Shown here: positions 1 through 64,000 of the stretch, piece after piece
How positions within the stretch are numbered: the first letter of the stretch is position 1
How the letters are laid out: the number at the start of each line of letters is the position of its first letter
Assembly (NCBI GenBank): GCA_963727315.1
Contig: CAVSFE010000002.1
Location: 471,723 to 535,722 of the forward strand
Length of the DNA stretch: 64,000 nucleotides
Direction of reading: 5' to 3'
From: an uncultured Chloroflexia bacterium
GTDB taxonomy: Bacteria; Chloroflexota; Dehalococcoidia; Dehalococcoidales; RBG-16-60-22
Notes under the pieces: model-generated
The model's database searches: none
What the model was told of the DNA's origin: nothing
The model's input: the letters and a program-made list of their open reading frames with translations, nothing else
Program-made: the position numbers and the translations under genes

Positions 1-278
1 GCGTTAAGCTCGAGGAAAAAGTAAGCGTGAAGAAAGACCTGCCGCTATCCGGCCAGGAGTTCGTCGTGACGGGAACTCTGGAAGGGTTTACGCGGCAAGC
101 AGCGGAAGCCCGGATAAGGGAACTAGGAGGGGCGGCTAAAGACAGCATTACCAAAAAGACCCACTACTTAATAGTAGGCGCCGACCCCGGCTCAAAGCTG
201 GCCCGGGCGACGGAACTGGGCATCAAGACGATAAACGAACAGCAGTTTTTAGAGCTGCTCAAGAAGGCAGGCGGATGA
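1..278 (+). CDS. ligA: NAD-dependent DNA ligase, C-terminal fragment (BRCT domain); gene begins upstream of the window
   Basis: Frame 3 is open from position 3 to the stop at 278. The sequence LSGQEFVVTGTLEGFTRQAAEARIRELGGAAKDSITKKTHYLIVGADPGSKLARATELGI is the typical LigA BRCT tail. Confidence 0.8.
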   Translation, partial: VKLEEKVSVKKDLPLSGQEFVVTGTLEGFTRQAAEARIRELGGAAKDSITKKTHYLIVGADPGSKLARATELGIKTINEQQFLELLKKAGG

Positions 279-853
279 AACTAATCGTGGGGCTGGGAAA
301 CCCCGGGTTTTTATACGCCCGCAACCGGCACAATATCGGCTTCATGTGCGTCAGCCACCTGGCCAAAAAGCGGAAAATCACCTTCGACAGGAAGCAAGGG
401 CACGCCCGGACGGGCATCGGCAACATAGCCGGCCGCAGGGTCGTGCTGGCGCGCCCGCAGACGTATATGAACGCCAGCGGGGAATCGGTGAGCGCGCTCA
501 TGAAAAAGCTCAACGTCAGTGCGGCCGACCTCATCGTTATCCACGATGACCTCGACCTCCCACCGGGAAAGATACGCTTGCGTTTCGGCGGCAGCTCGGG
601 CGGGCACAAGGGCATCGATTCCATCATCGCTCACATCGGCACACAGGACTTCTACCGCGTCCGGGTGGGCATCGGGCGACCGGAAATCGATGCAAAAGAC
701 GCCGATAAAGAAAGCGCTGTCGTCGACTACGTCCTCAGGGATTTCAACCGCGAAGAAAAAAAGATAATCGATAATGTCATTCCGCAGGTCAGCGAGGCCA
801 TCGAATTTCTGGTGTCCGAGGGCCTAAACGCGGCGATGAACAGGTACAACTAA
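275..853 (+). CDS. pth: peptidyl-tRNA hydrolase
   Basis: 192 aa with the N-terminal MKLIVGLGNPG...NRHNIGF pattern of Pth. ATGA overlap with the ligA stop. Confidence 0.9.
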   Translation: MKLIVGLGNPGFLYARNRHNIGFMCVSHLAKKRKITFDRKQGHARTGIGNIAGRRVVLARPQTYMNASGESVSALMKKLNVSAADLIVIHDDLDLPPGKIRLRFGGSSGGHKGIDSIIAHIGTQDFYRVRVGIGRPEIDAKDADKESAVVDYVLRDFNREEKKIIDNVIPQVSEAIEFLVSEGLNAAMNRYN

Positions 854-863
854 ACAAAGAACG

Positions 864-3619
<2,756 letters not shown>

Positions 3620-3631
3620 TATAATTAATCA

Positions 3632-4651
3632 ATGAAAAAAATCGGCATCACCACCACCGTCCCGGTGGAAATCCTCATCGCCGCCGGCTACGAGCCGGTC
3701 GACCTCAACAACGTCCTCGTCAACGATACCGACCCCGGCCGACTCATCACCATCGCCGAGAGGGCCGGTTTCCCCCTCAACTGCTGCTCATGGATCAAGG
3801 GCATCTACGGGGTCTGCCTCGACAGGGGCATCGAGGACGTCATCTGCGTGACCAGCGGCGACTGCTCCAACACCATCATGCTCCGGGAAACGCTAAAGCT
3901 CAAGGGGCTCAACGCCATGGCCTTCGCCTATCCGGACCGGCCCGACAAAGAGCAGATGGACTATGCCCTGGAAAAGCTGGCGGCCATGCTGGGCACCACG
4001 CTTAAAGCCGCCGAAAAAGTCCGGAAAGAGCTGCAACCGGTCCGCGACTTTGCCATGAAGCTGGATGAAATGACCTGGAAAGACAATAAAGCCAGCGGCG
4101 GCGAGAACCATTTATGGTTAGTATCCGCCTCCGATTTCAACGGGGATTTTAATAAATATCAAAGGGATTTACAGAAATGGCTCGATACCGGCTCTCATCG
4201 AGAGCCGTACCCCGAGGGCGAAACCAGGCTGGCATACATCGGGGTGCCGGCGGTGTACGCTAAAGAGCTTTATCCGTTCATCGAGAAGCAGGGGGCGCGT
4301 GTCGTCTTTAACGAGGTCCAGCGGCAGTTCGCCATGCCCGAAGCGGGGGAGTCGCTCGCCGAGCAATACAGCTACTATACTTATCCCTACTCAATACAGG
4401 AGCGCATTAAAGACATCAAAACCGAAATCCCCCGACGGCGCATCGACGGGGTGATACATTACGTACAGGCGTTCTGCCACCGCGGCATCGGGGACATCAT
4501 CTTCCGGGACGCGATAGACTTACCCATGCTCACGCTGGAGGGCAACGCCGACTTTTTCCTGAACACGCATGTCAAGACCCGCATCGAGGCTTTTTTAGAC
4601 ATGATACAGAGAAGTCGAAAGAAAAAAACCAGCCAGGCGGCGAAAAAATAA
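3632..4651 (+). CDS. 2-hydroxyacyl-CoA dehydratase (HgdB/BcrC-like) family protein
   Basis: 339 aa. N-terminal KKIGITTTVPVEILIAAGYEPVDL and the Cys motifs (NCCSW, SGDCSN, FCHRG) resemble this family. Call is by eye. Confidence 0.6.
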   Translation: MKKIGITTTVPVEILIAAGYEPVDLNNVLVNDTDPGRLITIAERAGFPLNCCSWIKGIYGVCLDRGIEDVICVTSGDCSNTIMLRETLKLKGLNAMAFAYPDRPDKEQMDYALEKLAAMLGTTLKAAEKVRKELQPVRDFAMKLDEMTWKDNKASGGENHLWLVSASDFNGDFNKYQRDLQKWLDTGSHREPYPEGETRLAYIGVPAVYAKELYPFIEKQGARVVFNEVQRQFAMPEAGESLAEQYSYYTYPYSIQERIKDIKTEIPRRRIDGVIHYVQAFCHRGIGDIIFRDAIDLPMLTLEGNADFFLNTHVKTRIEAFLDMIQRSRKKKTSQAAKK

Positions 4652-5695
<1,044 letters not shown>

Positions 5696-5790
5696 AAAAA
5701 ACTTAACGATTTCCGGGAACCGATTCGCTTTTCGTTTTTTTATTTTTTATTTTTAATTTTGAAGCTGAGGCGCTTAATTTTATAGCTGAT

Positions 5791-5934
5791 ATTCGTTTTT
5801 CGATTTATGTCAATTCAGCTTCAAAATCCCGTTTATTCGTTTTTCGATTTATGTTAAATCAGGTTCAAAATCCGGGTATTCGTTTTTTAAAGTCCGTCAT
5901 TCGTTTTTAATGTTATGTTAAGCTAGCTAAATCC
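5791..5934. repeat. AT-rich tandem array of degenerate ~43-44 bp units, each beginning ATTCGTTTTT
   Basis: Copies at 5791-5829 and 5835-5873 are near identical (ATTCGTTTTTCGATTTATGT.AA.TCAG.TTCAAAATCC). Shorter or degenerate copies lie at 5878-5895 and 5899-5934. Confidence 0.8.
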
Positions 5935-6002
5935 CCCACTTATACCGCCAATATAAGTTACATTAAAAGCGGTAAGGAAGCAAGAGAATTTTGTCACTAT
6001 TT

Positions 6003-6300
6003 GACCTCACCCCCTACCCCCTCTCCAAACCTTAGATTAATTTAATAGTTTTATATTTTGTTTGGAGAGGGGGATAGCAATTGAGAGGGGCTGGCGCCCC
6101 TCTCGCTGACGCACTCCGTTTAGCGGAACGAAAAAACCTCTCAATCTCCCTTTACGAAAGGGAGAAGCTATATACGTACCCCATTTTCCCTCACCTATGG
6201 ATTCAAGCTTTCGCTAAAATGACAAAACAAGCGAGGTGTTTAAGAGGGGTCACGACCCCTCTTTCTTTTTCTTCCCCCTCTCCGTCGACGGAGAGGGGGA
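6003..6300. repeat. cluster of nested REP/MITE-like hairpins (CCCCTCTCC / GGAGAGGGG family)
   Basis: Inverted repeats: 6017-6030/6060-6073, 6083-6104, 6145-6165, 6242-6263 (followed by a T-run) and 6275-6300. The ACCTCACCCCCT leader at 6003-6014 recurs at 26709 and 38444. Confidence 0.8.
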
Positions 6301-6353
6301 TTAAGGGGGTGAGGTTGAGTCTCAATTCAACACTCGAACGGCATATTACCAGA

Positions 6354-6383
6354 TTGACTTTCCGGGGCGGAAATGGCTAGAAT
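6354..6383 (+). promoter_or_regulatory. candidate sigma70-type promoter for CetZ-like gene 1
   Basis: TTGACT (6354-6359), 18-nt spacer, TAGAAT (6378-6383). GGAGAGG RBS lies just before ATG 6409. Confidence 0.45.
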
Positions 6384-6408
6384 TAAGAAACAACCGGAGA
6401 GGTAAACA

Positions 6409-7584
6409 ATGAAGCTAGTCGTGGTGGGTTTCGGGCAATGCGGCGGCAGGATTGCCGACGAGTTCGCCCGTCTCAATAAAAGGGCGCGCGGCCTGCGCGG
6501 GCTCAACATCATCGCCGGTTCTTACGCGGTCAATACCGACCTCGCCGACCTCAGCGGGCTGCACACCATAAAGTCCAATTTCAGTCAGCGCATCGTCATC
6601 GGCAAGAAAAAGACCGGCGGCCACGGCGTGGGCAAAATCAACGAGCTCGGCGCGGAGATAGCCCGCGAAGACGCCGACATGGTCATCGAGACCATCCGGA
6701 ACACCGAAGACTTCGCCGAAACGGACGCCTTCCTGCTGGTCGCCAGCGCCGGCGGCGGCACCGGCTCCGGGGCGATACCGGTCATGACGCAGCAAATAAA
6801 AGAACGCTACGTCGATAAACCGGTCTATAACCTGATAGTCCTGCCCTTCGAGCACGAGGTCGTCACCGAAGACAGGACCGTCTATAACGTGGCCACCTGC
6901 CTGAAGTCCAGCTACCTCGTAGCCGACGCCATCTTCCTCGTCGATAACCAGCGCTACGTCATGAAAGACTCGTCGCTCACGCACAACCTCGCCAAGATAA
7001 ACACGACCATCGTGCAGCCGTTTTTCAACCTGCTCTGCGCCGGCGAAGAAAAAAAGGCGCAGTACATCGGCGCCAAGATACTCGACGCCGGCGACATCAT
7101 CCAGACGCTGGTGGGCTGGACGACCCTCGGCTACGGGCGGTCAGAGACCTCGATTTTCAAATCGTTCTGGCCGGTGTCGCGCAACTTCCGGGACAAAGCC
7201 CACGAAACGCAAAAGGGCATCCACGCGCTCGACGAGGCCATCAGCGGGCTTTCGATAAAGTGCAATCCGCTGGACTCGAAGCGGGCGCTGTACCTCGTAT
7301 CCGCCCCGGCCGAAGAAATCAACGTCGACCTGATAAAAGAGCTGGGAACATATATCAAGAACATGGCGCCGGAAGCCATCATCAGGAGCGGCGACTATCC
7401 CCGGGAGAAAGGCAACCTGGACGTCACCATCATACTCTCGGAGATGAGCGACGTGGAAAAGGTGAGGAGCTATTTCACCAAGGCCATCAACCTCATCGCG
7501 GAGCTCAAGAAGCGGCAGGAAGGCCTGGTAAGCACGCAGCGGGGCATCGATATCACGATTAAAGATATCCCATCGCTGCTGTAA
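6409..7584 (+). CDS. tubulin/FtsZ-superfamily GTPase, CetZ-like (copy 1)
   Basis: 391 aa. Motifs: GFGQCGGRIADEF, AVNTDLADL, GHGVGKINELGAEIA, tubulin signature GGGTGSG (nt 6751-6771) and T7-like FLVDNQRY. C-terminal tail is KDIPSLL. Confidence 0.8.
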   Translation: MKLVVVGFGQCGGRIADEFARLNKRARGLRGLNIIAGSYAVNTDLADLSGLHTIKSNFSQRIVIGKKKTGGHGVGKINELGAEIAREDADMVIETIRNTEDFAETDAFLLVASAGGGTGSGAIPVMTQQIKERYVDKPVYNLIVLPFEHEVVTEDRTVYNVATCLKSSYLVADAIFLVDNQRYVMKDSSLTHNLAKINTTIVQPFFNLLCAGEEKKAQYIGAKILDAGDIIQTLVGWTTLGYGRSETSIFKSFWPVSRNFRDKAHETQKGIHALDEAISGLSIKCNPLDSKRALYLVSAPAEEINVDLIKELGTYIKNMAPEAIIRSGDYPREKGNLDVTIILSEMSDVEKVRSYFTKAINLIAELKKRQEGLVSTQRGIDITIKDIPSLL

Positions 7585-7640
7585 GACAATCTCAAGTTAG
7601 CGCATTTTCCACCTTAGTGTAAAAAACTATCCTAAAAAAA

Positions 7641-7718
7641 GTCATTCCCGACTAGATTGGGAATCCAGCGCCTTTATTCCCGGCCCGGTCACTGGATTCC
7701 CGCTTTCGCGGGAATGAC
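7641..7718. repeat. double-hairpin REP-like element bounded by GTCATTCCCG...CGGGAATGAC
   Basis: Second copy at 28291-28364. The shared core is TGGATTCCCGCTTTCGCGGGAATGAC. Confidence 0.8.
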
Positions 7719-7748
7719 ATATTGATAATCTATATTTTTACGAAGTAC

Positions 7749-8237
7749 CTATCTGGCAATCTTGGAATAAATCTGCCAGGCCTGCTCGATGGTCTCGTCG
7801 CGGACTTTCCAGGCCTTCTCGACATGCTCGTCACGGACGCGGGTGGCCTCGGCGATAGCGGCGTCGCAGGCGCCGGTGGCCGCTTCGACGGCGACGCGGT
7901 AGGCTTCCTCGGCTTTAGCGATGATGCCCTCGCGGGTCGTGGCGGCCCTGGCCATGGCCTGCTCGCGGTCCTTTAAAGCCTGCGCCACGGTGGCCTCGTA
8001 AGACCGGTGCGACTGCGCTTCCGCCCGTTTATAGGCCTTAGCGACCTGCATCTCGTTCTCGTGGTAAGCCTTGGCGACCTGACGCTCGGCGTCCATATAG
8101 GCGGCATAAGCCCTCTCGGCCTGGCTCATGACCTCATCAAGGGCGCTCTTGGGTCGTTCCCCGGCGGCCGCCTCGGCCCCCTCGGCAGGGACTTCTACTT
8201 CTATCGGTTTTTTAGGTCTGTCTTTCTGGCTAGGCAC
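7749..8237 (-). CDS. hypothetical alpha-helical protein with 11-residue (hendecad) repeats
   Basis: 162 aa. GTG start is preceded by AAGGAGGTG. Repeats include QVAKAYHENEM/QVAKAYKRAEA/QSHRSYEATVA. No family recognised. Confidence 0.65.
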   Translation of the reverse strand: MPSQKDRPKKPIEVEVPAEGAEAAAGERPKSALDEVMSQAERAYAAYMDAERQVAKAYHENEMQVAKAYKRAEAQSHRSYEATVAQALKDREQAMARAATTREGIIAKAEEAYRVAVEAATGACDAAIAEATRVRDEHVEKAWKVRDETIEQAWQIYSKIAR

Positions 8238-8295
8238 CAGACACCTCCTTCAGCTTATCTCAGGTTATTTATTCGAACGTAACGACACAGTGCCA

Positions 8296-8324
8296 AGTAT
8301 ATGGTGCGGTGGGTAAAAAGTCAA
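8296..8324 (-). promoter_or_regulatory. candidate sigma70-type promoter for the 162-aa gene
   Basis: On the minus strand: TTGACT (8319-8324), 17-nt spacer, TATACT (8296-8301). Confidence 0.45.
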
Positions 8325-8350
8325 GCAAATTTCTCTCAGTTTTATGAGGG

Positions 8351-10621
8351 TTAATCCCCATTTTCTTCGGTATCTTCGGCGTCCGCCCCCCTCCTGGCCT
8401 GCTGGTTCCTCTTGGCCTCGTACATCCGGGCCAGAGACTCCAGGCGGGACTCCATCTTACCTTTAGACTCTTTATCAGCTTTTTTATCGGTCTGGCCGGC
8501 CTTTTCCATGGCCTGTTTCATATTCTCGAGGGCGGCTTCAGTGGACTGAAAAGGTCCCGGCTCTTTTTCTTCCGCCTCGTCCCGGGGCCCTTCAGCGCCG
8601 GCAGGTTTTTCGACTTCGGTTATCTCTTCGGACTCTTCATCTTCGCCGGCCAGCGCGCCCTGGTGCAGCGTGGCCTGATAGGCCTTGAGCGATGCCTCGG
8701 CGGTGTCGCGGGCGACCTGGCCGGTGGCCTCGGCGCGGCTGATGGCCTCCCTGAAGGCGGTGATAGAAACGCCGGCCGCCTCCCGGGCCACCCTGGCCGA
8801 GGCTTCGGTCGCCTCCTTGACCGCCTTTACCGTTCTCTCCGCCGATTCCCTGGCGGCTTTAATCAGACTGCCGGTTACCTCCCGGGCGGCCTTCACCGCG
8901 GCCTCGGCGGCTTCCTTGGTCTCGCGGCTCACCTGCTCCGCCCGGGCGATAGCGGCCCGGATTTCCTTCTCCGAAGCCGCGGCGATCTCCATGGCGCTGG
9001 CCTCGGCGATATTGATAGCCTCTTTAACGGTCTTCAGCGATGCCTCCGCCGTCTCCCTGGCCGAAAGGTTCAACTCCTCGGCTTTAGCCACCGCCTCCTC
9101 GGACTGTTTTACGGTCGCCGCAATAGCCTCCCGGGCGGCTTTCGCCGATGCCTCGGCGGTCTTTTTAGCCGCGGCGGCAATCTTTTCCATCCGGGAGACG
9201 GTCTCCCGGAACTCGGCGGACGACGCCTCGACCATCGCCCTGGTCTCCTGGCCGATGGCCTCGGCCCTGGCGATAGCTTCCTTCGATTGCTCGGTCGACT
9301 GCCGCGAGGCCTCCTGAGCGGCCTGAGCGGCATTGGCGGCGGCCTCCTCAGTGGCCTGAGCGGCCGCGGTCACGGCTTCCTGGGTCGCCTTGGCGGACGC
9401 CTCGGCCGACTTGCGGGCGGCCTGGGCGGACGCCTGGGCGACCGCGGCGGCCTCCTTACCCTCTTCCTCCGCCCGGGCGATAGTGGCCTGAATATCGCTA
9501 GCGGTGGCCTCGGCAAGGTCACGGGTCTCCCGGCTGATCTGCTCGGCGCGGGCGACCGCCTCGCGGAACTCATCGGCGGCCAGCGCCGCGCCGGATTTAG
9601 CTTCCTTACCGATGGTCTCCGCCTGGGCCATGGCCTCGCGGGAGGCCTTGACCGACGCCGCCGAGGCTTCCCTGGCCATTTTTACGGCGGCTTCCGTTAT
9701 CGCCTTCGTCTCCTCGACGATATCCTCGGCCCGGCGCATCGTTTCCTGGGCAGCTTTTTGCAGGGTATCGGTGAACAGCCTGGCCTCACGCTGGCTGGCT
9801 TCAATCTTGTTCAACGTCTCCTGGGACGACCTCTGGGCGGCATCGGCGACCTCGCGGGCGACCTTGCTGATGGTCTCCGAGCGGGTAGCCGCTTCCTCCG
9901 CCGCCTTGGCCGAGAGGTCGGCCGCCTCGCGGGTCGATTTGCTCGCCCGCTCCGCCCGGACGACGGTTTCCTTGGCGGCTTTATTGGCGGCATCGGCGGC
10001 CTCCTTGGCTTCACGAGCCAGCCGGTCCGCCCGGAGGGCCGCATCCCGGGTAGCCTTAATGGATTCTTCGGCGGCTTCCCTGGCGGTCTTGACGGTCGCC
10101 TCGGCCAGGCTGACCGCCTCCTCCGACGCCTCGCGGGCGGAATCCGACGTCTTTTTCGCCTCGCGGCTGAGCTCGTCGATGCGGCCCAGCCCTTCCTGGG
10201 ACAACATCAGCGCCGACTCCGCGGCGTGCATCGCCTCGGAGGTAGACTTTTCGGCGCGGGCGATGGCTTCCTCGAAGACCTTAGTCATCGACTCCGTGGT
10301 CTCTTTGGGCCGGCGGGCGACTTCCTCCGCCCGGCTGATGGCTTCGCGGGCGGCCTGAATGGCGGCCTCGGCGGACTCCCTGGCCTCGCGGCTGATCTGC
10401 TCGGCGCGGGTGACGGCATCCTGGGCGGCCTTAGCGGCGGCCTCGGCGGCCTCCTTGGCCTCCCGGCCTATCTGCTCCGCCCGGAGGGCCGCTTCCACAG
10501 CGGTCCTGGTCGATATCCCGGCGGCCTGCCGAGCCGCCCGGCTCAAGGCCTCCGCCCTGGCGACCGCCTTCTCAAAGTCGCTGGTATTCTTATCAACGCC
10601 CTGGCTGGTGTCAGGAGACAT
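8351..10621 (-). CDS. hypothetical 756-aa Ala/Glu/Arg/Lys-rich repeat protein (predicted long helical/coiled-coil rod with acidic C-terminal tail)
   Basis: ATG is preceded by GGAGGA. Repeat domain runs about aa 22-654 (nt 8660-10558) in a 25-residue register anchored on RAE. The + strand ORFs here are Gly/Leu/Arg-rich shadows. Confidence 0.75.
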   Translation of the reverse strand: MSPDTSQGVDKNTSDFEKAVARAEALSRAARQAAGISTRTAVEAALRAEQIGREAKEAAEAAAKAAQDAVTRAEQISREARESAEAAIQAAREAISRAEEVARRPKETTESMTKVFEEAIARAEKSTSEAMHAAESALMLSQEGLGRIDELSREAKKTSDSAREASEEAVSLAEATVKTAREAAEESIKATRDAALRADRLAREAKEAADAANKAAKETVVRAERASKSTREAADLSAKAAEEAATRSETISKVAREVADAAQRSSQETLNKIEASQREARLFTDTLQKAAQETMRRAEDIVEETKAITEAAVKMAREASAASVKASREAMAQAETIGKEAKSGAALAADEFREAVARAEQISRETRDLAEATASDIQATIARAEEEGKEAAAVAQASAQAARKSAEASAKATQEAVTAAAQATEEAAANAAQAAQEASRQSTEQSKEAIARAEAIGQETRAMVEASSAEFRETVSRMEKIAAAAKKTAEASAKAAREAIAATVKQSEEAVAKAEELNLSARETAEASLKTVKEAINIAEASAMEIAAASEKEIRAAIARAEQVSRETKEAAEAAVKAAREVTGSLIKAARESAERTVKAVKEATEASARVAREAAGVSITAFREAISRAEATGQVARDTAEASLKAYQATLHQGALAGEDEESEEITEVEKPAGAEGPRDEAEEKEPGPFQSTEAALENMKQAMEKAGQTDKKADKESKGKMESRLESLARMYEAKRNQQARRGADAEDTEENGD

Positions 10622-10653
10622 TAATCATCCTCCCCGATAAATGACGCCCCCCT

Positions 10654-10682
10654 ATTATATTATTCAATCCCCAGTTTTTCAA
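10654..10682 (-). promoter_or_regulatory. candidate sigma70-type promoter for the 756-aa gene
   Basis: On the minus strand: TTGAAA (10677-10682), 17-nt spacer, TATAAT (10654-10659). A 7-5-7 inverted repeat GGATTTT/AAAATCC lies at 10693-10711, just upstream. Confidence 0.5.
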
Positions 10683-10776
10683 CAAAGCGGCGGGATTTTC
10701 CTGAAAAATCCGCTATCTCCCAACGTGACGCATTTGACAGTACCAAAATATATTACATAAGTCACGGAACTAAAGA

Positions 10777-10805
10777 TTGACATTGCAAGCTAATTATGTT
10801 AAAAA
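10777..10805 (+). promoter_or_regulatory. possible promoter for CetZ-like gene 2
   Basis: TTGACA (10777-10782), 17-nt spacer, TAAAAA (10800-10805). The -10 element is weak. Confidence 0.3.
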
Positions 10806-10846
10806 TAGCTTAAGGTCATCAGGATTTTTTATCATCGAGGTGCAAG

Positions 10847-12021
10847 ATGAAATTAGTAGTTGTCGGTCTGGGTCAATGCGGCGGTAGAATCGCCGACGAG
10901 TTCGCCCGACTCAACTCGAGAGCCCACAGCAGGCGCGGCATGAACATCGTCACCGGCTGCTTCGCGGTCAATACGGACGCCGCCGACCTGAGCGGGCTAT
11001 CCGCCATATCCAACGACCACCGCCACCGCATCCTCATCGGGAGCCGCAAGACCGGCGGTCACGGCGTCGGCAAAATCAACGAGCTCGGCGCCGAAATCGC
11101 CAAGGAAGACGCGGACAAAATCGTCGACGCCATCAGGGCGACGAAGCGGTTCTTCGAGACGGACGCCTTCCTGCTCATCGCCGGCTCGGCGGGCGGTACC
11201 GGCTCCGGCGCCATCCCCATCGTCACGCAGCACCTGAAAGAGCGCTACATCGATAAGCCGATATGGAACCTCATCGTCCTCCCCTTCGAACACGAAGAGA
11301 CCACGGAAGAAAGGACCACCTTCAACGTCGCCACCTGCCTCAAGTCCTGCTACTCCATCGCCGACGCCGTCTTCCTCGTCGATAACCAGCGGTACGTCAG
11401 GAAAGACTCCTCGCTCCAGGCCAACCTCGCCAAGATAAACTCCATGATTTCCGAGCCGTTCTACAACCTGCTCTGCGCGGGTGAAGAAAAGAAGTCCAGG
11501 TACATCGGCGCCAAGCTGCTCGACGCCGGGGACATCATCCAGACAGTGGTCGGCTGGACAGTCATCGGCTACGGCAAGACGCAGGCGCCCCTGTTCAAAA
11601 TGCCCCTCGAACTGAGGAAAGATTTCCGCAAGAAGGGCCAAGAAATCCAGAAGGGCATCCAGGCGATGGACGAGGCCATCAGCGAGCTATCGCTCAAGTG
11701 CAATCCCGCCGATTCCCGCAGGGCATTATACCTGGTCTCCGGCCCGGCCAAGGAAATGAACATGGACATGGTCAAGGAAATCGGGGACTACATGCGGGAC
11801 ATCGCGCCCGAGGCCATTATCCGCAACGGCGACTACCCGCGAGAGAGGGGGTCGTGGACGTGACGGTACTACTCTCCGAGCTCAGCGACGTAGAGAAAGT
11901 GCGCGACTACTACCTGAAATCGACCGACCTCATCCCGGAGTTCAAGAAGCGGCAGGAAGAGACGGAGGACAAGCTCCGGGAGCTGGACGAGGTTGCAAAA
12001 GACATTCCGTCGCTGCTGTAG
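10847..12021 (+). pseudogene. tubulin/FtsZ-superfamily GTPase, CetZ-like (copy 2); reading frame broken as assembled at a G-run
   Basis: Same motifs as copy 1 (GLGQCGGRIADEF, AGGTGSG, FLVDNQRY). Frame 10847-11863 joins frame 11698-12021 if the G5 run at 11847-11851 is G6. Tail again ends KDIPSLL. Confidence 0.8.
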
Positions 12022-12042
12022 AAAACAAAAATCAGGGCGTTT

Positions 12043-12072
12043 AAGAGGGGCTGAAAAGCCCCTCTTTCTTTT
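12043..12072 (+). terminator. rho-independent terminator after CetZ-like gene 2
   Basis: AAGAGGGGCT-GAAA-AGCCCCTCTT stem-loop followed by TCTTTT. Confidence 0.6.
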
Positions 12073-12201
12073 AAAGGGAGAGTAGTTAGCAATTAGCGGG
12101 GGGAAAAAGGGGTTAAATATTATTTCCTATCAACAAATACCTGAAAAATATCCCGAAATTTCCTTGGGCGAAAACCTGTTTTAGGGTATAATAGAGACGT
12201 C

Positions 12202-13867
12202 ATGCCTTCACAGGTTTTTTATAGAAAGTGGCGCCCTCAATCGCTCGTCGAGTTCGTCGGGCAGGAGCACGTCACCCACACCCTGCTCAACGCCCTTGCG
12301 ACCGAGCGCGTCTCGCACGCCTACCTTTTCTGCGGGCCGCGGGGGACGGGCAAGACGACCACCGCCCGCAACCTCGCCAAAGCCATCAACTGCCTCACCA
12401 ACGGCAAGGGCGAGCCCTGCAATAAGTGCTCGATGTGCGTGGCCATCACCGAAGGGCGGGCTTTAGATGTCATCGAGGTGGACGCCGCCAGCAACCGCGG
12501 CATCGATGAAATCAGAAATCTAAGAGAAAAGGTCAACTACGCCCCCAACGAAGCGCGCCGCAAGGTCTACATCATCGACGAGGTCCACATGCTCACCAAG
12601 GAAGCGTCGAACGCCCTGCTCAAGACGCTGGAGGAGCCCCCGCCGCACGTCGTCTTCATCCTGTGCCACCACCGAACCCCACAAGCTCCTGCCGACCATC
12701 CTGTCGCGCTGCCAGCGCTTCGATTTCCACCGCTACTCCCTGGCCAACATGGTGACAGTGCTGTCCCGCGTCTGCGAAGGGGAAGGCATTCACATCGAGG
12801 CGGAGGGGCTAAAGCTCATCGCCCGGGCGGCCACCGGCAGCCTGCGCGACGCCCTCAACCTGTTACAGCAAGCCAACACGTACTACGGCAGCGAAATCAA
12901 CCTCGCCCAGGTGCAGGCCCTCCTCGGCATTACCGGCGACCAGCGCGCCAAAGAAGTGGTCAGGCACATCGTCAAACGGGACGCCAGCGCCGGCATCACC
13001 ACCATCAACAACGTCAACAGCGACGGGCTCGACCTGCGCCAGTTCCACCGCGAGCTGGTGGAATACCTGCGCCGGCTGCTCATCGTCAAGACCGGCTCCA
13101 GCGACTCCATCGAGCTGACCGCCGAGGACATCAAAGAACTCAAAGAACTGGCCGCCAAAACGCCGCTGCCGGTTATTATCAAAGCCATCAAGCGTTTCGG
13201 ACAGCTCGAACTCAGCCTGGACAACTATTCCACCCTGCCCCTGGAGCTGGCCCTGGTAGACTGCACGATAACCGAGCCGGAAGACAAGGCACCGTCCGCC
13301 CGCCAGGCCGAAACCGAACCGACCGGCCGACAGGCGACGCCCAGATATAACCCGCCGCCAGCCCGGCCCAAAACCACGCCTCAACCCGCAGAAAAAAGCA
13401 TCCGCGAACCGCCGGCCGACAAGCCAGCGGCGGCCGAGAAACCCATTACCACAGCCGCCGAAAAACCAGTCCCGGTAACCGCGGAGAAACCGGCACCTCC
13501 GACGGCGGCTAAAACCGAGGCCGGTCCATCGGCGGTAGTCGGCACCATCGAGCAACTGCAGCAGCAATGGAGCAAGATTATTAACGATGCGCCCGACGGC
13601 ATGAGCAAGACCCCGGCGGCCGCCCTGCTCCGCTCCGCCCGACCTAAAGAAATAACGGACAACGTCCTGATAGTATCGTTTAGATATCCGATGCACAAGG
13701 ACAATATGGAGAAGCTGGAAAACCAGAAAATGGCCGAAAAAATCGTCAGCAAATTCATGGGCCGCGCCTGCCGGGTGCGCTGCGTCTACGAGCACGAGAA
13801 CAACCACCTGGTACAGGAAGCTATTAATAATTACGGAGCGCAACGGATGAACACGGAGGAGACATGA
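12202..13867 (+). pseudogene. dnaX: DNA polymerase III subunit gamma/tau; frameshifted as assembled near 12664
   Basis: Walker A GPRGTGKTT and IIDEVHML are in the first frame. ATTEPHKLLPTILSRCQRFDF follows in the next frame after an extra base at about 12664. The second frame runs to 13867. Confidence 0.85.
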
Positions 13868-14169
13868 ACAAATTCATGATGCAGCAGGCCCAGAAACTCC
13901 AGGCGCAGCTCCTGAAAGCCCAGGAGGAACTGGCCAACCTGGTAGTGGAGGCCAGCTCCGGGGGAGGCGCCGTGACCGTCACTATGAACGGGCAGCAGCA
14001 GATACTATCGGTGAAAATAACCAGGGAAGTGGTCAACCCGGAAGACGTCGAGATGCTCGAGGACATGGTATTGACTGCCGTTAAAGAAGCCCAGGCCAAA
14101 GCCCAGGAAGCCGCCGCCAAGAAGATGGGGGGATTGACGGGGGGCTTGAAAATCCCCGGTTTAACTTAA
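13864..14169 (+). CDS. ybaB: YbaB/EbfC family nucleoid-associated protein
   Basis: 101 aa in the conserved dnaX-ybaB-recR position, with typical helical N- and C-termini around GGGAVTVTMNG. Confidence 0.85.
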   Translation: MNKFMMQQAQKLQAQLLKAQEELANLVVEASSGGGAVTVTMNGQQQILSVKITREVVNPEDVEMLEDMVLTAVKEAQAKAQEAAAKKMGGLTGGLKIPGLT

Positions 14170-14181
14170 AAGGAGAACCAA

Positions 14182-14796
14182 TTGTCGAAAAACGAACCCG
14201 TCCCCGCCAACGACGCCATCGGCAGGCTGGTACAGGAGTTCAGCAAGCTGCCGGGCATCGGGCCCAAAAGCGCCCAGCGCCTGACGTTCCACCTCCTGCG
14301 CTCTCCGGAAGATAAGGCCAGGGCCCTCGCCGAGGCTTTAATCGCGCTCAAGCAGAGAGTCAACCTCTGCTCCATCTGCTGCAACGTCACCGAGAGCGAC
14401 CCCTGCCCCATCTGCCGCAACGGCCAGCGGGACGTCAGCCAGGTGTGCATCGTCGAGCAGCCGCAGGACATCCTGGCGCTGGAGCACACCGGGGCCTACC
14501 ATGGGCTCTACCACGTCCTCCACGGGGCGATATCGCCCACCGAGGGCATCGGGGCGGACAACATCAGGATTAAAGAGCTCCTGGCGCGATTTCAAAATAA
14601 CACGGTCAAAGAGGTCATCCTGGCGACGAACACCAACATGGAAGGCGAACAGACCGCCATGTACCTCAGCCGCGTCATCACCCCCCTCGGCATCAAAGTC
14701 ACCCGCATCGCCCGGGGGCTCCCTTTCGGGACCGAGCTCGAGTACGCCGACGACGTCACGCTGACCAGGGCGCTGGAGGGAAGGCAGGAGTTTTAG
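14182..14796 (+). CDS. recR: recombination protein RecR
   Basis: 204 aa. Helix-hairpin-helix [12 protein letters not shown], zinc finger CSICCN...CPIC and a Toprim region. Confidence 0.92.
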
Positions 14797-14820
14797 GAAA
14801 TCCTTAATATACGAGTATCT

Positions 14821-14900
14821 AAGAGGGGTTCATCCTGGTTCCACTGAGGTCACCACGAAGTGAAGGTTCACCCTGAAGGGATTCACCCTGAAGGGGACAC
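14821..14900. repeat. REP/MITE-like element; 14821-14880 is an exact inverted copy of 26805-26864
   Basis: The hand-derived reverse complement of 14821-14880 equals 26805-26864 base for base. The CCCTGAAGGG/TTCACCCTGAAGG modules are reiterated. Confidence 0.9.
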
Positions 14901-14916
14901 AGGGGGAGAGGTAAAA

Positions 14917-15648
14917 ATGGGTAAACTCGACGGTAAAATCGCCCTGGTAACGGGGTCGAGCCGCAGTATCGGTAAGGCTATCGCCATCGCCCTGGCTCAA
15001 GAGGGCGCCAGTCTCGTGCTGGCGGCGCGTAATATCGATGGCTTAAAAGCTACCGCCGCCAGGATAAAAGCTTTAGGCAGGGATGTCGAGGTCGTCCCTA
15101 CTGATGTCAAAATCGAGTCGCAAATAGACAATCTCTTTAAAAAGACCTTGGAGAGGTTCGGCCGGCTCGATATTCTCGTTAACAACTCCGGCGTTTTTGA
15201 TGCCGCACCGATTGATAAGGTTACCACCGAAAACTGGGACAACGTCATCGCCACCAACCTGCGCGCCCCGTTCCTCTGCACCCGGGCGGCTTTCGCCATC
15301 ATGAAGGCCCAGGGCGGCGGGCGCATTATCAATATCGGCAGCATCTCGGCCTCGCGCGTCAGGGCGTTTAACGTCGCTTACAGCAGCGCCAAGTTCGGCC
15401 TGGTAGGGCTGACGCAGACCACGGCGCTGGAAGGCCGCGAGTTCAATATCACCTGCGGCATCCTGCATCCCGGCAACACCGAGCGCGATAACCGGCCGCC
15501 TGAAGGCACCGGCTGGACCGCCGAGCCCTACATGTCCCAGGAAGAAATCGCCACCGCGGCTGTCTTTATGGCCTCCCAGCCGCCCAGCGTGAATGTCCTG
15601 GAAATTATCCAGTTGCATAAAGACCAGTTGTATTTGGGGAGGGGATAG
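14917..15648 (+). CDS. SDR family oxidoreductase
   Basis: TGSSRSIGKAIA (TGxxxGIG) and YSSAK (YxxxK) motifs. ATG 14917 with a GGGGAGAGG RBS is preferred over GTG 14860, which lies inside the repeat. Confidence 0.85.
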   Translation: MGKLDGKIALVTGSSRSIGKAIAIALAQEGASLVLAARNIDGLKATAARIKALGRDVEVVPTDVKIESQIDNLFKKTLERFGRLDILVNNSGVFDAAPIDKVTTENWDNVIATNLRAPFLCTRAAFAIMKAQGGGRIINIGSISASRVRAFNVAYSSAKFGLVGLTQTTALEGREFNITCGILHPGNTERDNRPPEGTGWTAEPYMSQEEIATAAVFMASQPPSVNVLEIIQLHKDQLYLGRG

Positions 15649-15682
15649 GGAAGCGGCGGGGAGACTGATAATTATATCTAAA

Positions 15683-17161
15683 CTAAGTACTCTCCAGGTA
15701 CCGTCGGTAATTGGCGAGGTATCTTAGCACCCGGGCGGCGCGGCGGGGGTGGGCGTATTCCGGTATGGTGACTTTCGGCGGCGCATCGGTCTTGCCCGGC
15801 TCCTGCGCGTAGTAAATGTTCATTCTCCGGATGTATACCAGCGGCTTATTGTACTGTTTTATCTGCCGGTAAAGAATTTCCTGGTTCTTATCATTTTCCG
15901 CCTGCATCGCCAGAATTTGCGCCTGGCTAAATTGAGCCGTGAAAGCGGGCACCATGAGCATCGGGGGCAGGAGTGATATGATGCTGTCCACGTTCTTGTC
16001 TTCGAGGAGCAGCCGCAGGCAGGTATCGCCGATATTTTCCCCGCCCGTCGGCCGCGTGCCGACGAGGTCGACGGGGTTACCGGGCGTCCAGCGCGCCGGC
16101 AGGATGGCGCTCATTTTTTTCAGGGTCGGCGGCTCGAGCTCAGCTATTTCGAGGCCCTCTTTCTCGCAGTCTTCGGCGGTCACCACCCCGAAGCCGCCGC
16201 CCATGGTGAGTATCCCCACCCGGTTTCCCCGCGGCAGCGGCAGATTACATAGAGCCAGGACAACGTCAGCGAGCTCTTCTTCGTCTTCCGCCCTGATGAC
16301 GCCCGCCTGTTTGAAAGCCGCCGTATAGACCGCGTCCGAGCCGGCCAGCGCCCCGGTATGCGACCTCGCCGCCCTGGCCGAGGCGTCGGTGGTGCCGGAC
16401 TTCATCACGACGATGGGCTTTTGTTTGGTTATTTCTTTGGCCAGCTCGTAGAAGCGCCTTCCTTCCCGGAGCCCTTCGATGTAGGCGGCGATAATTTTGG
16501 TCTTTTCGTCCTGCGCCAGGAAAGTCAGGTAGTCCTCGAGGTGCATGTCCGCCTCGTTGCCCGTGCTGACCACCTTGCTGAGCCCGATGCCGCGGTTGGC
16601 GGCGATCTGCATGATGCTGGCGCCCAGCGTCCCGCTCTGGCTCAGCAGTGACATCGGGCCGGCCGGTATCCGGTTCGCGAATCCGAGACTCGCCACTCTC
16701 GAATACATGTCGGCGTGGCCGTTGCAGTTCGGGCCGACGAAGTGCAGTCCCGCCTCCCTGGCGATGGACAGCAGCTCTGCCTGCAGCTTTGCCCCGCCCT
16801 CGTCTACCTCGGCGAACCCCGCCGAGATTATGACTGAGGCTTTGACCTTTTTCTGAGCGCACTGGCGGAAGACCTGCGGCACGACCGGCGCCGGTACGAC
16901 GATAACCGCCAGCTCTACCGGGTCGGGTATGTCTAGGATGCTTTGATATGATTTTACCCCCAGCACCTCCGCCTCGTTGGGATTTACCGCGTAGACCCGC
17001 CGTCCCTCTTTGGCCCTGGCCGACTCCACACTCGCCCGCATGGCGTCGTGTCCCCAGGAGCCTACCGTGTTCCTGGCGCCGATGACGGCGATGGAGTCGG
17101 CGCCGAAGAGCGCCTGCCAGAAGCCGTTATCTATACTTACAGGGGAATTTAATGAATTCAT
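15683..17161 (-). CDS. CoA-binding / ADP-forming acyl-CoA synthetase alpha-like protein
   Basis: 492 aa. IAVIGA...VYAVNP...VVPAP CoA-binding fold followed by a succinyl-CoA-synthetase-like flavodoxin region (GPNCNG). Confidence 0.7.
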   Translation of the reverse strand: MNSLNSPVSIDNGFWQALFGADSIAVIGARNTVGSWGHDAMRASVESARAKEGRRVYAVNPNEAEVLGVKSYQSILDIPDPVELAVIVVPAPVVPQVFRQCAQKKVKASVIISAGFAEVDEGGAKLQAELLSIAREAGLHFVGPNCNGHADMYSRVASLGFANRIPAGPMSLLSQSGTLGASIMQIAANRGIGLSKVVSTGNEADMHLEDYLTFLAQDEKTKIIAAYIEGLREGRRFYELAKEITKQKPIVVMKSGTTDASARAARSHTGALAGSDAVYTAAFKQAGVIRAEDEEELADVVLALCNLPLPRGNRVGILTMGGGFGVVTAEDCEKEGLEIAELEPPTLKKMSAILPARWTPGNPVDLVGTRPTGGENIGDTCLRLLLEDKNVDSIISLLPPMLMVPAFTAQFSQAQILAMQAENDKNQEILYRQIKQYNKPLVYIRRMNIYYAQEPGKTDAPPKVTIPEYAHPRRAARVLRYLANYRRYLEST

Positions 17162-17213
17162 AGGGATATATCTATTATAGGTGATATGCGTCAGAAAAAG
17201 AAAATACCCGGCA

Positions 17214-18347
17214 TTATCTCCCCTTTTCCCCGCCGTCTATTTGAGTCGTTTTCACTTTCAGTCCCCGCGCCGAGAAGAACCCCGCCAGCGTGATGCCCGC
17301 CCCCACGTACATCAGCGTCGCATATCCCCAGGCCTCGGAGACCGCGCCGCCCAGGAAAGGCCCCAGGACGCCGGAGACGGCGTTGGCGGAGTTCATCAGG
17401 CCGGCCGTGGTGCCGTACTCCGGGTGATGTCTCAGGAGATAGCTCAGGGCCCCGACGAACATGCTGGAATAGGCTAAAGCCAGGAACAGCTGCACCGGTA
17501 TGAGCTGCCAGTACCGCGTCAGCAGTCCGTAGACGACGAAGACGGCCGCCGAAAGGAGCAGTCCCGCCTGGAACATCCTGGCCGGGTTGAACTTCTCGAT
17601 GTAGCGCATCGCCACGATTTGCCCGACCATGTTGGTCACCTCGACGAGGGCAATCCAGAGCTTGCTGGCGCCGATGCTGGCCTGGTAGAGCGGCCAGATG
17701 GTCCAGATGGCGTTGCCCCCCAGCTGCCTGAGGAAAAAGCCGAGATATACTTTGTAGTCTGCCTTTATCAGCGCCGCCGGGAACCTGGCTACCTGCATAT
17801 GACTGGTGGCTTTTTCCACGAGTAGTAAAGATATCAGGAAAGCCAGGAAAGCCACGATGGCGCTGATAATGAACAGCGCCGTGTAGTCTTTGACGATGGC
17901 CGCGGTCACCGCGCCGATGAGCCATCCCAGCGCCCCGTAAGAGATGAAGCTGCCTATCTGCCGCTGGTTCTCGTAGGTGTAGGCCATGATGACCGATGAG
18001 TTGATGCCGAGGGCGAAGCCTATCGACGCGCGGGCGGCCAGCAGCGCCATCGGGTTGTGGGCGATGATCTGGGTGAGGTAGGCCAGCGCCGTGAGCCCGA
18101 GCCCGGCGCGGATGTATTTCATCCTGCCGTGAATATCGGACAGCCGACCAAAAAATAGCGATGAGGCGAAAAAAGCGATGCCGCCGGCGGCGGCGATAAA
18201 GCCCACCTGCAAATTCGTGGCACCGATGTCCTTGGCGTAAAGTGCGATGAAAACGTTGGAGGTGTCGACGGCGCAGTTGGAAAGCAGGTTGATGGCTGCC
18301 AGGCATAGTGGTATCGAGACCCAGGCCGGGGGAGAGAAACGCCGCAT
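17214..18347 (-). CDS. MFS transporter
   Basis: 377 aa, multi-TM, with the FGRLSDIHGR loop motif typical of MFS. Confidence 0.8.
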   Translation of the reverse strand: MRRFSPPAWVSIPLCLAAINLLSNCAVDTSNVFIALYAKDIGATNLQVGFIAAAGGIAFFASSLFFGRLSDIHGRMKYIRAGLGLTALAYLTQIIAHNPMALLAARASIGFALGINSSVIMAYTYENQRQIGSFISYGALGWLIGAVTAAIVKDYTALFIISAIVAFLAFLISLLLVEKATSHMQVARFPAALIKADYKVYLGFFLRQLGGNAIWTIWPLYQASIGASKLWIALVEVTNMVGQIVAMRYIEKFNPARMFQAGLLLSAAVFVVYGLLTRYWQLIPVQLFLALAYSSMFVGALSYLLRHHPEYGTTAGLMNSANAVSGVLGPFLGGAVSEAWGYATLMYVGAGITLAGFFSARGLKVKTTQIDGGEKGR

Positions 18348-18455
18348 CTCAGCAGGCCTCTTTCTTCTGCCTAAAAGACAGATATAAATATTATAGCGTT
18401 AAGCTGGTTCAGGGTAAATATCGCGGTGACTTTTGCCTGAATAGAACCGTAACAC

Positions 18456-18518
18456 TTGACAGTTTAAATAATTTAATATATTATACCTAGGTATTATACC
18501 TAGAAAATCTAGGTGTAT
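18456..18518 (+). promoter_or_regulatory. strong sigma70-like promoter with overlapping operator-like repeats
   Basis: TTGACA (18456-18461), 17-nt spacer, TATTAT (18479-18484). Direct repeats TTATACCTAG at 18481-18490 and 18494-18503, with inverted CTAGGTGTAT at 18509-18518. Confidence 0.55.
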
Positions 18519-18536
18519 GGATAAAGGAGGTAAAAA

Positions 18537-18909
18537 ATGCGTTTAGTTGCCCTGTTAGTCGTCATCCTGGGAATCGCCGCTCTCGTCTTCGGCATCATTT
18601 TCTTCCCGCAGGCCAGCTCAGCCAAGCAGAAAGTCGTCGACTCTTTATCGTCGGGCGTCACCCTCGATAATCTCAACGCTAAATACGACCAGGTCAGCGG
18701 GGCCTACGATCAGCTGATGGCAGCCGGAATGCCATCCAATGATCCACAAATGTCATGGTCCTCGGCCAGCGGACATCACTCGGACTGGCTAAATCCAGCG
18801 TCGGCCTGGCCAAGTTCATCAACACCATGGGCATCGTCAATATCATCGTCGGCGTCGGTCTGGTGCTTGGCGGATGCGCGCTGATGATGAGAAAAAACCA
18901 GAACGCCTG
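18537..18909 (+). pseudogene. small two-TM membrane protein, frameshifted as assembled
   Basis: The N-terminal TM is in the 18537 frame. The C-terminal TM (LAKFINTMGIVNIIVGVGLVLGGCALMMRKNQNA*) is in another frame and joins if the A3 run at 18748-18750 is A4. Confidence 0.55.
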
Positions 18910-19111
18910 AAGTTAAAAAAATTTATCCAGAACATGAAGCCTCATAGACGGCGCGAAAGACCCCCGAGCTTTTACCCGTCTATGAGGTGAAAATCGGTTT
19001 TAAGCTCCCTCAACCAAACGATGTGCTTTTGGCTGGCTTTTTTGTTCCCCCGTAGCGATTTCTCTCCGTTACCTGTATAATATTCCATAATCGCTTTGAA
19101 AGGGGTCGACT

Positions 19112-19403
19112 ATGGTCAGAAAAACCGGGAAACCGAAACAGTACGAGGTAATCATCAGGCTGGTCGCCAATCAGCACCCCTGCCACTCCGGCCATAAAAT
19201 CGGCGACGAATGGGTCTTCGACTTTCTGCCGCCGCCGGGCTTGTGCGGGTTCGCTTACAACTCCCTTTTCCCTTTCGCCATGGTGTTGAAGACCGGCGGC
19301 GACTTTCCCCTGGCAGGCAGACCCGGATGTCGTCACGGTGTCCTGCCCCGATGCCGAGGTCAATAACGTCTTCGAGCTGAGACGCCGGGTGATAAAAGCC
19401 TGA
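19112..19403 (+). pseudogene. TIGR04076-like small Cys-containing protein, frameshifted as assembled
   Basis: HPCHSGHKIGDEWVF...GLCGFAY...GGDFP, then WQADPDVVTVSCPDAEVNNVFELRR in the next frame. There is an extra C in the C-run near 19306. Confidence 0.6.
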
Positions 19404-19426
19404 GAGACCGGAGATGAGGTGCTGAA

Positions 19427-20220
19427 ATGTCGGTGAAAAAGTCGTTGACTTATCTGGCGCTGGCGCTGTTTTTAGCGGCGCTCCTGGGCGCTACCGGGTG
19501 CAACACCGTCGTCACCGGTTCGGGCGAAAACGCCACCTGGGACAATGGACTATACCGACTTCAATAGGATTGAGGTCAGCCAGACTTTTGATATCACCAT
19601 CGAACGGTCGGACTCCTATCTGGTGCAAATCACCATCGATAAAAAGCTCTACGAATATCTGAAAATCGACCAGCGCGGCGATACCCTTCGTATCGGTCTC
19701 AAGCCGAATTACAGCTATGTCGGGACGGAGCAGCAGGCCGTCGTTAATCTCCCCGACCTGCGCCGACTGAAGCTGTCCGACGCCTCGAAGGCGGTCGTCA
19801 GCGGTTTCTCGATGTCCCATTCTCTGGACTTCTGAGCTTTCCGATGCCAGCCGGCTGGAGCTTGGGGCATATTATTGCCGGTAATTGCGGTTTTTCGCTT
19901 TCCGATGCCAGTGAGGTCAGCGGCAGCATTGAGATGGACGACGGGTCTTTCAACCTGTCGGATGCCAGCTCTCTGGCGCTCCAGGGCTCGGCGGATGATA
20001 TCGACATCCAGGCATCGTCCTCCAGCGACCTAAAGCTTTCGGACTTTGCCGTCGTCACCGCCGCGGTGGACCTCAGCCAGCTCCAGCCGATGCCGTCATC
20101 AATGTCAGCAGCCGCATGGACGTTAAGTTGAGCGCCTCTTCCGACCTCGAATATATCGGCAGTCCCAAGCTGGGCAAACTCGATATGTCCGGCGGTTCCA
20201 CCCTCAACCAGAAACAGTGA
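19427..20220 (+). pseudogene. DUF2807/GIN-domain-like lipoprotein, multiply frameshifted
   Basis: Lipobox LLGATGC, then reiterated L.LSDAS strands spread over three frames. Breaks lie near 19544, 19832, 19867 and 20075. Confidence 0.6.
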
Positions 20221-20224
20221 AAAG

Positions 20225-20470
20225 CTAGGCCGGCTTCTTCGGTCTTCTTAAGAGCACGGTTATTATCAGCGTGTTCCGCGAGATGGCGATATTGTGGGAG
20301 TTGACCTCCCAGCCTGCTTCGATTGAATCCGGCAGGTGGGAGAAAATATCTTCCAGCGTTTTGGTGAGCCCGTCCTGGTCTTCGATACGGGTAAAATGGG
20401 GGAAACGCCCCGCCTCTTCGGGATTGATGTATTCCACCAGCACTTTATATTCGTAAGGATGATTTTTCAT
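20225..20470 (-). CDS. hypothetical protein
   Basis: 81-aa ORF with a coding-like composition. No family recognised. Confidence 0.4.
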   Translation of the reverse strand: MKNHPYEYKVLVEYINPEEAGRFPHFTRIEDQDGLTKTLEDIFSHLPDSIEAGWEVNSHNIAISRNTLIITVLLRRPKKPA

Positions 20471-20490
20471 GTTAACCCTCCCCGAGCCTG

Positions 20491-21744
<1,254 letters not shown>

Positions 21745-21807
21745 ATCTCTGACCTCGCTGTTGATTAATAACAGTTTAGCACATATTCCCGGTAGTGCAA
21801 GATAGGG

Positions 21808-21843
21808 AGGAAAAGAAAGAGTCCCGATGAAATCGGGACTCTT
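21808..21843 (-). terminator. rho-independent terminator downstream of the URO-D-like gene
   Basis: On the minus strand: AGAGTCCCGAT-TTC-ATCGGGACTCT followed by TTCTTTTCC. Confidence 0.6.
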
Positions 21844-21876
21844 AAACACCCCTAGCAACAAACTAATAGCTAACCG

Positions 21877-23193
21877 CTACTTATATACTCCGTATTCCCT
21901 GGCCGCCTCCATGAAGGCGCGGAAGTTGGCCGGGTTTTTCGTCTCCGTCGCCGTGCAGCCGCCCGCCAGGATATAGCCTCCCCCCGGGGCGCAGGTCTCG
22001 ATGAGCTTGCGGCACTCTTCCTTGACCTGCTTCGGCGTGCCGGTGATGACAATCGAGCCCGGCACATTCCCGGCGATGCAGCACGTATTTCCTACCATCT
22101 TTTTGGCTTTGGCCATGTCGGTCTTGTCGAACATCCAGGTCACCCAGCCCTTGGGGAAATCGCCGATGTATTCCAGCCTCTCGTTATAGGCGCCCTCGGC
22201 GAAGAGCGACACCATGATGCCTTCTTCGATGAGCGCGTCGATGGTCTTTTTCAGGCTGGGCCAGTAGAATTTTTCGAACTGCTTGCGGGACATGAACGTG
22301 TCGTCGCCTTTGTGCAGGGGGAAGCCTATCGTATGTCCCGCCGTCGAAATAAATCTTTTGAGGTTTATCTCGGTAATCACGTCGATGGCTTCGAGGAGCT
22401 TTTCCGGTTGCCGGAACATGTCGATGGCCACCCCGGACGTTCCCCGGAGAAAATCGCCGAGGACGTCGAAGGGCGCGATGCCCATGCCGCCCCGCCCCTC
22501 GGGAAAGCCCATCTCCCGGGCTTCCCGGTTGAAATCGGCGAGTATTTTCCGCTGTCTTTCCATTTCCTCTCCGGCGGCGATCATCCTCTTGAAGGCCTCC
22601 CGCATCTTGCGCCTGGAGAAGGGAGCGGTCATGGACATCGGCGTGCCCATGAGGGTGTTGAGCGGGGGGAAGTCGGCCAGGGCTTCCGCCGCTCCGACGA
22701 TGCGCGGCGTGATGACCCTGAACCCGAAGTCGGAGGGGTCTTTGATGAAGGCGTCGTATTCGTCGGCTTTCATGTACTGCGCTTCGATGAACTGGAAGGT
22801 ATTGACGTTGTCTCCCAGCCCGTGCCCCGGCCAGCTATAGTTTTTATAGTCCATGATGTCCATGACCCTGCCGGAGAAAACGAACCCCGGTCCCATGAAG
22901 CTGTCCATGTCGTCGGCGAAGTCGACCATGAACTGGCGCCAGGCCGCCACGCAGGCTCGATAGTCGTACATCATCGTCTTGAAGTCGGAGCCGACGTAGT
23001 AGGCCGGGTAGTTGCCGGTCGGCAGCGATACGGGCACGCGGTCGGGCTCCTGGCACATGTTGGCTTTAAGCTGGCGGGTAACGCGCTCGTGGTAGAGCTT
23101 TTCCGCTTTGGCGTCGCGGAACTTTATGCCCTTGCCGGAAACGTAGTCCTTGAGCCTTTTCTGGCGTTTTTCTTCGCGGGTCGTTTTCGGCAT
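21877..23193 (-). CDS. uroporphyrinogen decarboxylase (URO-D)-like family protein
   Basis: 438 aa. Overall resemblance to the URO-D/MtaA-like TIM-barrel family. Call is by eye only. Confidence 0.55.
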   Translation of the reverse strand: MPKTTREEKRQKRLKDYVSGKGIKFRDAKAEKLYHERVTRQLKANMCQEPDRVPVSLPTGNYPAYYVGSDFKTMMYDYRACVAAWRQFMVDFADDMDSFMGPGFVFSGRVMDIMDYKNYSWPGHGLGDNVNTFQFIEAQYMKADEYDAFIKDPSDFGFRVITPRIVGAAEALADFPPLNTLMGTPMSMTAPFSRRKMREAFKRMIAAGEEMERQRKILADFNREAREMGFPEGRGGMGIAPFDVLGDFLRGTSGVAIDMFRQPEKLLEAIDVITEINLKRFISTAGHTIGFPLHKGDDTFMSRKQFEKFYWPSLKKTIDALIEEGIMVSLFAEGAYNERLEYIGDFPKGWVTWMFDKTDMAKAKKMVGNTCCIAGNVPGSIVITGTPKQVKEECRKLIETCAPGGGYILAGGCTATETKNPANFRAFMEAAREYGVYK

Positions 23194-23277
23194 ATCGGTG
23201 GTCTCCTTCGATTTTTGATGATTTTTACCAGTATAACATGGCCGGCTTAAGAGATACTAACTGATTTTTTTGTGCTC

Positions 23278-23739
23278 TCAGCGCAATTTCTCTCCGAAAA
23301 CTCGGCCATAGTCCTGACATGCTTTTATGCCTTCCCGGGTTTCAATCTTATCTTCTTGCAGGTTGAGAGGACCAAGCTCGAATGGAACCATCTTATGTTC
23401 CTTTTGCAGGACATTGAAGATAATGGCCGGTCCGTAAGCATCGTGTTGGTATGAGATATCATGCCGGTATGAGCCAAAGGCGCCGCTTATTTTGCCTTCG
23501 AGCTTTGCCTTCTCGGTTAGTGATAGAAAAGCTTTCACCGGTTTTGGCAAGTCGAGCGAGAACGTGGGAGAACCGAAAATATAGCCGTCATACCCGCTTA
23601 AGTCAATCGCGCTCTTTACGTCCTCTATCTTTTTGACGACAGCCTCTCGTCCGCTGAATCGTATGCCCTCAGCGATGTACTGTGCCATGGCTTCCGTCCT
23701 GCCAGTCGAGCTAAAATAGGCAATCAAAACCTTTTTCAT
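23278..23739 (-). CDS. flavodoxin family protein
   Basis: 153 aa with the KKVLIAYFSSTGRTE flavodoxin FMN-binding signature. Confidence 0.8.
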   Translation of the reverse strand: MKKVLIAYFSSTGRTEAMAQYIAEGIRFSGREAVVKKIEDVKSAIDLSGYDGYIFGSPTFSLDLPKPVKAFLSLTEKAKLEGKISGAFGSYRHDISYQHDAYGPAIIFNVLQKEHKMVPFELGPLNLQEDKIETREGIKACQDYGRVFGEKLR

Positions 23740-23754
23740 CGTACATACCTCTAG

Positions 23755-25244
<1,490 letters not shown>

Positions 25245-25342
25245 TTATTGGCACCTGTCCAGATTAAGCGTGTTATGACTAATTATATGTTATCCGTGCT
25301 TTATGGTAAAGGGGGAAATGACAGGTTGAGGTTTAAACAAAC

Positions 25343-26122
25343 CTAAGGATTTAGCTGGAGCCTCTGTTCTCTCAGCTTATCCAGCCAGGCGGCGGACTTT
25401 ACTTCCCTCTCCAGGATGTATTTAAGGTAGCCGCCGATGACGTTCTCTATTTCATGGGCCAGCCCGGCGTCGATGTTTACACACGCTGCGACTGCATAGT
25501 CGTCGCCCTGCAATAGTCTCATGACCTTCTGGGCGTTGAGGGATAGAGGATAGGAGAATGGCTGGCTGGAGTTGCAGGCGGGGCAGAGCAGGCCGCCGGC
25601 GGCCGGGCTGAAATAGTTGGTGGTCGCCTCCAGGACTTTATGGCAGGTAACGCACTCTTTTAGCTGGGGTCGGTAGCCGGCGCATTCGAGGAGGTGCAGC
25701 TCGAAGTAGCGCAGGACCAGCTCTTTATTTTCATCGCGGCAGAGCCGGTCGAGGGTCTCCAGTGTCAGTTGAAAAAGCGTTGGATTTCCCTGGCGTTCGG
25801 CGGCGAACTGGTGGACAAGCTCGGCGCAGTAGAGTCCGCACGAGGTGAGCCAGAGGTCGTCCCTCAGGGGGAGGAAAGCGTTGATGGTCTGGGCGCCAGT
25901 GATGGTGTCGATATTGCCGCGCCCCCGCGAGAAAGAGACCGTGCTGTGGCAGAGGATTTCAAGGTGGCCGGCCATCTTGCTTTTAGGCTTGCGCAGGCTC
26001 TTGGCGAAGCCCTGTATCTTGCCGAGGCGGGGAGTGAAAAAGGTGAGGATGGTGTCCGCCTCGCCCAGCTTCGTCTTTTTAATGACGATGGCTTCCGTCT
26101 GGTATTCGCGCGGGTCGGACAT
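25343..26122 (-). CDS. recO: DNA repair protein RecO
   Basis: 259 aa. OB-fold N-terminus and a CxxC...CxxC zinc motif (CVTCH...CPAC). Confidence 0.85.
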   Translation of the reverse strand: MSDPREYQTEAIVIKKTKLGEADTILTFFTPRLGKIQGFAKSLRKPKSKMAGHLEILCHSTVSFSRGRGNIDTITGAQTINAFLPLRDDLWLTSCGLYCAELVHQFAAERQGNPTLFQLTLETLDRLCRDENKELVLRYFELHLLECAGYRPQLKECVTCHKVLEATTNYFSPAAGGLLCPACNSSQPFSYPLSLNAQKVMRLLQGDDYAVAACVNIDAGLAHEIENVIGGYLKYILEREVKSAAWLDKLREQRLQLNP

Positions 26123-26124
26123 AT

Positions 26125-26700
26125 CTATTTTCCGTTCGCAGCCCTGGCGGTAATCAAATAATGATATTTTCCGCTGTCTTCTATCGAGACGATGGTGAAG
26201 CCGGCTGCCTGAATCAGGCGCGCTGCCGTTGCTTCGTCGAACCTGATATGTGCCGGCGGGCCGATGGATGCCTCTTTCTTCCAGTCCAGGTCGACCAGCC
26301 TGCCGGTCGTTTTGATGATTATTTTAGCATTTTCCAGGACTTTGGCAGGGTCCTGAAAATCGTGGAGCGCTATCCCGTAGAAGACGATATCGGCGCAATG
26401 CTTGCAGATGACGGTATCTTCCGCCCTGGCAACTTTAAGGACAAGGTTATTCAGGCCTTCTCGGGCCGCCTGCTCTCTCAGGCTGGCGATGGCGGCAGCG
26501 CTGGTGTCCACCCCGTAGACTTTCCCCTCTTTCCCCGCCATTCTGGCGGCCGGCAGGGTGAAAAACCCGCCACCGCAGCCGATATCGGCGAAAACGGTCC
26601 CCGGCTTTACCCCTATTTTCGAGAGTATCGCTTCCGGGTCCTGCCACCTTCTTCTTTCGGGGTCGTCAAACGGCCGGAAACCGCCGTGGTAATGGCTCAT
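26125..26700 (-). CDS. class I SAM-dependent methyltransferase
   Basis: 191 aa with motif I VFADIGCGGGFFT. Confidence 0.8.
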   Translation of the reverse strand: MSHYHGGFRPFDDPERRRWQDPEAILSKIGVKPGTVFADIGCGGGFFTLPAARMAGKEGKVYGVDTSAAAIASLREQAAREGLNNLVLKVARAEDTVICKHCADIVFYGIALHDFQDPAKVLENAKIIIKTTGRLVDLDWKKEASIGPPAHIRFDEATAARLIQAAGFTIVSIEDSGKYHYLITARAANGK

Positions 26701-26708
26701 CTTTAGCT

Positions 26709-26866
26709 ACCTCACCCCCTATATCCCTTTCAGGGTGAATCCCTTCAGGGTGAACCCCTCTCCGTTGACGGAGAGGGGGAGGATTTATGGAAGAGGGGCT
26801 GACGCCCTTCAGGGTGAACCTTCACTTCGTGGTGACCTCAGTGGAACCAGGATGAACCCCTCTTAG
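26709..26866. repeat. composite REP/MITE-like element cluster
   Basis: ACCTCACCCCCT leader, CCCTTCAGGGTGAA modules, CCCCTCTCCGTTGACGGAGAGGGG hairpin, and a 74-bp unit (26791-26864) with AAGAGGGG/CCCCTCTT termini. Confidence 0.85.
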
Positions 26867-26878
26867 ACGCCCTGCTTT

Positions 26879-27544
26879 TTACAGCTCCATTTGTTTCAAG
26901 CCTTTAAAGATTTTTAGTTTCGCCTCCGTCAGCGACTGCACCTCGGCGGCGGTCCAGCCGGGGGCGGTCTCCTTTAAAAGCAGGCCTTCAGGCGTGACGG
27001 CGATGACGGCGATATCCGTGACAATCAGGTTCACACAGCGGGGGGCGGTCAAAGGATAGGTGCACTCTTTGAGCAACTTGGGTTTATTGTCCTTAGTGGT
27101 ATGGGTCATCACGGCGATCAGGTGGTGGGCGCCGAAAGCCAGGTCCATCGCCCCGCCGATATTGCCGGGTCGACCGAGCTGCACCGTCCAGTTGGCGATA
27201 TCGCCCTTCTCCGAGACCTGCATTGCCCCTAATACACACAGCCCGATGTGGCGGCCCCGAATCATGCTAAAGCTCTGGTCGTGGTCGAAGAAGCACATAC
27301 CCGGCTGGCGCGTGGCGAACTGGCCGGTGGCGTTGACCAGATGAAAATCCTCATCTTCAGCCCGGGTGGGCGAGGGGCCAAAGCCGAGGCAGCCGTTCTC
27401 GGCGTGGAAAATAACCTCAATACCCTCGGGGATAAAGTTGGCGGCCAGCGTGGGAATACCGAAACCCAGGTTGATGACCATGCCGTCGCGGAACTCTTTA
27501 GCCACCCTGAGGGCCATCGTCGACTCATCAAGTCGTTGTTTCAT
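26879..27544 (-). CDS. 3-oxoacid CoA-transferase subunit B
   Basis: 221 aa with the FHAENG catalytic-Glu motif of family I CoA-transferase beta subunits. Confidence 0.85.
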   Translation of the reverse strand: MKQRLDESTMALRVAKEFRDGMVINLGFGIPTLAANFIPEGIEVIFHAENGCLGFGPSPTRAEDEDFHLVNATGQFATRQPGMCFFDHDQSFSMIRGRHIGLCVLGAMQVSEKGDIANWTVQLGRPGNIGGAMDLAFGAHHLIAVMTHTTKDNKPKLLKECTYPLTAPRCVNLIVTDIAVIAVTPEGLLLKETAPGWTAAEVQSLTEAKLKIFKGLKQMEL

Positions 27545-27545
27545 T

Positions 27546-28271
27546 TTATGCCCCCTTTCTCACCGCAACACGGTCGACAAATATGCCCGGCGTAACGATA
27601 ACCTCGGGGTCGAGGGCGCCGAGCTCGACCAGTTCATCCACCTCGACGATAGTCACCTTAGCCGCGCCCGCCATGACGGAGTTAAAGTTGCGGGAAGTGC
27701 CCTGGTAAACGCAGTTGCCGTAGCGGTCGGCGCGGTAAGCCCGCACCAGGGCGAAATCGGCCTTAATGGGGTGTTCGAGGATATGCTCACGTCCATCGAT
27801 GACCCTTTTTTCCTTGCCCTGCTCCATGACCGTACCGGCGCCGGTGGGGATAAAGAAAGCGCCGACGCCCGCCCTGGCCGCCCTGATTCTCTCGGCGAGC
27901 GTGCCCTGCGGCACCATCTCCACCTCCAGCGTCCCGGCCTCCCACCTTTGAAAAAGCGGGGCGGGCATGCCGGGTCGGGTCAAACCGGGGAAAGCGCAGA
28001 TGACCTTTTTCACCTGGCCGGACTGTATCAAGATACCGCCGTCGTCGTAATCGGGCGGGGTCTTGCGGAAGGGCTTAGAGCCCTCCGGAGCACGGCCCAT
28101 GCCGGGCGTGTTGGCGGCCAGCGTCAGATTTTTAGCGCCCTGCTTCACTAAAGCCCGCAGGAGGTTGGAGGGGGTGCCGTTGGCGGGGCCGAAGCCGCCC
28201 ATTAAGATGACAGCGCCATCGAAGATATCCTTGACAGCCTCGTCAAAGCTGGCGACCACTTTATTGATCAT
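27546..28271 (-). CDS. 3-oxoacid CoA-transferase subunit A
   Basis: 241 aa. N-terminal KVV.SFDEAV..I.DGA.I..GGFG pattern. Adjacent to subunit B. Confidence 0.85.
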   Translation of the reverse strand: MINKVVASFDEAVKDIFDGAVILMGGFGPANGTPSNLLRALVKQGAKNLTLAANTPGMGRAPEGSKPFRKTPPDYDDGGILIQSGQVKKVICAFPGLTRPGMPAPLFQRWEAGTLEVEMVPQGTLAERIRAARAGVGAFFIPTGAGTVMEQGKEKRVIDGREHILEHPIKADFALVRAYRADRYGNCVYQGTSRNFNSVMAGAAKVTIVEVDELVELGALDPEVIVTPGIFVDRVAVRKGA

Positions 28272-28290
28272 AGAGGCCTCCTATTGTTAT

Positions 28291-28364
28291 GTCATTCTCA
28301 GGCTTGACCCGAGAATCCAGCCTCCCCTTTTTCCCTTCTGGATTCCCGCTTTCGCGGGAATGAC
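28291..28364. repeat. second copy of the GTCATTC...GGGAATGAC double-hairpin element
   Basis: Shares TGGATTCCCGCTTTCGCGGGAATGAC with 7693-7718. Confidence 0.8.
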
Positions 28365-28371
28365 AGAATTA

Positions 28372-29550
28372 TTAGTCTCTCTGTCCCAGTATCGTCACGG
28401 AGCCGATGCCGCTGCCGGGGTTCATGCCGAAGTTGTGAGTGAGGCCAAGTCTGGGGTTCTTACGCTGGCGGGGACCGGCCTTGCCCTGCATCTGCTTATA
28501 GATTTCATAAATCATCCTCAGGCCGCTGGCGCCGATGGGATGCCCGAAGCTCTTGAGTCCGCCATCGGGATTGACCGCCAGCTGGCCGTCGAGTTTGAAC
28601 GTGCCAGCCCTAACATACTCCGGGGCTTTACCGCGCGGGCAGAAGCCCAGGTCTTCCATGATGACCAGCTCGGTGATGCTGAAGCAGTCGTGCACCTCGG
28701 CCAGGTCTATTTCTTTAAACGGGTCTTTAATCCCCGCCATGGCGTAAGCCTGCTTCGCGGCGCGTACCGTTTCCTCCATGTGCACCATGTCGTACGACGG
28801 CTGCAAATAGCCCTGCCGCGCGCCGACGGCAAGTCCAAGTCCCTTAACGAGAATATAATCGTCGCGGAAATTTTTCGCCATATCCGCCCGGCAGACAATA
28901 GCCGCCGCCGAGCCGTCGCTGACGCCGCAGGCGTCATAGAGTCCCAGCGGCCAGGAGACCATCGGGGCATTAATCGCCATTTCCTCGGTGATTTCCCTCT
29001 GGAAATGCGCGCGGGGGTTCAACGAGCCGTTATGGTGGTTCTTGACGGATATTTTCGCCAGGGTCTGCTTCAGCTCTTCGTAGGTCAGACCATAATGCGC
29101 CATGTAGCGCGTCGCCATGCGGGCGAAGAACATCGCGGCCGACATGCCCCACTCCATCGTGCCGTCGCCGCCGGCGCCGCTGACCGTGCCCAGGCCGCCC
29201 ATACCCTGGTCCTTGAGCTTCTCCACCCCGATAGCCATCACGACATCATAGACACCGGAGGCGATGCCGAAGCAGGCGTTGCGCAGGGCCTCGGTGGCGG
29301 TAGCGCAGAGGTTTTCCACGCGGGTCACGGGGATATACTCGGTCTTGAGGGCCGCGGCGCAGGGCTCGGCGGTATTGATGCGCGTCGAGCCAAACCACAC
29401 CGCCTGAATATCCTTCATCTCAATACCGGAGTCCTCACAGGCCTCGGAGGCGGAATCCACGAGCATATCGTCGGCGCTCTTTTCCCAGTTTTCACCGAAC
29501 TTGGTGCAACCCATGCCGACGATAGCGACCTTATTTTTAATGCTCTCCAT
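28372..29550 (-). CDS. thiolase-domain protein (archaeal/SCP-x-type acetyl-CoA acetyltransferase-like)
   Basis: 392 aa. VAIVGMGCTKFG start, Cys in ENLCATATEAL, and a C-terminal GHPIGASG / NPGSG region. Confidence 0.8.
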   Translation of the reverse strand: MESIKNKVAIVGMGCTKFGENWEKSADDMLVDSASEACEDSGIEMKDIQAVWFGSTRINTAEPCAAALKTEYIPVTRVENLCATATEALRNACFGIASGVYDVVMAIGVEKLKDQGMGGLGTVSGAGGDGTMEWGMSAAMFFARMATRYMAHYGLTYEELKQTLAKISVKNHHNGSLNPRAHFQREITEEMAINAPMVSWPLGLYDACGVSDGSAAAIVCRADMAKNFRDDYILVKGLGLAVGARQGYLQPSYDMVHMEETVRAAKQAYAMAGIKDPFKEIDLAEVHDCFSITELVIMEDLGFCPRGKAPEYVRAGTFKLDGQLAVNPDGGLKSFGHPIGASGLRMIYEIYKQMQGKAGPRQRKNPRLGLTHNFGMNPGSGIGSVTILGQRD

Positions 29551-30939
29551 CTATTTCTCCTCCTTTCCCAGCCAGTTTGAACGGGGAGGCATACAGCGCC
29601 AGAAATAGTTGTGAATGCCACCGCCCACGCCCAGCGTACGGAAGCTCATCACGACATCCATGCCCACTTTCACCTTATCGGCAATCATATCCGTCATGCC
29701 GAAAAGCGCCCGCCCGCCCCCGTCGAAGTCCACCATCGTGTCCACGCCGGGTCGGGCGAAAGCCGGGATATCGGCGCCGTGCTTTAAAGTAAAGGTAAAG
29801 ACCCTGCCCTTTTTATCGGCGAAGGAGTAAGGCTCGAAGTTATCTTTAGTATGGCAATTGGTGCAGATGCGCTGCGGGGGATACTGGACGGTGCCGCAGG
29901 TAAGGCACTTAACGCCGCGCAGGGCATAGATGGCGTCCCGCTCCCGGGCGATGACGGAAGCCGAAGCCCCGGCGAACCGCTCGGGGTCGGACGCAGCGAA
30001 CTCCCTAAACGCGGCGTATTCGCCCTGACCCCGCATCGGCATTTTAGAAGTCAGACTCCGCTTCATGCCCCATTTACCGGCGATATTCTTTATCTTATCC
30101 GTTACCTTTAAAAGCAGGACATCGGCGCCATCGCCGTAGCTGGCCACCAGGATTTTATCGCTGGGTTTAGCGTCTTCCAGGGCCGCCACGAGCATCATCG
30201 GCACAAACGCCGTGCCGGTATTGCCGAGCTTATCAAAGAACGGCTCCTGCACCTGCTCCGGCTTAAACCCCAGAGCGCCGACCAGCTGACGATGGCGACG
30301 CAAGTCGGGACCGTACAAAACGGTTTTAGTTATGTTCGGCACGGCAAGACCGGACTTTTCGAAAAAGTGCTTAATCGCCTGCGGCAATATTTTCAGATAG
30401 CCTTCTTCAAAGACAAAGCGGTCTTCCCAGGAGCGGACGTTTTTGGCGCCGCTGGCGCGCCAGACATCAAGCAACTCGTTAGAAAGCGAGTAGCCGCCCT
30501 CTATCGTAGCGATGACGTCTTTATCGCCGATGACAAACGCCGCCGCGCCGTCGGCGAAGTCGCCGCCCATGCGCAAATCTGAAGCGGTGACCAGGACGTT
30601 TTTCGCCGACCCCGCCCCGACGGCGTCCGCCGCCATCTTCAAAGCCCCCGTCCCTGCCCGCAAAGAGTCGGCGACGTCCGCCGTCAAAATATCGCGGGGG
30701 AGGTCGAGAGCCCAGGCGGCGGTGGTCGCTGCCAGCTTTTCGGCATAGGGCGGGGTGGTGGACGCAAAATAAAGCCCATCGATTGTTTTCCTGTCAAGGC
30801 TCCCCAGGCAATCTATAGCCGCCGCCACAGCCATCGTCAGGCTGTCCTCGTCCCAGTTCGCCACCGCTTTTTCCGTCTGGGGGCCGGTGCTCAGGCGGCG
30901 AAGGGGAACATAAGCGCCGCAGGATGTAATGCCAATCAT
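29551..30939 (-). CDS. HMG-CoA-synthase-like condensing-enzyme domain fused to a DUF35 Zn-ribbon/OB-fold domain
   Basis: ATG 30939 with an AAGGAG RBS (the TTG at 30969 is less likely). N-terminal MIGITSCGAYVP... resembles HMGCS/KASIII. The C-terminus CLTCGTVQYPPQRICTNCH...VFTFT resembles DUF35. Confidence 0.65.
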   Translation of the reverse strand: MIGITSCGAYVPLRRLSTGPQTEKAVANWDEDSLTMAVAAAIDCLGSLDRKTIDGLYFASTTPPYAEKLAATTAAWALDLPRDILTADVADSLRAGTGALKMAADAVGAGSAKNVLVTASDLRMGGDFADGAAAFVIGDKDVIATIEGGYSLSNELLDVWRASGAKNVRSWEDRFVFEEGYLKILPQAIKHFFEKSGLAVPNITKTVLYGPDLRRHRQLVGALGFKPEQVQEPFFDKLGNTGTAFVPMMLVAALEDAKPSDKILVASYGDGADVLLLKVTDKIKNIAGKWGMKRSLTSKMPMRGQGEYAAFREFAASDPERFAGASASVIARERDAIYALRGVKCLTCGTVQYPPQRICTNCHTKDNFEPYSFADKKGRVFTFTLKHGADIPAFARPGVDTMVDFDGGGRALFGMTDMIADKVKVGMDVVMSFRTLGVGGGIHNYFWRCMPPRSNWLGKEEK

Positions 30940-31065
30940 GGGCTCCTTTCTGATGGAGTAATCAACCAAGGGATTTTTTGTTCCGACCTAGTTTAAGTCT
31001 CGGTGCTTTGCGTTGTCAAAAAGTGCTATAATCTTTTAGCTATTTTCGGATATAAGGAGGCCACG

Positions 31066-32039
31066 ATGAATATCATGGTCATGGGAGGGAGCGGGCTTTT
31101 CGGCAGGAAGACGGTGGCGGCCCTGCTCAAGGATAAAGAGGTCAAGACCGTGGTCTCCCTGGATATGGTCCCACCGCCGGCGTGGTTCATGAAGACCACG
31201 GAAAAATATGCCGCCAAATTTCATTACGTCCGCGGGAACGTGACGGAAATCGAGGATATTTTAAATCCGATGAAAGAATACGCCGTCGACCGGCTGATCA
31301 ACTGGGCGTTTATCATGGTCACGGAGCTCCAGGGCGAGCCGCGACTCGTTACCAAGGTCAACGTCATCGGCATGAGCAACGCCTTCGAGGCGGCCAAAAT
31401 GATGAACGTGAAACGCGTCGTGTACGCGAGCTCGGAGACGGTCTACGGCCCCCAGGCGATGTACGGCATGAGGGAAGTAAACGAGGACGACCAGACCAAT
31501 CCCACCCATTCCTACGCCGTCTGCAAGCTTTACGCCGAGATCATGGCCGGGCAGTACCAGAGGCTCTACGGCATGAGCTTCTCCGGGCTGCGGCCGACGA
31601 TCGGCTACGGACACGGCGGGAGGTCGCCAGCGCAATACTGGTCAGACATACCGTCGGCGGCGGCGATAGGCAAGCCATTCTCCATGGAAGGCGACGGCAA
31701 CGGCCTCGCCTCGCTGGTGGCCGCGGACGACGTGGCGGAATTCACCAGGCTCCTGATTAAAGCCCCCGCTTCGCCCCACCCCGTCTATAACGTTGGCGGC
31801 CCCCTAAAAGCCCGCGGGACCTGGCGGCGGTGGTTAAAAAATATATTCCGGACGCCAAGATTACCTTCGGGAAAAAGCCGATGATGGACAAAAAAGGCAA
31901 GACCGGCCTGCCCTGGCTGGTCAGCAGCGAAAGAGCGAAAAAAGACTTCGGCTTTACGTGCCTGCCGATAGAAAAAGCGGTATTAATACATATCAACGAC
32001 GCGCGGCTGGAGGCGGGACTAAAGCCGATAAAGGGATAA
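31066..32039 (+). pseudogene. NAD-dependent epimerase/dehydratase family protein, frameshifted as assembled (paralog of 39737-40711)
   Basis: MVMGGSGLFGRK Rossmann start with an AAGGAGG RBS. Frames join if the C5 run at 31800-31804 is C6. The C-terminus HINDARLEAGLKPI is shared with the paralog. Confidence 0.8.
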
Positions 32040-32114
32040 TACAAAATAACTATTACTCGTTTGACGGGCCGTGCTATAATAATACACCTGCAAAAGCTAT
32101 AAAGAAGGAGAAAA

Positions 32115-32525
32115 ATGAAAGTCACGGACGTGGTGAAAAAATTCCTCGAAGCTGAAGACAAGATGTGGAACACCGGCGACGGCGGCGCCCTGCTGGCCAT
32201 CGAAGACCCCAATATCGTCGTCCACATGTTCAACGTGCCGGACATGAAGGGGAACCAGGCGCACGTGGCCATGGTCAAGAGAATACGGGACGGGATTCCC
32301 GGCGGCGTCACCCATGTATGGGCGGACATTACCGGCTCGGGGGACATCGGGGCTTTCCGGTATACCGAGAGCTTCAAACGCGGCGATAAAGATATGTCAT
32401 ACCAGGGCTGCATGTTCCTCCATGTCAAGAACGGCAAGGTCGTGGAGATATTCGCGCAATACGACACGCTGACCCTGATGCTAGCCTCCGGCGTGGTGCA
32501 GTACGTTCCGAAACCGTCGGTTTAA
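32115..32525 (+). CDS. hypothetical protein, possibly SnoaL/NTF2-like
   Basis: 136 aa. Size and alternating pattern suggest an NTF2-like fold. Weak by-eye call. Confidence 0.4.
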   Translation: MKVTDVVKKFLEAEDKMWNTGDGGALLAIEDPNIVVHMFNVPDMKGNQAHVAMVKRIRDGIPGGVTHVWADITGSGDIGAFRYTESFKRGDKDMSYQGCMFLHVKNGKVVEIFAQYDTLTLMLASGVVQYVPKPSV

Positions 32526-32554
32526 GGCTTTTCAACAATTCAAGGCATTAAAAC

Positions 32555-32592
32555 AAGAGGAGGCAGGGCAAAAACCCCGCCTCCTCTTCTTT
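32555..32592. terminator. hairpin between convergent genes (likely bidirectional terminator)
   Basis: AAGAGGAGGCAGGG-CAAAAA-CCCCGCCTCCTCTT followed by CTTTG. Confidence 0.55.
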
Positions 32593-32627
32593 GCTATTCA
32601 GGGTGTTACTATTTAACGTTTAATTCG

Positions 32628-33423
32628 TTACTTCGTAACGTTCTCTTTTTTATGCGAACCTGAATACTCGCCCTGCGGTCCGGCGGAAAAAACGACGGTG
32701 GGATATTTAATATCATGGAACTCCCACGGGCAGTGCTTTAAACCGGCCGGGATACAGACATAAGAGCTCTTGGTGGTGGTGTGGTATTCACCGTCGAGGT
32801 AAATGGCCATCTCACCCTCGTATTTCACGCGGTTTATCCGGGTTAGCGCCGACCATCGCCAGAAGTTCCGGCCATTCATGATCATGTTCCGGCGCCGGAG
32901 CGTTGCCCGTGCCGCTGTAGATTCTAACGACATCCACATAGAAGGAGCCGGGAATCATATCATCTTCGATATGCAGGATGCGGGCGCCTTTGGTGGTGAT
33001 GGGGCCCGGTGGACGCGGCGCTTCTTTAAAGTCGCCGCCTACGGAGAACCTCTCCTTGGTATGGTCCATCAACGAATACCGCTTTTTTGCCGAGGGTTTG
33101 GCGGGTTGGGAAGCGGGTTTGCGTGAATATTGCCCGGTCATGGCAATAACCAGGAAAAGTACCGGTTTGTTAATCTTGTTAAACATAATCGGGCCATGGA
33201 TGACGCCCGCGGGGATGAAGATGAGGTGATTCCTGGTGAAAACTTCTTGATGGCCATCCAGCCACATAGTAATCTCACCGTCAAGGTCCTGGTCAGCCCC
33301 CGGATACCCGCCGATAAAGCCGATAACCTGGGAATAATCATGGGTATGCGGTTCGCTGACGGGTTCTTTCGCCGCGCCGCTCCATAGCCAGGTAGTATCG
33401 ACATAGAAATAGCCTTTCATCAA
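32628..33423 (-). pseudogene. bicupin-like protein of unknown function, frameshifted as assembled
   Basis: Two halves each carry EPHTHD/EHDHEWPE and IPAG..H.P motifs. Frames join near 32823-32825 (A-run). Confidence 0.6.
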
Positions 33424-33545
33424 AGTTTATCGGTCGCCGTGATAAGGTGAGTGGCTTTCACGCCCGGCACCGGGTCTTTGGCCGTGCCGACCTTTCCTTT
33501 CAGCTCATCGGGGTAAGCACCCGGCTTATTGACGAGACATTTTCC

Positions 33546-34575
33546 CTATTTTTTTGCAGCCATTTTCTCCTGCCTTTCTATTTTTTCACTCTTCGCCAGT
33601 TTCTTTTTCTTGGCGATGCACTCTTTGACCGAAACGGCGATATCCTCCGCGCCCAGGCCGAAGTGTATCTTAAGCTCGTCGATCGGGCGAGACTTTGCCG
33701 GACTGGCTGAACTCATCCTCAACGCCGACTTTTACCATGGGCGTGGGCAGGTTTTCCGAAAGTATCGCCGCCACGCCGTCTCCCAGCCCGCCGATAACGC
33801 TGCCGTTTTCCGCGGTGACGATGGCGCCGGTCTTTTCCGCCGCTTTGATAATCGCCTCATCGTCCAGCGGCTTGAGGGTGCACATATCCAGCAGGCCGAC
33901 ATCAAGACCGTCTTTCTCCAGTATATCCAGCGCCCTTATCGCTTCCGTCAGCATATAGCCGGTGGCGATAATGGTGGCGTCCTTGCCGTCCCTCAACGAA
34001 AAGGCTTTGCCGATATCGAAGGGCAAATCCTCGGCGAAAATCCTCATCGAGGGCGGGCTGGACTCCTGCCTTAAAAGCACCGGCCCGACGTACTGGAGCA
34101 TAGCCTCGGCGGCTTTTTCCGCCTCGACGGCGTCCGAAGGGTTCAGGATAACGAGGTTGGGCAGGACGCGCGTGCTGCCGATGCCCTCGACCGTGTTATG
34201 GGAGATGCCCGTCTCGCCCCAGGCGCCCTCGCGCCCGATGAACTTCACGTTAAAGCGGTCGACGAGGATGCTCTGCCGTATCTGGTTGTACGCCCGGCCG
34301 ATATCGGCGAAAAGGAAGCTATTGATAATGGGGATAAAGCCTTCCGCGGCCAGGCCCGCCGCCATCACCGCCCCGTTTTGCTCGGCGATGCCGCACTCCA
34401 TCATGCGGTCGGGGCAGTTTTTCTTGAACCACAGCATCCCCGGGAAACCCATGTCCTCCAGCACAGCGATGATGCGGTCGTTCTTGGTCGCCGCCGCGAT
34501 AATCGCTTTCTCCATCCCCGCCCCCGCCATGCTGGGCTTGTTTTCTATCTGAACGTATTTGTTAAACGTCGCCAT
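33546..34575 (-). pseudogene. transketolase C-terminal (pyrimidine-binding) subunit, frameshifted near its 3' end as assembled
   Basis: CGIAEQNGAVMAAGLA motif. An extra C near 33686 truncates the ORF. The corrected frame continues PIDELKIHFGLGAEDIAVSVKECIAKKKK... to the stop at 33546. Confidence 0.75.
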
Positions 34576-35464
34576 ATTTTTCCCTCCCTTCCTTGATGCC
34601 CCTCATAATGACGTCGCCGCGCCCGAGGTGGATATGCTCGCGCTCCCAGGCCGGGATGCCGTGCCCCTTGACCGTATGGGCGATAATGCACTTGGGACGG
34701 TAGTCGCCGTAGAGCTTGTCGGTCAGGTCCAGGGCTTCGACAATCTGGCGCAGGTCGTGCCCGTCGATTTCCGTGACCCACCAGCCGAACGCCTTCCACT
34801 TGTCCACCAAGGGCTCGAGGTTCATGACCTCGTTGGTGGGGCCGTCCAGCGAGAACTTATTATAGTCGACGATGGCGATGAGGTTATCGAGCTTGTACTT
34901 GGCGGCGAACATGGCGGCCTCCCAGACCATGCCCTCCTGGCATTCGCCGTCGCCGAGGATGCAGTAGGAGCGGTAGAGCGGGTCGAGGCGCACGATATAC
35001 CGCTGCAGGAACCCGCCCTGCCCGAAGTTGATATCCTTAATCGCCGACTTCAGTTTTTCGGCGTAAGCCATGCCCACGGCGAAGGACAGGCCCTGCCCCA
35101 GCGAGCCGCCGGAGTAATCGATGCCCGGCGTGCACCACCGGTCGGCGTGGCCCTGGAACGGCGAGCGGTAGCAGTAATAAGTCTTCAGCGTCTCTTTAGG
35201 ATACACCCCCAGCTCCACCAGCGCGGCGTAAATAGCTTCGCAGCAGTGGGCTTTGGAGAGGACGACCCTGTCCCTCTCCGGCCAGTCGCAGTTCTTGGGG
35301 TCGAACTTGATGTGATGGAAATAGAGGGCGGTGATAAGCTCGATGATGGACATCGTGCCGCCGCCGTGCCCCATCTGCGTCGACTCGAAGATATCGAAGC
35401 AGTTCCGGCGTAAAATGTCGGCCTTTTTCTCAAGGTCCTTGATTAATTTATCATCATGCGCCAT
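34562..35464 (-). CDS. transketolase N-terminal (TPP-binding) subunit
   Basis: 300 aa with GHGGGTMSIIELITALYF and the GDGECQEG TPP motif. Confidence 0.88.
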   Translation of the reverse strand: MAHDDKLIKDLEKKADILRRNCFDIFESTQMGHGGGTMSIIELITALYFHHIKFDPKNCDWPERDRVVLSKAHCCEAIYAALVELGVYPKETLKTYYCYRSPFQGHADRWCTPGIDYSGGSLGQGLSFAVGMAYAEKLKSAIKDINFGQGGFLQRYIVRLDPLYRSYCILGDGECQEGMVWEAAMFAAKYKLDNLIAIVDYNKFSLDGPTNEVMNLEPLVDKWKAFGWWVTEIDGHDLRQIVEALDLTDKLYGDYRPKCIIAHTVKGHGIPAWEREHIHLGRGDVIMRGIKEGREKYGDV

Positions 35465-35657
35465 ATTTTTTCCGCCCTTCTGTTTTAATATTGACCGTTT
35501 TCAGCGTAAGTTTGGCGCCGCAGCGCGGGCAGGCGTCGTGATAATAGCCCAGCACCGTCTTCTCCGACGGTATCGCCCGCATGTAGAGCCGGCGCTTGAT
35601 TTCCTCGCCGAAGTACAGCAGCATGCCGCACTGGCCGCAATTGATTTTTTCCGTCAT
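35454..35657 (-). CDS. small zinc-ribbon protein
   Basis: CGQCG...CPRCG pair. ATG 35657 with a GAGG RBS (TTG 35678 is an alternative). The 3' end overlaps the transketolase start by 11 nt. Confidence 0.5.
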   Translation of the reverse strand: MTEKINCGQCGMLLYFGEEIKRRLYMRAIPSEKTVLGYYHDACPRCGAKLTLKTVNIKTEGRKKYGA

Positions 35658-35683
35658 GTTTACCTCGCTTTCTTTCAAATAAT

Positions 35684-36701
35684 CTACGGCTTGATCAATA
35701 TTTTTATCGATTTGCCGGCTTTATGCAGTTCGAAAGCTTTTTTGATGTCCTTGAGAGGGACGATATCCGTGATGAGAGACTTAAGTTCAAGTTTGGGGAG
35801 CATGGCCAGCGCCCGCGGGAAAGAATAAGGGGAAACGAAGGTAGAGGTAATGGTGAGCTCTTTGGCGTACATCAGGAACGGAGGCACGCCGATTTCCACG
35901 TCCTTGCCGTAGACGGCCGCCCAGAGGATGGTGCCCTTATTATCCGCCAGGAAGATACACTGCTTGGCGGCTTTCACGTTGCCGCTGGCGTCGATAACGA
36001 CATCAAAGCCGCGGCCGTCCGTGAGCTTTTTGCCGACTTCAATGATGTCCTCTTTAAAGGGGTCGACGACGACGTCCGCGCCCAGCTTTTTGGCCAGCGC
36101 GCGTTTTTCGGCGATGGGCTCGGAGAGGAGCGTGCGCGCGGCACCGGCTTGAATCGCCATCTCCAGGCAGAGCAGGCCGATAGGCCCGCCGCCGCAGACG
36201 GCGACGCTGCTGCCGGTGCGCACCCTGGCCTGGTCGATAGCGTGGACGGCGACGGACACCGGCTCCAACAGCGAGCCGACCTCCAGGCGAGATATCGTCC
36301 TGAAGCGGATAGATGGCGCTTTCCGGGTAGACGGCATATTCCGCGAAAGAACCCGAAGCGCCCTCGGCAGAACGGCAGAAGTGCTCCATACCGTTACGGC
36401 AGTAGTAGCAGGCACCGCAGGCGCTGCGAAAGTTCATCGCCACCCGCTGCCCCACCTTATAATTGCCCTTGACGTTTTTGCCGATTTCGGCGATGGTGCC
36501 CGAGGCCTCGTGGCCAAGGATACGGGGCTGTTTATAAGCTTCCGGGGGCACCAGACCGAACCTGCCCTCCAGGTTCTCGGGGTCGGTGCCGCAGAGTCCG
36601 CAATAGGCTATCTTCACTTTAACCTGGTCGGGGCCGGTGACGGGGTCGGGGTAATCCTCCATGGCAATGTTGCCGATGCCGCGCATCACGGCTGCTTTCA
36701 T
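35684..36701 (-). pseudogene. zinc-dependent alcohol/threonine-type dehydrogenase (MDR family), frameshifted as assembled
   Basis: CGLCGTD, GHEASG and CGACYYC are in the N-terminal frame. VCGGGPIGLL is in the C-terminal frame. There is an extra C near 36286. Confidence 0.8.
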
Positions 36702-36738
36702 GATGAACCTCCTGCCAAGTAATCTAAAATACTACTTC

Positions 36739-37193
36739 TTAGTCGTTTCCCCTCTCCCGTATCTCGATGGCAACTCCGCCGGTAGGAGTGGGGTCGGTAT
36801 AGATAAAACCCAGGCCCGCCCGGCCCTTGGTCCAGATACCGATGCCCTTCTTTTTAAAACTGGCTATCTCCGCGTCGAGGTCGTCGGTGAGGAAGCCGAT
36901 GTGGTGCAGGCCCTCGCCGGTCTTGTCCAGCGACTCCTTCAACGCCTGGTTGCCTTTGGTCGGCTCGAGCAGTTCCAGTTCTACGCCGCCCAGGTCGCCG
37001 TTGCTGATAGTGGTCGTCCAGGCGGCTGGTTTACCGTGTAGCTCTCCCTTGAAAGATATCGCCAGGGTCGGCTGTCCCCCGGCCCCGCAAAGGGCCCGAT
37101 ACCCAGTGACTCGAAATAGGCAATCGCTTTATTAATATCTTTGACCACCACGCCGACGTGATGCAGTTTGGCGAAGGATGATTTTTTAGGCAT
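36739..37193 (-). pseudogene. VOC (glyoxalase/methylmalonyl-CoA-epimerase-like) family protein, frameshifted as assembled
   Basis: LHHVGVVVKDI and GLHHIGF half-motifs. Frames join if the run at 37076-37080 has one more base. Confidence 0.7.
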
Positions 37194-37338
37194 CGTATTG
37201 CCTCCTTAAGATAATTTTCTAAAGAAAAATACGTCGCTAACTGGCGTCACCACAAGTTTATCCATCCGCGGCTTGCATGTCAAACCGAAAGAGAGGGGGC
37301 TGACGCCCCCCTCCTGGACTCCCTTTTCCCCCGGCTTC

Positions 37339-38418
37339 TTAAGTGGAAGAGCGGGGCGGCGGCGGGGATACCGTGGCATCTTCAACGAACTTGAACATGC
37401 GGGTCAGGCCGCCCGGGTTGGGCAGTTTGAAAAGTCGCACCGCGTTGCCGCCCAGCATGAGATTCATGTCGTCCTGATTGATGTCCAGTCGCTGTATCTG
37501 CTTTAAGCTCCATCCCCAGATATCCACCTGGTGACGGGGGATGCCCTGCTTCAGGTCCTGGCGGGTGTAGCCCGGGGGGTAGCGGTTGAGCTGGGAATAG
37601 ACGGGCAGACTGGCGCCCCAGTCCGTGCCCCAGACAAGCTTTTCCGCCCCAACGGACGGGTCGTTCAAAGCCTTGTAGTAAAGCTCGGCCCACCAGCGGC
37701 CGGTCTCCAGGTAGATGTTCTTATGGCTGGCGGCCACGTGCAGGCAGCACTCGTAGAACCACTCCCACCAGCCCCCCTCGATGCCGGCATGCTCTAAGAT
37801 TATGGGCACGTCTGGCATAGCCACAGCGAGGGTATGCACCCAGAGCGGGTTATAGGTGAACTGCGCGCCGTGATAGGCGATGGCATAGCCGCCGGGCGTG
37901 CCGGTATGATAGCGCATGGGCACTTTAAAGTCGCGGCAGACCTCCATGACCTTGAGACAGTTGGTGATAATCTCCTCCTCGGTCTGGAAGCGCAGCGGCT
38001 GTCCCTTTTTAGGACGGCGCATCGGTATCAGCACCATCTCGCCGATGCCGACATATTTGCCGGTCTTCAGCAGGTCCGCCAGGGCTTTGCAAAACCCGTC
38101 AATGGTCCACTCCTCCTCGCCGGCCATGCAGAGGTCCTGGTATTCCTTGGGCCAGCAGCAGGCGGCGAACTTGTCCGGGTACTTTTTCACCTGCTCCACA
38201 TTGGTCTTGTTGGTCATGCCGAAGGCGGGCTCGATGATGCACATATCGACGCCGTAGCACTGCATGTCGTAGAGGAGCCGCGGCGAGTTGTCATAGGCCT
38301 CCATCTGGCCCATGACCTGGCCGAGCTTATCGAAGTCCTTGGAGCCCTTCAAGGCTTTCCCGGCGGCGTGCCGCTGGGAGTGAACATGGGTATCGACGAT
38401 AAATCTACCGAGTTTCAT
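37339..38418 (-). CDS. amidohydrolase-2 family metal-dependent hydrolase/decarboxylase-like protein
   Basis: 359 aa. N-terminal VDTHVHS (HxH) and TIM-barrel-like layout. Confidence 0.7.
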   Translation of the reverse strand: MKLGRFIVDTHVHSQRHAAGKALKGSKDFDKLGQVMGQMEAYDNSPRLLYDMQCYGVDMCIIEPAFGMTNKTNVEQVKKYPDKFAACCWPKEYQDLCMAGEEEWTIDGFCKALADLLKTGKYVGIGEMVLIPMRRPKKGQPLRFQTEEEIITNCLKVMEVCRDFKVPMRYHTGTPGGYAIAYHGAQFTYNPLWVHTLAVAMPDVPIILEHAGIEGGWWEWFYECCLHVAASHKNIYLETGRWWAELYYKALNDPSVGAEKLVWGTDWGASLPVYSQLNRYPPGYTRQDLKQGIPRHQVDIWGWSLKQIQRLDINQDDMNLMLGGNAVRLFKLPNPGGLTRMFKFVEDATVSPPPPRSST

Positions 38419-38443
38419 AACGCCTCCTTTATTTATTTAGTAC

Positions 38444-38541
38444 CTCACCCCCTTGGTCCCCCTCTCCTGTCCGCAGGAGAGGGGGAGGGGAAAAGAGAGG
38501 GGCTTCGCCCTTCAGGGTGAGCCTTCAGGATGAACCCCTCT
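38444..38541. repeat. REP/MITE-like element cluster (same family as 26709-26866)
   Basis: ACCTCACCCCCT leader, CCCTCTCCTGTCCGCAGGAGAGGG hairpin, and GGGGCTTCGCCCTTCAGGGTGAGCCTTCAGGATGAACCCCTCTT. Confidence 0.8.
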
Positions 38542-38550
38542 TAAACGCCT

Positions 38551-39552
38551 TTATGACAGCCCCGGCATGACGACGCCCTTGATATAGCCCGAGGTCCGCC
38601 GTAAATTGTCCTCGAAAGCCTGGCCGATATCCTCCAGCTTGTAGCGGTGCGTCACCAGCTTATTCATGGGGTAGATACCTTTCTGCAAAGCCCACATGGC
38701 GCGCCGGAGCTCGCCCTGGTGGTCCGTGGACATACCGATGCCCTGTGGACTATAGATAATCGGGGACTTTATCCAGTTGAACAGCTCATAAACGTCCGGG
38801 GACTGGTGCCAACCGACCATGACAATCTTGGCGCGGTTGTTTTTTATCACCTCGCCGACTAGCTTGACACCCGGCGGGTGACCGACAACCTCTATCGCGA
38901 CGTCGACGCCCCTGCCCCCGGTTATCTTCATGACCTCTGCCGCCACGTTTACCCAGTTGGGGTTCAACGTCTTCGTGGCACCCAGCTCCTTGGCCAGGGT
39001 CAGACGGTTATCATCAAGGTCTGCCACGATGTACTCCCTAATCTTGGGATGGGCTAAACCGGCGATAATGCCCAGGCCCATGAAACCGCACCCCACCTGG
39101 AAAACGTAGTCGCCCAGCTCGGGGGTGGCCGTCCGAGCGATGGATACCAGGCTCATCAAAGGTTCGCCCAGGGCGTGTTCGAAGGGAATCCCGTCCGGTA
39201 TCTTTTCAATAATAGAGCCGTGCCCGCGGGCGAGACGGTCGGCCGGGTCGCAGGTGACATACTCGGCATAGCAATTGCTGGCGAAAAACCCGGTGATGCG
39301 GTCGCCCGCCTTAAAGCCCTTGACGTTCCTGCCCACCTCCACCACCGTTCCCGCCGGCTCGTGGCCGGCCCGCCTCGGGAAGGGATTCCCCTTTTTCATC
39401 TCATCGCTGAGAGAGTCGACGTATGCCGGCATATCGCTGGAGCACACGCCGCAGGCCTCGATCTTCACCAACATCTCATCCTGGGTGATTGTCGGCATGG
39501 GGGCTTCACGAATCTCGAATTTCCTGGGGGAGACGATAAAAGCAACTTTCAT
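38551..39552 (-). CDS. zinc-binding alcohol dehydrogenase (MDR family)
   Basis: 333 aa with CGVCSSD, GHEPAG and GCGFMGLG Rossmann motifs. Confidence 0.85.
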   Translation of the reverse strand: MKVAFIVSPRKFEIREAPMPTITQDEMLVKIEACGVCSSDMPAYVDSLSDEMKKGNPFPRRAGHEPAGTVVEVGRNVKGFKAGDRITGFFASNCYAEYVTCDPADRLARGHGSIIEKIPDGIPFEHALGEPLMSLVSIARTATPELGDYVFQVGCGFMGLGIIAGLAHPKIREYIVADLDDNRLTLAKELGATKTLNPNWVNVAAEVMKITGGRGVDVAIEVVGHPPGVKLVGEVIKNNRAKIVMVGWHQSPDVYELFNWIKSPIIYSPQGIGMSTDHQGELRRAMWALQKGIYPMNKLVTHRYKLEDIGQAFEDNLRRTSGYIKGVVMPGLS

Positions 39553-39736
39553 AACCGGTACCTCCTTTATCGAATTATATCAACACATGATGACGATGCA
39601 CCTTTACCCCCTAAGCTTGGCACAATTTCATTGAGATTTCAACGTCCCCGTCACTGAAAAAAGTACCGAATATTATGATTACTTTACTCTCGATGATTAA
39701 AGGTAGTATCATTGCCAGAAGGAGCTAAGTTACGAA

Positions 39737-40711
39737 ATGAATATTCTGGTTATCGGGGGGAGCGGTCTGCTGGGGCGAAAGACGGTGCTCCACCTCGTGC
39801 GTGACCGAGAAATATCGAAGGTGGTCTGCATGGACGTTGTGCCACCGAAGGAATGGATAATAAAGTCCATGGGCGACAACGTCGTTAAGTTTCAATTCCT
39901 GCGCGGGGACGTCTCACAGCTGGAGGACATCTTAAACGCGATAAAACTATATTCCATAGACAGAATCGTCAATCTGGCCTTCCTGCTGCCCGGCGCCGTC
40001 GAAGCCAACCCGCGCCTCAGCGTCAAGGTCAACGAGCTGGGCATGTGCAACGCCTTCGAGGCCGCCAGGCTCATGGGTATAAACCGTGTGGTCTATATCA
40101 GTTCGGAGGGGGTCTACGGGCCTCAGGATGAATACGGCGACCGGCCCGTCACCGAGGACGACCCGATACACCCGCAGAGCGCCTACGCCATCGCCAAGCA
40201 GCTCGCGGAGATGCTGGCGGCCCGGTACGCCGAACTTTACAGTCTGAGCTTTACCGCCCTGCGGCCGCCCGTCATCTGGGGACACGGCGGCCTGGCGCCC
40301 AACGTCATAAAATGGTTCTCGGACATCGTGTCACTGCCGGCCGTGGGCCAACCCTTCTCCGTAGACAACGACGGCACCGGCCGGCATTCCCTGGCCCCCG
40401 CCGACGACTGCGCCGCTTTCATTAATATACTTATAAAAGTCCCATCGTCGCCCCATCCGGTATATAACATCGGCGGGCCTCCGACCAGCCTGCGGGATGT
40501 CGCCGCGGCGGTACGCCGACAAATTCCCGGCGCGGTCATCGAGTTCGGCGACCGGGCAGAGTCGGTCGATTCAGCCAAAGGCGGACTGCCCTGGAAGCTC
40601 AGCATGGCCAGGGCGAGAGAGGACTACGGCTTCGCCTGCATGCCGCTGGACGCGGCAGTGCGGCTCCACATCAACGACGCCAGGCTGGAGGCCGGACTAA
40701 AACCGATTTAG
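39737..40711 (+). CDS. NAD-dependent epimerase/dehydratase family protein
   Basis: 324 aa with LVIGGSGLLGRK and YAIAK (YxxxK). Intact paralog of 31066-32039. Confidence 0.85.
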   Translation: MNILVIGGSGLLGRKTVLHLVRDREISKVVCMDVVPPKEWIIKSMGDNVVKFQFLRGDVSQLEDILNAIKLYSIDRIVNLAFLLPGAVEANPRLSVKVNELGMCNAFEAARLMGINRVVYISSEGVYGPQDEYGDRPVTEDDPIHPQSAYAIAKQLAEMLAARYAELYSLSFTALRPPVIWGHGGLAPNVIKWFSDIVSLPAVGQPFSVDNDGTGRHSLAPADDCAAFINILIKVPSSPHPVYNIGGPPTSLRDVAAAVRRQIPGAVIEFGDRAESVDSAKGGLPWKLSMARAREDYGFACMPLDAAVRLHINDARLEAGLKPI

Positions 40712-40740
40712 ACGATAATAAAACAGGAAGGACTGATAGC

Positions 40741-41727
40741 GTGAAAATCAGCAAAGAAGAGCTCCTCCGACTGTACCGGATAATGCTGACCATCCGGCGC
40801 TTCGAGGAAAGGGTCGTCATCGACTACCACAGCGGGGCCATCCCGGGGATAGTGCACTCGTACATCGGCCAGGAGGCGGTCGCCACCGGCGTCTGCACCA
40901 ACCTGCGGCGGGACGACCGCATCATCAGCAATCACCGCGGCCACGGGCACTGTATCGCCAAGGGCGCCGACCTCAACCGGATGATGGCGGAGATATACGG
41001 TCGCAAGACCGGCTACTGCAAAGGTAAAGGCGGCTCAATGCATATCGCCGACTTCGCCATCGGGATGCTGGGCGCCAACGGGATAGTCGCCGGGGGCCTG
41101 CCCATCTCGGCGGGCGCGGCCATCGCGGCCCAGCTCGAGGGGGGCGACAAAGCGGTGGTGGTTTTTTTCGGGGACGGCGCCACCAACGAGGGCGAGTTCC
41201 ACGAAGTGCTGAACCTGGCTTCGATATGGAAGCTGCCCCTTATCTTCGCCTGCGAAAATAACGGCTACGGCGTCAACACCCCGGTCAAGGTCGCCACGGG
41301 GTTACGGCACATCTCGAAGAGGGCCACCGGCGGGTACGGCATCCCAAGCGCAGTTATTGACGGAAACAACGTCCTGGCGGTATACGAGATAACGCAAAGG
41401 GCGCTGGCGCGGGTCAGGGCCAGAAAGGGGCCTGTTTTTCTGGAGTTCATCACCTACCGGTGGCGGGGCCACTACGAACAGCCCGGCCTGCCGGACCTCC
41501 GACCAGTCGAAGAGCTCGAAGCCTGGAAACAAAAATGCCCCGTGAGCTGCTTCGAGCGGATATTGCTCAAAAACGGCGTCGCCACGAGACAAATGCTCGA
41601 GGAAATCAATACCCAGGTCATGGCGCAGATACAGGCGGCGGTAGACTACGCGCTGGCAAGTCCATTACCCGCCCCCGAAGATGCGCTCGAAGACGTTTTT
41701 TCCTCCCAGCGAAACGCGAGGTCTTAA
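40741..41727 (+). CDS. TPP-dependent 2-oxoacid/acetoin dehydrogenase E1 alpha subunit
   Basis: 328 aa with the GDGATNEGEFHE TPP motif and YRWRGH. Confidence 0.88.
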   Translation: MKISKEELLRLYRIMLTIRRFEERVVIDYHSGAIPGIVHSYIGQEAVATGVCTNLRRDDRIISNHRGHGHCIAKGADLNRMMAEIYGRKTGYCKGKGGSMHIADFAIGMLGANGIVAGGLPISAGAAIAAQLEGGDKAVVVFFGDGATNEGEFHEVLNLASIWKLPLIFACENNGYGVNTPVKVATGLRHISKRATGGYGIPSAVIDGNNVLAVYEITQRALARVRARKGPVFLEFITYRWRGHYEQPGLPDLRPVEELEAWKQKCPVSCFERILLKNGVATRQMLEEINTQVMAQIQAAVDYALASPLPAPEDALEDVFSSQRNARS

Positions 41728-41730
41728 GAT

Positions 41731-42684
41731 ATGAGAAAGATAACCTATGACCAGGCCGCCGCGGAAGCCCTACTGGAAGAGTTCCGCCGCGACCCCAAGA
41801 CCGTCCACCTCTCCACGGATATCCCGCCCGACCTCCGCCAAGAGTTCGGCGAGGAAAGGATAAGGCAGACCCCGATTTCCGAGGCGTCTTTCGTGGGGGC
41901 GGCCATCGGACTGGCCGGCTCGGGTTTCCGGCCGGTCGTCAACGTCCGGATGGCCACCTTCGGCTTCGTCGCGATGGACCAGTTCGTCAACCAGGCGGCC
42001 AAGATAACCTATATGTTCGGCGGGCAGGCCAGGTTCCCCATCGTCTACCGCATGACGGTCGGCGCCAGCAAGTCGTTCGCCGCCCAGCACTCGATAAGCC
42101 CCTACTCGATGTACATGAACGTACCCGGACTGAAAATTATCCTCCCCGCCACACCCTACGACATCAAGGGGCTGCTCAAGACGGCCATCCGGGACGACAA
42201 CCCGGTCATCTGCTTCGAGCACATGGCGCTGGGCGCGATGGAAGGCGAAGTTCCTGAAGAGGAATATCTACTGCCCTTCGGCCAGGCGGTCATCCGGCGG
42301 GAAGGGACGGACGTCACCGTGGTCGCCCTGGCCAAGATGGTGCACGACGCCCTGGCCGTGGCGGAAGAACTGGAGAAAGAGGGGATATCGGCGGAGGTAA
42401 TCGACCCGCGCACTTTAAACCCCCTCGACAAGGAGACCATCAAGGCCTCGGTAGCGAAAACGGGCCGACTGGTGGTGGTGGACGAGGCGTGCATCACCGG
42501 CAGCGCGGCCGCCGAATTCACCGCTTTCGTGGTCGAAGACGCGCCAACCTTCAAGCGTCTGAAGTCCTCTCCGAAGCGGGTGTGCGGCCTGGACGTGCCC
42601 ATCCCGTACAGTCCGCCCATGGAAAGGTACGCCCTGCCCGACCGCGAGAAAATTAAAGCGGCGATAAAAGAAGTGATGGCCTAG
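41731..42684 (+). CDS. 2-oxoacid/acetoin dehydrogenase E1 beta subunit
   Basis: 317 aa with transketolase-like pyrimidine-binding and C-terminal domains. Adjacent to E1 alpha. Confidence 0.88.
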   Translation: MRKITYDQAAAEALLEEFRRDPKTVHLSTDIPPDLRQEFGEERIRQTPISEASFVGAAIGLAGSGFRPVVNVRMATFGFVAMDQFVNQAAKITYMFGGQARFPIVYRMTVGASKSFAAQHSISPYSMYMNVPGLKIILPATPYDIKGLLKTAIRDDNPVICFEHMALGAMEGEVPEEEYLLPFGQAVIRREGTDVTVVALAKMVHDALAVAEELEKEGISAEVIDPRTLNPLDKETIKASVAKTGRLVVVDEACITGSAAAEFTAFVVEDAPTFKRLKSSPKRVCGLDVPIPYSPPMERYALPDREKIKAAIKEVMA

Positions 42685-44621
42685 CCGGTCGGCCTGTCAG
42701 GCGCGTCCGGTGTACTGCCGGCCGGAGGCAAATCGGCCGGAGGTGCTGATTCCTGAATCGATTTACGTCCGCGGCTCCACGGGTGCCAGACCACGACCGC
42801 GATGGCCACCAGACACAAGACGAAGAGGACAATAGCCTCGATACTTATCCCGCTAATGAAACTATCAACCGTGTTTTCAGCCACCGATATGCCCTTGTCG
42901 GCGGCGATAGTCCCAACGGCCGAACTTTGCTGCCCGACAGCCTTAACAATGGCGTCATCAATCTGAGGTCTGGCCAACGCGGAGAACACCGGCCCGGAAG
43001 CGACATAGACAATCAGGCAGGCAATAGCCAGCACCGACGCCCCCCAGACCACCCGGCTTTTCCACCCCCGCCCCCCGAGGTAGGCGATGCCCACCAGGAG
43101 CAGGGCCGGGATAAGCCAGGCGGGCCAGACCCAGGTCCGCGCGGTCCCTACCACCGAGCGGACATCCTGCAAAGACTGCCACGTTTCGGCGGCTTTCGGG
43201 TCGTCCGAGTCCGTGACGAATTTCTGCAGGTCCGCTTCGTTAAAGGTATAGCCGGTAGCGATCCACTGCCGGGCGTCATCGATGGTCTTGAGGTCGTCCG
43301 CCTTCATGTCTTTACGGAGGTCGGCATCGGTATAGGTGATGCCATCTCGCACCAGGTCTCTGGCCTGAGTAATCAGGTCCTCATCTCCATCGCTGGAAAG
43401 TGACTGGCGTATATCGGCATCGCTGAACGTAAACCGGTCCGGGAGCCAAGTATCCACGAAAGAAGCGGTCAGGCTGGCGACATCGATGTTTAAGAGAGCT
43501 TTGAAATCCGCATAAGACATATCTTCAGGGCGGTAAGAGGGAAGACTGCCCACGGGAGGATTGGCCAGCAAGTCCGCCTCCTGCGCCGGCGTGGCTACCG
43601 GGAGGGCGTTGACCACGGCCTCCAGCTTCTGGTCGGATACACGGGTGAGCACGTTGATCGCGTTCGACTTGAGATTTCCCACCGGAATTACGATGTCGAT
43701 GGTATCCCGGCTCCCCCGGAGGTAAGAAAAGACCTGCTCGACGATACTGGTGACCTGAGCCTGGTACCAGTCCAGCGTAAATACCTGTTTGACAACATCG
43801 GTGACTTCCCTTTCGGTAAAGGATATGCCCACCGGAAGCGTCATAATTGATTGAGTATTATCCTGTACGTAGGGGACTGCCAGCTCATTCAACATATAAT
43901 CGTAGGCGGCCGGCTTCATCAGGATATCGGCGATGGCAGACTCCAGGGCGTCCATCCGCCCCGACACGTCGATACGAAGAGTAAAATTCTCAGTGTCCCC
44001 GGTAATATACGGCACGATTTCGTCAATGTTGGAGTCAACCTGCGACTGTATCCAGTCGGCGGGAAGTACCGAGCGAAGCATCGACGCCACCTCGTTGTCG
44101 CTCATTTGCAGAAACGAAGGCAGGTCTTCCATTTCCTGGTACTGGTCGACGCCGAACTGAATCCCCTGGTCGTACATGTCAGTGAAAAACTTCTCGTCAT
44201 GCAGGAGATCCTTGACCGCCGCAGCGACATCTTCTACACGGTCTTTCAGGGGAATACGTACCGTGAACGAATCGGTACCGCCCAGGATATAAGGCAACAC
44301 CTGACCGATGACCTGCTCCACCTGGGCCTGAATCCACTCGGGGGGCACCGCTTCTTCCATCGCGGCGGGGACCTGCGATTTTATCTCGTCGATATCGAAG
44401 GGGACTTTGGAGGTATCCTCCTCGATTTTTATTTCGTCCAAGGCGGCGGGCAGGATATCATGGTACATGAAGTTGTAGACGTCATTCTGACGCAGCTGGT
44501 CGATATAGAAATCGGGGCTGCCGGCGGTGGCATTAACGCGATGGACAACCAGCAACAAGACAAACAGGACGATAAAGACCAGCGAAAGGGGAACGGCGAT
44601 TATCCTGCGAAACCAAATCAT
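42681..44621 (-). CDS. hypothetical membrane protein with three internal repeats
   Basis: 646 aa. N-terminal TM, C-terminal TM cluster, and three copies of a W(I/Y)Q.QV........(P/S)Y..G....F/I.. module. Confidence 0.6.
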   Translation of the reverse strand: MIWFRRIIAVPLSLVFIVLFVLLLVVHRVNATAGSPDFYIDQLRQNDVYNFMYHDILPAALDEIKIEEDTSKVPFDIDEIKSQVPAAMEEAVPPEWIQAQVEQVIGQVLPYILGGTDSFTVRIPLKDRVEDVAAAVKDLLHDEKFFTDMYDQGIQFGVDQYQEMEDLPSFLQMSDNEVASMLRSVLPADWIQSQVDSNIDEIVPYITGDTENFTLRIDVSGRMDALESAIADILMKPAAYDYMLNELAVPYVQDNTQSIMTLPVGISFTEREVTDVVKQVFTLDWYQAQVTSIVEQVFSYLRGSRDTIDIVIPVGNLKSNAINVLTRVSDQKLEAVVNALPVATPAQEADLLANPPVGSLPSYRPEDMSYADFKALLNIDVASLTASFVDTWLPDRFTFSDADIRQSLSSDGDEDLITQARDLVRDGITYTDADLRKDMKADDLKTIDDARQWIATGYTFNEADLQKFVTDSDDPKAAETWQSLQDVRSVVGTARTWVWPAWLIPALLLVGIAYLGGRGWKSRVVWGASVLAIACLIVYVASGPVFSALARPQIDDAIVKAVGQQSSAVGTIAADKGISVAENTVDSFISGISIEAIVLFVLCLVAIAVVVWHPWSRGRKSIQESAPPADLPPAGSTPDAPDRPTG

Positions 44622-44803
44622 AGTACGAATTCTCTATGACAAAGTCTAGCTAATAGCTACACCTAAATCAAGGTCATAGTGACCATAGTACTATCTTTGT
44701 CCGGTCGTTGATACCTAAAAACGACCCTTTGATGAGGCGACTTTGCATTTTTAACCAACTTTGCTATGATGTATCCGTCCAGACAGATCATGAAGGAGGA
44801 GAT

Positions 44804-45535
44804 ATGAAAAAAGGTATCCTGATTTTACTAGGCCTGGTGCTCATCGGGGCGGGGCTGGCCTCGTGCGGCGGGACGCCAACAAAAATCCAGGTGGCGACGG
44901 ACGCGACCTGGCCGCCGTTTGAATACGTCGACGACGCGACCAAGGCAATAGTAGGCTTTGATATCGACCTGATGAACGCCATAGCCGATAAAGCGAACCT
45001 CGATATCGAGTTCGTTAACGTAGGCTGGGACGCGCTTTTAGCCGGCATGGCCCAGGGAACGTATGATGCCGCTATCTCGTCTATTACCATCAGGGAAGAC
45101 CGCAAGAAAGACATGCTGTTCTCCAGCCCCTATTACGCCGCCGGTCAGATAGTCACCGTGCGTAAAGATAATACCACGATAACCGGCAAGGATACGCTTA
45201 CCGGAACCGTGGGCGCGCAGCTAGGCACCACCGGGGCCATGGAGGTGGAGAAAATCTCGACGGTTACCCTCAGGACCTATGATGAAATAGACCTGGCTTT
45301 TCAGGACCTGATGAACGGGCAGATTAACGCGGTCGTCTGTGATAATCCGGTAGCCATGCAGTATGTCGTCACTCACCCGGACAGGCTAAAAATCGCCGGG
45401 ACCGTATTTACCAGCGAATTTTACGGCATAGCCGTTGCCAAGGGAAAGACGGACCTGCTGAATAAAATCAACGACGGCCTTCAAAAAGTCCTCGACGAAG
45501 GTATAATCCAAACACTCGAAGAAAAGTGGTATTAA
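44804..45535 (+). CDS. amino acid ABC transporter substrate-binding lipoprotein
   Basis: Lipobox GAGLASCGG, then ATDATWPPFEY type-3 SBP pattern. ATG 44804 with a GAAGGAGGA RBS. Confidence 0.85.
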   Translation: MKKGILILLGLVLIGAGLASCGGTPTKIQVATDATWPPFEYVDDATKAIVGFDIDLMNAIADKANLDIEFVNVGWDALLAGMAQGTYDAAISSITIREDRKKDMLFSSPYYAAGQIVTVRKDNTTITGKDTLTGTVGAQLGTTGAMEVEKISTVTLRTYDEIDLAFQDLMNGQINAVVCDNPVAMQYVVTHPDRLKIAGTVFTSEFYGIAVAKGKTDLLNKINDGLQKVLDEGIIQTLEEKWY

Positions 45536-45558
45536 ACCGGGTAAGAAGCAGGTAAAGT

Positions 45559-46437
45559 TTGCCGCAAAAGGGACCGTTCCGGAACCTGGGTAGAATCCTT
45601 TCCGGGAGGCCGGCTAATGACGTAAAGCCAGCGTCCACCCAGGAAGAGATAAAATTTATACCGGGGTCTGAGCCGACTGCCCGGCTTGACCCCTGGTGGT
45701 GGCTGGTGGCCGCCGTCGCGGTACTTATCGCCCTGATGGCAATACTTTCGCCAGACCCTTACTGGAGAATCCTGAAATACGTCGGCGACGGCATTGGCAT
45801 CACCGTGCTGCTGACCGTCGTGTCCTTTGTCTTTATCCTTATTGTCGGGCTCATCGGCGGCCTGGGAAGAATCGCTAAAAATCCGGTCATCCACCTTATC
45901 GCCTCGCTCTATGTCGAGATAATCCGGGGCATCCCGCTGCTGGTGCAGCTTATCTGGTGGTACTTCGCGGCGCCGGTCGCCATCCAGGCGTTCGGCAAGC
46001 TCATACACGTCGACGCCATCGCCAACTACCGTTCGAACGCCATACTGCTGGCAATAGTCGGCCTGGTAATCTGCTACGGGGCTTACATGAGCGAGATTTT
46101 CCGCGCCGGCATCGAGAGCATTCATAAGGGCCAGATGGAAGCCGCGCGCAGCCTGGGCATGACCTATATGCAGTCCATGCGCCACGTAATTCTGCCTCAA
46201 GCCTTTCGGGTGGTGCTGCCGCCCGTGGGTAACGAATTTATTATGCTTATCAAAGATACTTCCCTGGTCAGCGTCGTGGCAGTGGCCGACCTGACCCGGC
46301 GCGGACGCGAGTATATGGCCGCCCACTTTAATCCTATCGAGGTATGGACGCTCGTTGCCCTGCTCTACCTGATGATGACCCTGTTTGCGGCGCGCCTGAT
46401 TGCCTGGCTGGAACAAAGAAGACGTTACGAGAGGTAG
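45559..46437 (+). CDS. amino acid ABC transporter permease
   Basis: EAARSLGM (EAA loop) and multi-TM topology. The start codon is uncertain. Confidence 0.8.
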
Positions 46438-46441
46438 CCCG

Positions 46442-47179
<738 letters not shown>

Positions 47180-47243
47180 GACAGCCACGATATGACATTC
47201 ACGGCCGGGCGCGCAGGGGTCCAGTATTAAAGCAACGCCAGTA

Positions 47244-48149
47244 GTGTTTATGCCGATATTGCGTAACTGGAAGCAGTCTCCCCGCCTCGCCCTCACCGCG
47301 CTGGTGGGCGTCACGGCGGTCTGGGGCTGGACTTTCCTTATCGTGAAAGACGCCGTCGAGAAGATGCCGGTCATGGACTTCCTGGCGGTGCGGTTTGCCC
47401 TGGCGACCGCGTTAATGCTCGTCCTACGCCCCACCTCTCTACGCCGCCTGTCGCGGCGCGGATGGCGGCACGGAGTCATTTTGGGCGTATTGCTCGGGCT
47501 GGCCTACATCACCCAGACACAGGGGCTACGCTACACCTCCCCGGCGGTCTCGGGTTTTATCACCGGCATGTCCGTCGTCTTCACCCCGATAGTCGCCTGG
47601 ATGCTCCTGCGCCAGAAAATCGGCCCCCGCACCTGGATGGCGGTAGGGCTGGCAATCGTCGGGCTGGGCCTGCTCAGCCTGCACGGCTGGTCGTTCGGCA
47701 CCGGCGAACTGCTCACGCTGGCCTGCGCCCTCTTTGTCGCCTTCCAAATCATCGGGCTGGGGCAGTGGTCGGCGGAACACGACACCTACGGACTGGCCCT
47801 CGTCCAGATCGGCACCGTGGCCGTCATCTCGCTTATCGCCGCCGCCCCCGGCGGCATCATGGCACCGCCCGATGCCCAGACCTGGGAGACGATAGGCATC
47901 ACCGCCGTGCTGGCGACGGCGGCGGCCTTCTTCGTACAGACCTGGGCACAGTCGCTGGTATCACCGACCCACGCCGCGGTGGTCCTGACGATGGAGCCGG
48001 TCTTCGCGGGCGTTTTTTCCGTAGCCTCCGGAGCCGAACAGTTAACGGTGCGGAACGTCCTCGGCGCCGTCTGCGTCCTAGTCGCCATGCTTATCGTCCA
48101 GTGGAAAACGGGGCGAAAAACCGAGCCGCCGGACAAGGCGGCGCTTTGA
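47244..48149 (+). CDS. DMT (EamA) family transporter
   Basis: 301 aa with ten-TM-like duplicated EamA architecture. Confidence 0.8.
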   Translation: MFMPILRNWKQSPRLALTALVGVTAVWGWTFLIVKDAVEKMPVMDFLAVRFALATALMLVLRPTSLRRLSRRGWRHGVILGVLLGLAYITQTQGLRYTSPAVSGFITGMSVVFTPIVAWMLLRQKIGPRTWMAVGLAIVGLGLLSLHGWSFGTGELLTLACALFVAFQIIGLGQWSAEHDTYGLALVQIGTVAVISLIAAAPGGIMAPPDAQTWETIGITAVLATAAAFFVQTWAQSLVSPTHAAVVLTMEPVFAGVFSVASGAEQLTVRNVLGAVCVLVAMLIVQWKTGRKTEPPDKAAL

Positions 48150-48187
48150 CGGGACAGGCGCAACAAAGTATAATGGACAGTTGTTGC

Positions 48188-48274
48188 GGAGGGGTGGCCG
48201 AGCGGCCTATGGCGACGGTCTTGAAAACCGTTTCCCGATTTATCGGGACGTGGGTTCGAATCCCACCCCCTCCG
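48188..48274 (+). tRNA. tRNA-Ser (anticodon UGA)
   Basis: Acceptor GGAGGGG/CCCCTCC, anticodon stem ACGGT/ACCGT with loop CTTGAAA, long variable arm TCCCGA-TTTA-TCGGGA, T-arm GTGGG-TTCGAAT-CCCAC. No encoded CCA. Confidence 0.9.
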
Positions 48275-48334
48275 TGCCTTGCGCAGAACAACTCCCGGTA
48301 AACAAAATACCGGGCCAATAAGGTCATTGAGATT

Positions 48335-49405
48335 ATGCCGGCAAAAAAGGTGTCTTCCCGGTTCCACTTCCTCGATATCTTCCTGGTGTTCGTCCCGGTC
48401 TCTATTATTTTATACTACGCGCACGCCAACGAGGTGCTGACGTTCTTTATCACGGCAGCGGCGATCATCGCCATTTCACACGTCATCATCGAGTCCACCG
48501 GCGTCATCGTCCAGCGAGTTTCCACCACCGTCGCCGCCCTGATAAACGCCACCTTCGGCAACGCCCTCGAGTTTTTTATCGCCGTTTTCGCCCTACGCCA
48601 GGGACTGGTGGACCTGGTCAAATTTTCCATGGTGGGCTCAATCGTCATCAACGTCCTGTTCCTCATCGGCCTCTCGATGCTACTCGGAGGGCTCAAGTAC
48701 AAGGAACAGCGGTTCAACAAGTCCTCGGCCGGCGTCGCTTCAACGATGCTTATCATCGTAGTAGTGGGACTGGTACTGCCATCGGCGTACAACCTGGTAC
48801 AGGGCAAGTCAGTCCCGGCGATGAGCCTGGCCGTGTCCGTGGTGCTGGGCATCGTCTACCTGCTGAGCCTGCTTTACACGCTGGTGACGCACAAGCACCT
48901 GTTCCTGGTAGAAAGGGAGTCACCGCCCTCGCCGGCCTTCCGCCCCTGGTCTTTCCGCACGGCAGCTATCATCCTGCTCTTTGCCGTCGGCCTGGGCAGC
49001 TTCGAATCTTACCTGCTGGTGAACAACATCAGCCCCCTCATCACGGAAATAGGGCTGACGCAGCGTTTCCTCGGGCTGGTGCTCATCGCCGTAATGACCA
49101 ACATCCCGGAACACATCACCGCCGTGAACTTCGCCCGCCGGAACAATATGACCATGTCGCTGGAAATAGGCATGAGCTCGGCCCTGCAGATGGCCCTGTT
49201 CGTGATACCGATTCTGGTCCTCATCAGCGGGCCCATTACCGGCACCACGCTCGACCTCGTGTTCGGGCCGTTTTCGATGATAGCCCTGGTGGCGACGGCC
49301 ATGATCGCCAATTACATCAGCGCCGACGGCATCTGCCACTGGCTGGAAGGCGCCCAGCTGATAGCCGTCTACGTGCTGATTGCCATCGCGTTTTACTTTA
49401 TCTAG
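48335..49405 (+). CDS. calcium/proton exchanger (CaCA family)
   Basis: 356 aa with alpha-repeat motifs GNALEF and NIPEH. Multi-TM. Confidence 0.85.
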   Translation: MPAKKVSSRFHFLDIFLVFVPVSIILYYAHANEVLTFFITAAAIIAISHVIIESTGVIVQRVSTTVAALINATFGNALEFFIAVFALRQGLVDLVKFSMVGSIVINVLFLIGLSMLLGGLKYKEQRFNKSSAGVASTMLIIVVVGLVLPSAYNLVQGKSVPAMSLAVSVVLGIVYLLSLLYTLVTHKHLFLVERESPPSPAFRPWSFRTAAIILLFAVGLGSFESYLLVNNISPLITEIGLTQRFLGLVLIAVMTNIPEHITAVNFARRNNMTMSLEIGMSSALQMALFVIPILVLISGPITGTTLDLVFGPFSMIALVATAMIANYISADGICHWLEGAQLIAVYVLIAIAFYFI

Positions 49406-49442
49406 CCAGGGGGACAAAGGGGGACAGGCCCACAGAATATTT

Positions 49443-51022
49443 TCAGTGGGGCAGTATGGAAACCTTATTCAGCGAGGCAAAACCCAATTCGTTCAGCGCG
49501 TAGCCCTGCACGTAAGGCTTCACCAGTATGTAGTTCTTCCCGAACCACAGCGGCAGGACGGCGGCATCGTCCACCAGCATCTGCTCCGCCTGCCGGTACA
49601 GCTCCAGGCTCTTGGCCGCATCCGCCTCGACACCCGCCTGCTCCAGCATAGCGTCCACGGCCGGATTAGAGTACTCGGCAAAGTTATTCTCGGCGCCGGT
49701 GTGGAAAAGCACGTCCAGGAAGTCCTCCGGGTGGGGATAATCGGCAACCCACCCCATATCGAACATCTCGTCCTTCTCCTCTTTAAGATGATAGACGAAA
49801 TAGTCCGGGTCCAGCATGCGCACCGTCACCTCCACGCCGAGGTTATCGCGCCACTGGGTAATGGCCGCCGCCAGCACCGGGGACAGCTGACCCCCGTAGC
49901 CGGAGGTGGTCAAAGTAATGGGCGGCAGGTTGGACTACATCGCCGTATTTAGACTGCTTGATTAACTCTCTGGCCGCGTTGACGTCATAACCCAGCCCGG
50001 ACACGTTCCCGCTAAAGCCGGGAAGGCCGGGGGGCAGAATGCCATCGGCGCGCTGCACCAGGTCGCGGAACGTCAAGCGATATTATCCTGTCCTTATCGA
50101 GGGCCAGCGTGAAAGCCTTGCGCACATTGATATCGTCAAAGGGCGGCTTGGTAGTATTGAAGCCGATCCAGTAGAAGCTCAACTCCGGGGTAACCTGGAG
50201 TTCCTTAGAAAAAGGTCCGGCGGGGTCGGTAACCCTATCGATATAGTAGACATCCACCCCGGCGACGTCGATGTCGCCGGTCTCATACATATTCATCGGC
50301 ACGCCGCTCCACAACTGGTACTCGACGCTGGCCACCCGGGCCATTTCCCCGTAATACCTCTCGTTCCTCTCGAGGACGAGCAGGTTGCTCTGCTGCCACT
50401 CTTTAAGCTTGAACGGCCCGGTGCCGTTGGGCTGACGCCACCAATCGTTTCCTTTAGCTACATTAGCCCTGTCCACGACAAAAGCCGTGGGATAGGTCAG
50501 CTTGGACAGGAAATAGACCTTGGGGGCATCAATCGTCACTTCAAGAGTCGTGTCATTAACGACCCTCACGCCGCTGATTTCCGTGGCCCTGCCCTCCAGG
50601 ACGTCCCTGGCCCCGACGATATCACCCAGATACGCGCCCGCCACCCTCGAACCGGTAGCCGGGTCACAGGCGCGCTCCCACGAATACTTGAAGTCGGCGG
50701 CGGTAACCCGGCGCCCGTCCTGAAACACGACACCATCGCGGAGATAAAAGGTATAAGTAAGGCGGTCCTGGCTTACATCCCAGCGCCCGGCGATATCCCC
50801 CACCGTCTCCAGTTTCTCGTCGAGCCGGACCAGGCCGGAGAAAATCTCCGAAATATATTCGTGGGAATTGGCATCCACTACCAACGCGGGGTCGAGCGTA
50901 ACGGGGTCGATGCCGTAAAGTTTCAGCGTCCCGGCGCCCGTGACCGTGGACTTTGGCTGGCAGGCGGTCATTGCCAGGACAGATAAGATTATAATGAACA
51001 GGACAAATTTTAATTTCTTCAT
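49443..51022 (-). pseudogene. peptide/nickel-type ABC substrate-binding lipoprotein (SBP family 5), two frameshifts as assembled
   Basis: Lipobox LAMTACQP. The N-terminal, middle (49843-50076) and C-terminal (49443-49913) fragments are collinear. Breaks lie near 50074 and 49932. Confidence 0.8.
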
Positions 51023-51242
51023 CGCTTGACCCGGAAGAGCCCTCTTAAAATAATCTTAACACAATCCAATTTCATACGCATGGTTGGATAATAATAGTAA
51101 AAATTGACATTTGGCATATTATATGCTACCATAACGACTATTGACACCATTATTATAGGGTTGCCAGCGACGCGCGAATAACGCCGCGCGGCGGCCAAAC
51201 GCACACAGCGGGGATACAGTCTGTGTGACCTCCTTTATCATA

Positions 51243-51289
51243 GTGGGCCGTGCATTCGACTCGGGGGATGCATGGCCCACAGTTTTTTA
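51243..51289 (+). terminator. strong intrinsic terminator inside the 5' leader of the cupin-like gene
   Basis: 13-bp stem GTGGGCCGTGCAT / ATGCATGGCCCAC (one G-U pair), 12-nt loop, then AGTTTTTT. It lies 80 nt upstream of ATG 51368. Confidence 0.65.
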
Positions 51290-51367
51290 GCTATCAGCGA
51301 TCAGTATTTGAAATAAAATGAACGGTGAACATATAATTATGGAGAAAAAACATTAAGGAGAAAATAG

Positions 51368-51862
51368 ATGGTCTCAAAGAAGTACGCCAAATACTATAAA
51401 AGCAAACCCGTGGGAGATTTCACCAAGCTCTACCCGGCCCTCACCGCCCCGTCCTTCCACATCTGGGGCAGGGAATGGAACTCCGGCTACCGGATGGACT
51501 GGTTCTGCGTCACGGAGCCCTTCCTGATGATCAACGAACCCCATACCCACGATTTCGACCAGTTCCTGGCGTTCCAGAATGCCGACGCGACCAGAGTCAA
51601 CGAATTCGACGCCGAGGTCTGGCTTTACGTAGGGCCGAAGGGCAACCAGGAAAAATTCGTCATCACCGAAACCTGCTTCGTGCATATACCGGCCGGCATG
51701 GTCCACACGCCGCTGGAGTTCAAGATAATCCGCCAGCCCATCGTCTTCATGGACATCGCGCTGACCGCCCAATACGTGCGCGAACCGGAAGACAAGACCA
51801 AACCGGTCATGAGAGAGGAGCACCGGGAGCTGCCCGGAGCCAAAAAGGGAAAGGGCCGCTAA
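51368..51862 (+). CDS. cupin-like protein of unknown function (same family as 32628-33423)
   Basis: 164 aa. EPHTHDFDQF and IPAGMVHTP motifs are shared with the bicupin. Confidence 0.6.
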   Translation: MVSKKYAKYYKSKPVGDFTKLYPALTAPSFHIWGREWNSGYRMDWFCVTEPFLMINEPHTHDFDQFLAFQNADATRVNEFDAEVWLYVGPKGNQEKFVITETCFVHIPAGMVHTPLEFKIIRQPIVFMDIALTAQYVREPEDKTKPVMREEHRELPGAKKGKGR

Positions 51863-52569
51863 AATAAGCCCAGTCGTTTCAAGCTGGCATGGCTCTTCCC
51901 GCCGATGATAACATGGTCGAGGACGTCAATGCCGACAATCTCTCCGGCCTCGGCCAGCCTCTTGGTCAGCATAATATCGTCCTCCGAAGCCTCGGTGTCT
52001 TCAGACGGGTGGTTGTGGACGAAAATGACCGAAGCGGCGCTCGCGGAGATAGCTTCCTTAAATACTTCCCTGGGATGGACCACGCTGCTGTCCAGGCTGC
52101 CGATGGATATCTCAGCCACCCTAATCAACTGATTACGCGTATCCAGCAACACCGCCAGGAAATACTCTTTCTTCTTACCCTTGAGCCTACCCTGCACCAG
52201 ATTGAAAACGTCCTCAGGCGTCTTGACTAAAGTCTTTCCCGCAGCTTCCGAATAACCTTCCACCCGGGTGGACAGCTCCACGGCCGCCTGAATCTGGGCC
52301 GCCTTGGCCAGGCCGATACCGCGCACCTGGGAAAGCTCCTCCAGGGAAGCGCCGGCCACCCCCTTCAAGCCCCCGAACTGACTGAGCAACCTCTGCGCGG
52401 TCACCATCACCGATTCCCCGGCAATGCCCCTCCCCAGGATAAGCGCCAGGATTTCCTGGGCGGACAAGGCTTCCGTCCCCAGCCTTTGCAATCGCTCCCG
52501 CGGCCTATCGGCCACCGGCAAATCGTGGATGGTCATGGAGGTATGTTTTACGTCAGAAGGCTTTTTCAT
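51859..52569 (-). CDS. radC: RadC-family JAB-domain protein
   Basis: 236 aa. HhH region (GIGLAKAAQI) and a JAB-like VHNHPS motif. Confidence 0.85.
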   Translation of the reverse strand: MKKPSDVKHTSMTIHDLPVADRPRERLQRLGTEALSAQEILALILGRGIAGESVMVTAQRLLSQFGGLKGVAGASLEELSQVRGIGLAKAAQIQAAVELSTRVEGYSEAAGKTLVKTPEDVFNLVQGRLKGKKKEYFLAVLLDTRNQLIRVAEISIGSLDSSVVHPREVFKEAISASAASVIFVHNHPSEDTEASEDDIMLTKRLAEAGEIVGIDVLDHVIIGGKSHASLKRLGLF

Positions 52570-52588
52570 GCCAGCACCCCTTTATAGG

Positions 52589-53698
52589 CTAATGAACCGC
52601 CGCGCCCTCCAGAGAGACTAACCAGGCGGCGTTGAGCCCGTCCATATCAAAACCATAGACTTTATTCAAAGCCTCGTCGTAACCGCTGCCCCGCCCGAAA
52701 GTATTCAACAGCGCCAGCATACTGTCCCGCCCGAATTCAGTAATGAGATAGTTCACCACCTCGTAGCTCTCGGCATAACTTAACAACGACTCGTAGGTAT
52801 CGGCGGAAAACGGACTGGAAAGGCTGCGCAACGAGATAAGGGTGTTATTTTTTTCGGCCTGGGAGAAAACATCCGCAAACGCAGGGTCCAGCGCGCCTTC
52901 CGAGACCATCGCCAGGCCCTCGTCGAGCCAGACGGGCAAAATGTTATAAGGGTTGAAGGTCACCTGATTAACCACCAGGTGAGTCAGCTCGTGGGCGATA
53001 GCCCCTTGGCCCCAATCGAGTCCAGCGGCGTCCGTGGTAATGCCGATGGTGATGATGCCGTACTCGCTAAAAGCGACCCCGCCCGTCCACTCCTGAGGAA
53101 AGATCATCGAGCCCTGCAGGTCCGCCGAGCTGGCGTAAATATAAAGACTGACCGGGGAAACTAGCTCCGCGCCGGTGTTATCGGCGAGTCGGGACAGGGC
53201 ACCCTGCACGGCATCCATTAACGAACCGGCAAAATCATCGTCGCCCTGGTACCAGTAAAGCATGACATTGCCCCGGGTGATATTACGCCAGTCGTAACGG
53301 TCATCGTCCATACGGACCGCGGCGGGAACCGTTTCCAGTTTTCCGCCGCCGGCATCGGACAGTGTCCACCAGTATTCTACGCTCGAACCCGGCGGCAGCC
53401 CGCCGGACATCCTCATGTCCCAAAGCCACTGCGACGTCACCCGGGTCGCCGGGGTAAATTGAACAGGTATTTCACTCACTACCCGGGCGAAAGACAGGCG
53501 GTCGACGATATAATGAAGGCGGATATCAGTAATATTGAAATCGCTGGCGGCGGTGATATTGAAAGTAAGGCTGGCCGGGAAATTCACGTCGACCGAACTC
53601 CGGGTTATCGCCAGCGGGCCGGCGGCGCTCACCCCGACGGGTATTAAAAGCCCAAGCAGCAATACGGCCAGACCCAGGAACGCTATTTTTTTAATCAT
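52589..53698 (-). CDS. secreted peptidase MA-like zinc metalloprotease
   Basis: 369 aa with a signal/TM N-terminus and an HELTH zinc motif. Confidence 0.65.
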   Translation of the reverse strand: MIKKIAFLGLAVLLLGLLIPVGVSAAGPLAITRSSVDVNFPASLTFNITAASDFNITDIRLHYIVDRLSFARVVSEIPVQFTPATRVTSQWLWDMRMSGGLPPGSSVEYWWTLSDAGGGKLETVPAAVRMDDDRYDWRNITRGNVMLYWYQGDDDFAGSLMDAVQGALSRLADNTGAELVSPVSLYIYASSADLQGSMIFPQEWTGGVAFSEYGIITIGITTDAAGLDWGQGAIAHELTHLVVNQVTFNPYNILPVWLDEGLAMVSEGALDPAFADVFSQAEKNNTLISLRSLSSPFSADTYESLLSYAESYEVVNYLITEFGRDSMLALLNTFGRGSGYDEALNKVYGFDMDGLNAAWLVSLEGAAVH

Positions 53699-54792
53699 GC
53701 TCTTTACCTATTATAGAACGTAAATAGGCATCGATAAAGCCGTCAAGCTCGCCGTCCAGCACGGCCTCGGTGCGGCCCGTCTCGTAGCCGGTGCGGTGGT
53801 CTTTGACCATGCGGTACGGATGGAGGACATAGCTCCGAATCTGGTTGCCCCAGCCGGCCTCTATCCTCTTACCCTTAAGCCGGGATTTCTCTTCTTCTCT
53901 CCTTTCCATTTCCCGCTCCAGGAGGCGCGCCCGCAGTATCTTAAAGGCAAACTCCTTGTTCATGTGCTGGGAACGCTCGCTCTGGCAGGACACGACAATG
54001 CCGCTCGGCAGGTGGGTCAACCTCACGGCGCTGCTCGTTTTTTGCATATGCTGGCCGCCCGGCCCGCTGGAGCGGAAAGTTTCCACTTTAACGTCATCAG
54101 CCGAGATAGTAAGGTCGATATTTTCCTCCGCTTCAGGCATGACTTCCACCAGGGCGAACGAGGTATGCCGGGCATGGTCGGCATCGAAGGGAGAGAGACG
54201 GACCAGTCGATGGACGCCGTGCTCCGACTTCAAATAGCCGAAAGCATACTCGCCGCTCACGGCGACGACCACGCTCTTAATACCAGCCTCGTCGCCCGGC
54301 GAGGTGTCCAGCACATCCGCCTGATAACCGCGGCGCTCCGCCCAGCGCAGGTACATCCGCATCAGCATCTGCGCCCAGTCCTGAGATTCGGTGCCGCCGG
54401 CGCCGGCGTGGATAGCCAGGATGGCGTTCCGGGCATCGTATTCGCCGCGGAGACTCAGCTGGAACTCAAGCTCGTCGAGCTGCGAGGCGATGGCGTCAAG
54501 CTCTTTGGCGATATCCTTTTGCATCGTTTCATCTCCGGCGGAAATCGTGATTAACTCAGCAATCTCGCACAGCTTTTGCTCGAGCCCCCGCCACCGCTGC
54601 ACGACCCGCGACTTTTCCGCCATCCGGCGCATGATGCCCTGGGCGCGGGCCTGGTCGGACCAGAAACCGGGCTGGGCGGACTGCTTCTCCAGCTCGGCGA
54701 CCTCTTTTTCTCTGCCGGCGATGTCAAAGATGCTCCAGGGTGGAGGAGACTCTGGTCTGCAAACCGGCTAACTTTTCACTTAATTCCTGCAT
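53691..54792 (-). CDS. prfB: peptide chain release factor 2, with programmed +1 frameshift
   Basis: ATG 54792, then 22 codons ending CTT TGA C (TGA at 54724-54726) with GGAG three nt upstream. The +1 frame continues DIAGREKEVAELE... into ORF 53691-54632, which contains SPF and GGQ (SGPGGQH). Confidence 0.93.
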
Positions 54793-54819
54793 CTGACTTC
54801 GCCCTTCCTTATAATGTAT

Positions 54820-55524
54820 TTAGCGGCCGGACCCGGCCAGCGCCGCACCCTTTTTATCGCTGAGAAATCCGCCGGCGGCCTGATGCGCGAGGCGGGCCGG
54901 CTCCGGGATGCGATAGCCCCGGCAGCACGTCAACGTCCAGCGTATCGCTTCGGATAAATTGATTTTATGACCGACGGACACGAAGACCGGCCTGACGCCC
55001 GAACGTGTGCGCACCACCGCGCCGATAACTTCGCCGTTATCTTTAAGCTCAGTAAAACTACCTTCTTCGGCTACCGGCTCTTCATACTCGCCGCAAAGCC
55101 TCGACTTGGCGCAGCCGATGGTGGGGACATCGAGGCACAGTCCCAGGTGTGAAGCCAGCCCGATACGCCGCGGGTGGGCGACGCCCTGCCCGTCCACGAT
55201 AAAGAGGTCGGGGATAACGCGGAGCTTTTCACAGGCGGCGAGAGTCAGGGGGGCTTCGCGGAAGGTCAAGAGGCCGGGTACATAAGGAAAATCAAGGCCC
55301 CCGGTAACGACCTGCACTTCAACAAGCTCAAAATCGGGGTAGCTCATGACGACCACCGCCGCGGTGCCTTTCTTCTCCCACCGGTTGACCGAGATATCGA
55401 CGCCGGCGATGAGGCGTGGAAGTGTCACCGCTCCTTGCCGCGATATGCGGGGCGCCAGCTCGGACTGTATCTCCCGCGCCCGGGCGGTGGTGACGCGCCA
55501 TTCGTGTAGGCTCACGATATCCAT
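54820..55524 (-). CDS. nfi: endonuclease V (deoxyinosine 3' endonuclease)
   Basis: 234 aa with AGVDIS...YVPGLLTFRE...DGQGVAHPRR.GLASHLG motifs. Confidence 0.88.
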   Translation of the reverse strand: MDIVSLHEWRVTTARAREIQSELAPRISRQGAVTLPRLIAGVDISVNRWEKKGTAAVVVMSYPDFELVEVQVVTGGLDFPYVPGLLTFREAPLTLAACEKLRVIPDLFIVDGQGVAHPRRIGLASHLGLCLDVPTIGCAKSRLCGEYEEPVAEEGSFTELKDNGEVIGAVVRTRSGVRPVFVSVGHKINLSEAIRWTLTCCRGYRIPEPARLAHQAAGGFLSDKKGAALAGSGR

Positions 55525-55669
55525 ATAATGATTATAAACGCAGTGGCGAAAGTTGGCAATGTGCGTGAACGCACAAAATTATTGTTATGTTAAGCAAATT
55601 AGATATAAAAAGCGGCCTAATTGTTAAAGAATAAAATTAATAATATCTTAAACATTTGGTTTTTTATTA

Positions 55670-55698
55670 TTGACAGGTACAGGGTAATAGTGCATAAT
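55670..55698 (+). promoter_or_regulatory. candidate sigma70-type promoter for rpsP
   Basis: TTGACA (55670-55675), 17-nt spacer, CATAAT (55693-55698), with an AT-rich UP-like region upstream. Confidence 0.5.
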
Positions 55699-55739
55699 AG
55701 GTGACGTATAGTTTTTAGGCGACTAGAAGGCAGGTATAA

Positions 55740-56009
55740 ATGCTGAGAATCAGACTACGGCGCACGGGGGCCAGGAAACACCCCAGCTATCGTGTGGTGA
55801 TCGCCGACAGCCGGTTCGCCCGGGACGGGGCATTCGTGGAGACAATCGGGAACTACGACCCCATGACGAACCCGGAGACGATAGTCATCAAAGAGGAGCG
55901 GGCACTGCACTGGCTAAGACAAGGCGCTCAACCGTCAGAAACCACTGCCAGACTACTAGGTAAGGCAGGTATTCTGGAAAAGTTCAAACCAGTCAAGGAG
56001 AAGCCATGA
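55740..56009 (+). CDS. rpsP: 30S ribosomal protein S16
   Basis: 89 aa. MLRIRLRRTGARKHPSYRVV is a typical S16 N-terminus. Confidence 0.95.
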   Translation: MLRIRLRRTGARKHPSYRVVIADSRFARDGAFVETIGNYDPMTNPETIVIKEERALHWLRQGAQPSETTARLLGKAGILEKFKPVKEKP

Positions 56010-56233
56010 AAGACCTAGTACTGTACATCGCCAAGTCCATCGTCAACGAACCAGATGCCGTAAATGTGGAAGAAGAAACCAACGAGGAGGGCATCACGCT
56101 GAAGCTGCGCGTCGCCGATGATGACAAGGGAAGAATCATCGGCAAACAGGGGCAGATAGCGCAGGCCATGCGCACCCTGCTGAGGGTGAAAGCCGCCAAA
56201 GCCCAGACCAGAGTCAGACTCGAAATATTGTAA
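56006..56233 (+). CDS. KH-domain RNA-binding protein (YlqC/UPF0109)
   Basis: 75 aa with GRIIGKQG (GxxG KH motif). Conserved position after rpsP. Confidence 0.88.
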   Translation: MKDLVLYIAKSIVNEPDAVNVEEETNEEGITLKLRVADDDKGRIIGKQGQIAQAMRTLLRVKAAKAQTRVRLEIL

Positions 56234-56334
56234 TCCAACTCTCGAAGAAACTTACGCAGGGGGACATGGGGAGGGGTTAAACTGTGCCACTTAATCGGGA
56301 GGCATAGTAGATAAATCACAATCTATAGAAACAC

Positions 56335-56368
56335 AAAAGCCGCTGAGATTTTCGGCGGCTTTTAGTTT
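56335..56368. terminator. hairpin between convergent KH-protein gene and atpC (likely bidirectional terminator)
   Basis: AAAAGCCGC...GCGGCTTTT stem flanked by A/T runs on both sides. Confidence 0.6.
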
Positions 56369-56374
56369 TGCTTG

Positions 56375-58194
<1,820 letters not shown>

Positions 58195-58212
58195 AGAGAC
58201 CTCACAAACAAT

Positions 58213-59067
58213 TTATTCTAACGCCACTACGCCTCCGATAATATCCAGGAGGTCGCGGGTGATGGCCTCCTGCCGGGCTTTATTATACAAAAGCGTTAAA
58301 TCGCCGATAAGCTCATTGGCGCTGTCGGTGGCGTTGCGCATCGCCACCATACGGGCGGACTGCTCGCTGGCGATGGACTCCAGAATAGCGTGATAGATTT
58401 CCATCTCCACGAAGCGCGGCAGCAGACCACCCAGCACCGACGTAGCGCCGGGCTCGTAAATATAGTCGACGTTTTCGGCGCGGGGTATCTTCGCCGGATG
58501 GACGGGCAGAAGCTGCTTCATGGCCGGCTTCTGCACCATCGTCGAAACAAACTGGGCGTAAGATATATAGACATCGTCGATTTTACCGGCGGTGTACTCT
58601 TCGATAACAATACGGGAAATGGGGAGGATATCCAGGAAGCGGGGCTGGTCGCCGAGGCCGATGAACTCGGCACACATCGAGCAACTGGCGCGGGTAACGA
58701 ACTCCCTGCCCTTGCGCCCGACGGCGACCACTTCGACGGGGACTTTCTGCTCGAGGATAAAGCCGGCCAGACGCCGATTAAGGTTAGCGTTGAGTCCGCC
58801 GCAGAGTCCGCGGTCGGGGGTGATATGGACCACGGCGATTTTCTTAACAGGGCGGCGCTGCAAGAGCGGGTGCTGCAGGCCGATATCCGGCAGGGCGGCC
58901 AGGGCGGCGATGACCTGCTCGATTTTTTGCGAGTAAGGCCGTCCCTGCAAACCGCGCTCCTGGGCCTTGCGCATCTTGGAAGCGGCGATCATCTCCATGG
59001 CGCGGGTAATCTTGGAGATATTACGGACGCCCCTGATGCGGCGGCGGACTTTACGAATATCAGGCAT
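58213..59067 (-). CDS. atpG: F1 ATP synthase subunit gamma
   Basis: 284 aa. N-terminal IRRRIRGVRNISKITRAMEMIAASKMRKAQ and C-terminal ITRDLLDIIGG. Confidence 0.93.
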   Translation of the reverse strand: MPDIRKVRRRIRGVRNISKITRAMEMIAASKMRKAQERGLQGRPYSQKIEQVIAALAALPDIGLQHPLLQRRPVKKIAVVHITPDRGLCGGLNANLNRRLAGFILEQKVPVEVVAVGRKGREFVTRASCSMCAEFIGLGDQPRFLDILPISRIVIEEYTAGKIDDVYISYAQFVSTMVQKPAMKQLLPVHPAKIPRAENVDYIYEPGATSVLGGLLPRFVEMEIYHAILESIASEQSARMVAMRNATDSANELIGDLTLLYNKARQEAITRDLLDIIGGVVALE

Positions 59068-59070
59068 GGG

Positions 59071-59430
59071 TTACTTCTTCCCCTTCTTGATAGCGTCTAA
59101 AGTCTTTTTAGCGTCTGTATAATGTTTGAAAATTATCTCTAGTTTGGTACACGGGTAGTCGATACAGTACCCGCAGTTTTCCAAGCCTTTGGCCATACCG
59201 CACAGGCGTATCTCACAAACGGCGCAATGACCTATTTGAACACCACTGGAACTGCAGCCGGTACAGTTAACATCAGAGGCTTTCATAACGGGGATATTGT
59301 ACTGCTTGGCCCACTTTTCCGCCTGCGCCCGGCGCAATTTATCATCGTTCTTAATGGTGGCAATATATGCTCCGCAGTCCGAGCAGGCGACGCCACAATA
59401 GGCAATAACTTTTTCAGTTGCTTTAGCCAT
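59071..59430 (-). CDS. DUF3795-like Cys-rich protein embedded in the atp operon
   Basis: 119 aa with YCGVACSDCGAY, CTGC, CAVCEIRLC and CGYCIDYPC motifs. Lies between atpA and atpG with 3-9 nt gaps. Confidence 0.6.
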   Translation of the reverse strand: MAKATEKVIAYCGVACSDCGAYIATIKNDDKLRRAQAEKWAKQYNIPVMKASDVNCTGCSSSGVQIGHCAVCEIRLCGMAKGLENCGYCIDYPCTKLEIIFKHYTDAKKTLDAIKKGKK

Positions 59431-59439
59431 ATTACTCCC

Positions 59440-60951
59440 CTATTTTACAAACCCCTGCTTGAACTCGGGGACGGCTTTCTTTAAAGTGTCCTCATCCTCT
59501 TTGCTCAGGTCTTTGGTCGAGGTGATGTTCTTTGCCAAATCGGCGTAGCTGGACTCCATAAAGCGATAGAAATCCGTTTCAAAAGCGGCGATTTTCTCCA
59601 CCGGGATATCGTCCAGGTAGCCGTTGATAACGGCATAGAGAATCATGACCTGTCGTTCCAGAGAGACCGGCACGAACTGCGCCTGCTTCAGCACCTCCTG
59701 GATACGCAGGCCGCGCTCGAGCTGAGAGCGGGTGGCTTTATCCAGCTCGGCGGTGCCGAATTGGGCGAAAGCCGCCACCTCGCGATACTGGCCCATATCC
59801 AGCTTGAGTCGGCCGGCGACTTTTTTCATGGCGGAAGTCTGCGCCTTACTGCCCACGCGGGACACCGAGATGCCCACGTTAAGGGCGGGCTTGATGCCGG
59901 CGTTAAAGAGGTCCGTCTCCAGGTAAAGCTGGCCGTCGGTAATCGAAATAACGTTGGTGGGGATATAGGCGGAGACGTCGCCGGCCTGCGTCTCAATGAT
60001 GGGCAGGGCCGTCAGCGAGCCGCCGCCGTACTCTTTAGCGTACTTGGCCGCCCTCTCCAGGAGGCGGCTGTGCAGGTAAAAAACATCGCCGGGATAGGCC
60101 TCGCGGCCGGGAGGCCGGCGCAACAACAGCGAAAGCTGGCGGTACGCCCAGGCGTGCTTGGAGAGGTCATCGTAAATAATCAAAACGTCTTTCCCCTGCT
60201 CCATGAACTCCTCGCCCATAGCGCAGCCGGCATAGGGCGCCAGATACTGCAAAGCCACGGAGTCCGAAGCGGAAGCGGTCACCACGATGGTATGTTCCAT
60301 GGCGCCGTAGCTCGCCAGGATGGACACAACGCGCACCACCTGGGATATCTTCTGGCCGACGGCGACGTAAATGCAGATGAGGTCGCCGCCTTTCTGGTTG
60401 ACGATAGAGTCCAGGGCAATGGCCGTCTTGCCGGTGGACCGGTCGCCGATGATGAGCTCGCGCTGTCCCCGGCCGATGGGGAACATGCTGTCCACCGCCT
60501 TGATGCCGGTCTGCACGGGGGTATCGACCGGGGCGCGCAGGACGACGTTGGGCGCGACGCGCTCGATGGGGCGGGTCCTGTCCGTTCTGACGGCACCCTT
60601 ACCGTCCAGAGGGCGCCCGAGGGGGTCGACGACGCGCCCGATAAGCGCTTCGCCCACGGGGACCTCGGCGATACGGCCGGTGCATTTGACCTCGTCGCCT
60701 TCTTTAACGCTGGTATAATCGCCCAGGACGACGGCGGAGACACTGTCCTCCTCCAAGTTCAAGGCGATGCCGATAATATCATTGGGGAACTGGAGCAACT
60801 CATTGTATTTGGCCGAAGCCAGTCCGTGAATCCGGGCAATGCCGTCGCCGACCTCAATGACGGTGCCGACATCCACCATGGTCACGGCCGCGCCGAACTG
60901 CTCTATTTGCTGTTTAATGATGGAGACTATGTCTTCGCCTCGCGTAGCCAT
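59440..60951 (-). CDS. atpA: F1 ATP synthase subunit alpha
   Basis: 503 aa with Walker A GDRSTGKT and typical alpha N- and C-termini. Confidence 0.95.
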
Positions 60952-60994
60952 AATTATATCCTCCCCGGATTATTTGCCAGTTACCAGTTTTTAG

Positions 60995-61537
60995 TTACCC
61001 CACCTGACCCCCGCTAACGAGCTCTTTTTTCAAAGCCATAAGCTTGCTGCGAGTGGAACCGTCCAGGAGCTTGCCGCCGACCCTGGCGACAATACCACCG
61101 ATAATTTCGGGCGCGACCTCCGCTTGCAGCACTACTTTTTTATCTATCATCGCGCCAATTTCCTTCGCCAGCTTCTCTTTATCCTTTTTATCGAGGGGGA
61201 CGGCGGTAATGACCGCGGCGGTCTGGATGCCATGGTACTCGTCCAGCATGCGCCGGTACTCGGCGGCGATTTCAGGCAGAATATTAACCCCGCCCCTGGC
61301 AATCAAAAGCCTGACCAAGTTCAAAACCAGGGGGTCGATGCCGCCGAGCCGAGCGAGCAGCCGGGACTTTTCCTCGAACTTGATTTTCGGGCTTTCCAGC
61401 ACCGCCAGAAACGCCTCGTCACCGACAGCGGCGACGATTTCATCGAGGTCGGACCGCCATTTTTCCAGTCCCTTTTCCTCCAGCGCTATCTCAAAGACCG
61501 CCTGGGCATAGCGCCGGGCGTTAAATTTTCTAGGCAT
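60995..61537 (-). CDS. atpH: F1 ATP synthase subunit delta (OSCP)
   Basis: 180 aa. ARRYAQAVFEIA start and operon position. Confidence 0.88.
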   Translation of the reverse strand: MPRKFNARRYAQAVFEIALEEKGLEKWRSDLDEIVAAVGDEAFLAVLESPKIKFEEKSRLLARLGGIDPLVLNLVRLLIARGGVNILPEIAAEYRRMLDEYHGIQTAAVITAVPLDKKDKEKLAKEIGAMIDKKVVLQAEVAPEIIGGIVARVGGKLLDGSTRSKLMALKKELVSGGQVG

Positions 61538-61540
61538 AGA

Positions 61541-62053
61541 TCACTCTTTTTTCTTCAAGGCGGAGCTTTCTTCCAGCACCTTCTCGATAAGCTCGCGGTG
61601 CTCTTCCTTATCCAGAGACTTTTCGATGACCTTGCCCGCCGCCAGTACCGTTAAATCGGCGAACTCGCGGCGCACCTCGCCGATAGCCTCATCGCGCTCC
61701 TGCTGAATCTCGGAACGCGCCCGGTTGAGGAGGGCTTCGGTCTCCTTTTTTGCATCCGCCTGCGCCTTCTGCTTAACGTCCTCGCCGGCTTTCACCGCGC
61801 GGGCGATGCGCTCCTGCCCCTCGCGGCTGGCCTGCTCGAGCTCTTTCTTTATCTCTTCCTGAGTGCTGGCCGACTGCCTTTTAATATCTTCCGCCTGTTC
61901 CATGCTCTCCTTGATACGCCGCGAACGCTCGTCGAGCATGCGCATCAGCGGCTTGTAGGCGACAAAGCGCAGGAGCACCAGCAGGATGATGACCGTGATG
62001 ACCTGCGTTATCAGCACCGACCAATTAATGCCAAGTTCAGATATACCGCCCAT
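61541..62053 (-). CDS. atpF: Fo ATP synthase subunit b
   Basis: 170 aa. Single N-terminal TM plus a long charged helix. Operon position. Confidence 0.88.
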   Translation of the reverse strand: MGGISELGINWSVLITQVITVIILLVLLRFVAYKPLMRMLDERSRRIKESMEQAEDIKRQSASTQEEIKKELEQASREGQERIARAVKAGEDVKQKAQADAKKETEALLNRARSEIQQERDEAIGEVRREFADLTVLAAGKVIEKSLDKEEHRELIEKVLEESSALKKKE

Positions 62054-62094
62054 ATTGACCCCCTGGACCGAAGATACTTATATCCGTCGTCCGG

Positions 62095-62202
62095 CTACAT
62101 CGTCAGAATGGCGTGCAACAATATGCCGGCAAAGATGATGACGGCCGCAATTACCGCGCCGACAATAATCGATATGAAATTGGGTAACCCTTCATTATCC
62201 AT
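62095..62202 (-). CDS. 35-aa single-TM micro-ORF between atpE and atpF (hypothetical)
   Basis: The sequence is MDNEGLPNFISIIVGAVIAAVIIFAGILLHAILTM*. A GGGGG SD lies 4 nt upstream of the ATG. Below the ORF-track size cutoff and translated by hand. Confidence 0.35.
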   Translation of the reverse strand: MDNEGLPNFISIIVGAVIAAVIIFAGILLHAILTM

Positions 62203-62244
62203 ATTGCCCCCGATAAATTTTCATTTTCCGCGAAGTGCCATGAC

Positions 62245-62475
62245 CTAGAACACGAAACCGAGCAATATCGCCACCACCAGGGCGTAAATAGCGATGGCTT
62301 CCGCCATGGCGATGGCCAGCAGCATGTTCGTGAATATAGGGCCCCTCGCCTCCGGGTTGCGCGCCAGACCCTGCATCGCGCCGTAGCCCAGGATACCGAT
62401 GCCCAGCCCGGGCCCGAGCGCCCCCAGCCCCATGACCAGACCGATAGCCAGAAATTTAACTGCCTGTGGATCCAT
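62245..62475 (-). CDS. atpE: Fo ATP synthase subunit c
   Basis: 76 aa hairpin protein with the RNPE loop and the ion-binding Glu in MAEAIAIYALV. Confidence 0.93.
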   Translation of the reverse strand: MDPQAVKFLAIGLVMGLGALGPGLGIGILGYGAMQGLARNPEARGPIFTNMLLAIAMAEAIAIYALVVAILLGFVF

Positions 62476-62512
62476 ACATTCCCTCCTTCAGTAACAAATA
62501 TAGATTTACGTA

Positions 62513-63481
62513 TTAAGAATGAGATCCCTCTTCATGAGAAGTGACCGCCATGGTGGCGAACACCAGCGTGAGAATACTGAACACCAGAGCCTGGACAAGG
62601 CCGACCAGCACCTCAAAGCCATATATCGCGAAATTGATACCCACCAAAGGAATCAGGAAAGCGCCGATAATCACCAGAATCTCGCCGGCGGTCATGTTGC
62701 CGAAAAGACGGAAGGTAAAACTGATGAGACGGATCAACATGCTCAGGAACTCCAGCCCACCGACGAAGATATTAACGGCGCCGGAGAAGACGTCCATGAC
62801 TTTGAATTTGCCCTTAAAAATCCCGCCGACACTCCGGAAAAACGGGCCGAAATTGAAGTACTGCTTGAGCCAGCCCGTGCCGAGGGATTTCAGGCCGAAA
62901 TAAGTCACAAAAATGAAAGAGACGATAGCTAAAGCCAGCGGGGTATTCAAGTCGGTATTGGCGCCCCTTAAAAGCTCGTGGCCATTAACTTCTACGGAGC
63001 CGTACCCGGGTATCAGCGAGAGCCAGGCGTTAAACGCCACAAAGAGGAAAATGGTACAAACGACCGGGAAAAACCGGCGGCCGTTTTTCTCACCGGCAAC
63101 GCTGACGCAGAGGTCGTAAACCCAGCCGAGGGCGAACTCAAAGACGGCCTGGACGGGGCGGGGGACCAGCTTCATACGGCGGGTTATCAGCCAGCTTACC
63201 AGCACCAGGAACACAACCGTAATCCAGCCGGCGAGCATGGTATTGGTGATGTTGAAGCCACCGATACTGAAGACGGCCGGGGCGGCGAGATGGATGGCCG
63301 GCTTCTCGGAAACAAGCCAACTCGGCAGACTAATGGTAATGCCGAAACGCGCCAGCAGTCCCTGCCCTATCGGCCCCGATAACAGGCCAAGGATGAGTAT
63401 GCCAAAGATAATAACGCCGATAACGACTAAAAGAGGAAAAGAACAGCCGAGGCAGCCGCGCCTTTTCTCCGACCCGGCCAC
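62513..63481 (-). CDS. atpB: Fo ATP synthase subunit a
   Basis: 322 aa with the conserved Arg in LRLFGNMTAGE. Confidence 0.92.
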   Translation of the reverse strand: MAGSEKRRGCLGCSFPLLVVIGVIIFGILILGLLSGPIGQGLLARFGITISLPSWLVSEKPAIHLAAPAVFSIGGFNITNTMLAGWITVVFLVLVSWLITRRMKLVPRPVQAVFEFALGWVYDLCVSVAGEKNGRRFFPVVCTIFLFVAFNAWLSLIPGYGSVEVNGHELLRGANTDLNTPLALAIVSFIFVTYFGLKSLGTGWLKQYFNFGPFFRSVGGIFKGKFKVMDVFSGAVNIFVGGLEFLSMLIRLISFTFRLFGNMTAGEILVIIGAFLIPLVGINFAIYGFEVLVGLVQALVFSILTLVFATMAVTSHEEGSHS

Positions 63482-63696
63482 TAGCCGTTCTCCTTATCAT
63501 CGTTGGCTTTTATGAGAGGTCGAATCATGCGATAAGCACCGTAAACAGCCAGGACCAGCCCCGCCAGCAGGCCGATAATCAGGTAAAGCGGTCTTTTACC
63601 GCCGAGCCACCAGCCGGCGAAGCTCCCCCCCACAATGCAGGCGGCGATATAAAAGCCAATACCGGTAACCTGCAGGGCCGGTATCCATTTATTCAT
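63481..63696 (-). CDS. AtpZ/AtpI-like small membrane protein
   Basis: Two-TM protein at the head of the atp operon. ATG 63696 (MNKWIP...) is preferred over the upstream start at 63726. Confidence 0.65.
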   Translation of the reverse strand: MNKWIPALQVTGIGFYIAACIVGGSFAGWWLGGKRPLYLIIGLLAGLVLAVYGAYRMIRPLIKANDDKENG

Positions 63697-63810
63697 GCCG
63701 ACCTCGCTGCACCCAACCCTGAGCATAATAGCAGAATGCGCTAATGCAGGTCAAGTTAAATAAGTTGCAGGATATAGTACTTCGGATAGAGGAGATATTA
63801 TGTGACACCT

Positions 63811-63990
63811 CGCCCCTGCCCCTCTCCAGCCTGACACAGAGTTATAGACCCAGGTTTATTCTGGCTGGAGAGGGGATTTCAGGAGAGAGAGGGCAAGTCC
63901 CTCTCATATGTTTTCCCCCTCAAACAAATGAAAAAGCGGGTAAGATAAACAAACCTGTTTGAGGGGGATAAAGGGGGTGCATGACTAAAT
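63811..63990. repeat. REP-like hairpin cluster upstream of the atp operon
   Basis: Hairpins: CCTCTCCAGCC...GGCTGGAGAGG, GAGAGAGGGCAAGTCCCTCTC, and CCCCCTCAAACA...TGTTTGAGGGGG. Confidence 0.7.
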
Positions 63991-64000
63991 ACAGAGGATA

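Follow-up and report, generated by a model that had tools for sequence, protein, structure and literature searches.

What kind of system is formed by two tubulin-like GTPase genes that enclose two genes for helical-repeat proteins? We investigated this question in a 64-kb stretch of DNA from a Dehalococcoidia bacterium (the window). The CetZ-like family of tubulin-superfamily GTPases is usually called archaea-specific, and here two of its genes occur in a bacterium. CetZ specialists still describe CetZ as archaea-specific in the available extracts of their work, and a survey of CetZ (PMC9856176) searched archaea only, according to the accessible part of its text. The locus is relevant to two questions: the binding partners of CetZ filaments and the passage of the tubulin superfamily from one domain of life to another. 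Our analysis indicates that the four-gene block probably constitutes a bacterial cytoskeleton not studied before. What the computations establish is the identity of the family, its fold, intact motifs, purifying selection, co-conservation and the conservation of promoters. The four genes are as follows.

6409-7584, plus strand: cetA, a CetZ-like tubulin-superfamily GTPase, intact, 391 aa
7749-8237, minus strand: cc162, a 162-aa protein with a GTG start and no known family
8351-10621, minus strand: cc756, a 756-aa coiled-coil repeat protein of no known family
10847-12021, plus strand: cetB, a second CetZ-like GTPase, split by a frameshift, 391 aa if one G is restored

An ORF check agreed with the initial annotation, made from the sequence alone: two tubulin-like ORFs lie on the plus strand and enclose two minus-strand ORFs for helical-repeat proteins, all at the coordinates given there.

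cetA and cetB are assigned to the CetZ-like GTPases

Aligned without gaps over 391 residues, cetA and the restored cetB were 67% identical and 83% similar, matching an earlier estimate by eye of two-thirds identity. The motifs GQCGGRIADEF, AVNTD, GHGVGKINELGAEIA and GGTGSG, reported previously, were present in both GTPases and kept in 72 cetA and 54 cetB orthologs. In the same orthologs, T1 GQCGG, T4 GGTGSG, the T6 asparagine, T7 LDAGD and the C-terminal KDIPSLL were at least 90% conserved, and the tubulin-type T1 (GQxG) and T4 ([SAG]GGTGSG) were kept across the 126 orthologs. In cetA these elements are GQCGG (T1), GGGTGSG (T4), N180 (T6) and D226/D229 (T7), and a long helix (350-386) precedes the terminal KDIPSLL. 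T7 itself reads LDAGDIIQT (D226, D229) and is preserved in both paralogs; the segment FLVDNQRY, once taken as T7-like, is S6/T6 and aligns with FtsZ IPNDKLL and CetZ1 LVFDND.

The Pfam Tubulin profile (PF00091) matched cetA and cetB with an E value of 1e-32 each. CetZ_C (PF21011) scored 66.3 bits for cetA and 46.1 bits for the truncated cetB ORF, above its gathering cutoff of 21.6 bits. In a PDB sequence search, CetZ1 matched over the full length at 7e-44 and CetZ2 at 1e-30, whereas FtsZ and tubulins reached 1e-12 or weaker. An AlphaFold2 model of cetA (pLDDT 90.8, pTM 0.89) was compared with known structures by Foldseek, and the top three matches were all CetZ: H. volcanii CetZ1 (4B46; TM 0.93, rmsd 1.9 A), H. 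volcanii CetZ2 (4B45) and the M. thermophila protein (3ZID). Archaeal CetZ is thus the best full-length match in sequence and fold; it also resembles the pair in its GTPase domain with tubulin-like T1 (GQxGG) and T4 (GGTGSG), in having a short tail motif after a long C-terminal helix, and in the occurrence of paralog pairs. Identity to Haloferax CetZ1 was about 31%. These results indicate that cetA and cetB are, as judged from profiles and predicted fold, CetZ-like tubulin-superfamily GTPases, as the initial annotation had suggested.

The accompanying claim that they are of neither FtsZ nor TubZ type also held. The ftsZ equivalog model (TIGR00065, NCBIfam) gave 60-64 bits against a cutoff of 295, and the Pfam FtsZ_C domain matched neither GTPase. 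The PHROG PhuZ profile reached only E 0.0095, and BtubA/BtubB appeared in the PDB search at 1e-6 to 2e-5. Many sources label these GTPases FtsZ, and IMG names some of them 'tubulin-like protein CetZ'.

In a neighbour-joining tree, the cetA clade (93% bootstrap) and the cetB clade (90%) were sisters (81%), and the duplication that produced them is, on this sequence evidence, old. The Dehalococcoidia proteins joined other CetZ-like representatives (58%) apart from CetZ1 and CetZ2, with deep nodes unsupported; they form a clade of their own outside the sampled archaeal CetZ, and the host is bacterial. This CetZ-like bacterial branch is large and strongly conserved: over 6000 proteins in the database matched at E <= 1e-3. 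In two sentences of the accessible text, Santana-Molina et al. 2023 (PMC9871819) describe CetZ-like proteins of Chloroflexota-Dehalococcoidia with a CetZ_C HMM match of about 1e-10, placed as 'CetZ-like' outside canonical CetZ and called 'sparse paraphyletic groups'. This is evidently the same protein group as cetA and cetB, and the available portion of that paper holds nothing on the paralog pair, the partner genes, the gap...dnaX locus or a function. The word 'undescribed' therefore applies in part: it seems to hold for the four-gene module with its partner proteins, but the Dehalococcoidia CetZ-like proteins are already in PMC9871819, and IMG names for them exist.

The cetB frameshift is likely an assembly error

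The initial annotation listed two genes of about 390 aa. This was correct for cetA, but the 1175 nt of 10847-12021 hold two ORFs (10847-11863 and 11698-12021) rather than one, a 1-nt frameshift having been overlooked. It lies in a G5 run (11846-11850), where one nucleotide is deleted and one added G yields a 391-aa protein ending in KDIPSLL. Taken at face value, the deletion would mean that the module is decaying in this strain, with cetB a pseudogene, or that cetB is made by programmed frameshifting, and the given sequence does split the gene. We regard this as very improbable. All 54 complete cetB orthologs are intact at about 391 aa, and past the deletion the cetB frame has stayed conserved (88% in the final 69 residues, compared with the restored sequence). 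Moreover, dnaX and atpD, both essential, are frameshifted in the same window, which points to assembly indel errors. Because the relatives are intact and these two genes are also affected, the cetB frameshift is likely an indel error of the assembly, as far as the sequence can tell.

The four-gene block is conserved and ancestral in a Dehalococcoidia lineage

The block lies in a bacterial context, with eno and gap on one side and dnaX-ybaB-recR on the other, in agreement with the flanks given earlier. A survey of 78 genome loci recovered the proposed arrangement: 50 Dehalococcoidia loci carried gap, cetA, cc162, cc756, cetB and dnaX in this order, 4 lacked cc162, 2 had a single cetB-type gene, and the remaining 22 stopped at a contig edge and were consistent with the same order. 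Reciprocal searches from cc162 in metagenome contigs found an adjoining CetZ-like gene in 56 of 57 loci and cc756 in 49 of 49. Because the GTPases are not FtsZ, TubZ or PhuZ and the genes of the helical proteins accompany them so consistently, the initial proposal was upheld on both counts.

These results indicate that the block is chromosomal, vertically inherited and ancestral to an entire clade, in a Dehalococcoidia lineage (phylum Chloroflexota); describing it as 'inserted' between gap and dnaX wrongly suggests a recent arrival. The four-gene form is not obligatory for these CetZ-like genes, because more distant Dehalococcoidia relatives (51% identical) have no cc neighbours and some lineages lack cc162 or one GTPase. 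A fixed block with two helical-repeat proteins also differs from archaeal cetZ neighbourhoods, for which none has been reported; the partners here look obligate, and none is known for any archaeal CetZ.

cc162 and cc756 are helical-repeat proteins under purifying selection

Both proteins are rich in Ala, Glu, Arg and Lys and periodic, as first described, with lags of 11 in cc162 and 25 in cc756. cc162 has a disordered acidic N-terminus (about residues 1-30) followed by a conserved domain that is entirely helical, consists of 11-residue repeats and ends in ETIEQAWQIYSKIAR. In cc756, residues of about 16-655 consist of a 25-residue unit (consensus AQEAISRAEEISREAKEAAEASAKA) made of three heptads and a 4-residue stutter, and they are followed by a linker, the conserved helix KMExRLESLARMYExK and an acidic tail. 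The 25-residue period was the top lag in 57 of 57 cc756 orthologs, and cc756 is a rod about 95 nm long made of these coiled-coil repeats. Like crescentin and FilP/Scy, it is a long, regular coiled-coil rod with stutters and non-helical ends. However, no sequence relationship to those proteins was found, its repeat has 25 residues with an Ala-rich core, and only in this block is such a protein linked to tubulin-like genes. Family searches with cc162 and cc756 gave no match to any known family. Conserved domains were found in cc162.

Substitutions relative to orthologs fell mostly in the third codon position of the minus-strand frames, both in cc756 (4130 against 1271 and 1765) and in cc162 (2132 against 571 and 824). 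Because of this concentration, cc162 and cc756 are, on codon-level evidence, real genes under purifying selection. A 653-aa ORF opposite cc756 was rejected as a gene and attributed to a composition artefact.

Each gene has its own candidate promoter

Seven sigma70-like sites were observed where 2.1 +/- 1.2 were expected. Four of the seven lie directly upstream of the four genes, one per gene as previously claimed, and two of them are kept in relatives. The signals of the block are as follows.

6354-6383, plus strand: candidate sigma70-like promoter of cetA, TTGACT-18-TAGAAT, 26 nt 5' of the start codon
7641-7717, no strand assigned: long hairpin between the convergent cetA and cc162, with an A-run before and a U-run after
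8296-8324, minus strand: candidate sigma70-like promoter of cc162, TTGACT-17-TATACT
10654-10682, minus strand: sigma70-like promoter of cc756, TTGAAA-17-TATAAT, 11/12 matches, conserved in relatives
10777-10806, plus strand: sigma70-like promoter of cetB, -35 TTGACA and extended -10 (TGCTAAAAAT), both kept in relatives
12043-12066, plus strand: intrinsic-terminator-like hairpin 3' of cetB, AAGAGGGGCTGAAAAGCCCCTCTT then a T-run

The two conserved promoters, of cc756 and cetB, are divergent. The hairpin between cetA and cc162 (MFE -44.4 kcal/mol for 7580-7755, z -3.5) is a candidate bidirectional terminator.

A role in cell shape is favoured over division or segregation

The explanation we prefer, to which we give about an even chance, is a system of GTP-driven filaments with a coiled-coil scaffold for cell shape or envelope organisation, rather than a division accessory. 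cetA and cetB, which both keep the T7 catalytic aspartates, would bind GTP and polymerise head-to-tail into protofilaments, forming either mixed polymers or two polymers with different or opposing roles like Haloferax CetZ1 and CetZ2. The invariant KDIPSLL at the end of the long helix may dock the filaments onto a partner, which could be the cc proteins or a membrane tether whose gene lies elsewhere; with this docking-type peptide ending both GTPases, calling the system 'self-contained' was an overstatement. cc756 would cross-link, space or scaffold the filaments beneath the membrane, and the output would be control of cell shape or envelope organisation.

Cultured relatives of the host lineage are wall-less discs. 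In Haloferax, CetZ1 and CetZ2 control a disc-to-rod morphology switch, according to the accessible parts of the literature. Proteomics of D. mccartyi BTF08 (PMC8163811) found btf_0551 (tubulin/FtsZ GTPase) and the nearby hypothetical btf_0548 abundant in disc-shaped pure-culture cells and low or undetected in barrel-shaped co-culture cells. We treat this pair, possible orthologs of module genes, as a correlative functional lead. The same strain has a separate FtsZ (btf_0595), and canonical FtsZ changed in the same comparison; no ftsZ was found in the 64-kb window or in the fetched loci of relatives. More tentatively, a CetZ-based cortical cytoskeleton may be the main shape determinant in wall-less Dehalococcoidia, with two co-operating polymers and a ~95-nm coiled-coil ruler or cross-linker of a family seen nowhere else.

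We weighed two other roles. As in FtsZ with ZapA/ZapB, EzrA and SepF, a tubulin-superfamily polymer is here combined with coiled-coil partners, which are typical of FtsZ, and a short conserved C-terminal docking peptide (DIPSLL here, DIPAFL in FtsZ). The CetZ-like pair could thus act at the septum like FtsZ paralogs, its peptide tethered to FtsA or SepF and cc756 and cc162 serving as Zap/EzrA-like bundlers. The tail motif, D-I-P-x-hydrophobic-L, is similar to the peptide at the C-terminus of bacterial FtsZ (DYLDIPAFLRKQAD) and would suit a division role equally well; that role also agrees with the FtsZ annotation of these proteins in many sources and with the D. mccartyi tubulin-like protein shifting in abundance along with FtsZ (PMC8163811). 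However, similar tail motifs are widespread across CetZ-like proteins, the pair falls far short of the ftsZ equivalog model, T1 and T4 are of the tubulin kind, and cc162 and cc756 are unrelated to the Zap, EzrA and SepF families. Around the block lie eno, gap, dnaX, ybaB and recR, with no dcw, ftsA or sepF genes nearby, and D. mccartyi is reported to have a separate FtsZ (PMC8163811). The closest relatives, CetZ, are generally held, also in the source extracts available, not to be needed for division in Haloferax. We consider the division role rather unlikely.

Chromosome or nucleoid segregation or positioning, with filaments pushing or pulling DNA like TubZRC or PhuZ, would explain the conserved position beside dnaX-ybaB-recR. 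Bacteria have other tubulin-superfamily systems outside FtsZ that come with partner genes of their own, namely TubZRC/PhuZ and BtubAB-BtubC; BtubAB, too, is a pair of paralogs, and the available text of PMC9871819 relays a proposal that TubZ derives from CetZ or archaeal FtsZ. Direct 44-nt repeats also lie upstream of cetA in the window, but the closest relative alone shares them, and the distance from gap to cetA ranges among loci from about 135 to 1050 bp. Furthermore, the PhuZ match is marginal, the locus has no TubR-like DNA-binding adaptor gene, centromere or btubC neighbour, and the block is chromosomal, housekeeping-like and clade-wide rather than plasmid-borne, phage-borne or recently transferred. 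Segregation is therefore, in our judgement, highly improbable.

The locus offers a concrete handle on what makes wall-less Dehalococcoidia, among them the bioremediation organism Dehalococcoides, disc-shaped. If the cortical cytoskeleton proves true, it would be the first bacterial morphogenetic system to rest on tubulin-superfamily proteins instead of MreB and peptidoglycan. It would then also be evidence that the CetZ systems of Archaea and Chloroflexota were exchanged in ancient times or go back to a common ancestor. The modest size of all four proteins makes them amenable at once to in vitro and heterologous work.

Identity of the GTPases

The block comprises two CetZ-like tubulin-superfamily GTPase genes (cetA and cetB) and, between them, two genes for helical repeat proteins (cc162 and cc756):

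6409-7584, plus strand: cetA, 391 aa
7749-8237, minus strand: cc162, 162 aa
8351-10621, minus strand: cc756, 756 aa
10847-12021, plus strand: cetB, two ORFs as sequenced (10847-11863, then 11698-12021 in another frame)

Both GTPases matched Pfam Tubulin (E about 1e-32). For Pfam CetZ_C, the scores were 66 bits for cetA and 46 bits for the cetB ORF, truncated as sequenced, against a cutoff of 21.6. Both failed the NCBIfam ftsZ equivalog model (60-64 bits versus a cutoff of 295), and the PhuZ match in PHROGs was marginal (E 0.0095). Among PDB sequences, the best match was Haloferax CetZ1 (4b46; E 7e-44, residues 1-362 aligned), followed by CetZ2 (4b45; 1e-30) and M. thermophila CetZ (3zid; 8.5e-16), with FtsZ from 1e-12 and tubulins and BtubA/B at 1e-8 to 1e-4. 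The AlphaFold2 model of cetA (pLDDT 90.8, pTM 0.89) superposed best on CetZ1 (TM 0.93, rmsd 1.9 A), then on CetZ2 and 3zid, with FtsZ structures next. These profile, sequence and fold comparisons bear out the CetZ/tubulin pattern noted in the initial annotation. No canonical ftsZ was found in the window or the fetched loci, a coverage that says nothing about the whole genome.

We measured motif conservation on an alignment of 72 cetA and 54 cetB orthologs. Loop T1 (GQCGG), GHGVGKINELGAEIA, loop T4 (GGTGSG), LVDNQRY, LDAGDIIQT and the C-terminal peptide KDIPSLL each reached 90% conservation or more in cetA and cetB alike. Alignment to CetZ1 and E. coli-type FtsZ placed LVDNQRY, with its base-contacting Asn, in the S6/T6 segment and identified LDAGD, with D226 and D229, as the T7 loop. 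The conservation of these residues in cetA and cetB indicates that the predicted catalytic residues are retained in both paralogs.

The break in cetB

As sequenced, cetB is split by a 1-nt frameshift at a G5 run (11846-11850). With one G added, it encodes a 391-aa protein that aligned gap-free with cetA at 67% identity and 83% similarity, in keeping with the two-thirds identity first estimated by eye. The split frame might mark a genuine pseudogene, which we consider very improbable: all complete orthologs in related genomes were intact, at about 391 aa, and dnaX and atpD are also frameshifted in the window. For these reasons, the break is most likely an assembly indel. The initial annotation, which was otherwise real in its observations, had missed this frameshift by treating 10847-12021 as a single ORF, and had mislabelled one motif, FLVDNQRY, as T7-like. 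The base composition of the block was ordinary relative to the window.

The dnaX frameshift (gene at 12202-13867, break near 12655) passes from ...PPPHVVFIL in frame 1 to ATTEPHKLLPTILSRCQRFDF in frame 2. This shift lies inside the ATPase domain and is distinct from the programmed gamma/tau site; it is probably an assembly indel. The third unprogrammed frameshift of the window splits atpD (F1 beta subunit; 56784-58250, minus strand) at the Walker A region near 57.85 kb, the N-terminal ~170 residues being read in a different frame. Frameshifts may also underlie the overlapping ORF pairs at 17191-18347 and 24375-25254.

The partner genes cc162 and cc756

Several frames are open across cc756, one of them a 653-aa ORF on the plus strand (8663-10624). 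Compared with orthologs, substitutions in cc756 numbered 4130 at the third position of minus-strand codons and 1271 and 1765 at the other positions; the corresponding counts for cc162 were 2132, 571 and 824. This pattern reveals selection on the minus-strand frames, with which public gene calls agree, and on this codon-level evidence cc162 and cc756 are real genes. The same pattern ruled out the antisense ORF as a gene; it is Gly/Leu/Arg-rich, a by-product of Ala/Glu-rich codon usage in cc756 that could mislead gene callers.

Self-similarity of cc756 was strongest at a lag of 25 residues and showed lesser peaks at 11 and 36; lag 25 was also the top lag in 57/57 orthologs. The repeat (consensus AQEAISRAEEISREAKEAAEASAKA) has small or hydrophobic residues spaced 3-4-3-4 with one 4-residue stutter per unit, and about 18 copies were recognised by HMM over residues about 16-655. 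Beyond the repeats lie a conserved helix, KMExRLESLARMYExK (KMEARLESLARMYEAK in this protein), and an acidic tail; ortholog lengths ranged from 517 to 911 aa. In cc162, an acidic, variable N-terminus precedes a conserved helical domain built from 11-residue repeats, in which Tyr and Trp occupy invariant positions, and a single-sequence AlphaFold2 model predicted two long helices (29-74 and 77-161). Its top Foldseek matches were Vipp1/PspA/ESCRT-III helical hairpins, an assignment we rejected as non-significant (E > 0.3).

Neither protein had a significant match in Pfam, NCBIfam, PHROGs or PDB sequences (the last searched with a cc162 profile), and they appear to represent two new partner families. 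Database searches with both yielded just chimeric fragments or histidine kinases, despite orthologs being called on those contigs. This poor yield reflects a word-index and composition-filter limitation rather than absence, and tblastn on the fetched loci was used instead.

Conservation and phylogeny of the block

Scanning one genome per species, we found 162 cetA relatives and analysed the best 78 loci. Of these best 78 of 162, all came from Dehalococcoidia or Chloroflexota MAGs except two contigs binned as Syntrophaceae and Gemmatimonadales. The order cetA(+), cc162(-), cc756(-), cetB(+) was present in 50/78 loci, usually flanked by gap and dnaX-ybaB-recR; another 22 stop at a contig edge and are compatible with it. 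The gene cc162 was missing from four loci, and in two, gap and dnaX enclose just one GTPase gene, of the cetB type. Identity across loci ran from 97% down to 71% for cetA, while the partners evolve faster (41-87% for cc162, 37-73% for cc756). In the reciprocal test, starting from cc162 in JGI metagenome contigs, a CetZ-like gene adjoined in 56/57 loci with room and cc756 in 49/49. Thus, among the relatives surveyed, the helical-protein genes are co-conserved with the GTPases. The one cc162 homolog of the 57 that lacks a downstream CetZ-like gene (L138, 73-2280) is followed by genes for other small helical proteins.

The cetA and cetB genes formed reciprocally monophyletic sister clades (bootstrap 93 and 90, respectively, and 81 for sisterhood), so the duplication is older than the radiation of the lineage. 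Within Dehalococcoidia, a CetZ-like gene that is more distant (51% identity) lacked cc neighbours; it adjoins a phage terminase large-subunit gene (L082 842-3623, L083 2264-4996; cluster n=269). In two loci (L079 14089-17176, L080 14069-17176), cetB is followed by at least six tandem ~190-aa paralogs where dnaX would stand, which match PEMT/ICMT-type membrane methyltransferase families. CetZ is usually placed in Euryarchaeota; protein P0155 and its cluster, CetZ-like and about 32% identical to cetA, occurred in Nitrososphaerales (Thaumarchaeota) MAGs.

Relation to described systems

Santana-Molina et al. (PMC9871819) note that these CetZ-like proteins are matched by their CetZ_C HMM, and some orthologs are named 'tubulin-like protein CetZ' in IMG, while most are named FtsZ at NCBI. 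The earlier interpretation was largely right, and overstated novelty for the GTPases, given that published HMM and the IMG names. CetZ specialists, in their abstracts, still call the family archaea-specific, and their survey (PMC9856176) covered archaea only. In our literature search, neither the paralog pair nor its partner genes nor their conserved locus turned up as described, and the conserved four-gene module appears to be new.

A functional lead comes from proteomics of D. mccartyi BTF08 (PMC8163811), in which the tubulin/FtsZ GTPase btf_0551 and the nearby hypothetical btf_0548, putative counterparts of the module, were abundant in disc-shaped pure-culture cells and scarce or undetected in the barrel-shaped cells of a co-culture; the strain has a separate FtsZ, btf_0595 (PMC8163811).

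Possible function

The best-supported reading, on which we are evenly balanced, is a GTP-driven CetZ-like filament system with a coiled-coil scaffold. The comparisons above show family identity, motif integrity, selection and co-conservation; that the proteins polymerise, what they bind and what they do in the cell is inferred, with Haloferax CetZ1/CetZ2 as the analogue and the D. mccartyi proteomics as a lead. In this reading, the two paralogous GTPases would form two GTP-driven polymers, the KDIPSLL tail may dock them onto a partner, the long coiled-coil protein would serve as scaffold, and the output would be cell shape or envelope organisation. The main rival is an accessory role in division, since the tail is similar to DIPAFL, the C-terminal peptide of FtsZ; tails of this kind are, however, widespread among CetZ-like representatives, and we regard this role as possible but rather unlikely. 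A part in DNA segregation is highly unlikely because the locus has no adaptor gene and the repeats upstream of cetA are not conserved.

Signals and other features of the window

Sigma70-like sites were enriched (7 observed versus 2.1 +/- 1.2 expected), and four of them flank the four genes, consistent with the promoter candidate previously proposed for each. The divergent promoters of cc756 and cetB are kept in relatives. Between the convergent cetA and cc162 stands a strong hairpin bordered by runs of A and U, and a terminator-like hairpin lies 3' of cetB.

The gap-cetA spacer is unusually long at 713 bp (relatives range from about 135 to 1050 bp), and an Rfam scan of it gave just spurious miRNA-hairpin matches. 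Three direct 44-nt AT-rich repeats within it (5790-5941) are common only to the closest relative, L002; a centromere was rejected for want of conservation alongside the module. A dispersed, intergenic G/C-rich palindromic element, REP- or MITE-like in look, occurs in this genome and relatives as CCCCCTCTCC...GGAGAGGGGG and AGAGGGG-N-CCCCTCT hairpins (window 6004-6315, 12044-12065, 26755-26798 and 38442-38502; many in L007, L009, L038, L122 and L132), some copies doubling as terminator-like hairpins. Elsewhere in the window (28372-30969, minus strand), a thiolase gene adjoins an archaeal-type HMG-CoA-synthase-like gene, whose product scored 174 bits, under the model cutoff; this bacterial arrangement is reminiscent of the thiolase/HMGCS pair of archaea.

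Follow-up and report, generated by a model that had tools for sequence, protein, structure and literature searches.

Two genes in a 64,000-nucleotide stretch of DNA from an uncultured Dehalococcoidales bacterium (the window) encode CetZ-like GTPases of the tubulin superfamily that terminate in the same seven residues, KDIPSLL, while the residues just ahead of this tail are mostly different. This arrangement raises the question of whether the shared tail is a functional peptide and, if so, what it might bind. CetZ proteins have been described as archaea-specific shape determinants whose partners are unknown, and here a CetZ-like pair extends across a bacterial order.

A CetZ-like pair in a bacterial order

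The first copy, cetA (6409..7584, + strand), encodes 391 amino acids, and its open reading frame ends in ...KKRQEGLVSTQRGIDITIKDIPSLL, with KDIPSLL at 7561-7581 and the stop codon at 7582-7584. The second copy, cetB (10847..12021, + strand), ends in ...KKRQEETEDKLRELDEVAKDIPSLL, with the tail at 11998-12018 and the stop codon at 12019-12021. Both match the Pfam families Tubulin (PF00091; 9.5e-33 for cetA and 1.7e-32 for cetB) and CetZ_C (PF21011; 3.1e-18 and 66.3 bits for cetA, 46.1 bits for truncated cetB, against a cut-off of 21.6). The best PDB match of cetA is Haloferax volcanii CetZ1 (4b46, E = 6.8e-44). Further solved matches are 4b45 (CetZ2, 1e-30) and 3zid (8.5e-16), and the best FtsZ reaches only 1.7e-12. 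Judged by these matches, the two proteins lie nearer to CetZ proteins of known structure than to FtsZ or tubulin, and the CetZ-like identity proposed in a sequence-only reading of the window is borne out by the Pfam families and by the best solved relative. An assignment to FtsZ proper was rejected, as the TIGR00065 scores of 60.5 and 64 bits fall far below the cut-off of 295.2. The canonical ftsZ-ftsA pair is found elsewhere in Dehalococcoidales genomes.

The GGGTGSG signature occurs at ~6751 in cetA and at ~11189 in cetB, and no third tubulin signature is present in the window. Two acidic residues of the T7 loop, D226 and D229, correspond by alignment to D215 and the catalytic E218 of CetZ1 and are invariant among 47 sequences. 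Together with GGGTGSG, which is likewise invariant, these residues count toward a predicted competence of the proteins to form polymers. An AF2 model of the cetA monomer, built from 47 sequences of 82-97% identity, reached a mean pLDDT of only 49.7 and less than 50 in the C-terminal domain, too low for it to inform on the tail.

All 120 database homologs of cetA (82-97% identity) come from Dehalococcoidales or Chloroflexi MAGs. Likewise, the 78 related genome loci, which were collected with a single-protein query and are all close relatives, belong without exception to Dehalococcoidales or Dehalococcoidia MAGs. The archaea-specific distribution for which the CetZ family is described does not hold here, where the flanking genes dnaX, ybaB and recR are bacterial. 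We use the name CetZ-like because the flanking genes and the related loci point to a bacterial host. A CetZ-like group in Chloroflexota-Dehalococcoidia is already on record (PMC9871819).

In the window, cetB is not one open reading frame. The frame opened at 10847 runs only to 11863, and a different frame encodes the C-terminal portion. The sequence-only reading correctly reported KDIPSLL at the ends of both copies but overlooked this split. A 1-nucleotide deletion maps to a run of G residues at 11849-11853, in codon Gly335, where orthologs carry an intact AGG GGN (for example in the 390-residue protein of locus L001). Intact cetB orthologs of 390-391 residues are present in L001 and ~55 loci, and there are 120 database proteins besides; putting one G back into the window copy yields a protein of 391 residues. 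Immediately 3′ of cetB, dnaX has an extra T at ~12665. Because the orthologs are intact and the neighbouring gene also carries an extra base, the frameshift is most likely an assembly error.

A C-terminal tail under purifying selection

The proteins encoded by cetA and cetB are 67% identical overall, with 3 of 14 residues shared over positions 371-384 and 7 of 7 in the tail. Against a 67% background, seven consecutive identities have a chance probability of ~0.06, so the pair by itself is weak evidence and the comparative data carry the case. KDIPSLL terminates 119 of 120 cetA-type database proteins and 114 of 120 cetB-type proteins, the latter set being profile-search matches that comprise cetB orthologs only and are fit for tail statistics rather than for diversity or taxonomy. 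Among the genome loci, the cetA tails are KDIPSLL (58), KDIPSLI (14) and NDIPSLL (2), and the 56 cetB orthologs end in KDIPSLL, RDIPSLL, KEIPSLL or KDIPTLL, with or without one extra residue.

Column entropy is 0.19 in the tail versus 0.57 in the core of cetA (73 orthologs), and 0.26 versus 0.47 in cetB (56 orthologs). Of all segments, the tail varies least in both proteins among these Dehalococcoidales MAG sequences. Each tail position draws on all of its synonymous codons, while the amino acid hardly ever changes. Alignment of homologs, which had been proposed as a check on the tail, therefore finds it conserved in both ortholog groups, and the pattern of substitution shows strong purifying selection on a short linear motif, [K/R]-D-I-P-S-L-L-COOH, in both paralogs.

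An identical tail could also be incidental, a by-product of a recent duplication event, of gene conversion or of constraint on the 3′ end at the DNA or RNA level. Conversion is physically possible, as the genes share an orientation and are separated by 4.4 kb. However, between the copies 3 of the 7 tail codons show synonymous differences and the stop codon is changed, the flanking linker and 3′ UTR are unrelated between the copies, and orthologs employ all synonymous codons. Different codons also specify 35% of the residues that are identical between cetA and cetB. The two genes are found side by side in ~50 loci, and both paralogs, at 67% identity, are present across the order; since they split before the sampled Dehalococcoidales diverged, the paralogs are ancient. 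The uniformly low DNA divergence that a recent duplication would entail, an outcome for which the sequence-only reading had left room, is contradicted by the level of identity and by the differing codons. The codon, identity and locus data refute a by-product origin, to which we assign a negligible probability.

The cetA-specific linker (residues 366-384, LKKRQEGLVSTQRGIDITI; 7504..7560, + strand) differs from the linker of cetB, which is strongly acidic, and both are ~19 residues long. The description of the linker as divergent is accurate between the paralogs but not within each orthologous group, where it is fairly conserved. The mean frequency of the top residue within a group is 0.80 for cetA and 0.84 for cetB, and in 73 cetA orthologs G372 and I380 reach 1.0 while R378 and G379 reach 0.93. 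The linker of FtsZ is long, disordered and poorly conserved. Because the cetA and cetB linkers are short and conserved in their own paralogs, the analogy with a variable FtsZ linker, which the sequence-only reading had drawn, applies to the comparison between paralogs only. The existence of paralog-specific linkers is new here.

Counterparts of the tail in CetZ and FtsZ proteins

The motif [DE]-[ILV]-[P/E/D]-x-L-[LFI] is also seen at the C-terminal end of distant members of the family: 29 of 72 full-length cluster representatives (25-55% identity) have it in their last 20 residues, compared to 2% of internal 20-residue windows. Haloferax CetZ1 (4b46) ends in DEDELES followed by LF, and KDIPSLL aligns position for position with ELESLF. 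Changing LESLF to AESGG in CetZ1 abolishes rod development, and the authors of that study term the tail a protein-protein interaction motif and link envelope association to the M-loop (bioRxiv 10.1101/2024.04.08.588506). This alignment shows KDIPSLL to be the positional equivalent of the functionally essential tail of Haloferax CetZ1.

The two tails occur in the same family (CetZ_C), occupy the extreme C-terminus after helix H11, and have the common pattern acidic-[I/L]-x-S-L-[L/F]. However, the third position is Glu in Haloferax CetZ1 and Pro here, and the segment before the tail is an acidic stretch in CetZ1 and a short, conserved, paralog-specific linker here. The hosts also differ, one being a haloarchaeon and the other a bacterium of the Dehalococcoidales, in which the tail is shared by two paralogs of a conserved four-gene module. 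Searched against PDB sequences, the last 31 residues yielded chance helical matches only.

Distant CetZ relatives with acidic tails end in RIDGLL, DIDGVI, DIDSLF or DIDSLL, and these resemble the ...F-I-D-G-I-F of the archaeal FtsZ C-terminal domain (the ‘GID’ motif; NEDQLDDFIDGIF in M. smithii). This resemblance is a short pattern, and the archaeal-type tails carry Asp or Glu where the Dehalococcoidales tail has Pro. It has been proposed that CetZ derives from archaeal FtsZ (PMC9871819), and the distant acidic tails are consistent with such an origin. The tail data therefore bear on the homology of FtsZ and CetZ tails. A rule by which Pro-type tails mark bacteria and Asp- or Glu-type tails mark archaea was rejected, as one representative, P0204 (tail DIPPLL), breaks it and most representatives are without taxonomy. 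The contig that encodes P0204 also carries genes of archaeal appearance, for an F420 ligase and AFOR, and therefore the Pro form may not be a bacterial adaptation.

At the level of sequence, DIPSLL shows the same pattern as the bacterial FtsZ C-terminal core, D-[IV]-P-x-[FL]-L, which likewise lies at the C-terminus of a tubulin-superfamily GTPase. [quoted passage not shown] In the C. glutamicum FtsZ tail (DDLDVPSFLQ), D436, P438 and F440 contact SepF, and the aspartate, proline and hydrophobic residue of DIPSLL have the same spacing. The proline is ‘almost universally conserved’ in bacterial FtsZ tails. Because cetA and cetB end at LL, they lack the basic extension that follows the core in E. 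coli (FLRK/RKQ); the C. glutamicum peptide also has no FLRK-type basic extension and, like cetA and cetB, ends soon after the hydrophobic pair.

The pattern D[ILV]P.[FLIM][LIMF], which was defined after the sequence had been seen, is present in the last 12 residues of none of 1953 unrelated ORFs. We count against the apparent FtsZ likeness that it is based on six residues and an after-the-fact pattern. Moreover, conserved C-terminal tails are already known in the tubulin superfamily, and KDIPSLL is real but largely expected. The earlier view of KDIPSLL as a conserved C-terminal peptide nevertheless stands, in that selection maintains the tail as a motif throughout the family and FtsZ uses peptides of this kind for docking.

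Probable docking and its alternatives

From its conservation and by analogy to FtsZ and CetZ1 tails, KDIPSLL is probably a conserved C-terminal docking peptide of the Dehalococcoidales CetZ-like pair. A partner protein would offer a pocket that takes up the acidic residue, the proline and the terminal pair of hydrophobic residues. Since the same tail is present behind different linkers, one common partner might recognize both filaments or an A/B co-polymer, and the paralog-specific linkers could set the geometry or regulation of each paralog. The tail itself would not bind lipid directly. A strongly selected tail with the pattern of the FtsZ landing pad gives a search for CetZ partners a concrete seven-residue starting point.

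The nearest candidates by location are two coiled-coil-type proteins. One gene, p162 (7749..8237, − strand), is convergent with cetA and encodes a protein of 162 residues whose basic N-terminus is disordered and leads into one long helix of the coiled-coil type, modeled by AF2 as a single helix over residues 32-161 (pLDDT >90) with a periodicity of 11 residues. The other, p756 (8351..10621, − strand), is divergent from cetB and encodes a 756-residue Ala/Glu-rich helical repeat protein (Ala 27%, Glu 16%) without a hydrophobic segment, with periodicities of 25, 36 and 11 residues and conserved N- and C-terminal patches. Neither protein matches a family in Pfam, NCBIfam or PHROGs, even at E values up to 5. 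A database search with p162 returned 6 fragments only, although ~68 orthologs reside in the genome loci, where they adjoin cetA; the gene is missing in L042, L045, L047 and L051. In every locus with enough flanking sequence, p756 lies between cetA and cetB, and the order cetA(+), p162(−), p756(−), cetB(+) is kept in ~50 Dehalococcoidales loci. This conserved four-gene module, recognized from gene order, is new here and defines a putative cytoskeletal module in bacteria that lost peptidoglycan.

Helical proteins that bind the FtsZ tail exist, such as EzrA. Docking of the filaments by their tails onto the coiled-coil proteins of the module (p756, with or without p162) would agree with the conservation of the four-gene arrangement, with the single 130-residue helix of p162, and with the long helical repeats and conserved terminal patches of p756. 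However, distant homologs with tails such as DIPTLL, DLPSLE, ELPLLL or GLPSLL are without such neighbours, the four loci that lack p162 keep DIPSLL on both paralogs, and the motif reaches archaeal CetZ proteins in unrelated gene contexts (PMC9871819). These observations argue against the helical neighbours as tail partners, a role that the sequence-only reading had suggested for them, and we consider it unlikely; for p756 as the partner of a docking peptide the probability is similarly low. The tail might instead act inside the polymer, where it would pack on a neighbouring subunit or the other paralog and stabilize protofilaments or A/B co-polymers without an external partner. A self-contact would be expected to persist in distant homologs regardless of gene neighbourhood, as the tail does, and cetA and cetB are always co-encoded. 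Yet the tails are identical while the globular surfaces have diverged (67% identity), and the motif agrees with that of the FtsZ tail, whose targets are other proteins and without which FtsZ still polymerizes. We regard this purely internal role as doubtful, and are equally hesitant about an adjacent subunit or paralog as the partner of a docking peptide. A C-terminal -LL is similar to C-degrons, and ClpX also binds the E. coli FtsZ tail, so that the hydrophobic end could be a degradation tag for an AAA+ protease adaptor. This is highly improbable: no specific evidence favours it, and the conserved upstream aspartate and proline and the function of the CetZ1 tail suggest structured docking over a minimal degron.

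Very little also speaks for the tail as a membrane-targeting amphipathic helix, another role put forward by the sequence-only reading. The two terminal leucines and the isoleucine give the last 11 residues a hydrophobic moment of 0.41-0.60, and direct membrane binding is reported for some FtsZs of wall-less bacteria (bioRxiv 10.1101/2023.08.29.555414). However, membrane helices of the MinD and FtsA type are amphipathic over at least 8-10 residues and have basic flanks, whereas the conserved part of the tail is just seven residues with a proline in the middle. It has no Lys or Arg flank beyond K385, its last 11-18 residues carry a net charge of 0 to −3 versus +3 to +4 for the MinD and FtsA helices, and the cetB linker is acidic. 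Amphipathicity analysis, which had been recommended, accordingly detects no helix of this type in the tail. For the accompanying statement that CetZ proteins use a C-terminal helix for membrane association we found no source, and the CetZ1 study points to the M-loop instead. Of the earlier interpretation as a whole, the CetZ-like identity and a conserved tail of the docking type are retained, while membrane targeting and the helical neighbours as partners are not.

If KDIPSLL is a docking peptide, the FtsZ-tail receptor FtsA can be placed first, tentatively and by analogy, among the possible partners, slightly ahead of an adjacent subunit or paralog and then of p756, and as a receptor it would tether the filaments to the membrane. 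The cluster mraZ-mraW-ftsA-ftsZ is retained in Dehalococcoidales, which lack peptidoglycan, and Chloroflexi are not among the phyla listed with SepF. A broader and rather improbable scenario is that these wall-less, S-layered bacteria possess a CetZ-type cytoskeleton of archaeal descent, with two co-expressed paralogs, a possible A/B co-polymer and dedicated coiled-coil proteins, that is plugged into FtsA via D-I-P-x-L-L. One membrane tether would then be shared by, or contested between, CetZ-like and FtsZ filaments, and the Pro tail would be the ancestral CetZ/FtsZ tail adapted to a bacterial receptor.

Promoter-like sites were assigned to cetA, cetB and p756, and no Rfam match was obtained in the region. 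A promoter-like site of cetA (TTGACT-18-TAGAAT; 6354..6383, + strand) corresponds in orthologous loci to GATTGACA-N17-TAAAAT, conserved ~57 nucleotides before the ATG. The site of cetB (TTGACA-18-AAAAAT; 10777..10806, + strand) is also conserved in orthologous loci, and AGATTGAC is common to both. On the opposite strand, p756 has a promoter-like match of 11/12 (TTGAAA-17-TATAAT; 10654..10682, − strand), and cetB is followed by a terminator-like hairpin with a 10-bp stem and a T-run (12043..12066, + strand).

A pair of CetZ-like paralogs

The two tubulin-like genes, cetA (copy 1; 6409..7584, + strand, 391 aa, C-terminus ...KKRQEGLVSTQRGIDITIKDIPSLL) and cetB (copy 2; + strand, start 10847, frame ending at 12021, C-terminus ...KKRQEETEDKLRELDEVAKDIPSLL), are correctly labelled CetZ-like. 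Both match the Pfam families Tubulin (~1e-32 each) and CetZ_C (66 bits for cetA and 46 for cetB; cut-off 21.6), and their nearest solved structures are Haloferax volcanii CetZ1 (4b46, 6.8e-44) and CetZ2 (4b45). FtsZ proper was rejected as their identity, with FtsZ equivalog scores (60 bits for cetA, 64 for cetB) far under the cut-off of 295. The GGGTGSG signature does not vary, nor do the acidic residues of T7, so both paralogs should bind GTP and hydrolyse it in polymers. The pair is extra to canonical FtsZ, because Dehalococcoidales have lost peptidoglycan synthesis and kept mraZ-mraW-ftsA-ftsZ (PMC10608941) and no third tubulin signature was found within the 64-kb window.

As the sequence-only reading had stated, both copies end in KDIPSLL (7561-7581 in cetA, with the stop codon at 7582-7584; 11998-12018 in cetB, in the frame ending at 12021), although copy 2 is not one intact ORF in the window. 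Its N-terminal frame stops at 11863, and DNA alignment with cetA and orthologs shows that codon Gly335 lacks one base of its G-run (11849-11853). The neighbouring dnaX (12202..13867), an essential gene, falls into two overlapping reading frames because of a single extra T at ~12665 (12660-12670; ATCCTG[T]GCCACC, compared with the orthologous gene of the fetched locus L001). Because cetB orthologs are unbroken (390 aa in L001) and dnaX also has a 1-nt indel, both frameshifts are treated as assembly errors; the comparison suggests single-base indels of this origin rather than pseudogenes. With one G restored, cetB encodes 391 aa.

Conservation of the tail across orthologs and the CetZ family

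The paralog pair by itself is weak evidence for conservation of the tail, since seven identities in succession have p ~0.06 at the 67% background identity of cetA and cetB. Of the 14 residues at 371-384 only 3 are shared, whereas all 7 tail residues are. The homologs are strong evidence for conservation: among the 120 database proteins nearest to cetA, 119 end in KDIPSLL, as do 114 of 120 cetB-type proteins. A scan of species-representative genomes gave 78 loci, every one in a Dehalococcoidales or Dehalococcoidia MAG. Across 73 cetA and 56 cetB orthologs, all distinct and taken from these loci, mean column entropy is lowest in the tail (0.19, against 0.57 in the core and 0.73 in the linker, for cetA; 0.26, 0.47 and 0.62 for cetB). 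Tail positions in the orthologs use all synonymous codons (CCC, CCG, CCT and CCA for Pro388, six codons for Leu390), and amino-acid changes are almost absent; purifying selection on the protein maintains the tail. Recent duplication with uniformly low divergence, raised earlier as what might explain a shared tail, is ruled out by the 67% identity, by codon differences (at 35% of residues identical between the paralogs, at 3 of the 7 tail codons and at the stop codon) and by the free use of synonymous codons in a conserved ortholog tail. In short, two old paralogs share a terminal short linear motif that is under selection.

The linker of ~19 residues just before the tail, previously described as divergent, is so between the paralogs but not within each, where it is conserved (KKRQEG-x5-RGID-x-x-I in cetA, KKRQEETE-x-KL-x-E-x-DE-x-[AS] in cetB). 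Its shortness and this conservation argue that it is a paralog-specific element, unlike the long, variable, disordered FtsZ-style spacer. Judged from sequence alone, cetB seems to have an acidic helix as its linker and cetA a small beta-hairpin, although the predicted structure model (pLDDT 49.7) is too poor to back this reading.

Searching 1.8 billion cluster representatives exhaustively gave 1279 relatives. Among the 72 full-length representatives within the best 150 of these, x-[ILV]-[PEDQ]-x-L-[LFI…] occurs in the final 20 residues of 29, compared with 2% of internal 20-aa windows. Relatives at 30-55% identity mostly carry the Pro form (DLPSLE, DIPLLL, ELPLLL, DIPTLL, GLPSLL, EVPSLL, DIPPLL), and more distant, acidic, haloarchaeon-like relatives carry DIDSLF, DLEPLF, KIEPLF or RIDGLL. 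The C-terminus of Haloferax CetZ1 (...DEDELESLF) aligns position by position with KDIPSLL, and rod development is abolished when LESLF becomes AESGG (bioRxiv 10.1101/2024.04.08.588506); the tail is thus homologous in position to one essential for CetZ1 function. This alignment and the family-wide motif indicate that KDIPSLL represents, in this window, the C-terminal tail of the CetZ family. At L088:1-13170, a distant CetZ-like gene whose tail is DIDSLL adjoins an S8 peptidase and belongs to a series of more than a dozen genes, all on one strand and without a Pfam match. The region may come from a virus or a mobile element that carries a tubulin-like gene.

The D-I-P-S-L-L of cetA and cetB also has the D-x-P-x-hydrophobic spacing of bacterial FtsZ tails, in which the proline is "almost universally conserved" (PMC8178401); in the C. 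glutamicum tail, DDLDVPSFLQ, D436, P438 and F440 contact SepF (PMC7118173). The pattern D[ILV]P.[FLIM][LIMF], defined after the sequence had been seen, was found within the C-terminal 12 residues of none of 1953 unrelated ORFs of the fetched loci. Where distant CetZ relatives have Asp/Glu-type tails (RIDGLL, DIDGVI), these resemble the archaeal FtsZ tail, centred on a GID motif, as in M. smithii NEDQLDDFIDGIF (PMC8178401). These resemblances agree with the proposal that CetZ derived from archaeal FtsZ (PMC9871819), a six-residue likeness being no proof.

The gene module and its surroundings

Nearly all of the ~50 loci with enough flank share the order cetA(+), a 160-180-aa gene (-), a 670-910-aa gene (-) and cetB(+), then dnaX-ybaB-recR. 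The window's copies of the two middle genes, p162 (7749..8237, - strand) and p756 (8351..10621, - strand), named for their products of 162 and 756 aa, have no family in Pfam, NCBIfam or PHROGs. The first is predicted to form a basic disordered N-terminus and then a single unbroken helix at 32-161 (pLDDT >90), and has an 11-residue periodicity; in the second, Ala makes up 27% and Glu 16% of the residues, the periodicities are 25, 36 and 11 residues, and a hydrophobic segment is lacking. By these features both are fibrous, coiled-coil-type proteins. A 5.8-billion-protein database yielded only six fragmentary or chimeric p162 matches, on contigs <1.1 kb, against ~68 orthologs in the fetched genome loci; the protein seems either poorly represented there or, being Ala-rich and repetitive, lost by the word index. 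Long ORFs antisense to p756, of up to 653 aa and including 8663-10624 (+ strand) in the window, are most likely artefacts of GC-rich Ala/Glu codon repeats, not genes.

Conserved C-terminal tails were already known in FtsZ and CetZ1. A CetZ-like group in Chloroflexota-Dehalococcoidia was noted in one phylogenetic study (PMC9871819); in the literature searched, nothing further turned up on CetZ in Dehalococcoid* or Chloroflexi. As far as we have seen, the order-wide paralog pair with an identical Pro-type tail, the conserved linkers specific to each paralog and the module of four genes, two of them for orphan coiled-coil proteins, are new.

Each CetZ-like gene has its own predicted near-consensus promoter, GATTGACA-N17-TAAAAT (6354-6383 for cetA and 10777-10806 for cetB, + strand), ~57-64 nt upstream of the ATG and conserved across dozens of genomes (L003-L074). 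This conservation, together with AGATTGAC common to the window's two promoters, suggests strong, possibly co-ordinated expression. The predicted p756 promoter matches the consensus at 11 of 12 positions and is divergent from cetB. Two terminator-like hairpins, at 6242-6263 between gap and the cetA promoter and at 12043-12066 3′ of cetB, are almost the same in stem and tail (AAGAGGGG…CCCCTCTT TCTTTT) and may represent a terminator that recurs or a repeat element. The gap-cetA spacer (5696-6408), ~710 bp in the window versus 135 bp in syntenic L001, contains the first hairpin and a low-GC3 99-aa ORF (6081..6380) that is probably non-coding. Across all 64 kb of the window, Rfam matches only a tRNA gene, at 48188-48274 (58.9 bits).

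Candidate partners of the tail

By analogy with FtsZ and CetZ1, the tail would dock a protein partner common to cetA and cetB. If it is taken as a docking peptide, FtsA ranks highest, as a tentative candidate: the tail has the FtsZ-type pattern, FtsA is kept in Dehalococcoidales (PMC10608941) and Chloroflexi are not among the phyla listed as having SepF. Interest rises only if the tail does plug a CetZ-type cytoskeleton into a bacterial FtsZ anchor. Ranked next, and rather doubtful, is that the tail binds the polymer itself, as in the CetZ1 filament model, where it touches the adjacent subunit (bioRxiv 10.1101/2024.04.08.588506).

The neighbouring helical proteins had been put forward as possible partners, and of these p756 may be one, though this is the least likely of the three. 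As obligate partners the neighbours find no support, being absent beside homologs that end in DIPTLL (adjoining nuo genes), DLPSLE (adjoining a terminase-like gene), ELPLLL and GLPSLL (adjoining ftsH). In four Dehalococcoidales loci of one sublineage (L042, L045, L047 and L051) the p162 gene is missing between cetA and a shorter p756 homolog (~525-650 aa), yet both CetZ-like genes keep their DIPSLL tails unchanged.

The wider suggestion of an interaction or membrane-targeting peptide survives as a selected terminal motif with a putative docking role. Direct membrane binding is disfavoured: the tail is only seven residues long, has a Pro at its centre and lacks a basic flank, and the last 11-18 residues of cetA and cetB carry a net charge of 0 to -3, compared with +3 to +4 in the membrane helices of MinD and FtsA.

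Follow-up and report, generated by a model that had tools for sequence, protein, structure and literature searches.

The window analysed here, 64,000 nucleotides from an uncultured Chloroflexia bacterium (GCA_963727315.1, CAVSFE010000002.1:471723-535722), features a reading frame for a highly repetitive protein of 756 amino acids which is flanked on both sides by genes of tubulin homologues. This raises the question of whether the frame is a gene at all and, if so, which structure its product adopts and what it might do in such company. Tubulin homologues of the CetZ type are known from archaea, where they act in cell shape. A partner protein for any CetZ was not found described in the literature searched, and the presence of CetZ in Dehalococcoidia was mentioned only in passing (PMC9871819). 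As set out below, the repeat protein is probably a structural partner, undescribed so far, of a bacterial tubulin-like cytoskeleton.

Reading frame and coding strand

The repeat-protein gene and its expression signals are located as follows.

8351..10621, minus strand: repeat-protein gene, 756 aa, stop codon included (ORF list, codon substitution pattern, 52 orthologues)
10682..10654, minus strand: promoter-like site TTGAAA-17-TATAAT (promoter scan, 11/12 consensus matches)
10635..10628, minus strand: ribosome-binding site GGGGAGGA (read from the sequence, upstream of the ATG at 10621)

A first-pass annotation of this DNA had claimed the 756-aa frame, which is indeed present, and had added that the DNA periodicity keeps all six frames open. 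The latter was overstated: stops are absent from two frames only, the sense frame and its codon-aligned antisense counterpart. A further frame stays open for 288 codons, and the remaining three contain 18-35 stops. The open frames are a consequence of codon usage rather than of periodicity, since the gene lacks TTA, CTA and TCA codons and has 80% G+C in third positions. Autocorrelation of the DNA is maximal at 75 nt (0.47), followed by 150, 108 and 33 nt. The repeat copies are only 60-80% identical, and Tandem Repeats Finder detects just one short 33-nt array at 9387-9453.

A wholly open antisense frame (653-aa ORF, 8663..10624, plus strand), the 288-codon ORF in another frame and protein-collection searches that gave fragments only would all be compatible with a non-coding by-product of biased periodic DNA or with a true product on the opposite strand. 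However, the pattern of substitutions against five orthologues points to the sense frame. Mismatches at the three codon positions amount to 127/87/286, position 3 being dominant, and the best ratio of synonymous to non-synonymous changes falls in the sense frame (200 vs 184), as opposed to 59 vs 325 in the codon-aligned antisense frame; on these counts the antisense ORF was rejected. Most indels relative to orthologues, among them those of 33, 66, 72 and 75 nt in the C-terminal half of the rod, have lengths divisible by 3, with 33 and 75 nt being frequent, and it is the sense frame that preserves both the N-terminus and the C-terminal motif. Moreover, the promoter-like site and the ribosome-binding site lie on the minus strand, with five promoter-like sites found in the scanned region vs 0.9 expected. 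An orthologue of 766 aa was called on the same strand by JGI gene callers, and 52 full-length orthologues were recovered from Dehalococcoidia genomes. The missing full-length matches represent a database gap: the protein collection lacks the full-length and the small proteins even where the 766-aa gene call exists, while the neighbour is present. For this reason the lack of such matches says nothing on the rarity of the family. Expression from the opposite strand, named by the annotation itself as a possible refutation, is excluded by the substitution pattern, the promoter and the ribosome-binding site, and a non-coding origin is effectively refuted, its probability being negligible. The repeat-protein gene is real, conserved and under purifying selection.

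Searches for relatives returned little beyond the family. The word-indexed homology search with the full protein found three PAS kinases only, the exhaustive HMMER search retrieved only fragments of the own family (mostly N- or C-terminal) and repeat-bearing kinases, and the profile of the C-terminal tail recovered nothing but fragments of 42-132 aa. No Pfam match was obtained for the repeat protein even at E up to 10, nor anything meaningful in NCBIfam and PHROGs, and a literature search did not find the 25-residue coiled repeat. Against solved structures, the family profile matched only the de novo designs 4tql (E 4.9e-9) and 4uos (E 4.5e-10), and Foldseek with the AF2 model of the repeat protein gave non-significant generic long hairpins only. 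No known family or natural solved structure thus matches the repeat protein.

The CetZ gene cluster

The idea of looking for homologues next to tubulin-like genes in other genomes, put forward in the annotation, proved correct and the most informative lead. The neighbouring features in the window are listed here.

6409..7584, plus strand: CetZ-A, a CetZ-like tubulin homologue of 391 aa whose gene converges on the repeat-protein unit (Pfam Tubulin and CetZ_C)
10847..12021, plus strand: CetZ-B, a second CetZ-like tubulin homologue, its gene diverging from that of the repeat protein (Pfam Tubulin and CetZ_C)
7749..8237, minus strand: small protein gene, 162 aa, 11-residue period (ORF; downstream of the repeat gene and co-oriented)
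8324..8296, minus strand: the small gene's own promoter-like site (promoter scan; SD AAGGAGGTG)
7634..7718, minus strand: long hairpin and T run after the small gene (read from the sequence; absent from the consensus scan list)

The order CetZ-A, small protein, repeat protein, CetZ-B and holB is present at about 60 Dehalococcoidia loci. In lower-GC lineages, the repeat protein keeps its place between the two CetZ genes even where the small gene is absent, and in a different, unrelated neighbourhood the gene of a divergent 487-aa member and a CetZ-like gene converge. Where a genome has just one CetZ-like gene between gap and holB, the repeat protein is missing from this position. In Dehalococcoidia the repeat-protein gene is invariably a neighbour of CetZ-type tubulin genes, although such an arrangement speaks for physical contact between the products only indirectly.

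Judged by their domains and best matches, the two flanking tubulin homologues are closer to CetZ than to FtsZ and fit the CetZ family. For CetZ-A, the Pfam models Tubulin (E 9.5e-33) and CetZ_C (E 3.1e-18) each exceed their cut-offs; the bit scores of A and B are 114.5 and 113.7 for PF00091 and 66.3 and 46.1 for PF21011 (CetZ_C, cut-off 21.6), and the NCBIfam ftsZ model yields 60 bits vs a cut-off of 295. The nearest solved relative of CetZ-A is Haloferax CetZ1 (4b46, E 6.8e-44), with CetZ2 (4b45) found as well and FtsZ reaching just 1.7e-12. CetZ-B is 69% identical to CetZ-A and is frameshifted in the window by one extra G in the G-run at about 11846-11850, so that its ORF covers 10847..11863 and the remainder continues in another frame to 12021 (compared with L001, L006 and L079). 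A search with CetZ-A gave 6055 matches, which puts the number of CetZ-like protein clusters at 90% identity above 6000.

The small protein has a lag-11 self-identity of 0.19-0.29 in 43 orthologues and a conserved helical core (mean column identity 77%) that ends ...AWQIYSKIAR; AF2 predicts helices at 29-74 and 77-161 (pLDDT 83). Its top Foldseek matches, Vipp1, PspA and Asgard ESCRT-IIIB, are weak (E 0.2-0.3, TM about 0.46-0.5), Pfam matches it to neither PspA_IM30 nor Snf7, and its profile finds neither in the PDB. An ESCRT-III identity was set aside as unsupported by these matches, a generic helical hairpin being the safer reading. The hairpin at 7634..7718 is likely the terminator of the two-gene unit, and Rfam indicated no RNA family within 6000-12500.

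Repeat lattice and shape of the rod

Six parts of the repeat protein can be told apart.

10568..10621, minus strand: N-terminal cap, aa 1-18 (MSPD...DFEKAV), non-repetitive and conserved (N-termini of 52 orthologues align)
9623..10567, minus strand: N-terminal half of the rod, aa 19-333, strict 25-residue register, about 12.5 units (register)
8657..9622, minus strand: C-terminal half of the rod, aa 334-655, 25-residue units and runs of 11-residue units (anchor spacings)
8465..8656, minus strand: variable acidic linker with Pro and Gly, aa 656-719, partly predicted disordered (AF2, orthologue variation)
8408..8464, minus strand: C-terminal helix motif, aa 720-738, KGKMESRLESLARMYEAKR (tail alignment, 53 sequences)
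8354..8407, minus strand: acidic C-terminal end, aa 739-756 (translation)

Residues 19-655 repeat on a lattice of 11 and 14 residues, from which spacings of 25, 36, 47 and 69 arise. The unit list that had been counted by hand in the annotation was reproduced exactly by RAE and RAE-like anchors, which stand at 22, 47 and so on to 297, then at 333, 358, 383, 452, 477, 513, 538, 560 and 629. Self-identity peaks at lags 11 (0.25), 14 (0.18), 25 (0.28), 36 (0.26), 50 (0.28), 61 and 75 over a background of 0.14, with z = 10.6 for lag 25 and 8.4 for lag 11 (2000 shuffles). Lag peaks and anchor spacings thus agree with the proposed 25-residue (11+14) period and its 11-residue extensions, and 25 is the dominant period, as the repeat analysis suggested at the time was to decide. 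The lattice is common to all 53 family members, 25 being the strongest lag in 51 of them, and an iterated position matrix across the same 53 proteins gave anchor spacings of 11 (775 times), 25 (677) and 14 (243), others being rare. Blocks of 11 and 14 residues thus make up the lattice, 25 being 11+14; the seemingly irregular unit of 22 is 2x11 and that of 69 is 25+4x11.

The non-heptad character that had been claimed is evident as well. Lag-7 self-identity (0.159) is near the level of shuffles (0.142; z = 1.3), and the hydrophobic Fourier peak of the rod is strong at 3.56-3.61, with periods of 3.57 (= 25/7) in the N-terminal and 3.61 in the C-terminal half. A canonical heptad signature, i.e., a dominant lag 7 or a hydrophobic period of 3.50, is absent from the repeat protein, which instead features a heptad plus hendecad seam: the period falls within 3.5-3.67, the spacings are nearly all 11, 14 or 25, and helix is predicted for residues 6-657. 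The apolar seam steps 3-4-3-4-3-4-4 through unit positions 2, 5, 9, 12, 16, 19 and 23, and on a helical wheel 12 apolar positions cover about 160 degrees. This stripe consists mainly of Ala, Ser and Thr, with just 2-3 bulky residues (I/L/V/M/F/Y/W) per 25, which concentrate at positions 24 (85%), 5 (56%), 17 (40%) and 20 (33%); with a spacing of 25 residues, hydrophobic clusters reappear at unit positions 17-24 and 2-5. Along the rod, Ala-rich core stretches alternate with clusters of larger hydrophobic residues.

The restricted composition described earlier was confirmed, with A/E/R/K/S/T/Q/V making up 85% of the rod and only 1 Pro and 12 Gly in it. Of the "very long uninterrupted helix" derived from it, the length was borne out by prediction, as AF2 on the single sequence models helix over residues 6-657, at low confidence (pLDDT 57.6, pTM 0.27). 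"Uninterrupted" was too strong: the model has four short breaks, all 32 aligned sequences share Pro105, and the predicted breaks are marked by several Gly sites that are conserved. The alignment of 32 orthologues is gap-free up to residue 287, and E17, K18 and V20 are conserved at at least 90%. Units are conserved individually, position by position, with P105, F116, M131 and S141 invariant and G144 nearly so. The C-terminal half, with anchor spacings of 36, 11, 47 and 11x4+25, differs in length among orthologues, and gaps cluster at residues 376-451, 534 and 616-652.

The tail of about 100 aa, acidic and containing Pro and Gly, corresponds to the earlier description. Its linker varies in length and sequence among orthologues and is modelled without secondary structure at 658-691 (pLDDT <50 at 652-689). 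The motif RLxxLAxMYE, in which R726, L727, L730, M733, Y734 and E735 are invariant, follows the variable linker in all 53 sequences and is kept in divergent members too; the AF2 helix at 717-750 has the highest local pLDDT (about 70). Across orthologues, a median of 21 residues with a median net charge of -2 follows the motif.

These properties allow several readings of the rod. A stable single alpha-helix of the ER/K type would act as a semi-rigid spacer or ruler, placing the C-terminal peptide about 95 nm from an N-terminal partner without any helix-helix interface. The extreme richness in Ala, Glu, Arg and Lys, the very long isolated helices in the AF2 model, the scarcity of bulky hydrophobic residues in the stripe and the charge pattern are consistent with it: opposite-charge pairs from i to i+4 number 99 vs 35 +/- 5 in shuffles, while those from i to i+5 are depleted (6 vs 35). 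Ladders of i to i+4 salt bridges are also a hallmark of stable single alpha-helices, and classical parallel dimers use i to i+5 opposite charges between strands. Nevertheless, single helices of this kind have no periodic hydrophobic seam, which the repeat protein does have; with Ile, Val or Leu at 85% of positions 24 and 56% of positions 5, such a stripe would be purposeless if exposed to solvent. In addition, the unit-specific conservation, including the invariant F116 and M131, points to contacts, and the repeat type also occurs at a dimeric linker position in histidine kinases. A single helix is regarded as quite unlikely.

In the histidine kinases P0001 and P0003, the 25-residue repeat type and an 18-residue variant fill the stretch between PAS and HisKA, aligning with the repeat protein gap-free and in register over about seven units (BLASTP E = 2e-9, ~30-33% identity). 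This linker is normally a parallel dimeric coiled coil. The context would lend indirect support, by analogy, to a dimeric coiled coil in the repeat protein, although the similarity could be a convergence of composition and period. An Ala/Ser/Thr stripe with only 2-3 bulky residues per 25 makes, for its part, a weak classical dimeric core.

Equally in view of the 11-residue sub-period, the protein might be a giant amphipathic helix, loosely helical or unfolded in solution and lying flat on the cytoplasmic membrane or another interface via its Ala/Ser/Thr face. Amphipathic repeats of 11 residues give a straight amphipathic face, to which a period of 3.57-3.61 is suited. Dehalococcoides has no peptidoglycan wall, and membrane-shaping proteins would be plausible in such cells. 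The apolar face, wide, weakly hydrophobic and built of small residues, resembles that of Plin4, described as a giant helix without bulky hydrophobic residues (PMC5889406, PMC8064757). However, the rod and the tail (aa 656-756) carry net charges of -14 and -13 and acidic residues flank the apolar face, which is unfavourable for anionic bacterial membranes. Models of LEA proteins, apolipoproteins and perilipins remained unmatched even at E up to 10, the i to i+4 ladder predicts a helix already stable in solution, and the conserved synteny with CetZ would be left unexplained. The likeness to 11-mer lipid-binding repeats (LEA_4, apolipoprotein, perilipin, synuclein) is thus one of periodicity only, with neither family membership nor charge in agreement. 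The lipid-binding analogy drawn in the annotation is disfavoured by the acidic charge, the scarce bulky hydrophobics and the cytoskeletal gene context, and a membrane coat appears rather improbable.

Finally, the rod might self-assemble into fibres or meshworks like those of intermediate filaments (Scy, FilP, crescentin-like), the CetZ neighbours taking part in the same process, e.g., cell shape, but not binding the rod directly. In line with this, the rod is long, its ends are short and non-helical and its periodicity is not that of heptads; the hydrophobic clusters every 25 residues could drive staggered lateral association, and the position-by-position conservation of units is compatible with it. 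Still, no sequence relationship to known filament families was found, the tight co-occurrence with CetZ holds in two different genomic contexts, and tethers or adaptors have a flexible linker and a docking-type peptide at the end more typically than filament tails do. Self-assembly is regarded as unlikely.

A proposed CetZ-linked rod and its known analogues

The explanation favoured here is a near-straight coiled-coil rod which serves CetZ-like filaments as a scaffold or tether and carries a C-terminal docking helix, a reading about evenly balanced between right and wrong, in which we infer the oligomeric state, the target of the motif and the cellular role. The product would be a cytoplasmic, almost all-helical rod, residues 19-655 spanning about 95 nm as helix. 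Its blocks of 11 residues (3 turns) and 14 residues (4 turns), mostly paired, would form 25-residue units of 7 turns, each with a broad Ala/Ser/Thr stripe flanked by Ile, Val or Leu at positions 5, 17 and 24. The stripe would run almost straight along the helix because 3.57-3.61 residues per turn is near the natural pitch of the alpha-helix, and the dense ladder of alternating charges (i to i+4) on the opposite face would stabilise the helix. As the units are individually conserved and the apolar stripe is strictly periodic, the stripe would serve as a helix-helix interface rather than the rod being a featureless spacer. The result would be a two-stranded coiled coil, probably parallel and with very little supercoil; higher bundles are possible. 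The short invariant amphipathic helix RLxxLAxMYE on the flexible acidic linker may act as a docking peptide. The partners of the rod would be both flanking CetZ-like homologues, joined in most lineages by the co-transcribed small 11-period hairpin protein, and its task in Dehalococcoidia would be the scaffolding, spacing, bundling or tethering of CetZ-like filaments.

In a more specific version, the rod would be a lattice-binding partner of a two-paralogue CetZ-A/CetZ-B polymer, comparable to tropomyosin or a ruler-type MAP, whose 25-residue units touch successive sites while the C-terminal peptide, possibly with the small hairpin protein, provides the anchor. This is unlikely in our estimation. 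A point against the favoured explanation as a whole is that the protofilament subunits of tubulin/FtsZ-type polymers repeat at roughly 4.0-4.4 nm, as compared to a helix rise of about 3.7 nm per 25 residues, and a ruler with one repeat per tubulin subunit was not adopted owing to this mismatch. If lattice binding were true, it would reveal an unrecognised shape-determining cytoskeleton in Dehalococcoidia and the first partner protein defined for any CetZ.

The cluster of two CetZ-like paralogues, a 95-nm rod and a small hairpin protein offers testable candidates for a bacterial tubulin-type cytoskeleton in an environmentally abundant class which includes the disc-shaped organohalide respirer Dehalococcoides. 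In proteomics of D. mccartyi, a tubulin-like GTPase and a nearby hypothetical protein (locus btf_0548-0551) co-vary with changes in cell morphology (PMC8163811); the hypothetical protein may be an orthologue of the proteins studied here, as a candidate only. Besides, the family represents a natural, deeply sampled case of 25/7 (7+7+11) helical periodicity with near-zero supercoil, in which each repeat is individually conserved.

Among the known systems, the designs 4tql and 4uos share Ala-rich cores and Glu/Lys/Arg surfaces with the repeat protein and use non-heptad periodicities of 18 and 11 residues. They are artificial, short, single-chain bundles (straight and right-handed helical designs), and what the match reflects is composition and helix idealisation rather than common descent. 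Perilipin-4, LEA group 3 and synuclein likewise have repeated amphipathic helix, hundreds of residues long, with an 11-residue sub-period and a small-residue apolar face (PMC5889406, PMC8064757); their repeats comprise 11 or 33 residues, are poorly charged or Lys-flanked and are unfolded without lipid. The repeat protein, in contrast, is acidic, has the i to i+4 ladder and belongs to a cytoskeletal gene cluster. The metagenomic REC-PAS-HisKA kinases P0001 and P0003 come close in the unit itself (RAEEEARLAREEAEAVKTASQEAIA vs RAEQISREAKEAAEAAxKAAQEAVx). However, their array connects sensor and catalytic core within the chain over about 350 aa, uses the 18-residue (25-7) variant as well and lacks the N-terminal cap, the C-terminal motif and a CetZ neighbour.

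The resemblance to Scy and FilP noted in the annotation stands in principle, as these are very long bacterial helical rods that end in short domains, combine heptads and hendecads in a regular way and have a cytoskeletal or scaffolding role, which is presumed for the repeat protein. Their unit reportedly comprises 51 residues. The resemblance did not extend further: the unit here is 25 (11+14), lag 51 is at background (0.119), and similarity was found neither in sequence nor with family models. Moreover, Scy and FilP occur in Actinomycetota with DivIVA and ParA as partners, whereas the repeat protein is found in Chloroflexota beside CetZ-like tubulins. Both are coiled-coil cytoskeletal proteins of Streptomyces (Walshaw, Gillespie & Kelemen 2010, J Struct Biol 170:202, cited in PMC3718342).

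As the proposed partner of a tubulin-superfamily polymer, the repeat protein would resemble EzrA and ZapB, all-helical FtsZ partners which scaffold, bundle or tether filaments. EzrA consists of spectrin-like triple-helix repeats of about 100 residues with a transmembrane anchor, and ZapB is a short heptad coiled coil. Neither features a 25-residue period, and homology to the repeat protein was not detected. Tropomyosin, finally, stands for coiled coils that bind filaments laterally. It is built on heptads and its period of about 39 residues fits actin, whereas the 3.7-nm rise of the repeat protein has no obvious fit to a 4.0-4.4-nm subunit and its partner binding is hypothetical. What the two have in common is a continuous rod with a long-range period imposed on the helical one, an alternation of Ala-rich core and large hydrophobic residues, periods that are conserved individually and a gene tied to a polymer-forming NTPase.

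Coding status and repeat lattice of the rod gene

The 756-aa rod protein, found in the ORF list at 8351..10621 on the minus strand, is the product of a real gene on that strand. Mismatches to five orthologues fall mostly at codon position 3 (e.g., 127/87/286), and the ratio of synonymous to non-synonymous changes in the sense frame (200:184) is the best of the frames, as against 59:325 in the frame of a 653-aa antisense ORF. Upstream of the ATG lie a near-consensus promoter (TTGAAA-17-TATAAT) and a ribosome-binding site (GGGGAGGA). The mismatch pattern, the sense-frame ratio and both upstream signals oppose the reading of the ORF as a non-coding artefact, which is effectively excluded; the coding assignment of the first-pass annotation holds, and the two ratios counter-indicate the opposite-strand alternative. 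A search of Rfam around the gene found no RNA family. Indels relative to orthologues are mostly multiples of three, and the frequent lengths of 33, 66 and 75 nt equal complete units of 11 or 25 residues.

The further claim that all six frames are open was overstated, as only the sense and the codon-aligned antisense frames are, owing to the lack of TTA, CTA and TCA codons and to 80% G+C at third positions. Three shadow ORFs lie antisense to the gene.

Shadow ORFs antisense to the rod gene
8663-10624, plus strand, 653 aa
8685-9317, plus strand, 210 aa
9504-10358, plus strand, 284 aa

Changes in the 653-aa frame are synonymous in 59 cases and non-synonymous in 325; these ORFs are artefacts of codon bias, which could nonetheless mislead gene callers.

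When the protein is laid out in 25-residue rows, the RAE-type anchor keeps to one column throughout residues 22-297 and is then offset by 11 or multiples thereof, exactly matching the unit lengths listed previously. With a background of 0.14, self-identity has maxima at lags of 11, 14, 25, 36, 50, 61 and 75; the z-scores from 2000 shuffles are 10.6 for lag 25, 8.4 for lag 11 and only 1.3 for lag 7, which confirms the 25-residue period as dominant. A position matrix, trained on rod-protein units and then iterated across 53 family members, yielded anchor spacings of 11 (775 times), 25 (677 times) and 14 (243 times) with almost no others. Together with the lag peaks, these spacings show that the true building blocks have 11 and 14 residues. 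Thus, 25 is 11 + 14, the lengths 36, 47 and 69 are 25 plus one, two and four 11-mers, and the lone 22-residue unit of the earlier list is two 11-mers. Within the rod (residues 19-655), A, E, R, K, S, T, Q and V make up 85%, with one Pro and 12 Gly. The DNA autocorrelation of the gene has its maximum at 75 nt. Since the repeat copies are only 60-80% identical and Tandem Repeats Finder detected one 33-nt array and nothing more, the repeats must be old.

Predicted helical architecture of the rod and the small protein

The rod protein consists of a cap, two rod halves and a tail.

Parts of the rod protein
Residues 1-18: N-terminal cap, conserved and non-repetitive
First ~290 residues: strict rod half, aligning 32 orthologues with zero gaps
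Second half: variable rod half, 25-mers mixed with 11-mer runs, its length differing between orthologues
After the rod: tail of a variable acidic linker with Pro and Gly, a conserved motif and an acidic end

In the strict half, P105, F116, M131 and S141 are invariant and G144 is near-invariant among the 32 orthologues; as the units retain their own peculiarities, each repeat is under its own constraint, without homogenisation. On a 25/7 helical wheel, 12 positions make up an apolar Ala/Ser/Thr face of ~160 degrees, with Ile, Val and Leu concentrated at positions 5 (56%), 24 (85%), 17 and 20 of the unit, while the opposite face carries Arg or Lys alternating with Glu. The strict half has a hydrophobic period of 3.57 and the mixed half one of 3.61 (orthologue median 3.585), so that any helix-helix interface of the rod would have almost no supercoil. 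This period and the weak lag-7 signal support the non-heptad helical rod proposed in the first-pass annotation. From the single sequence, AF2 predicted at low confidence (pLDDT 57.6) a helix over residues 6-657 with four short breaks, one of them at P105.

Similar 25-residue units were found in two metagenomic histidine kinases, P0001 (L081 4756-7374) and P0003, of REC-PAS-HisKA-HATPase architecture. Their ~350 aa of near-perfect repeats, including an 18-residue variant that equals 25 minus a heptad, lie between PAS and HisKA and make up an unusually long signalling linker of ~50 nm. The gene adjoining the repeat-bearing kinase encodes a REC-ParA/MinD-type ATPase. In the best BLASTP alignments of rod and kinase repeats (E 2e-9), about seven units stay in register over a long stretch without gaps. 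Between PAS and HisKA, histidine kinases normally form a coiled coil of two parallel strands, and it is chiefly because the repeats occur in this dimeric linker position that a two-stranded coiled coil is preferred to a single helix here. A stable single alpha-helix serving as a spacer would fit the ladder of salt bridges, since opposite-charge pairs from i to i+4 number 99 in the rod protein vs 35 +/- 5 expected and those from i to i+5 are depleted; it is contradicted by the conserved periodic apolar seam and is considered quite unlikely.

In the tail, the motif K-x-K-[MI]-E-A-R-L-[EDN]-[SF]-L-A-[RK]-M-Y-E-x-K-K was present in 53/53 sequences, with R, L, L, M, Y and E invariant. It forms a narrow-striped amphipathic helix with acidic residues on its flanks and, by inference, suggests docking to a protein rather than targeting to a membrane. 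On one long contig (L080 4041-6267), the rod gene is divided into genes of 586 and 88 aa, the latter bearing the motif, through either an assembly frameshift or a natural split.

Downstream of the rod gene, a small protein of 162 aa is encoded (7749-8237, minus strand), which has a highly conserved helical core of 11-residue period with regularly spaced Tyr and Trp (AYxxAExxVAK...AWQIYSKIAR). AF2 confidently predicted two helices (pLDDT 83), at residues 29-74 and 77-161, apparently arranged as a hairpin. Its top Foldseek matches, Vipp1, PspA and ESCRT-III, were non-significant (E 0.2) and without sequence support.

The CetZ gene cluster

Both genes flanking the rod unit encode tubulin homologues with Pfam Tubulin and CetZ_C domains; among solved structures, Haloferax CetZ1 comes closest to them (E 6.8e-44), with FtsZ far behind. 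A scan of species-representative genomes with the first of them, CetZ-A, gave 78 loci. MAGs of Dehalococcoidales or Dehalococcoidia account for nearly all of these, and about 60 of the 78 share one gene order.

Gene order shared by ~60 loci
CetZ-A: forward, first in the cluster
Small protein: reverse, 160-190 aa, 11-residue period
Repeat protein: reverse, 660-915 aa, 25-residue period
CetZ-B: forward, 69% identical to CetZ-A
holB: forward, last in the cluster

Lower-GC lineages lack the small gene and still have a repeat protein of 525-654 aa between two CetZ genes. Moreover, a divergent 487-aa family member on a contig of 46% GC is convergent with a CetZ-like gene (55-61% identical) in an unrelated neighbourhood. 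Homologues beside tubulin-like genes, for which a search had been proposed, were thus found. Where gap and holB enclose only one CetZ-like gene, the locus has no repeat protein; in some Dehalococcoidia (L076 8710-11173, L078 336-2594), the sole gene is of the B type and lies directly between gap and holB, with neither rod nor small protein there. Hence the CetZ-A/small protein/rod module looks as if it had been inserted into, or deleted from, a conserved gap-cetZ-holB backbone. A functional link between rod and CetZ is supported mainly by this distribution.

In the window, CetZ-B (10847-12021, plus strand) is frameshifted: its ORF ends at 338 aa, and the orthologue's final 56 aa (VVDVTV...KDIPSLL) follow in another frame past one extra G in GGGGG at ~11846-11850. 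The extra G is either a sequencing error in the homopolymer or genuine, marking a pseudogene or a slippery site. The C-termini of CetZ-A (at 7540-7584), CetZ-B (at 11995-12018) and the 55-61% identical relative (L082 7553-8692) read ...(K)DIPSLL or ...GSIPSLLD. Conserved at the very C-terminus, this peptide is reminiscent of that of FtsZ (DIPxFL), which recruits partner proteins, and by analogy could be a handle bound by the rod or the small protein.

We give an even chance to a coiled-coil reading, in which the rod protein is cytoplasmic, ~95 nm long and little supercoiled and serves as a scaffold, bundling factor or tether for CetZ-like filaments, its C-terminal peptide on the flexible linker acting as the docking element. 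Self-assembly of the rod into an IF-like filament is less probable, though conceivable. A giant amphipathic surface coat, perilipin-4- or LEA-like, is quite unlikely given the acidic charge and the gene context, which likewise speak against a lipid-binding role like that of the 11-mer helices cited in the first-pass annotation. Subunits of the tubulin type repeat every 4.0-4.4 nm; a ruler of one repeat per subunit is not obviously satisfied by the 25-residue rise of ~3.7 nm.

Comparison with known families

The rod protein matched no family in Pfam, NCBIfam or PHROG, which leaves kinship with Scy/FilP, previously cited as a resemblance in principle, unsupported, and no natural solved structure. 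Among solved structures, the family profile matches only de novo designed helical bundles, and a fold search with the low-confidence AF2 model gave non-significant generic hairpin matches only. Homology searches of protein collections returned the rod family as fragments only, the repeat-bearing histidine kinases being the one informative match besides, and by exact look-up the full-length rod and small proteins were absent from a collection of 15 billion proteins. Nevertheless, JGI gene calls exist for both (766 and 126 aa; L079 8024-10324) and the CetZ neighbours are in the collection, so that the absence indicates a database gap and is no sign of rarity. Low-complexity or repeat proteins may have been filtered out, hiding such families from homology searches. 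In addition, a 1211-aa ankyrin-repeat protein unrelated to the rod (P0020), probably of eukaryotic origin, contains about nine near-identical 25-residue repeats at residues 757-987 (EKLNRNQKEALERQAKEYEDRIHRM; lag-25 identity 0.74), and a 25-residue helical period thus exists in at least one other protein.

The literature search yielded no description of the rod-protein family and one mention of CetZ-like proteins of Dehalococcoidia, in a study in which archaeal CetZ- and tubulin-like genes are commonly adjoined by uncharacterised coiled-coil genes (PMC9871819). In proteomics of D. mccartyi, the tubulin-type GTPase btf_0551 and the nearby hypothetical protein btf_0548 reached high abundance in pure culture alone, in which the cells are disc-shaped, as normal (PMC8163811). 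The rod protein founds an undescribed family inside a known class, the long non-heptad helical rod proteins, in which its 25/7 period and its conserved association with bacterial CetZ-like tubulins distinguish it.

Follow-up and report, generated by a model that had tools for sequence, protein, structure and literature searches.

In January 2026 a fused HMGS-DUF35 protein of Pseudomonas fluorescens, devoid of the catalytic tetrad, was described together with its intact ACAT (Nat Commun 17:2196, PMC12960953). The complex, PfACAT/HMGS-DUF35, cleaves acetoacetyl-CoA and makes neither HMG-CoA nor acetoacetyl-CoA; mutation of the HDxF His nearly abolishes its activity. About 1,000 'minimal' bacterial HMGS-ACAT-DUF35 loci are recorded in the same study, in which the type is viewed as an evolutionary intermediate that has no role. 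DUF35 forms the bridge between the HMGS-like and ACAT/thiolase subunits in the archaeal, PhlACB and MucABC complexes of solved structure. Loss of the HDxF His from the thiolase-like subunit, with remodelling of its acceptor pocket, is the defining criterion of PhlACB (P. protegens, PDB 5M3K/5MG5/9SKH) and MucABC (Streptococcus macacae, PDB 9VBO/9VBT) (PMC12960953).

The locus described here lies in a 64,000-nucleotide stretch of DNA (the window) of an uncultured Dehalococcoidia bacterium. Its fusion architecture is already known from PMC12960953, and the locus joins that kind. As in PfACAT/HMGS-DUF35, a single chain combines HMGS-like and DUF35 parts, catalytic residues of HMGS have been lost, the adjoining ACAT-type thiolase has Cys, HDxF and GHx, and the flanks covered by the gene scan (about 20.5-44.6 kb of the window) contain no PKS/NRPS genes. 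The window protein differs in retaining the tetrad Asn (N250), the host is a member of the Dehalococcoidia, and a co-directional 3-oxoacid CoA-transferase pair, of a kind not mentioned in PMC12960953, follows the thiolase. A first-pass annotation, made from the sequence, had placed four co-oriented, tightly packed genes at 26879-30939, and an ORF check found all four intact on the minus strand at those positions. The features are as follows.

30990..31019, minus strand: promoter-like site TTGACA-18-TAAACT, 5' of the fusion gene (consensus scan, 10/12 matches; pattern match only)
30943..30949, minus strand: Shine-Dalgarno AAAGGAG, 5 nt before the ATG at 30939 (read from the sequence)
29551-30939, minus strand: fusion gene, HMGS-like plus DUF35, 462 aa (ORF)
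30070..30939, minus strand: HMG-CoA-synthase-like domain, residues 1-290 of 462 aa (11-300 in P0001 numbering)
29932..30069, minus strand: helical linker from HMGS-like domain to DUF35 (AF2 helices 301-307, 315-326, 337-348)
29845..29931, minus strand: DUF35 rubredoxin-like zinc ribbon, CxxC...CxxC (C355, C358, C369, C372; PF12172, 1.7e-8)
29554..29817, minus strand: DUF35 OB-fold domain (PF01796, phmmer to DUF35 chains)
28372..29550, minus strand: SCP-x/archaeal-type thiolase, active site intact (C82, H287-D-C-F, G335-H336-P; PRK06157, phmmer, motifs)
28272..28371, minus strand: spacer of 100 nt between the thiolase and CoA-transferase A genes
28336-28368: palindromic dispersed element in this spacer
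28267-28295: promoter-like site at this spacer (pattern scan)
within this spacer: AGGAGG ribosome-binding site
27546..28271, minus strand: 3-oxoacid CoA-transferase subunit A (TIGR02429, PF01144)
26879..27544, minus strand: 3-oxoacid CoA-transferase subunit B, catalytic Glu E49 in AENG (TIGR02428, 9csc_B alignment)

The true start of the fusion gene is the ATG at 30939: the Shine-Dalgarno site precedes it, and in the longer TTG frame the alignment to every homologue begins at residue 11. The thiolase ATG directly follows the fusion stop codon (29550/29551), and the two CoA-transferase genes are 1 nt apart. Because of the 100-nt spacer and its promoter-like site, co-transcription of all four genes is putative.

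The reading of the first gene as an HMGS-like/DUF35 fusion was borne out by Pfam, by phmmer against PDB chains and by structure prediction. Pfam places ACP_syn_III_C, zf-ChsH2 and OB_ChsH2_C (the last two being DUF35) on the protein, with PF01796 at 25.6 bits, slightly below its cut-off of 27.1; the OB-fold region matches the DUF35 chain 6esq_E at 3.6e-10 and also the ChsH2 DUF35 6ok1_B. The zinc ribbon was placed at the same site by a genome search. The HMGS-like domain matches archaeal HMGCS 6esq_I at 5.6e-30, and the AF2 model of the fusion (pLDDT 92.8, pTM 0.93, falling to pLDDT 70-79 in the linker) has archaeal HMGCS 6et9_I as its best Foldseek match (TM 0.86, rmsd 1.8 A). Both fusion domains are also covered by one contig, 1399 nt long, of an independent metagenome.

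In the phmmer alignment to 6esq_I the archaeal HMGCS residues E82, C114 and H238 are replaced by T71, L103 and Y219, and N270 is retained as N250, so that three of the four tetrad residues, the nucleophile among them, are lost. This numbering of the tetrad (E82/C114/H238/N270) agrees with that named in PMC12960953. The segment ADSLRAGTGAL, suspected beforehand to occupy the place of the active-site Cys, does so and has Leu for Cys. Among 131 diverse family representatives, one per 50%-identity cluster, neither Glu nor Cys was tallied at the positions of the catalytic Glu and Cys, which are held by T in 111/131 and L in 97/131; no Glu or Cys was seen there in any of the 75 fusion ORFs read from 79 fetched loci. 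Each of the four DUF35 zinc Cys is present in 128-130 of the 131 representatives. The archaeal HMGCS NCBIfam models stay below cut-off (NF003274, 174.1 vs 244; TIGR00748, 131.7 vs 353.35). By alignment, the HMGS-like domain is catalytically dead, in line with the earlier suggestion of an altered or scaffolding N-terminal domain, and it is probably a scaffold that also forms part of the shared CoA-binding chamber, and not a catalyst.

The gene abutting the fusion had been called an archaeal/SCP-x-type thiolase, which its coordinates and matches corroborate. It carries Thiolase_N/C_1 in Pfam, clears NCBIfam PRK06157, an equivalog named acetyl-CoA acetyltransferase, with 543.6 bits against a cut-off of 403, and aligns with archaeal thiolase 6esq_A (8.9e-64) with the catalytic motifs in register: C82, HDCF (287-290) and GHP (335-337) are all kept. 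C, HDCF and GH are likewise kept in 57/61 of the thiolase-like ORFs from the fetched loci that cluster with the window thiolase. CoA_trans (PF01144) is found in both transferase subunits (2e-52 for subunit A), which pass TIGR02429 (A, 250.6 bits, cut-off 128.5) and TIGR02428 (B, 262.1 bits, cut-off 243.55) and so uphold the assignment of an A/B pair; these models describe the joint pcaI/scoA and pcaJ/scoB subfamilies and do not separate their substrates. E49 (AENG) of subunit B aligns to the SENG motif of 9csc_B (1.5e-57), and solved ScoB, CtfB-like and AtoA chains all give similar scores.

The fusion is present in 61 of 151 sampled Dehalococcoidia genomes, with about 150 copies in all, and the thiolase directly adjoins it in nearly all loci with enough DNA. 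Estimates of dN/dS are approximately 0.07 for the dead HMGS-like domain, 0.07 for DUF35 and 0.04 for the thiolase, values that are rough as dS is near saturation; the fusion is under purifying selection. This selection, together with the wide spread, favours a stable scaffold over a decaying relic. A CoA-transferase next to the fusion-thiolase pair is rare in the family: it adjoins only in the window and in the two closest genomic orthologues, L003 and L004, which share the four-gene order, and lies upstream in L015, L017 and L025; among the roughly 150 Dehalococcoidia fusion copies only three more have a transferase within 4-8 kb. Around the operon lie genes for a methyltransferase, RecO, lysS, an epimerase, a cupin, a transketolase and dehydrogenases. 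The adjoining block, in which dehydrogenase, split transketolase, bicupin and epimerase genes stand together, looks catabolic. The genome, 92.6% complete, has no match to HMG-CoA reductase (PF00368) and encodes the MEP pathway enzyme IspH, so the operon is not a mevalonate module. As for sources of acetoacetate, the genome yielded none: BKACE was not found, and no SDR cleared the cut-off for 3-hydroxybutyrate dehydrogenase.

We consider it likely that the operon is a two-step module which turns a free 3-oxoacid into acyl-CoA products, and it probably breaks down keto-acids. The family I CoA-transferase (A plus B, with Glu49 on B) would move CoA from a donor thioester, for which succinyl-CoA and acetyl-CoA are candidates, onto the 3-oxoacid, of which acetoacetate is the simplest candidate. 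The thiolase (Cys82 as nucleophile, His287 of HDCF, His336 of GHP) would then cleave the 3-oxoacyl-CoA with CoA, giving two acetyl-CoA in the case of acetoacetyl-CoA. It would not act alone: the protein encoded by the translationally coupled gene upstream would keep it in a complex, with the DUF35 zinc-ribbon/OB part as a clamp on the same chain as the dead HMGS fold. The earlier idea that the covalent fusion hard-wires a thiolase/HMGS-like/DUF35 complex is supported in this sense. We infer complex formation, the thiolytic direction, and which 3-oxoacid and CoA donor are used; complex and activity are extrapolated from the Pseudomonas representative. The rarity of the transferase link, the 100-nt spacer and the negative search for acetoacetate sources weigh against this reading. 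CoA-transfer activation followed by thiolysis is the scheme of SCOT + ACAT, PcaIJ + PcaF and AtoDA + AtoB, which the operon resembles in having both transferase subunits above the family cut-offs with the catalytic Glu present; in contrast to the classical homotetrameric thiolase II/PcaF, its thiolase is of the SCP-x/archaeal type with a scaffold partner. A DUF35 module on an SCP-x-type thiolase-fold enzyme is also found in BbsAB and in the ChsH2(DUF35)-Ltp2 steroid aldolase, but both lack an HMGS-like domain and Ltp2 lacks the catalytic Cys. A BbsAB benzoylsuccinyl-CoA thiolase was rejected, as the scores for the BbsA and BbsB equivalog models, NF053627 (19.8 vs 250) and NF053628 (175.2 vs 750), stay far under the cut-offs.

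The same module may act on a larger or specialised 3-oxoacid, such as 3-oxoadipate (as in PcaIJ/PcaF) or a compound made by the adjoining gene block, with the scaffolded thiolase as one of several substrate-specialised paralogues; we regard this as possible, though rather unlikely. It accords with the joint transferase models, with a second fusion-thiolase pair, two more thiolase-DUF35 pairs and two more transferase pairs in the same genome, and with up to nine fusion copies per genome in other Dehalococcoidia. The catabolic-looking upstream block keeps its order beside the operon in L003, but L003 is a close relative, and the common order may stem from descent and not from function. At other loci the fusion sits among acyl-CoA dehydrogenase, enoyl-CoA hydratase and SDR genes. 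Against this, the sole assayed member cleaves acetoacetyl-CoA (PMC12960953), and the equivalog cleared by the window thiolase is the acetyl-CoA acetyltransferase one.

Both the thiolase and the CoA-transferase reactions are reversible, which speaks against a fixed thiolytic reading. The thiolase could instead condense acetyl-CoA or elongate acyl-CoA, with the transferase releasing acetoacetate or recycling CoA, as in thl/ctfAB of solvent-producing clostridia or in archaeal fatty-acid synthesis, which uses ketothiolase/DUF35 pairs (bioRxiv 10.1101/2024.07.05.601840). This direction is improbable: the Pseudomonas complex gave no acetoacetyl-CoA from acetyl-CoA (PMC12960953), the unfavourable condensation would not be drawn forward by any exergonic step when active HMGS is missing, and no acetoacetate decarboxylase was found in the genome.

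It is highly improbable that the operon encodes a C-acyltransferase of the Friedel-Crafts kind known from PhlACB/MucABC, with a phenolic or tetramic acid as the acceptor of acetyl. In sequence and in structure, PhlA and MucA rank next after archaeal HMGCS among the matches of the HMGS-like domain; they also lack the tetrad and are non-catalytic partners, bridged by DUF35, of a thiolase-fold enzyme. However, the window thiolase keeps HDCF, whereas PhlC and MucB have lost the HDxF His and do not cleave acetoacetyl-CoA; the match of the window thiolase to PhlC reaches only 1e-23, that to the archaeal thiolase 9e-64. The PhlACB and MucABC proteins are three separate subunits in polyketide or NRPS clusters, unlike the fused DUF35 and the PKS/NRPS-free scanned flanks here.

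The reading of the operon as a hard-wired channel between thiolase and an active HMG-CoA synthase, serving the first mevalonate steps, is effectively refuted: the closest relatives in sequence (thiolase 9e-64, HMGCS 6e-30, DUF35 4e-10) and structure are indeed those of the archaeal channelling complex, with the same thiolase motifs, and JGI annotations name the fusion homologues hydroxymethylglutaryl-CoA synthase, but Glu, Cys and His are all replaced, the archaeal quadruple tetrad mutant makes no HMG-CoA (PMC12960953), the scores stay under the HMGCS equivalog cut-offs, DUF35 belongs to the same chain and is not a free subunit, and the genome has IspH and no HMG-CoA reductase.

The analogy with the mevalonate complex drawn in the first-pass annotation thus holds for the architecture and not for the pathway. 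Its alternative of an ordinary, already described arrangement fits insofar as the type was published in 2026 (PMC12960953), and fails on the intact triad and the mevalonate pathway that it presupposed. The adjacent CoA-transferase pair suggests a self-contained module of 3-oxoacid activation followed by cleavage. In contrast to the intermediate without a role envisaged in PMC12960953, conservation, paralogue expansion and operon context point to a working module of primary metabolism.

The four co-oriented genes reported in the first-pass annotation are confirmed by the open reading frames (ORFs), domain searches and a structural model, and are listed with window coordinates as follows.

29551-30969 in the frame opening with TTG, ATG at 30939; minus strand; gene 1, HMGS-like domain fused to DUF35 (the fusion); ORF table
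28372-29550; minus strand; gene 2, thiolase; ORF table
27546-28271; minus strand; gene 3, CoA-transferase A; ORF table
26879-27544; minus strand; gene 4, CoA-transferase B; ORF table
31019-30990; minus strand; promoter-like TTGACA-18-TAAACT; pattern match

The stop of gene 1 adjoins the start of gene 2, genes 2 and 3 are separated by a 100-nt spacer, and genes 3 and 4 by 1 nt. The true start of the fusion gene is the ATG at 30939: AAAGGAG lies 5 nt upstream, and in the alignments all homologues begin at residue 11 of the TTG-initiated frame. Fusion residues below are numbered by this longer frame (P0001); subtraction of 10 gives those of the 462-aa protein. Rfam delivered no match within 26500-31300, and as the stretch after the last gene folds no better than shuffled sequences (z = 0.29), no terminator was assigned there.

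In Pfam, gene 1 contains ACP_syn_III_C followed by both parts of DUF35, zf-ChsH2 and OB_ChsH2_C; gene 2 contains thiolase domains, and genes 3 and 4 contain CoA_trans. The best NCBIfam models for gene 1 are those of archaeal HMG-CoA synthase (HMGCS), with scores under the cut-offs (174 vs 244; 132 vs 353). Gene 2 scores above the cut-off of PRK06157, acetyl-CoA acetyltransferase (544 vs 403), and genes 3 and 4 exceed those of the pcaI/scoA and pcaJ/scoB subfamily models. The AlphaFold2 model of gene 1, built from 49 homologues, is confident (pLDDT 92.8, pTM 0.93). In the structural comparison it best matches HMGCS chain 6et9_I from the archaeal thiolase/HMGCS complex (TM 0.86, rmsd 1.8 A); PhlA and MucA come next.

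Nearly the whole stretch is covered by contigs of four wetland metagenomes. A wetland contig of 1399 nt spans 29461-30844 and thereby both halves of the fused gene. The larger of its insertion clusters totals 15 nt, which keeps the reading frame, and a +1/-1 pair is self-compensating.

The fusion was aligned by phmmer to the archaeal synthase chain 6esq_I (E = 5.6e-30), where GSESHPY corresponds to ASTTPPY, FACKAGT to DSLRAGT, VFHQPN to VLYGPD and LGNT to an identical LGNT. The archaeal tetrad E82, C114, H238 and N270 was numbered by counting along the 6esq_I chain in this alignment, and the published tetrad mutant E82C/C114G/H238Q/N270D carries the same residue numbers (PMC12960953). Alignment and numbering thus place T71, L103 and Y219 at the positions of the catalytic Glu, Cys and His, with N250 retained. 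The segment ADSLRAGTGAL, proposed at first reading to occupy the site of the active-site Cys, does so, the nucleophile being replaced by Leu; the accompanying suggestion of a catalytically altered or scaffolding N-terminal domain is likewise supported by the three replacements. The thiolase aligns with the archaeal thiolase 6esq_A (8.9e-64) and possesses C82, HDCF (287-290) and GHP (335-337). In CoA-transferase B the catalytic Glu E49 (AENG) is aligned with SENG of a solved 3-oxoacid CoA-transferase.

Several identities were considered for the fusion and its thiolase. BbsAB and an Ltp2-type aldolase were both ruled out on residues or scores. A PhlACB-type acyltransferase was ruled out by the HDCF motif kept in the thiolase, and an active HMGCS for the mevalonate pathway by the T/L/Y replacements of Glu/Cys/His and the missed HMG-CoA synthase cut-offs. 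The analogy to the first mevalonate steps of archaea extends to architecture alone: HMG-CoA reductase was not found in the organism's own genome (1.95 Mb, 92.6% complete), in which IspH is present.

A closer counterpart is the characterized Pseudomonas fluorescens locus, which encodes a fused, tetrad-less HMGS-DUF35 and an ACAT keeping Cys, HDxF and GHx (Nat Commun 2026;17:2196, PMC12960953). Its complex forms neither HMG-CoA nor acetoacetyl-CoA from acetyl-CoA; acetoacetyl-CoA is cleaved, and little of this activity is left when the HDxF His is mutated (PMC12960953). PhlACB and MucABC are further-diverged relatives, C-acetyltransferases with a thiolase subunit that has no HDxF His (PMC12960953). 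In all solved complexes DUF35 bridges two thiolase-fold subunits. Since the window locus displays every sequence-level feature of the P. fluorescens type and lacks the defining ones of the archaeal enzyme, PhlACB/MucABC and BbsAB, it is, as judged from sequence, a member of that type: an ordinary kind of system, whose first description dates from 2026, with a modest local twist. The same paper mined 1,030 bacterial HMGS/ACAT/DUF35 loci, the P. fluorescens one among them, and 1,001 are without secondary-metabolism neighbours; CoA-transferases are not mentioned, no physiological role is assigned to the P. fluorescens type, and the pair is suggested to be an evolutionary leftover 'not yet recruited' (PMC12960953).

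With clustering at 90% identity, the fusion has at least 4979 relatives, of which the best 120 are 61-100% identical, have the same Pfam architecture and are, with few exceptions, full length; the closest metagenomic homologues show 62-88% identity. At 50% identity the family comprises 472 clusters (E <= 1e-30). Among 131 full-length representatives the Glu position is occupied by T in 111 and by E in none (tally covering all 131), and the Cys position by L in 97, with no C among the eight commonest residues, which account for 127 of the 131. Each of the four zinc-ribbon Cys is kept in 128-130 representatives. In 75 fusion ORFs read from 79 fetched loci, neither Glu nor Cys occurs at the catalytic positions. 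Among the 61 thiolase-like ORFs that cluster with the partner thiolase, 57 retain C/HDCF/GH. The thiolase lies directly downstream of the fusion in nearly all loci with enough DNA; in two Bathyarchaeia loci it lies upstream instead.

When one genome per species was scanned, at least 434 genomes had a relative. Most are Dehalococcoidia; other taxa include Bathyarchaeia, Syntrophaceae, Binatia, Nitrospirales, Desulfobacterales, Nitrospinae and Myxococcales. Two loci from Bathyarchaeia metagenome-assembled genomes (L037:5806-8413 and L075:5793-8407) encode a tetrad-less fusion with T/L/S/N at the four positions, L037 additionally having a separate pair of thiolase and small DUF35 genes. In the class sample the fusion occurs in 61 of 151 genomes and 53 of 111 genera, with 0 to 9 copies per genome (nine in G145, eight in G067, seven in G110); one Dehalococcoidia genome holds nine in about 1.6 Mb. 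In the order to which the window belongs, the fusion was found in none of the 7 genomes sampled, which makes the present genome unusual there. For the window against L004, one of the two closest genomic orthologues, dN/dS is about 0.07 in both the dead domain and DUF35 and about 0.04 in the thiolase, with dS near saturation. The conserved T and L replacements, the dN/dS of the dead domain and the many paralogues in some genomes argue for a maintained subunit rather than a relic.

A second fusion and thiolase pair, 42-55% identical, is located elsewhere in the genome (G000:C2:1114251-1116906; L002:8174-10916). Each of its genes appears broken by a frameshift, close to the zinc ribbon in the fusion (ORFs 8174-9442 and 9396-9707) and towards the 3' end in the thiolase (9725-10792 and 10623-10916), which points to either pseudogenes or assembly indels. 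Broken or truncated-looking housekeeping genes occur in the window at 23901-25244 and 20498-21181, with lysS split into ORFs of 289 and 153 aa and a class II tRNA-synthetase core ORF of just 227 aa, unlike the four intact operon genes.

The spacer between thiolase and CoA-transferase genes carries a 33-nt palindrome, CTGGATTCCCGC-TTTC-GCGGGAATGAC, at 28336-28368. The genome has five copies, the others at window position about 7695 and at G000:C2:230226, 361793 and 1368081; one lies between another thiolase and its DUF35 gene. The palindrome also occurs in the fetched loci L003, L013, L020 and L045. Word depth in its bin reaches 17,000-27,000 in the four wetland metagenomes, against tens in the flanks, with heterogeneous loose ends. 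The element has the appearance of a highly abundant, dispersed hairpin repeat common to many organisms. In a contig of wetland run X2, 26783 is connected to 26857, with 18 other letters in place of the skipped 73 nt (side 24, weak); depth is also raised in this bin. As 26783-26857 is a MITE-like unit, the junction may mark an element-free site in a relative.

The CoA-transferase pair is not a feature of the family. Only the window and its two closest genomic orthologues, L003 (72% identity) and L004 (79%), have it after the thiolase, with identical four-gene order; in three more distant loci (L015, L017, L025) it lies upstream. Of the roughly 150 fusion copies in the class sample, just three more have a transferase B gene within 4-8 kb. 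Neighbours elsewhere vary and include acyl-CoA dehydrogenase, enoyl-CoA hydratase, SDR, ADP-forming acyl-CoA synthetase-like and housekeeping genes. Upstream of the operon (31003-36415) are genes for an MDR dehydrogenase, a split transketolase N/C, a bicupin and a divergent epimerase, conserved in identical order beside the four genes in L003:1-5700 (50-89% identity). This block may feed the operon, or the shared order may reflect close kinship; L003 being a close relative, it is weak evidence of a functional link.

The operon would provide a self-contained route from free 3-oxoacids to acyl-CoA products, with cleavage by the scaffolded thiolase; we infer both the CoA donor and the substrate, by default acetoacetate. 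Among possible sources or sinks of acetoacetate, neither BKACE nor acetoacetate decarboxylase was found in the genome, and none of its 31 SDRs exceeds the 3-hydroxybutyrate dehydrogenase cut-off. A broader proposal, to which we give about an even chance, is that the dead HMGS::DUF35 fusion and its thiolase are no leftover: in many anaerobes they would be the standard beta-ketothiolase unit, expanded into paralogues, and the unit also occurs in Bathyarchaeia. The dead domain would be selected as an obligatory CoA-chamber and scaffold subunit, and each copy would serve a different 3-oxoacyl-CoA. In this locus the unit would be linked to a CoA-transferase, letting free 3-oxoacids that may come from the adjacent TPP-enzyme/cupin/dehydrogenase block reach central metabolism.

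Thousands of family proteins are named 'hydroxymethylglutaryl-CoA synthase' (JGI), a label that would wrongly imply a mevalonate pathway in bacteria using the MEP route. With a 3-oxoacid CoA-transferase in the same operon, the locus gives physiological context to a complex whose sole assayed member has no assigned role.
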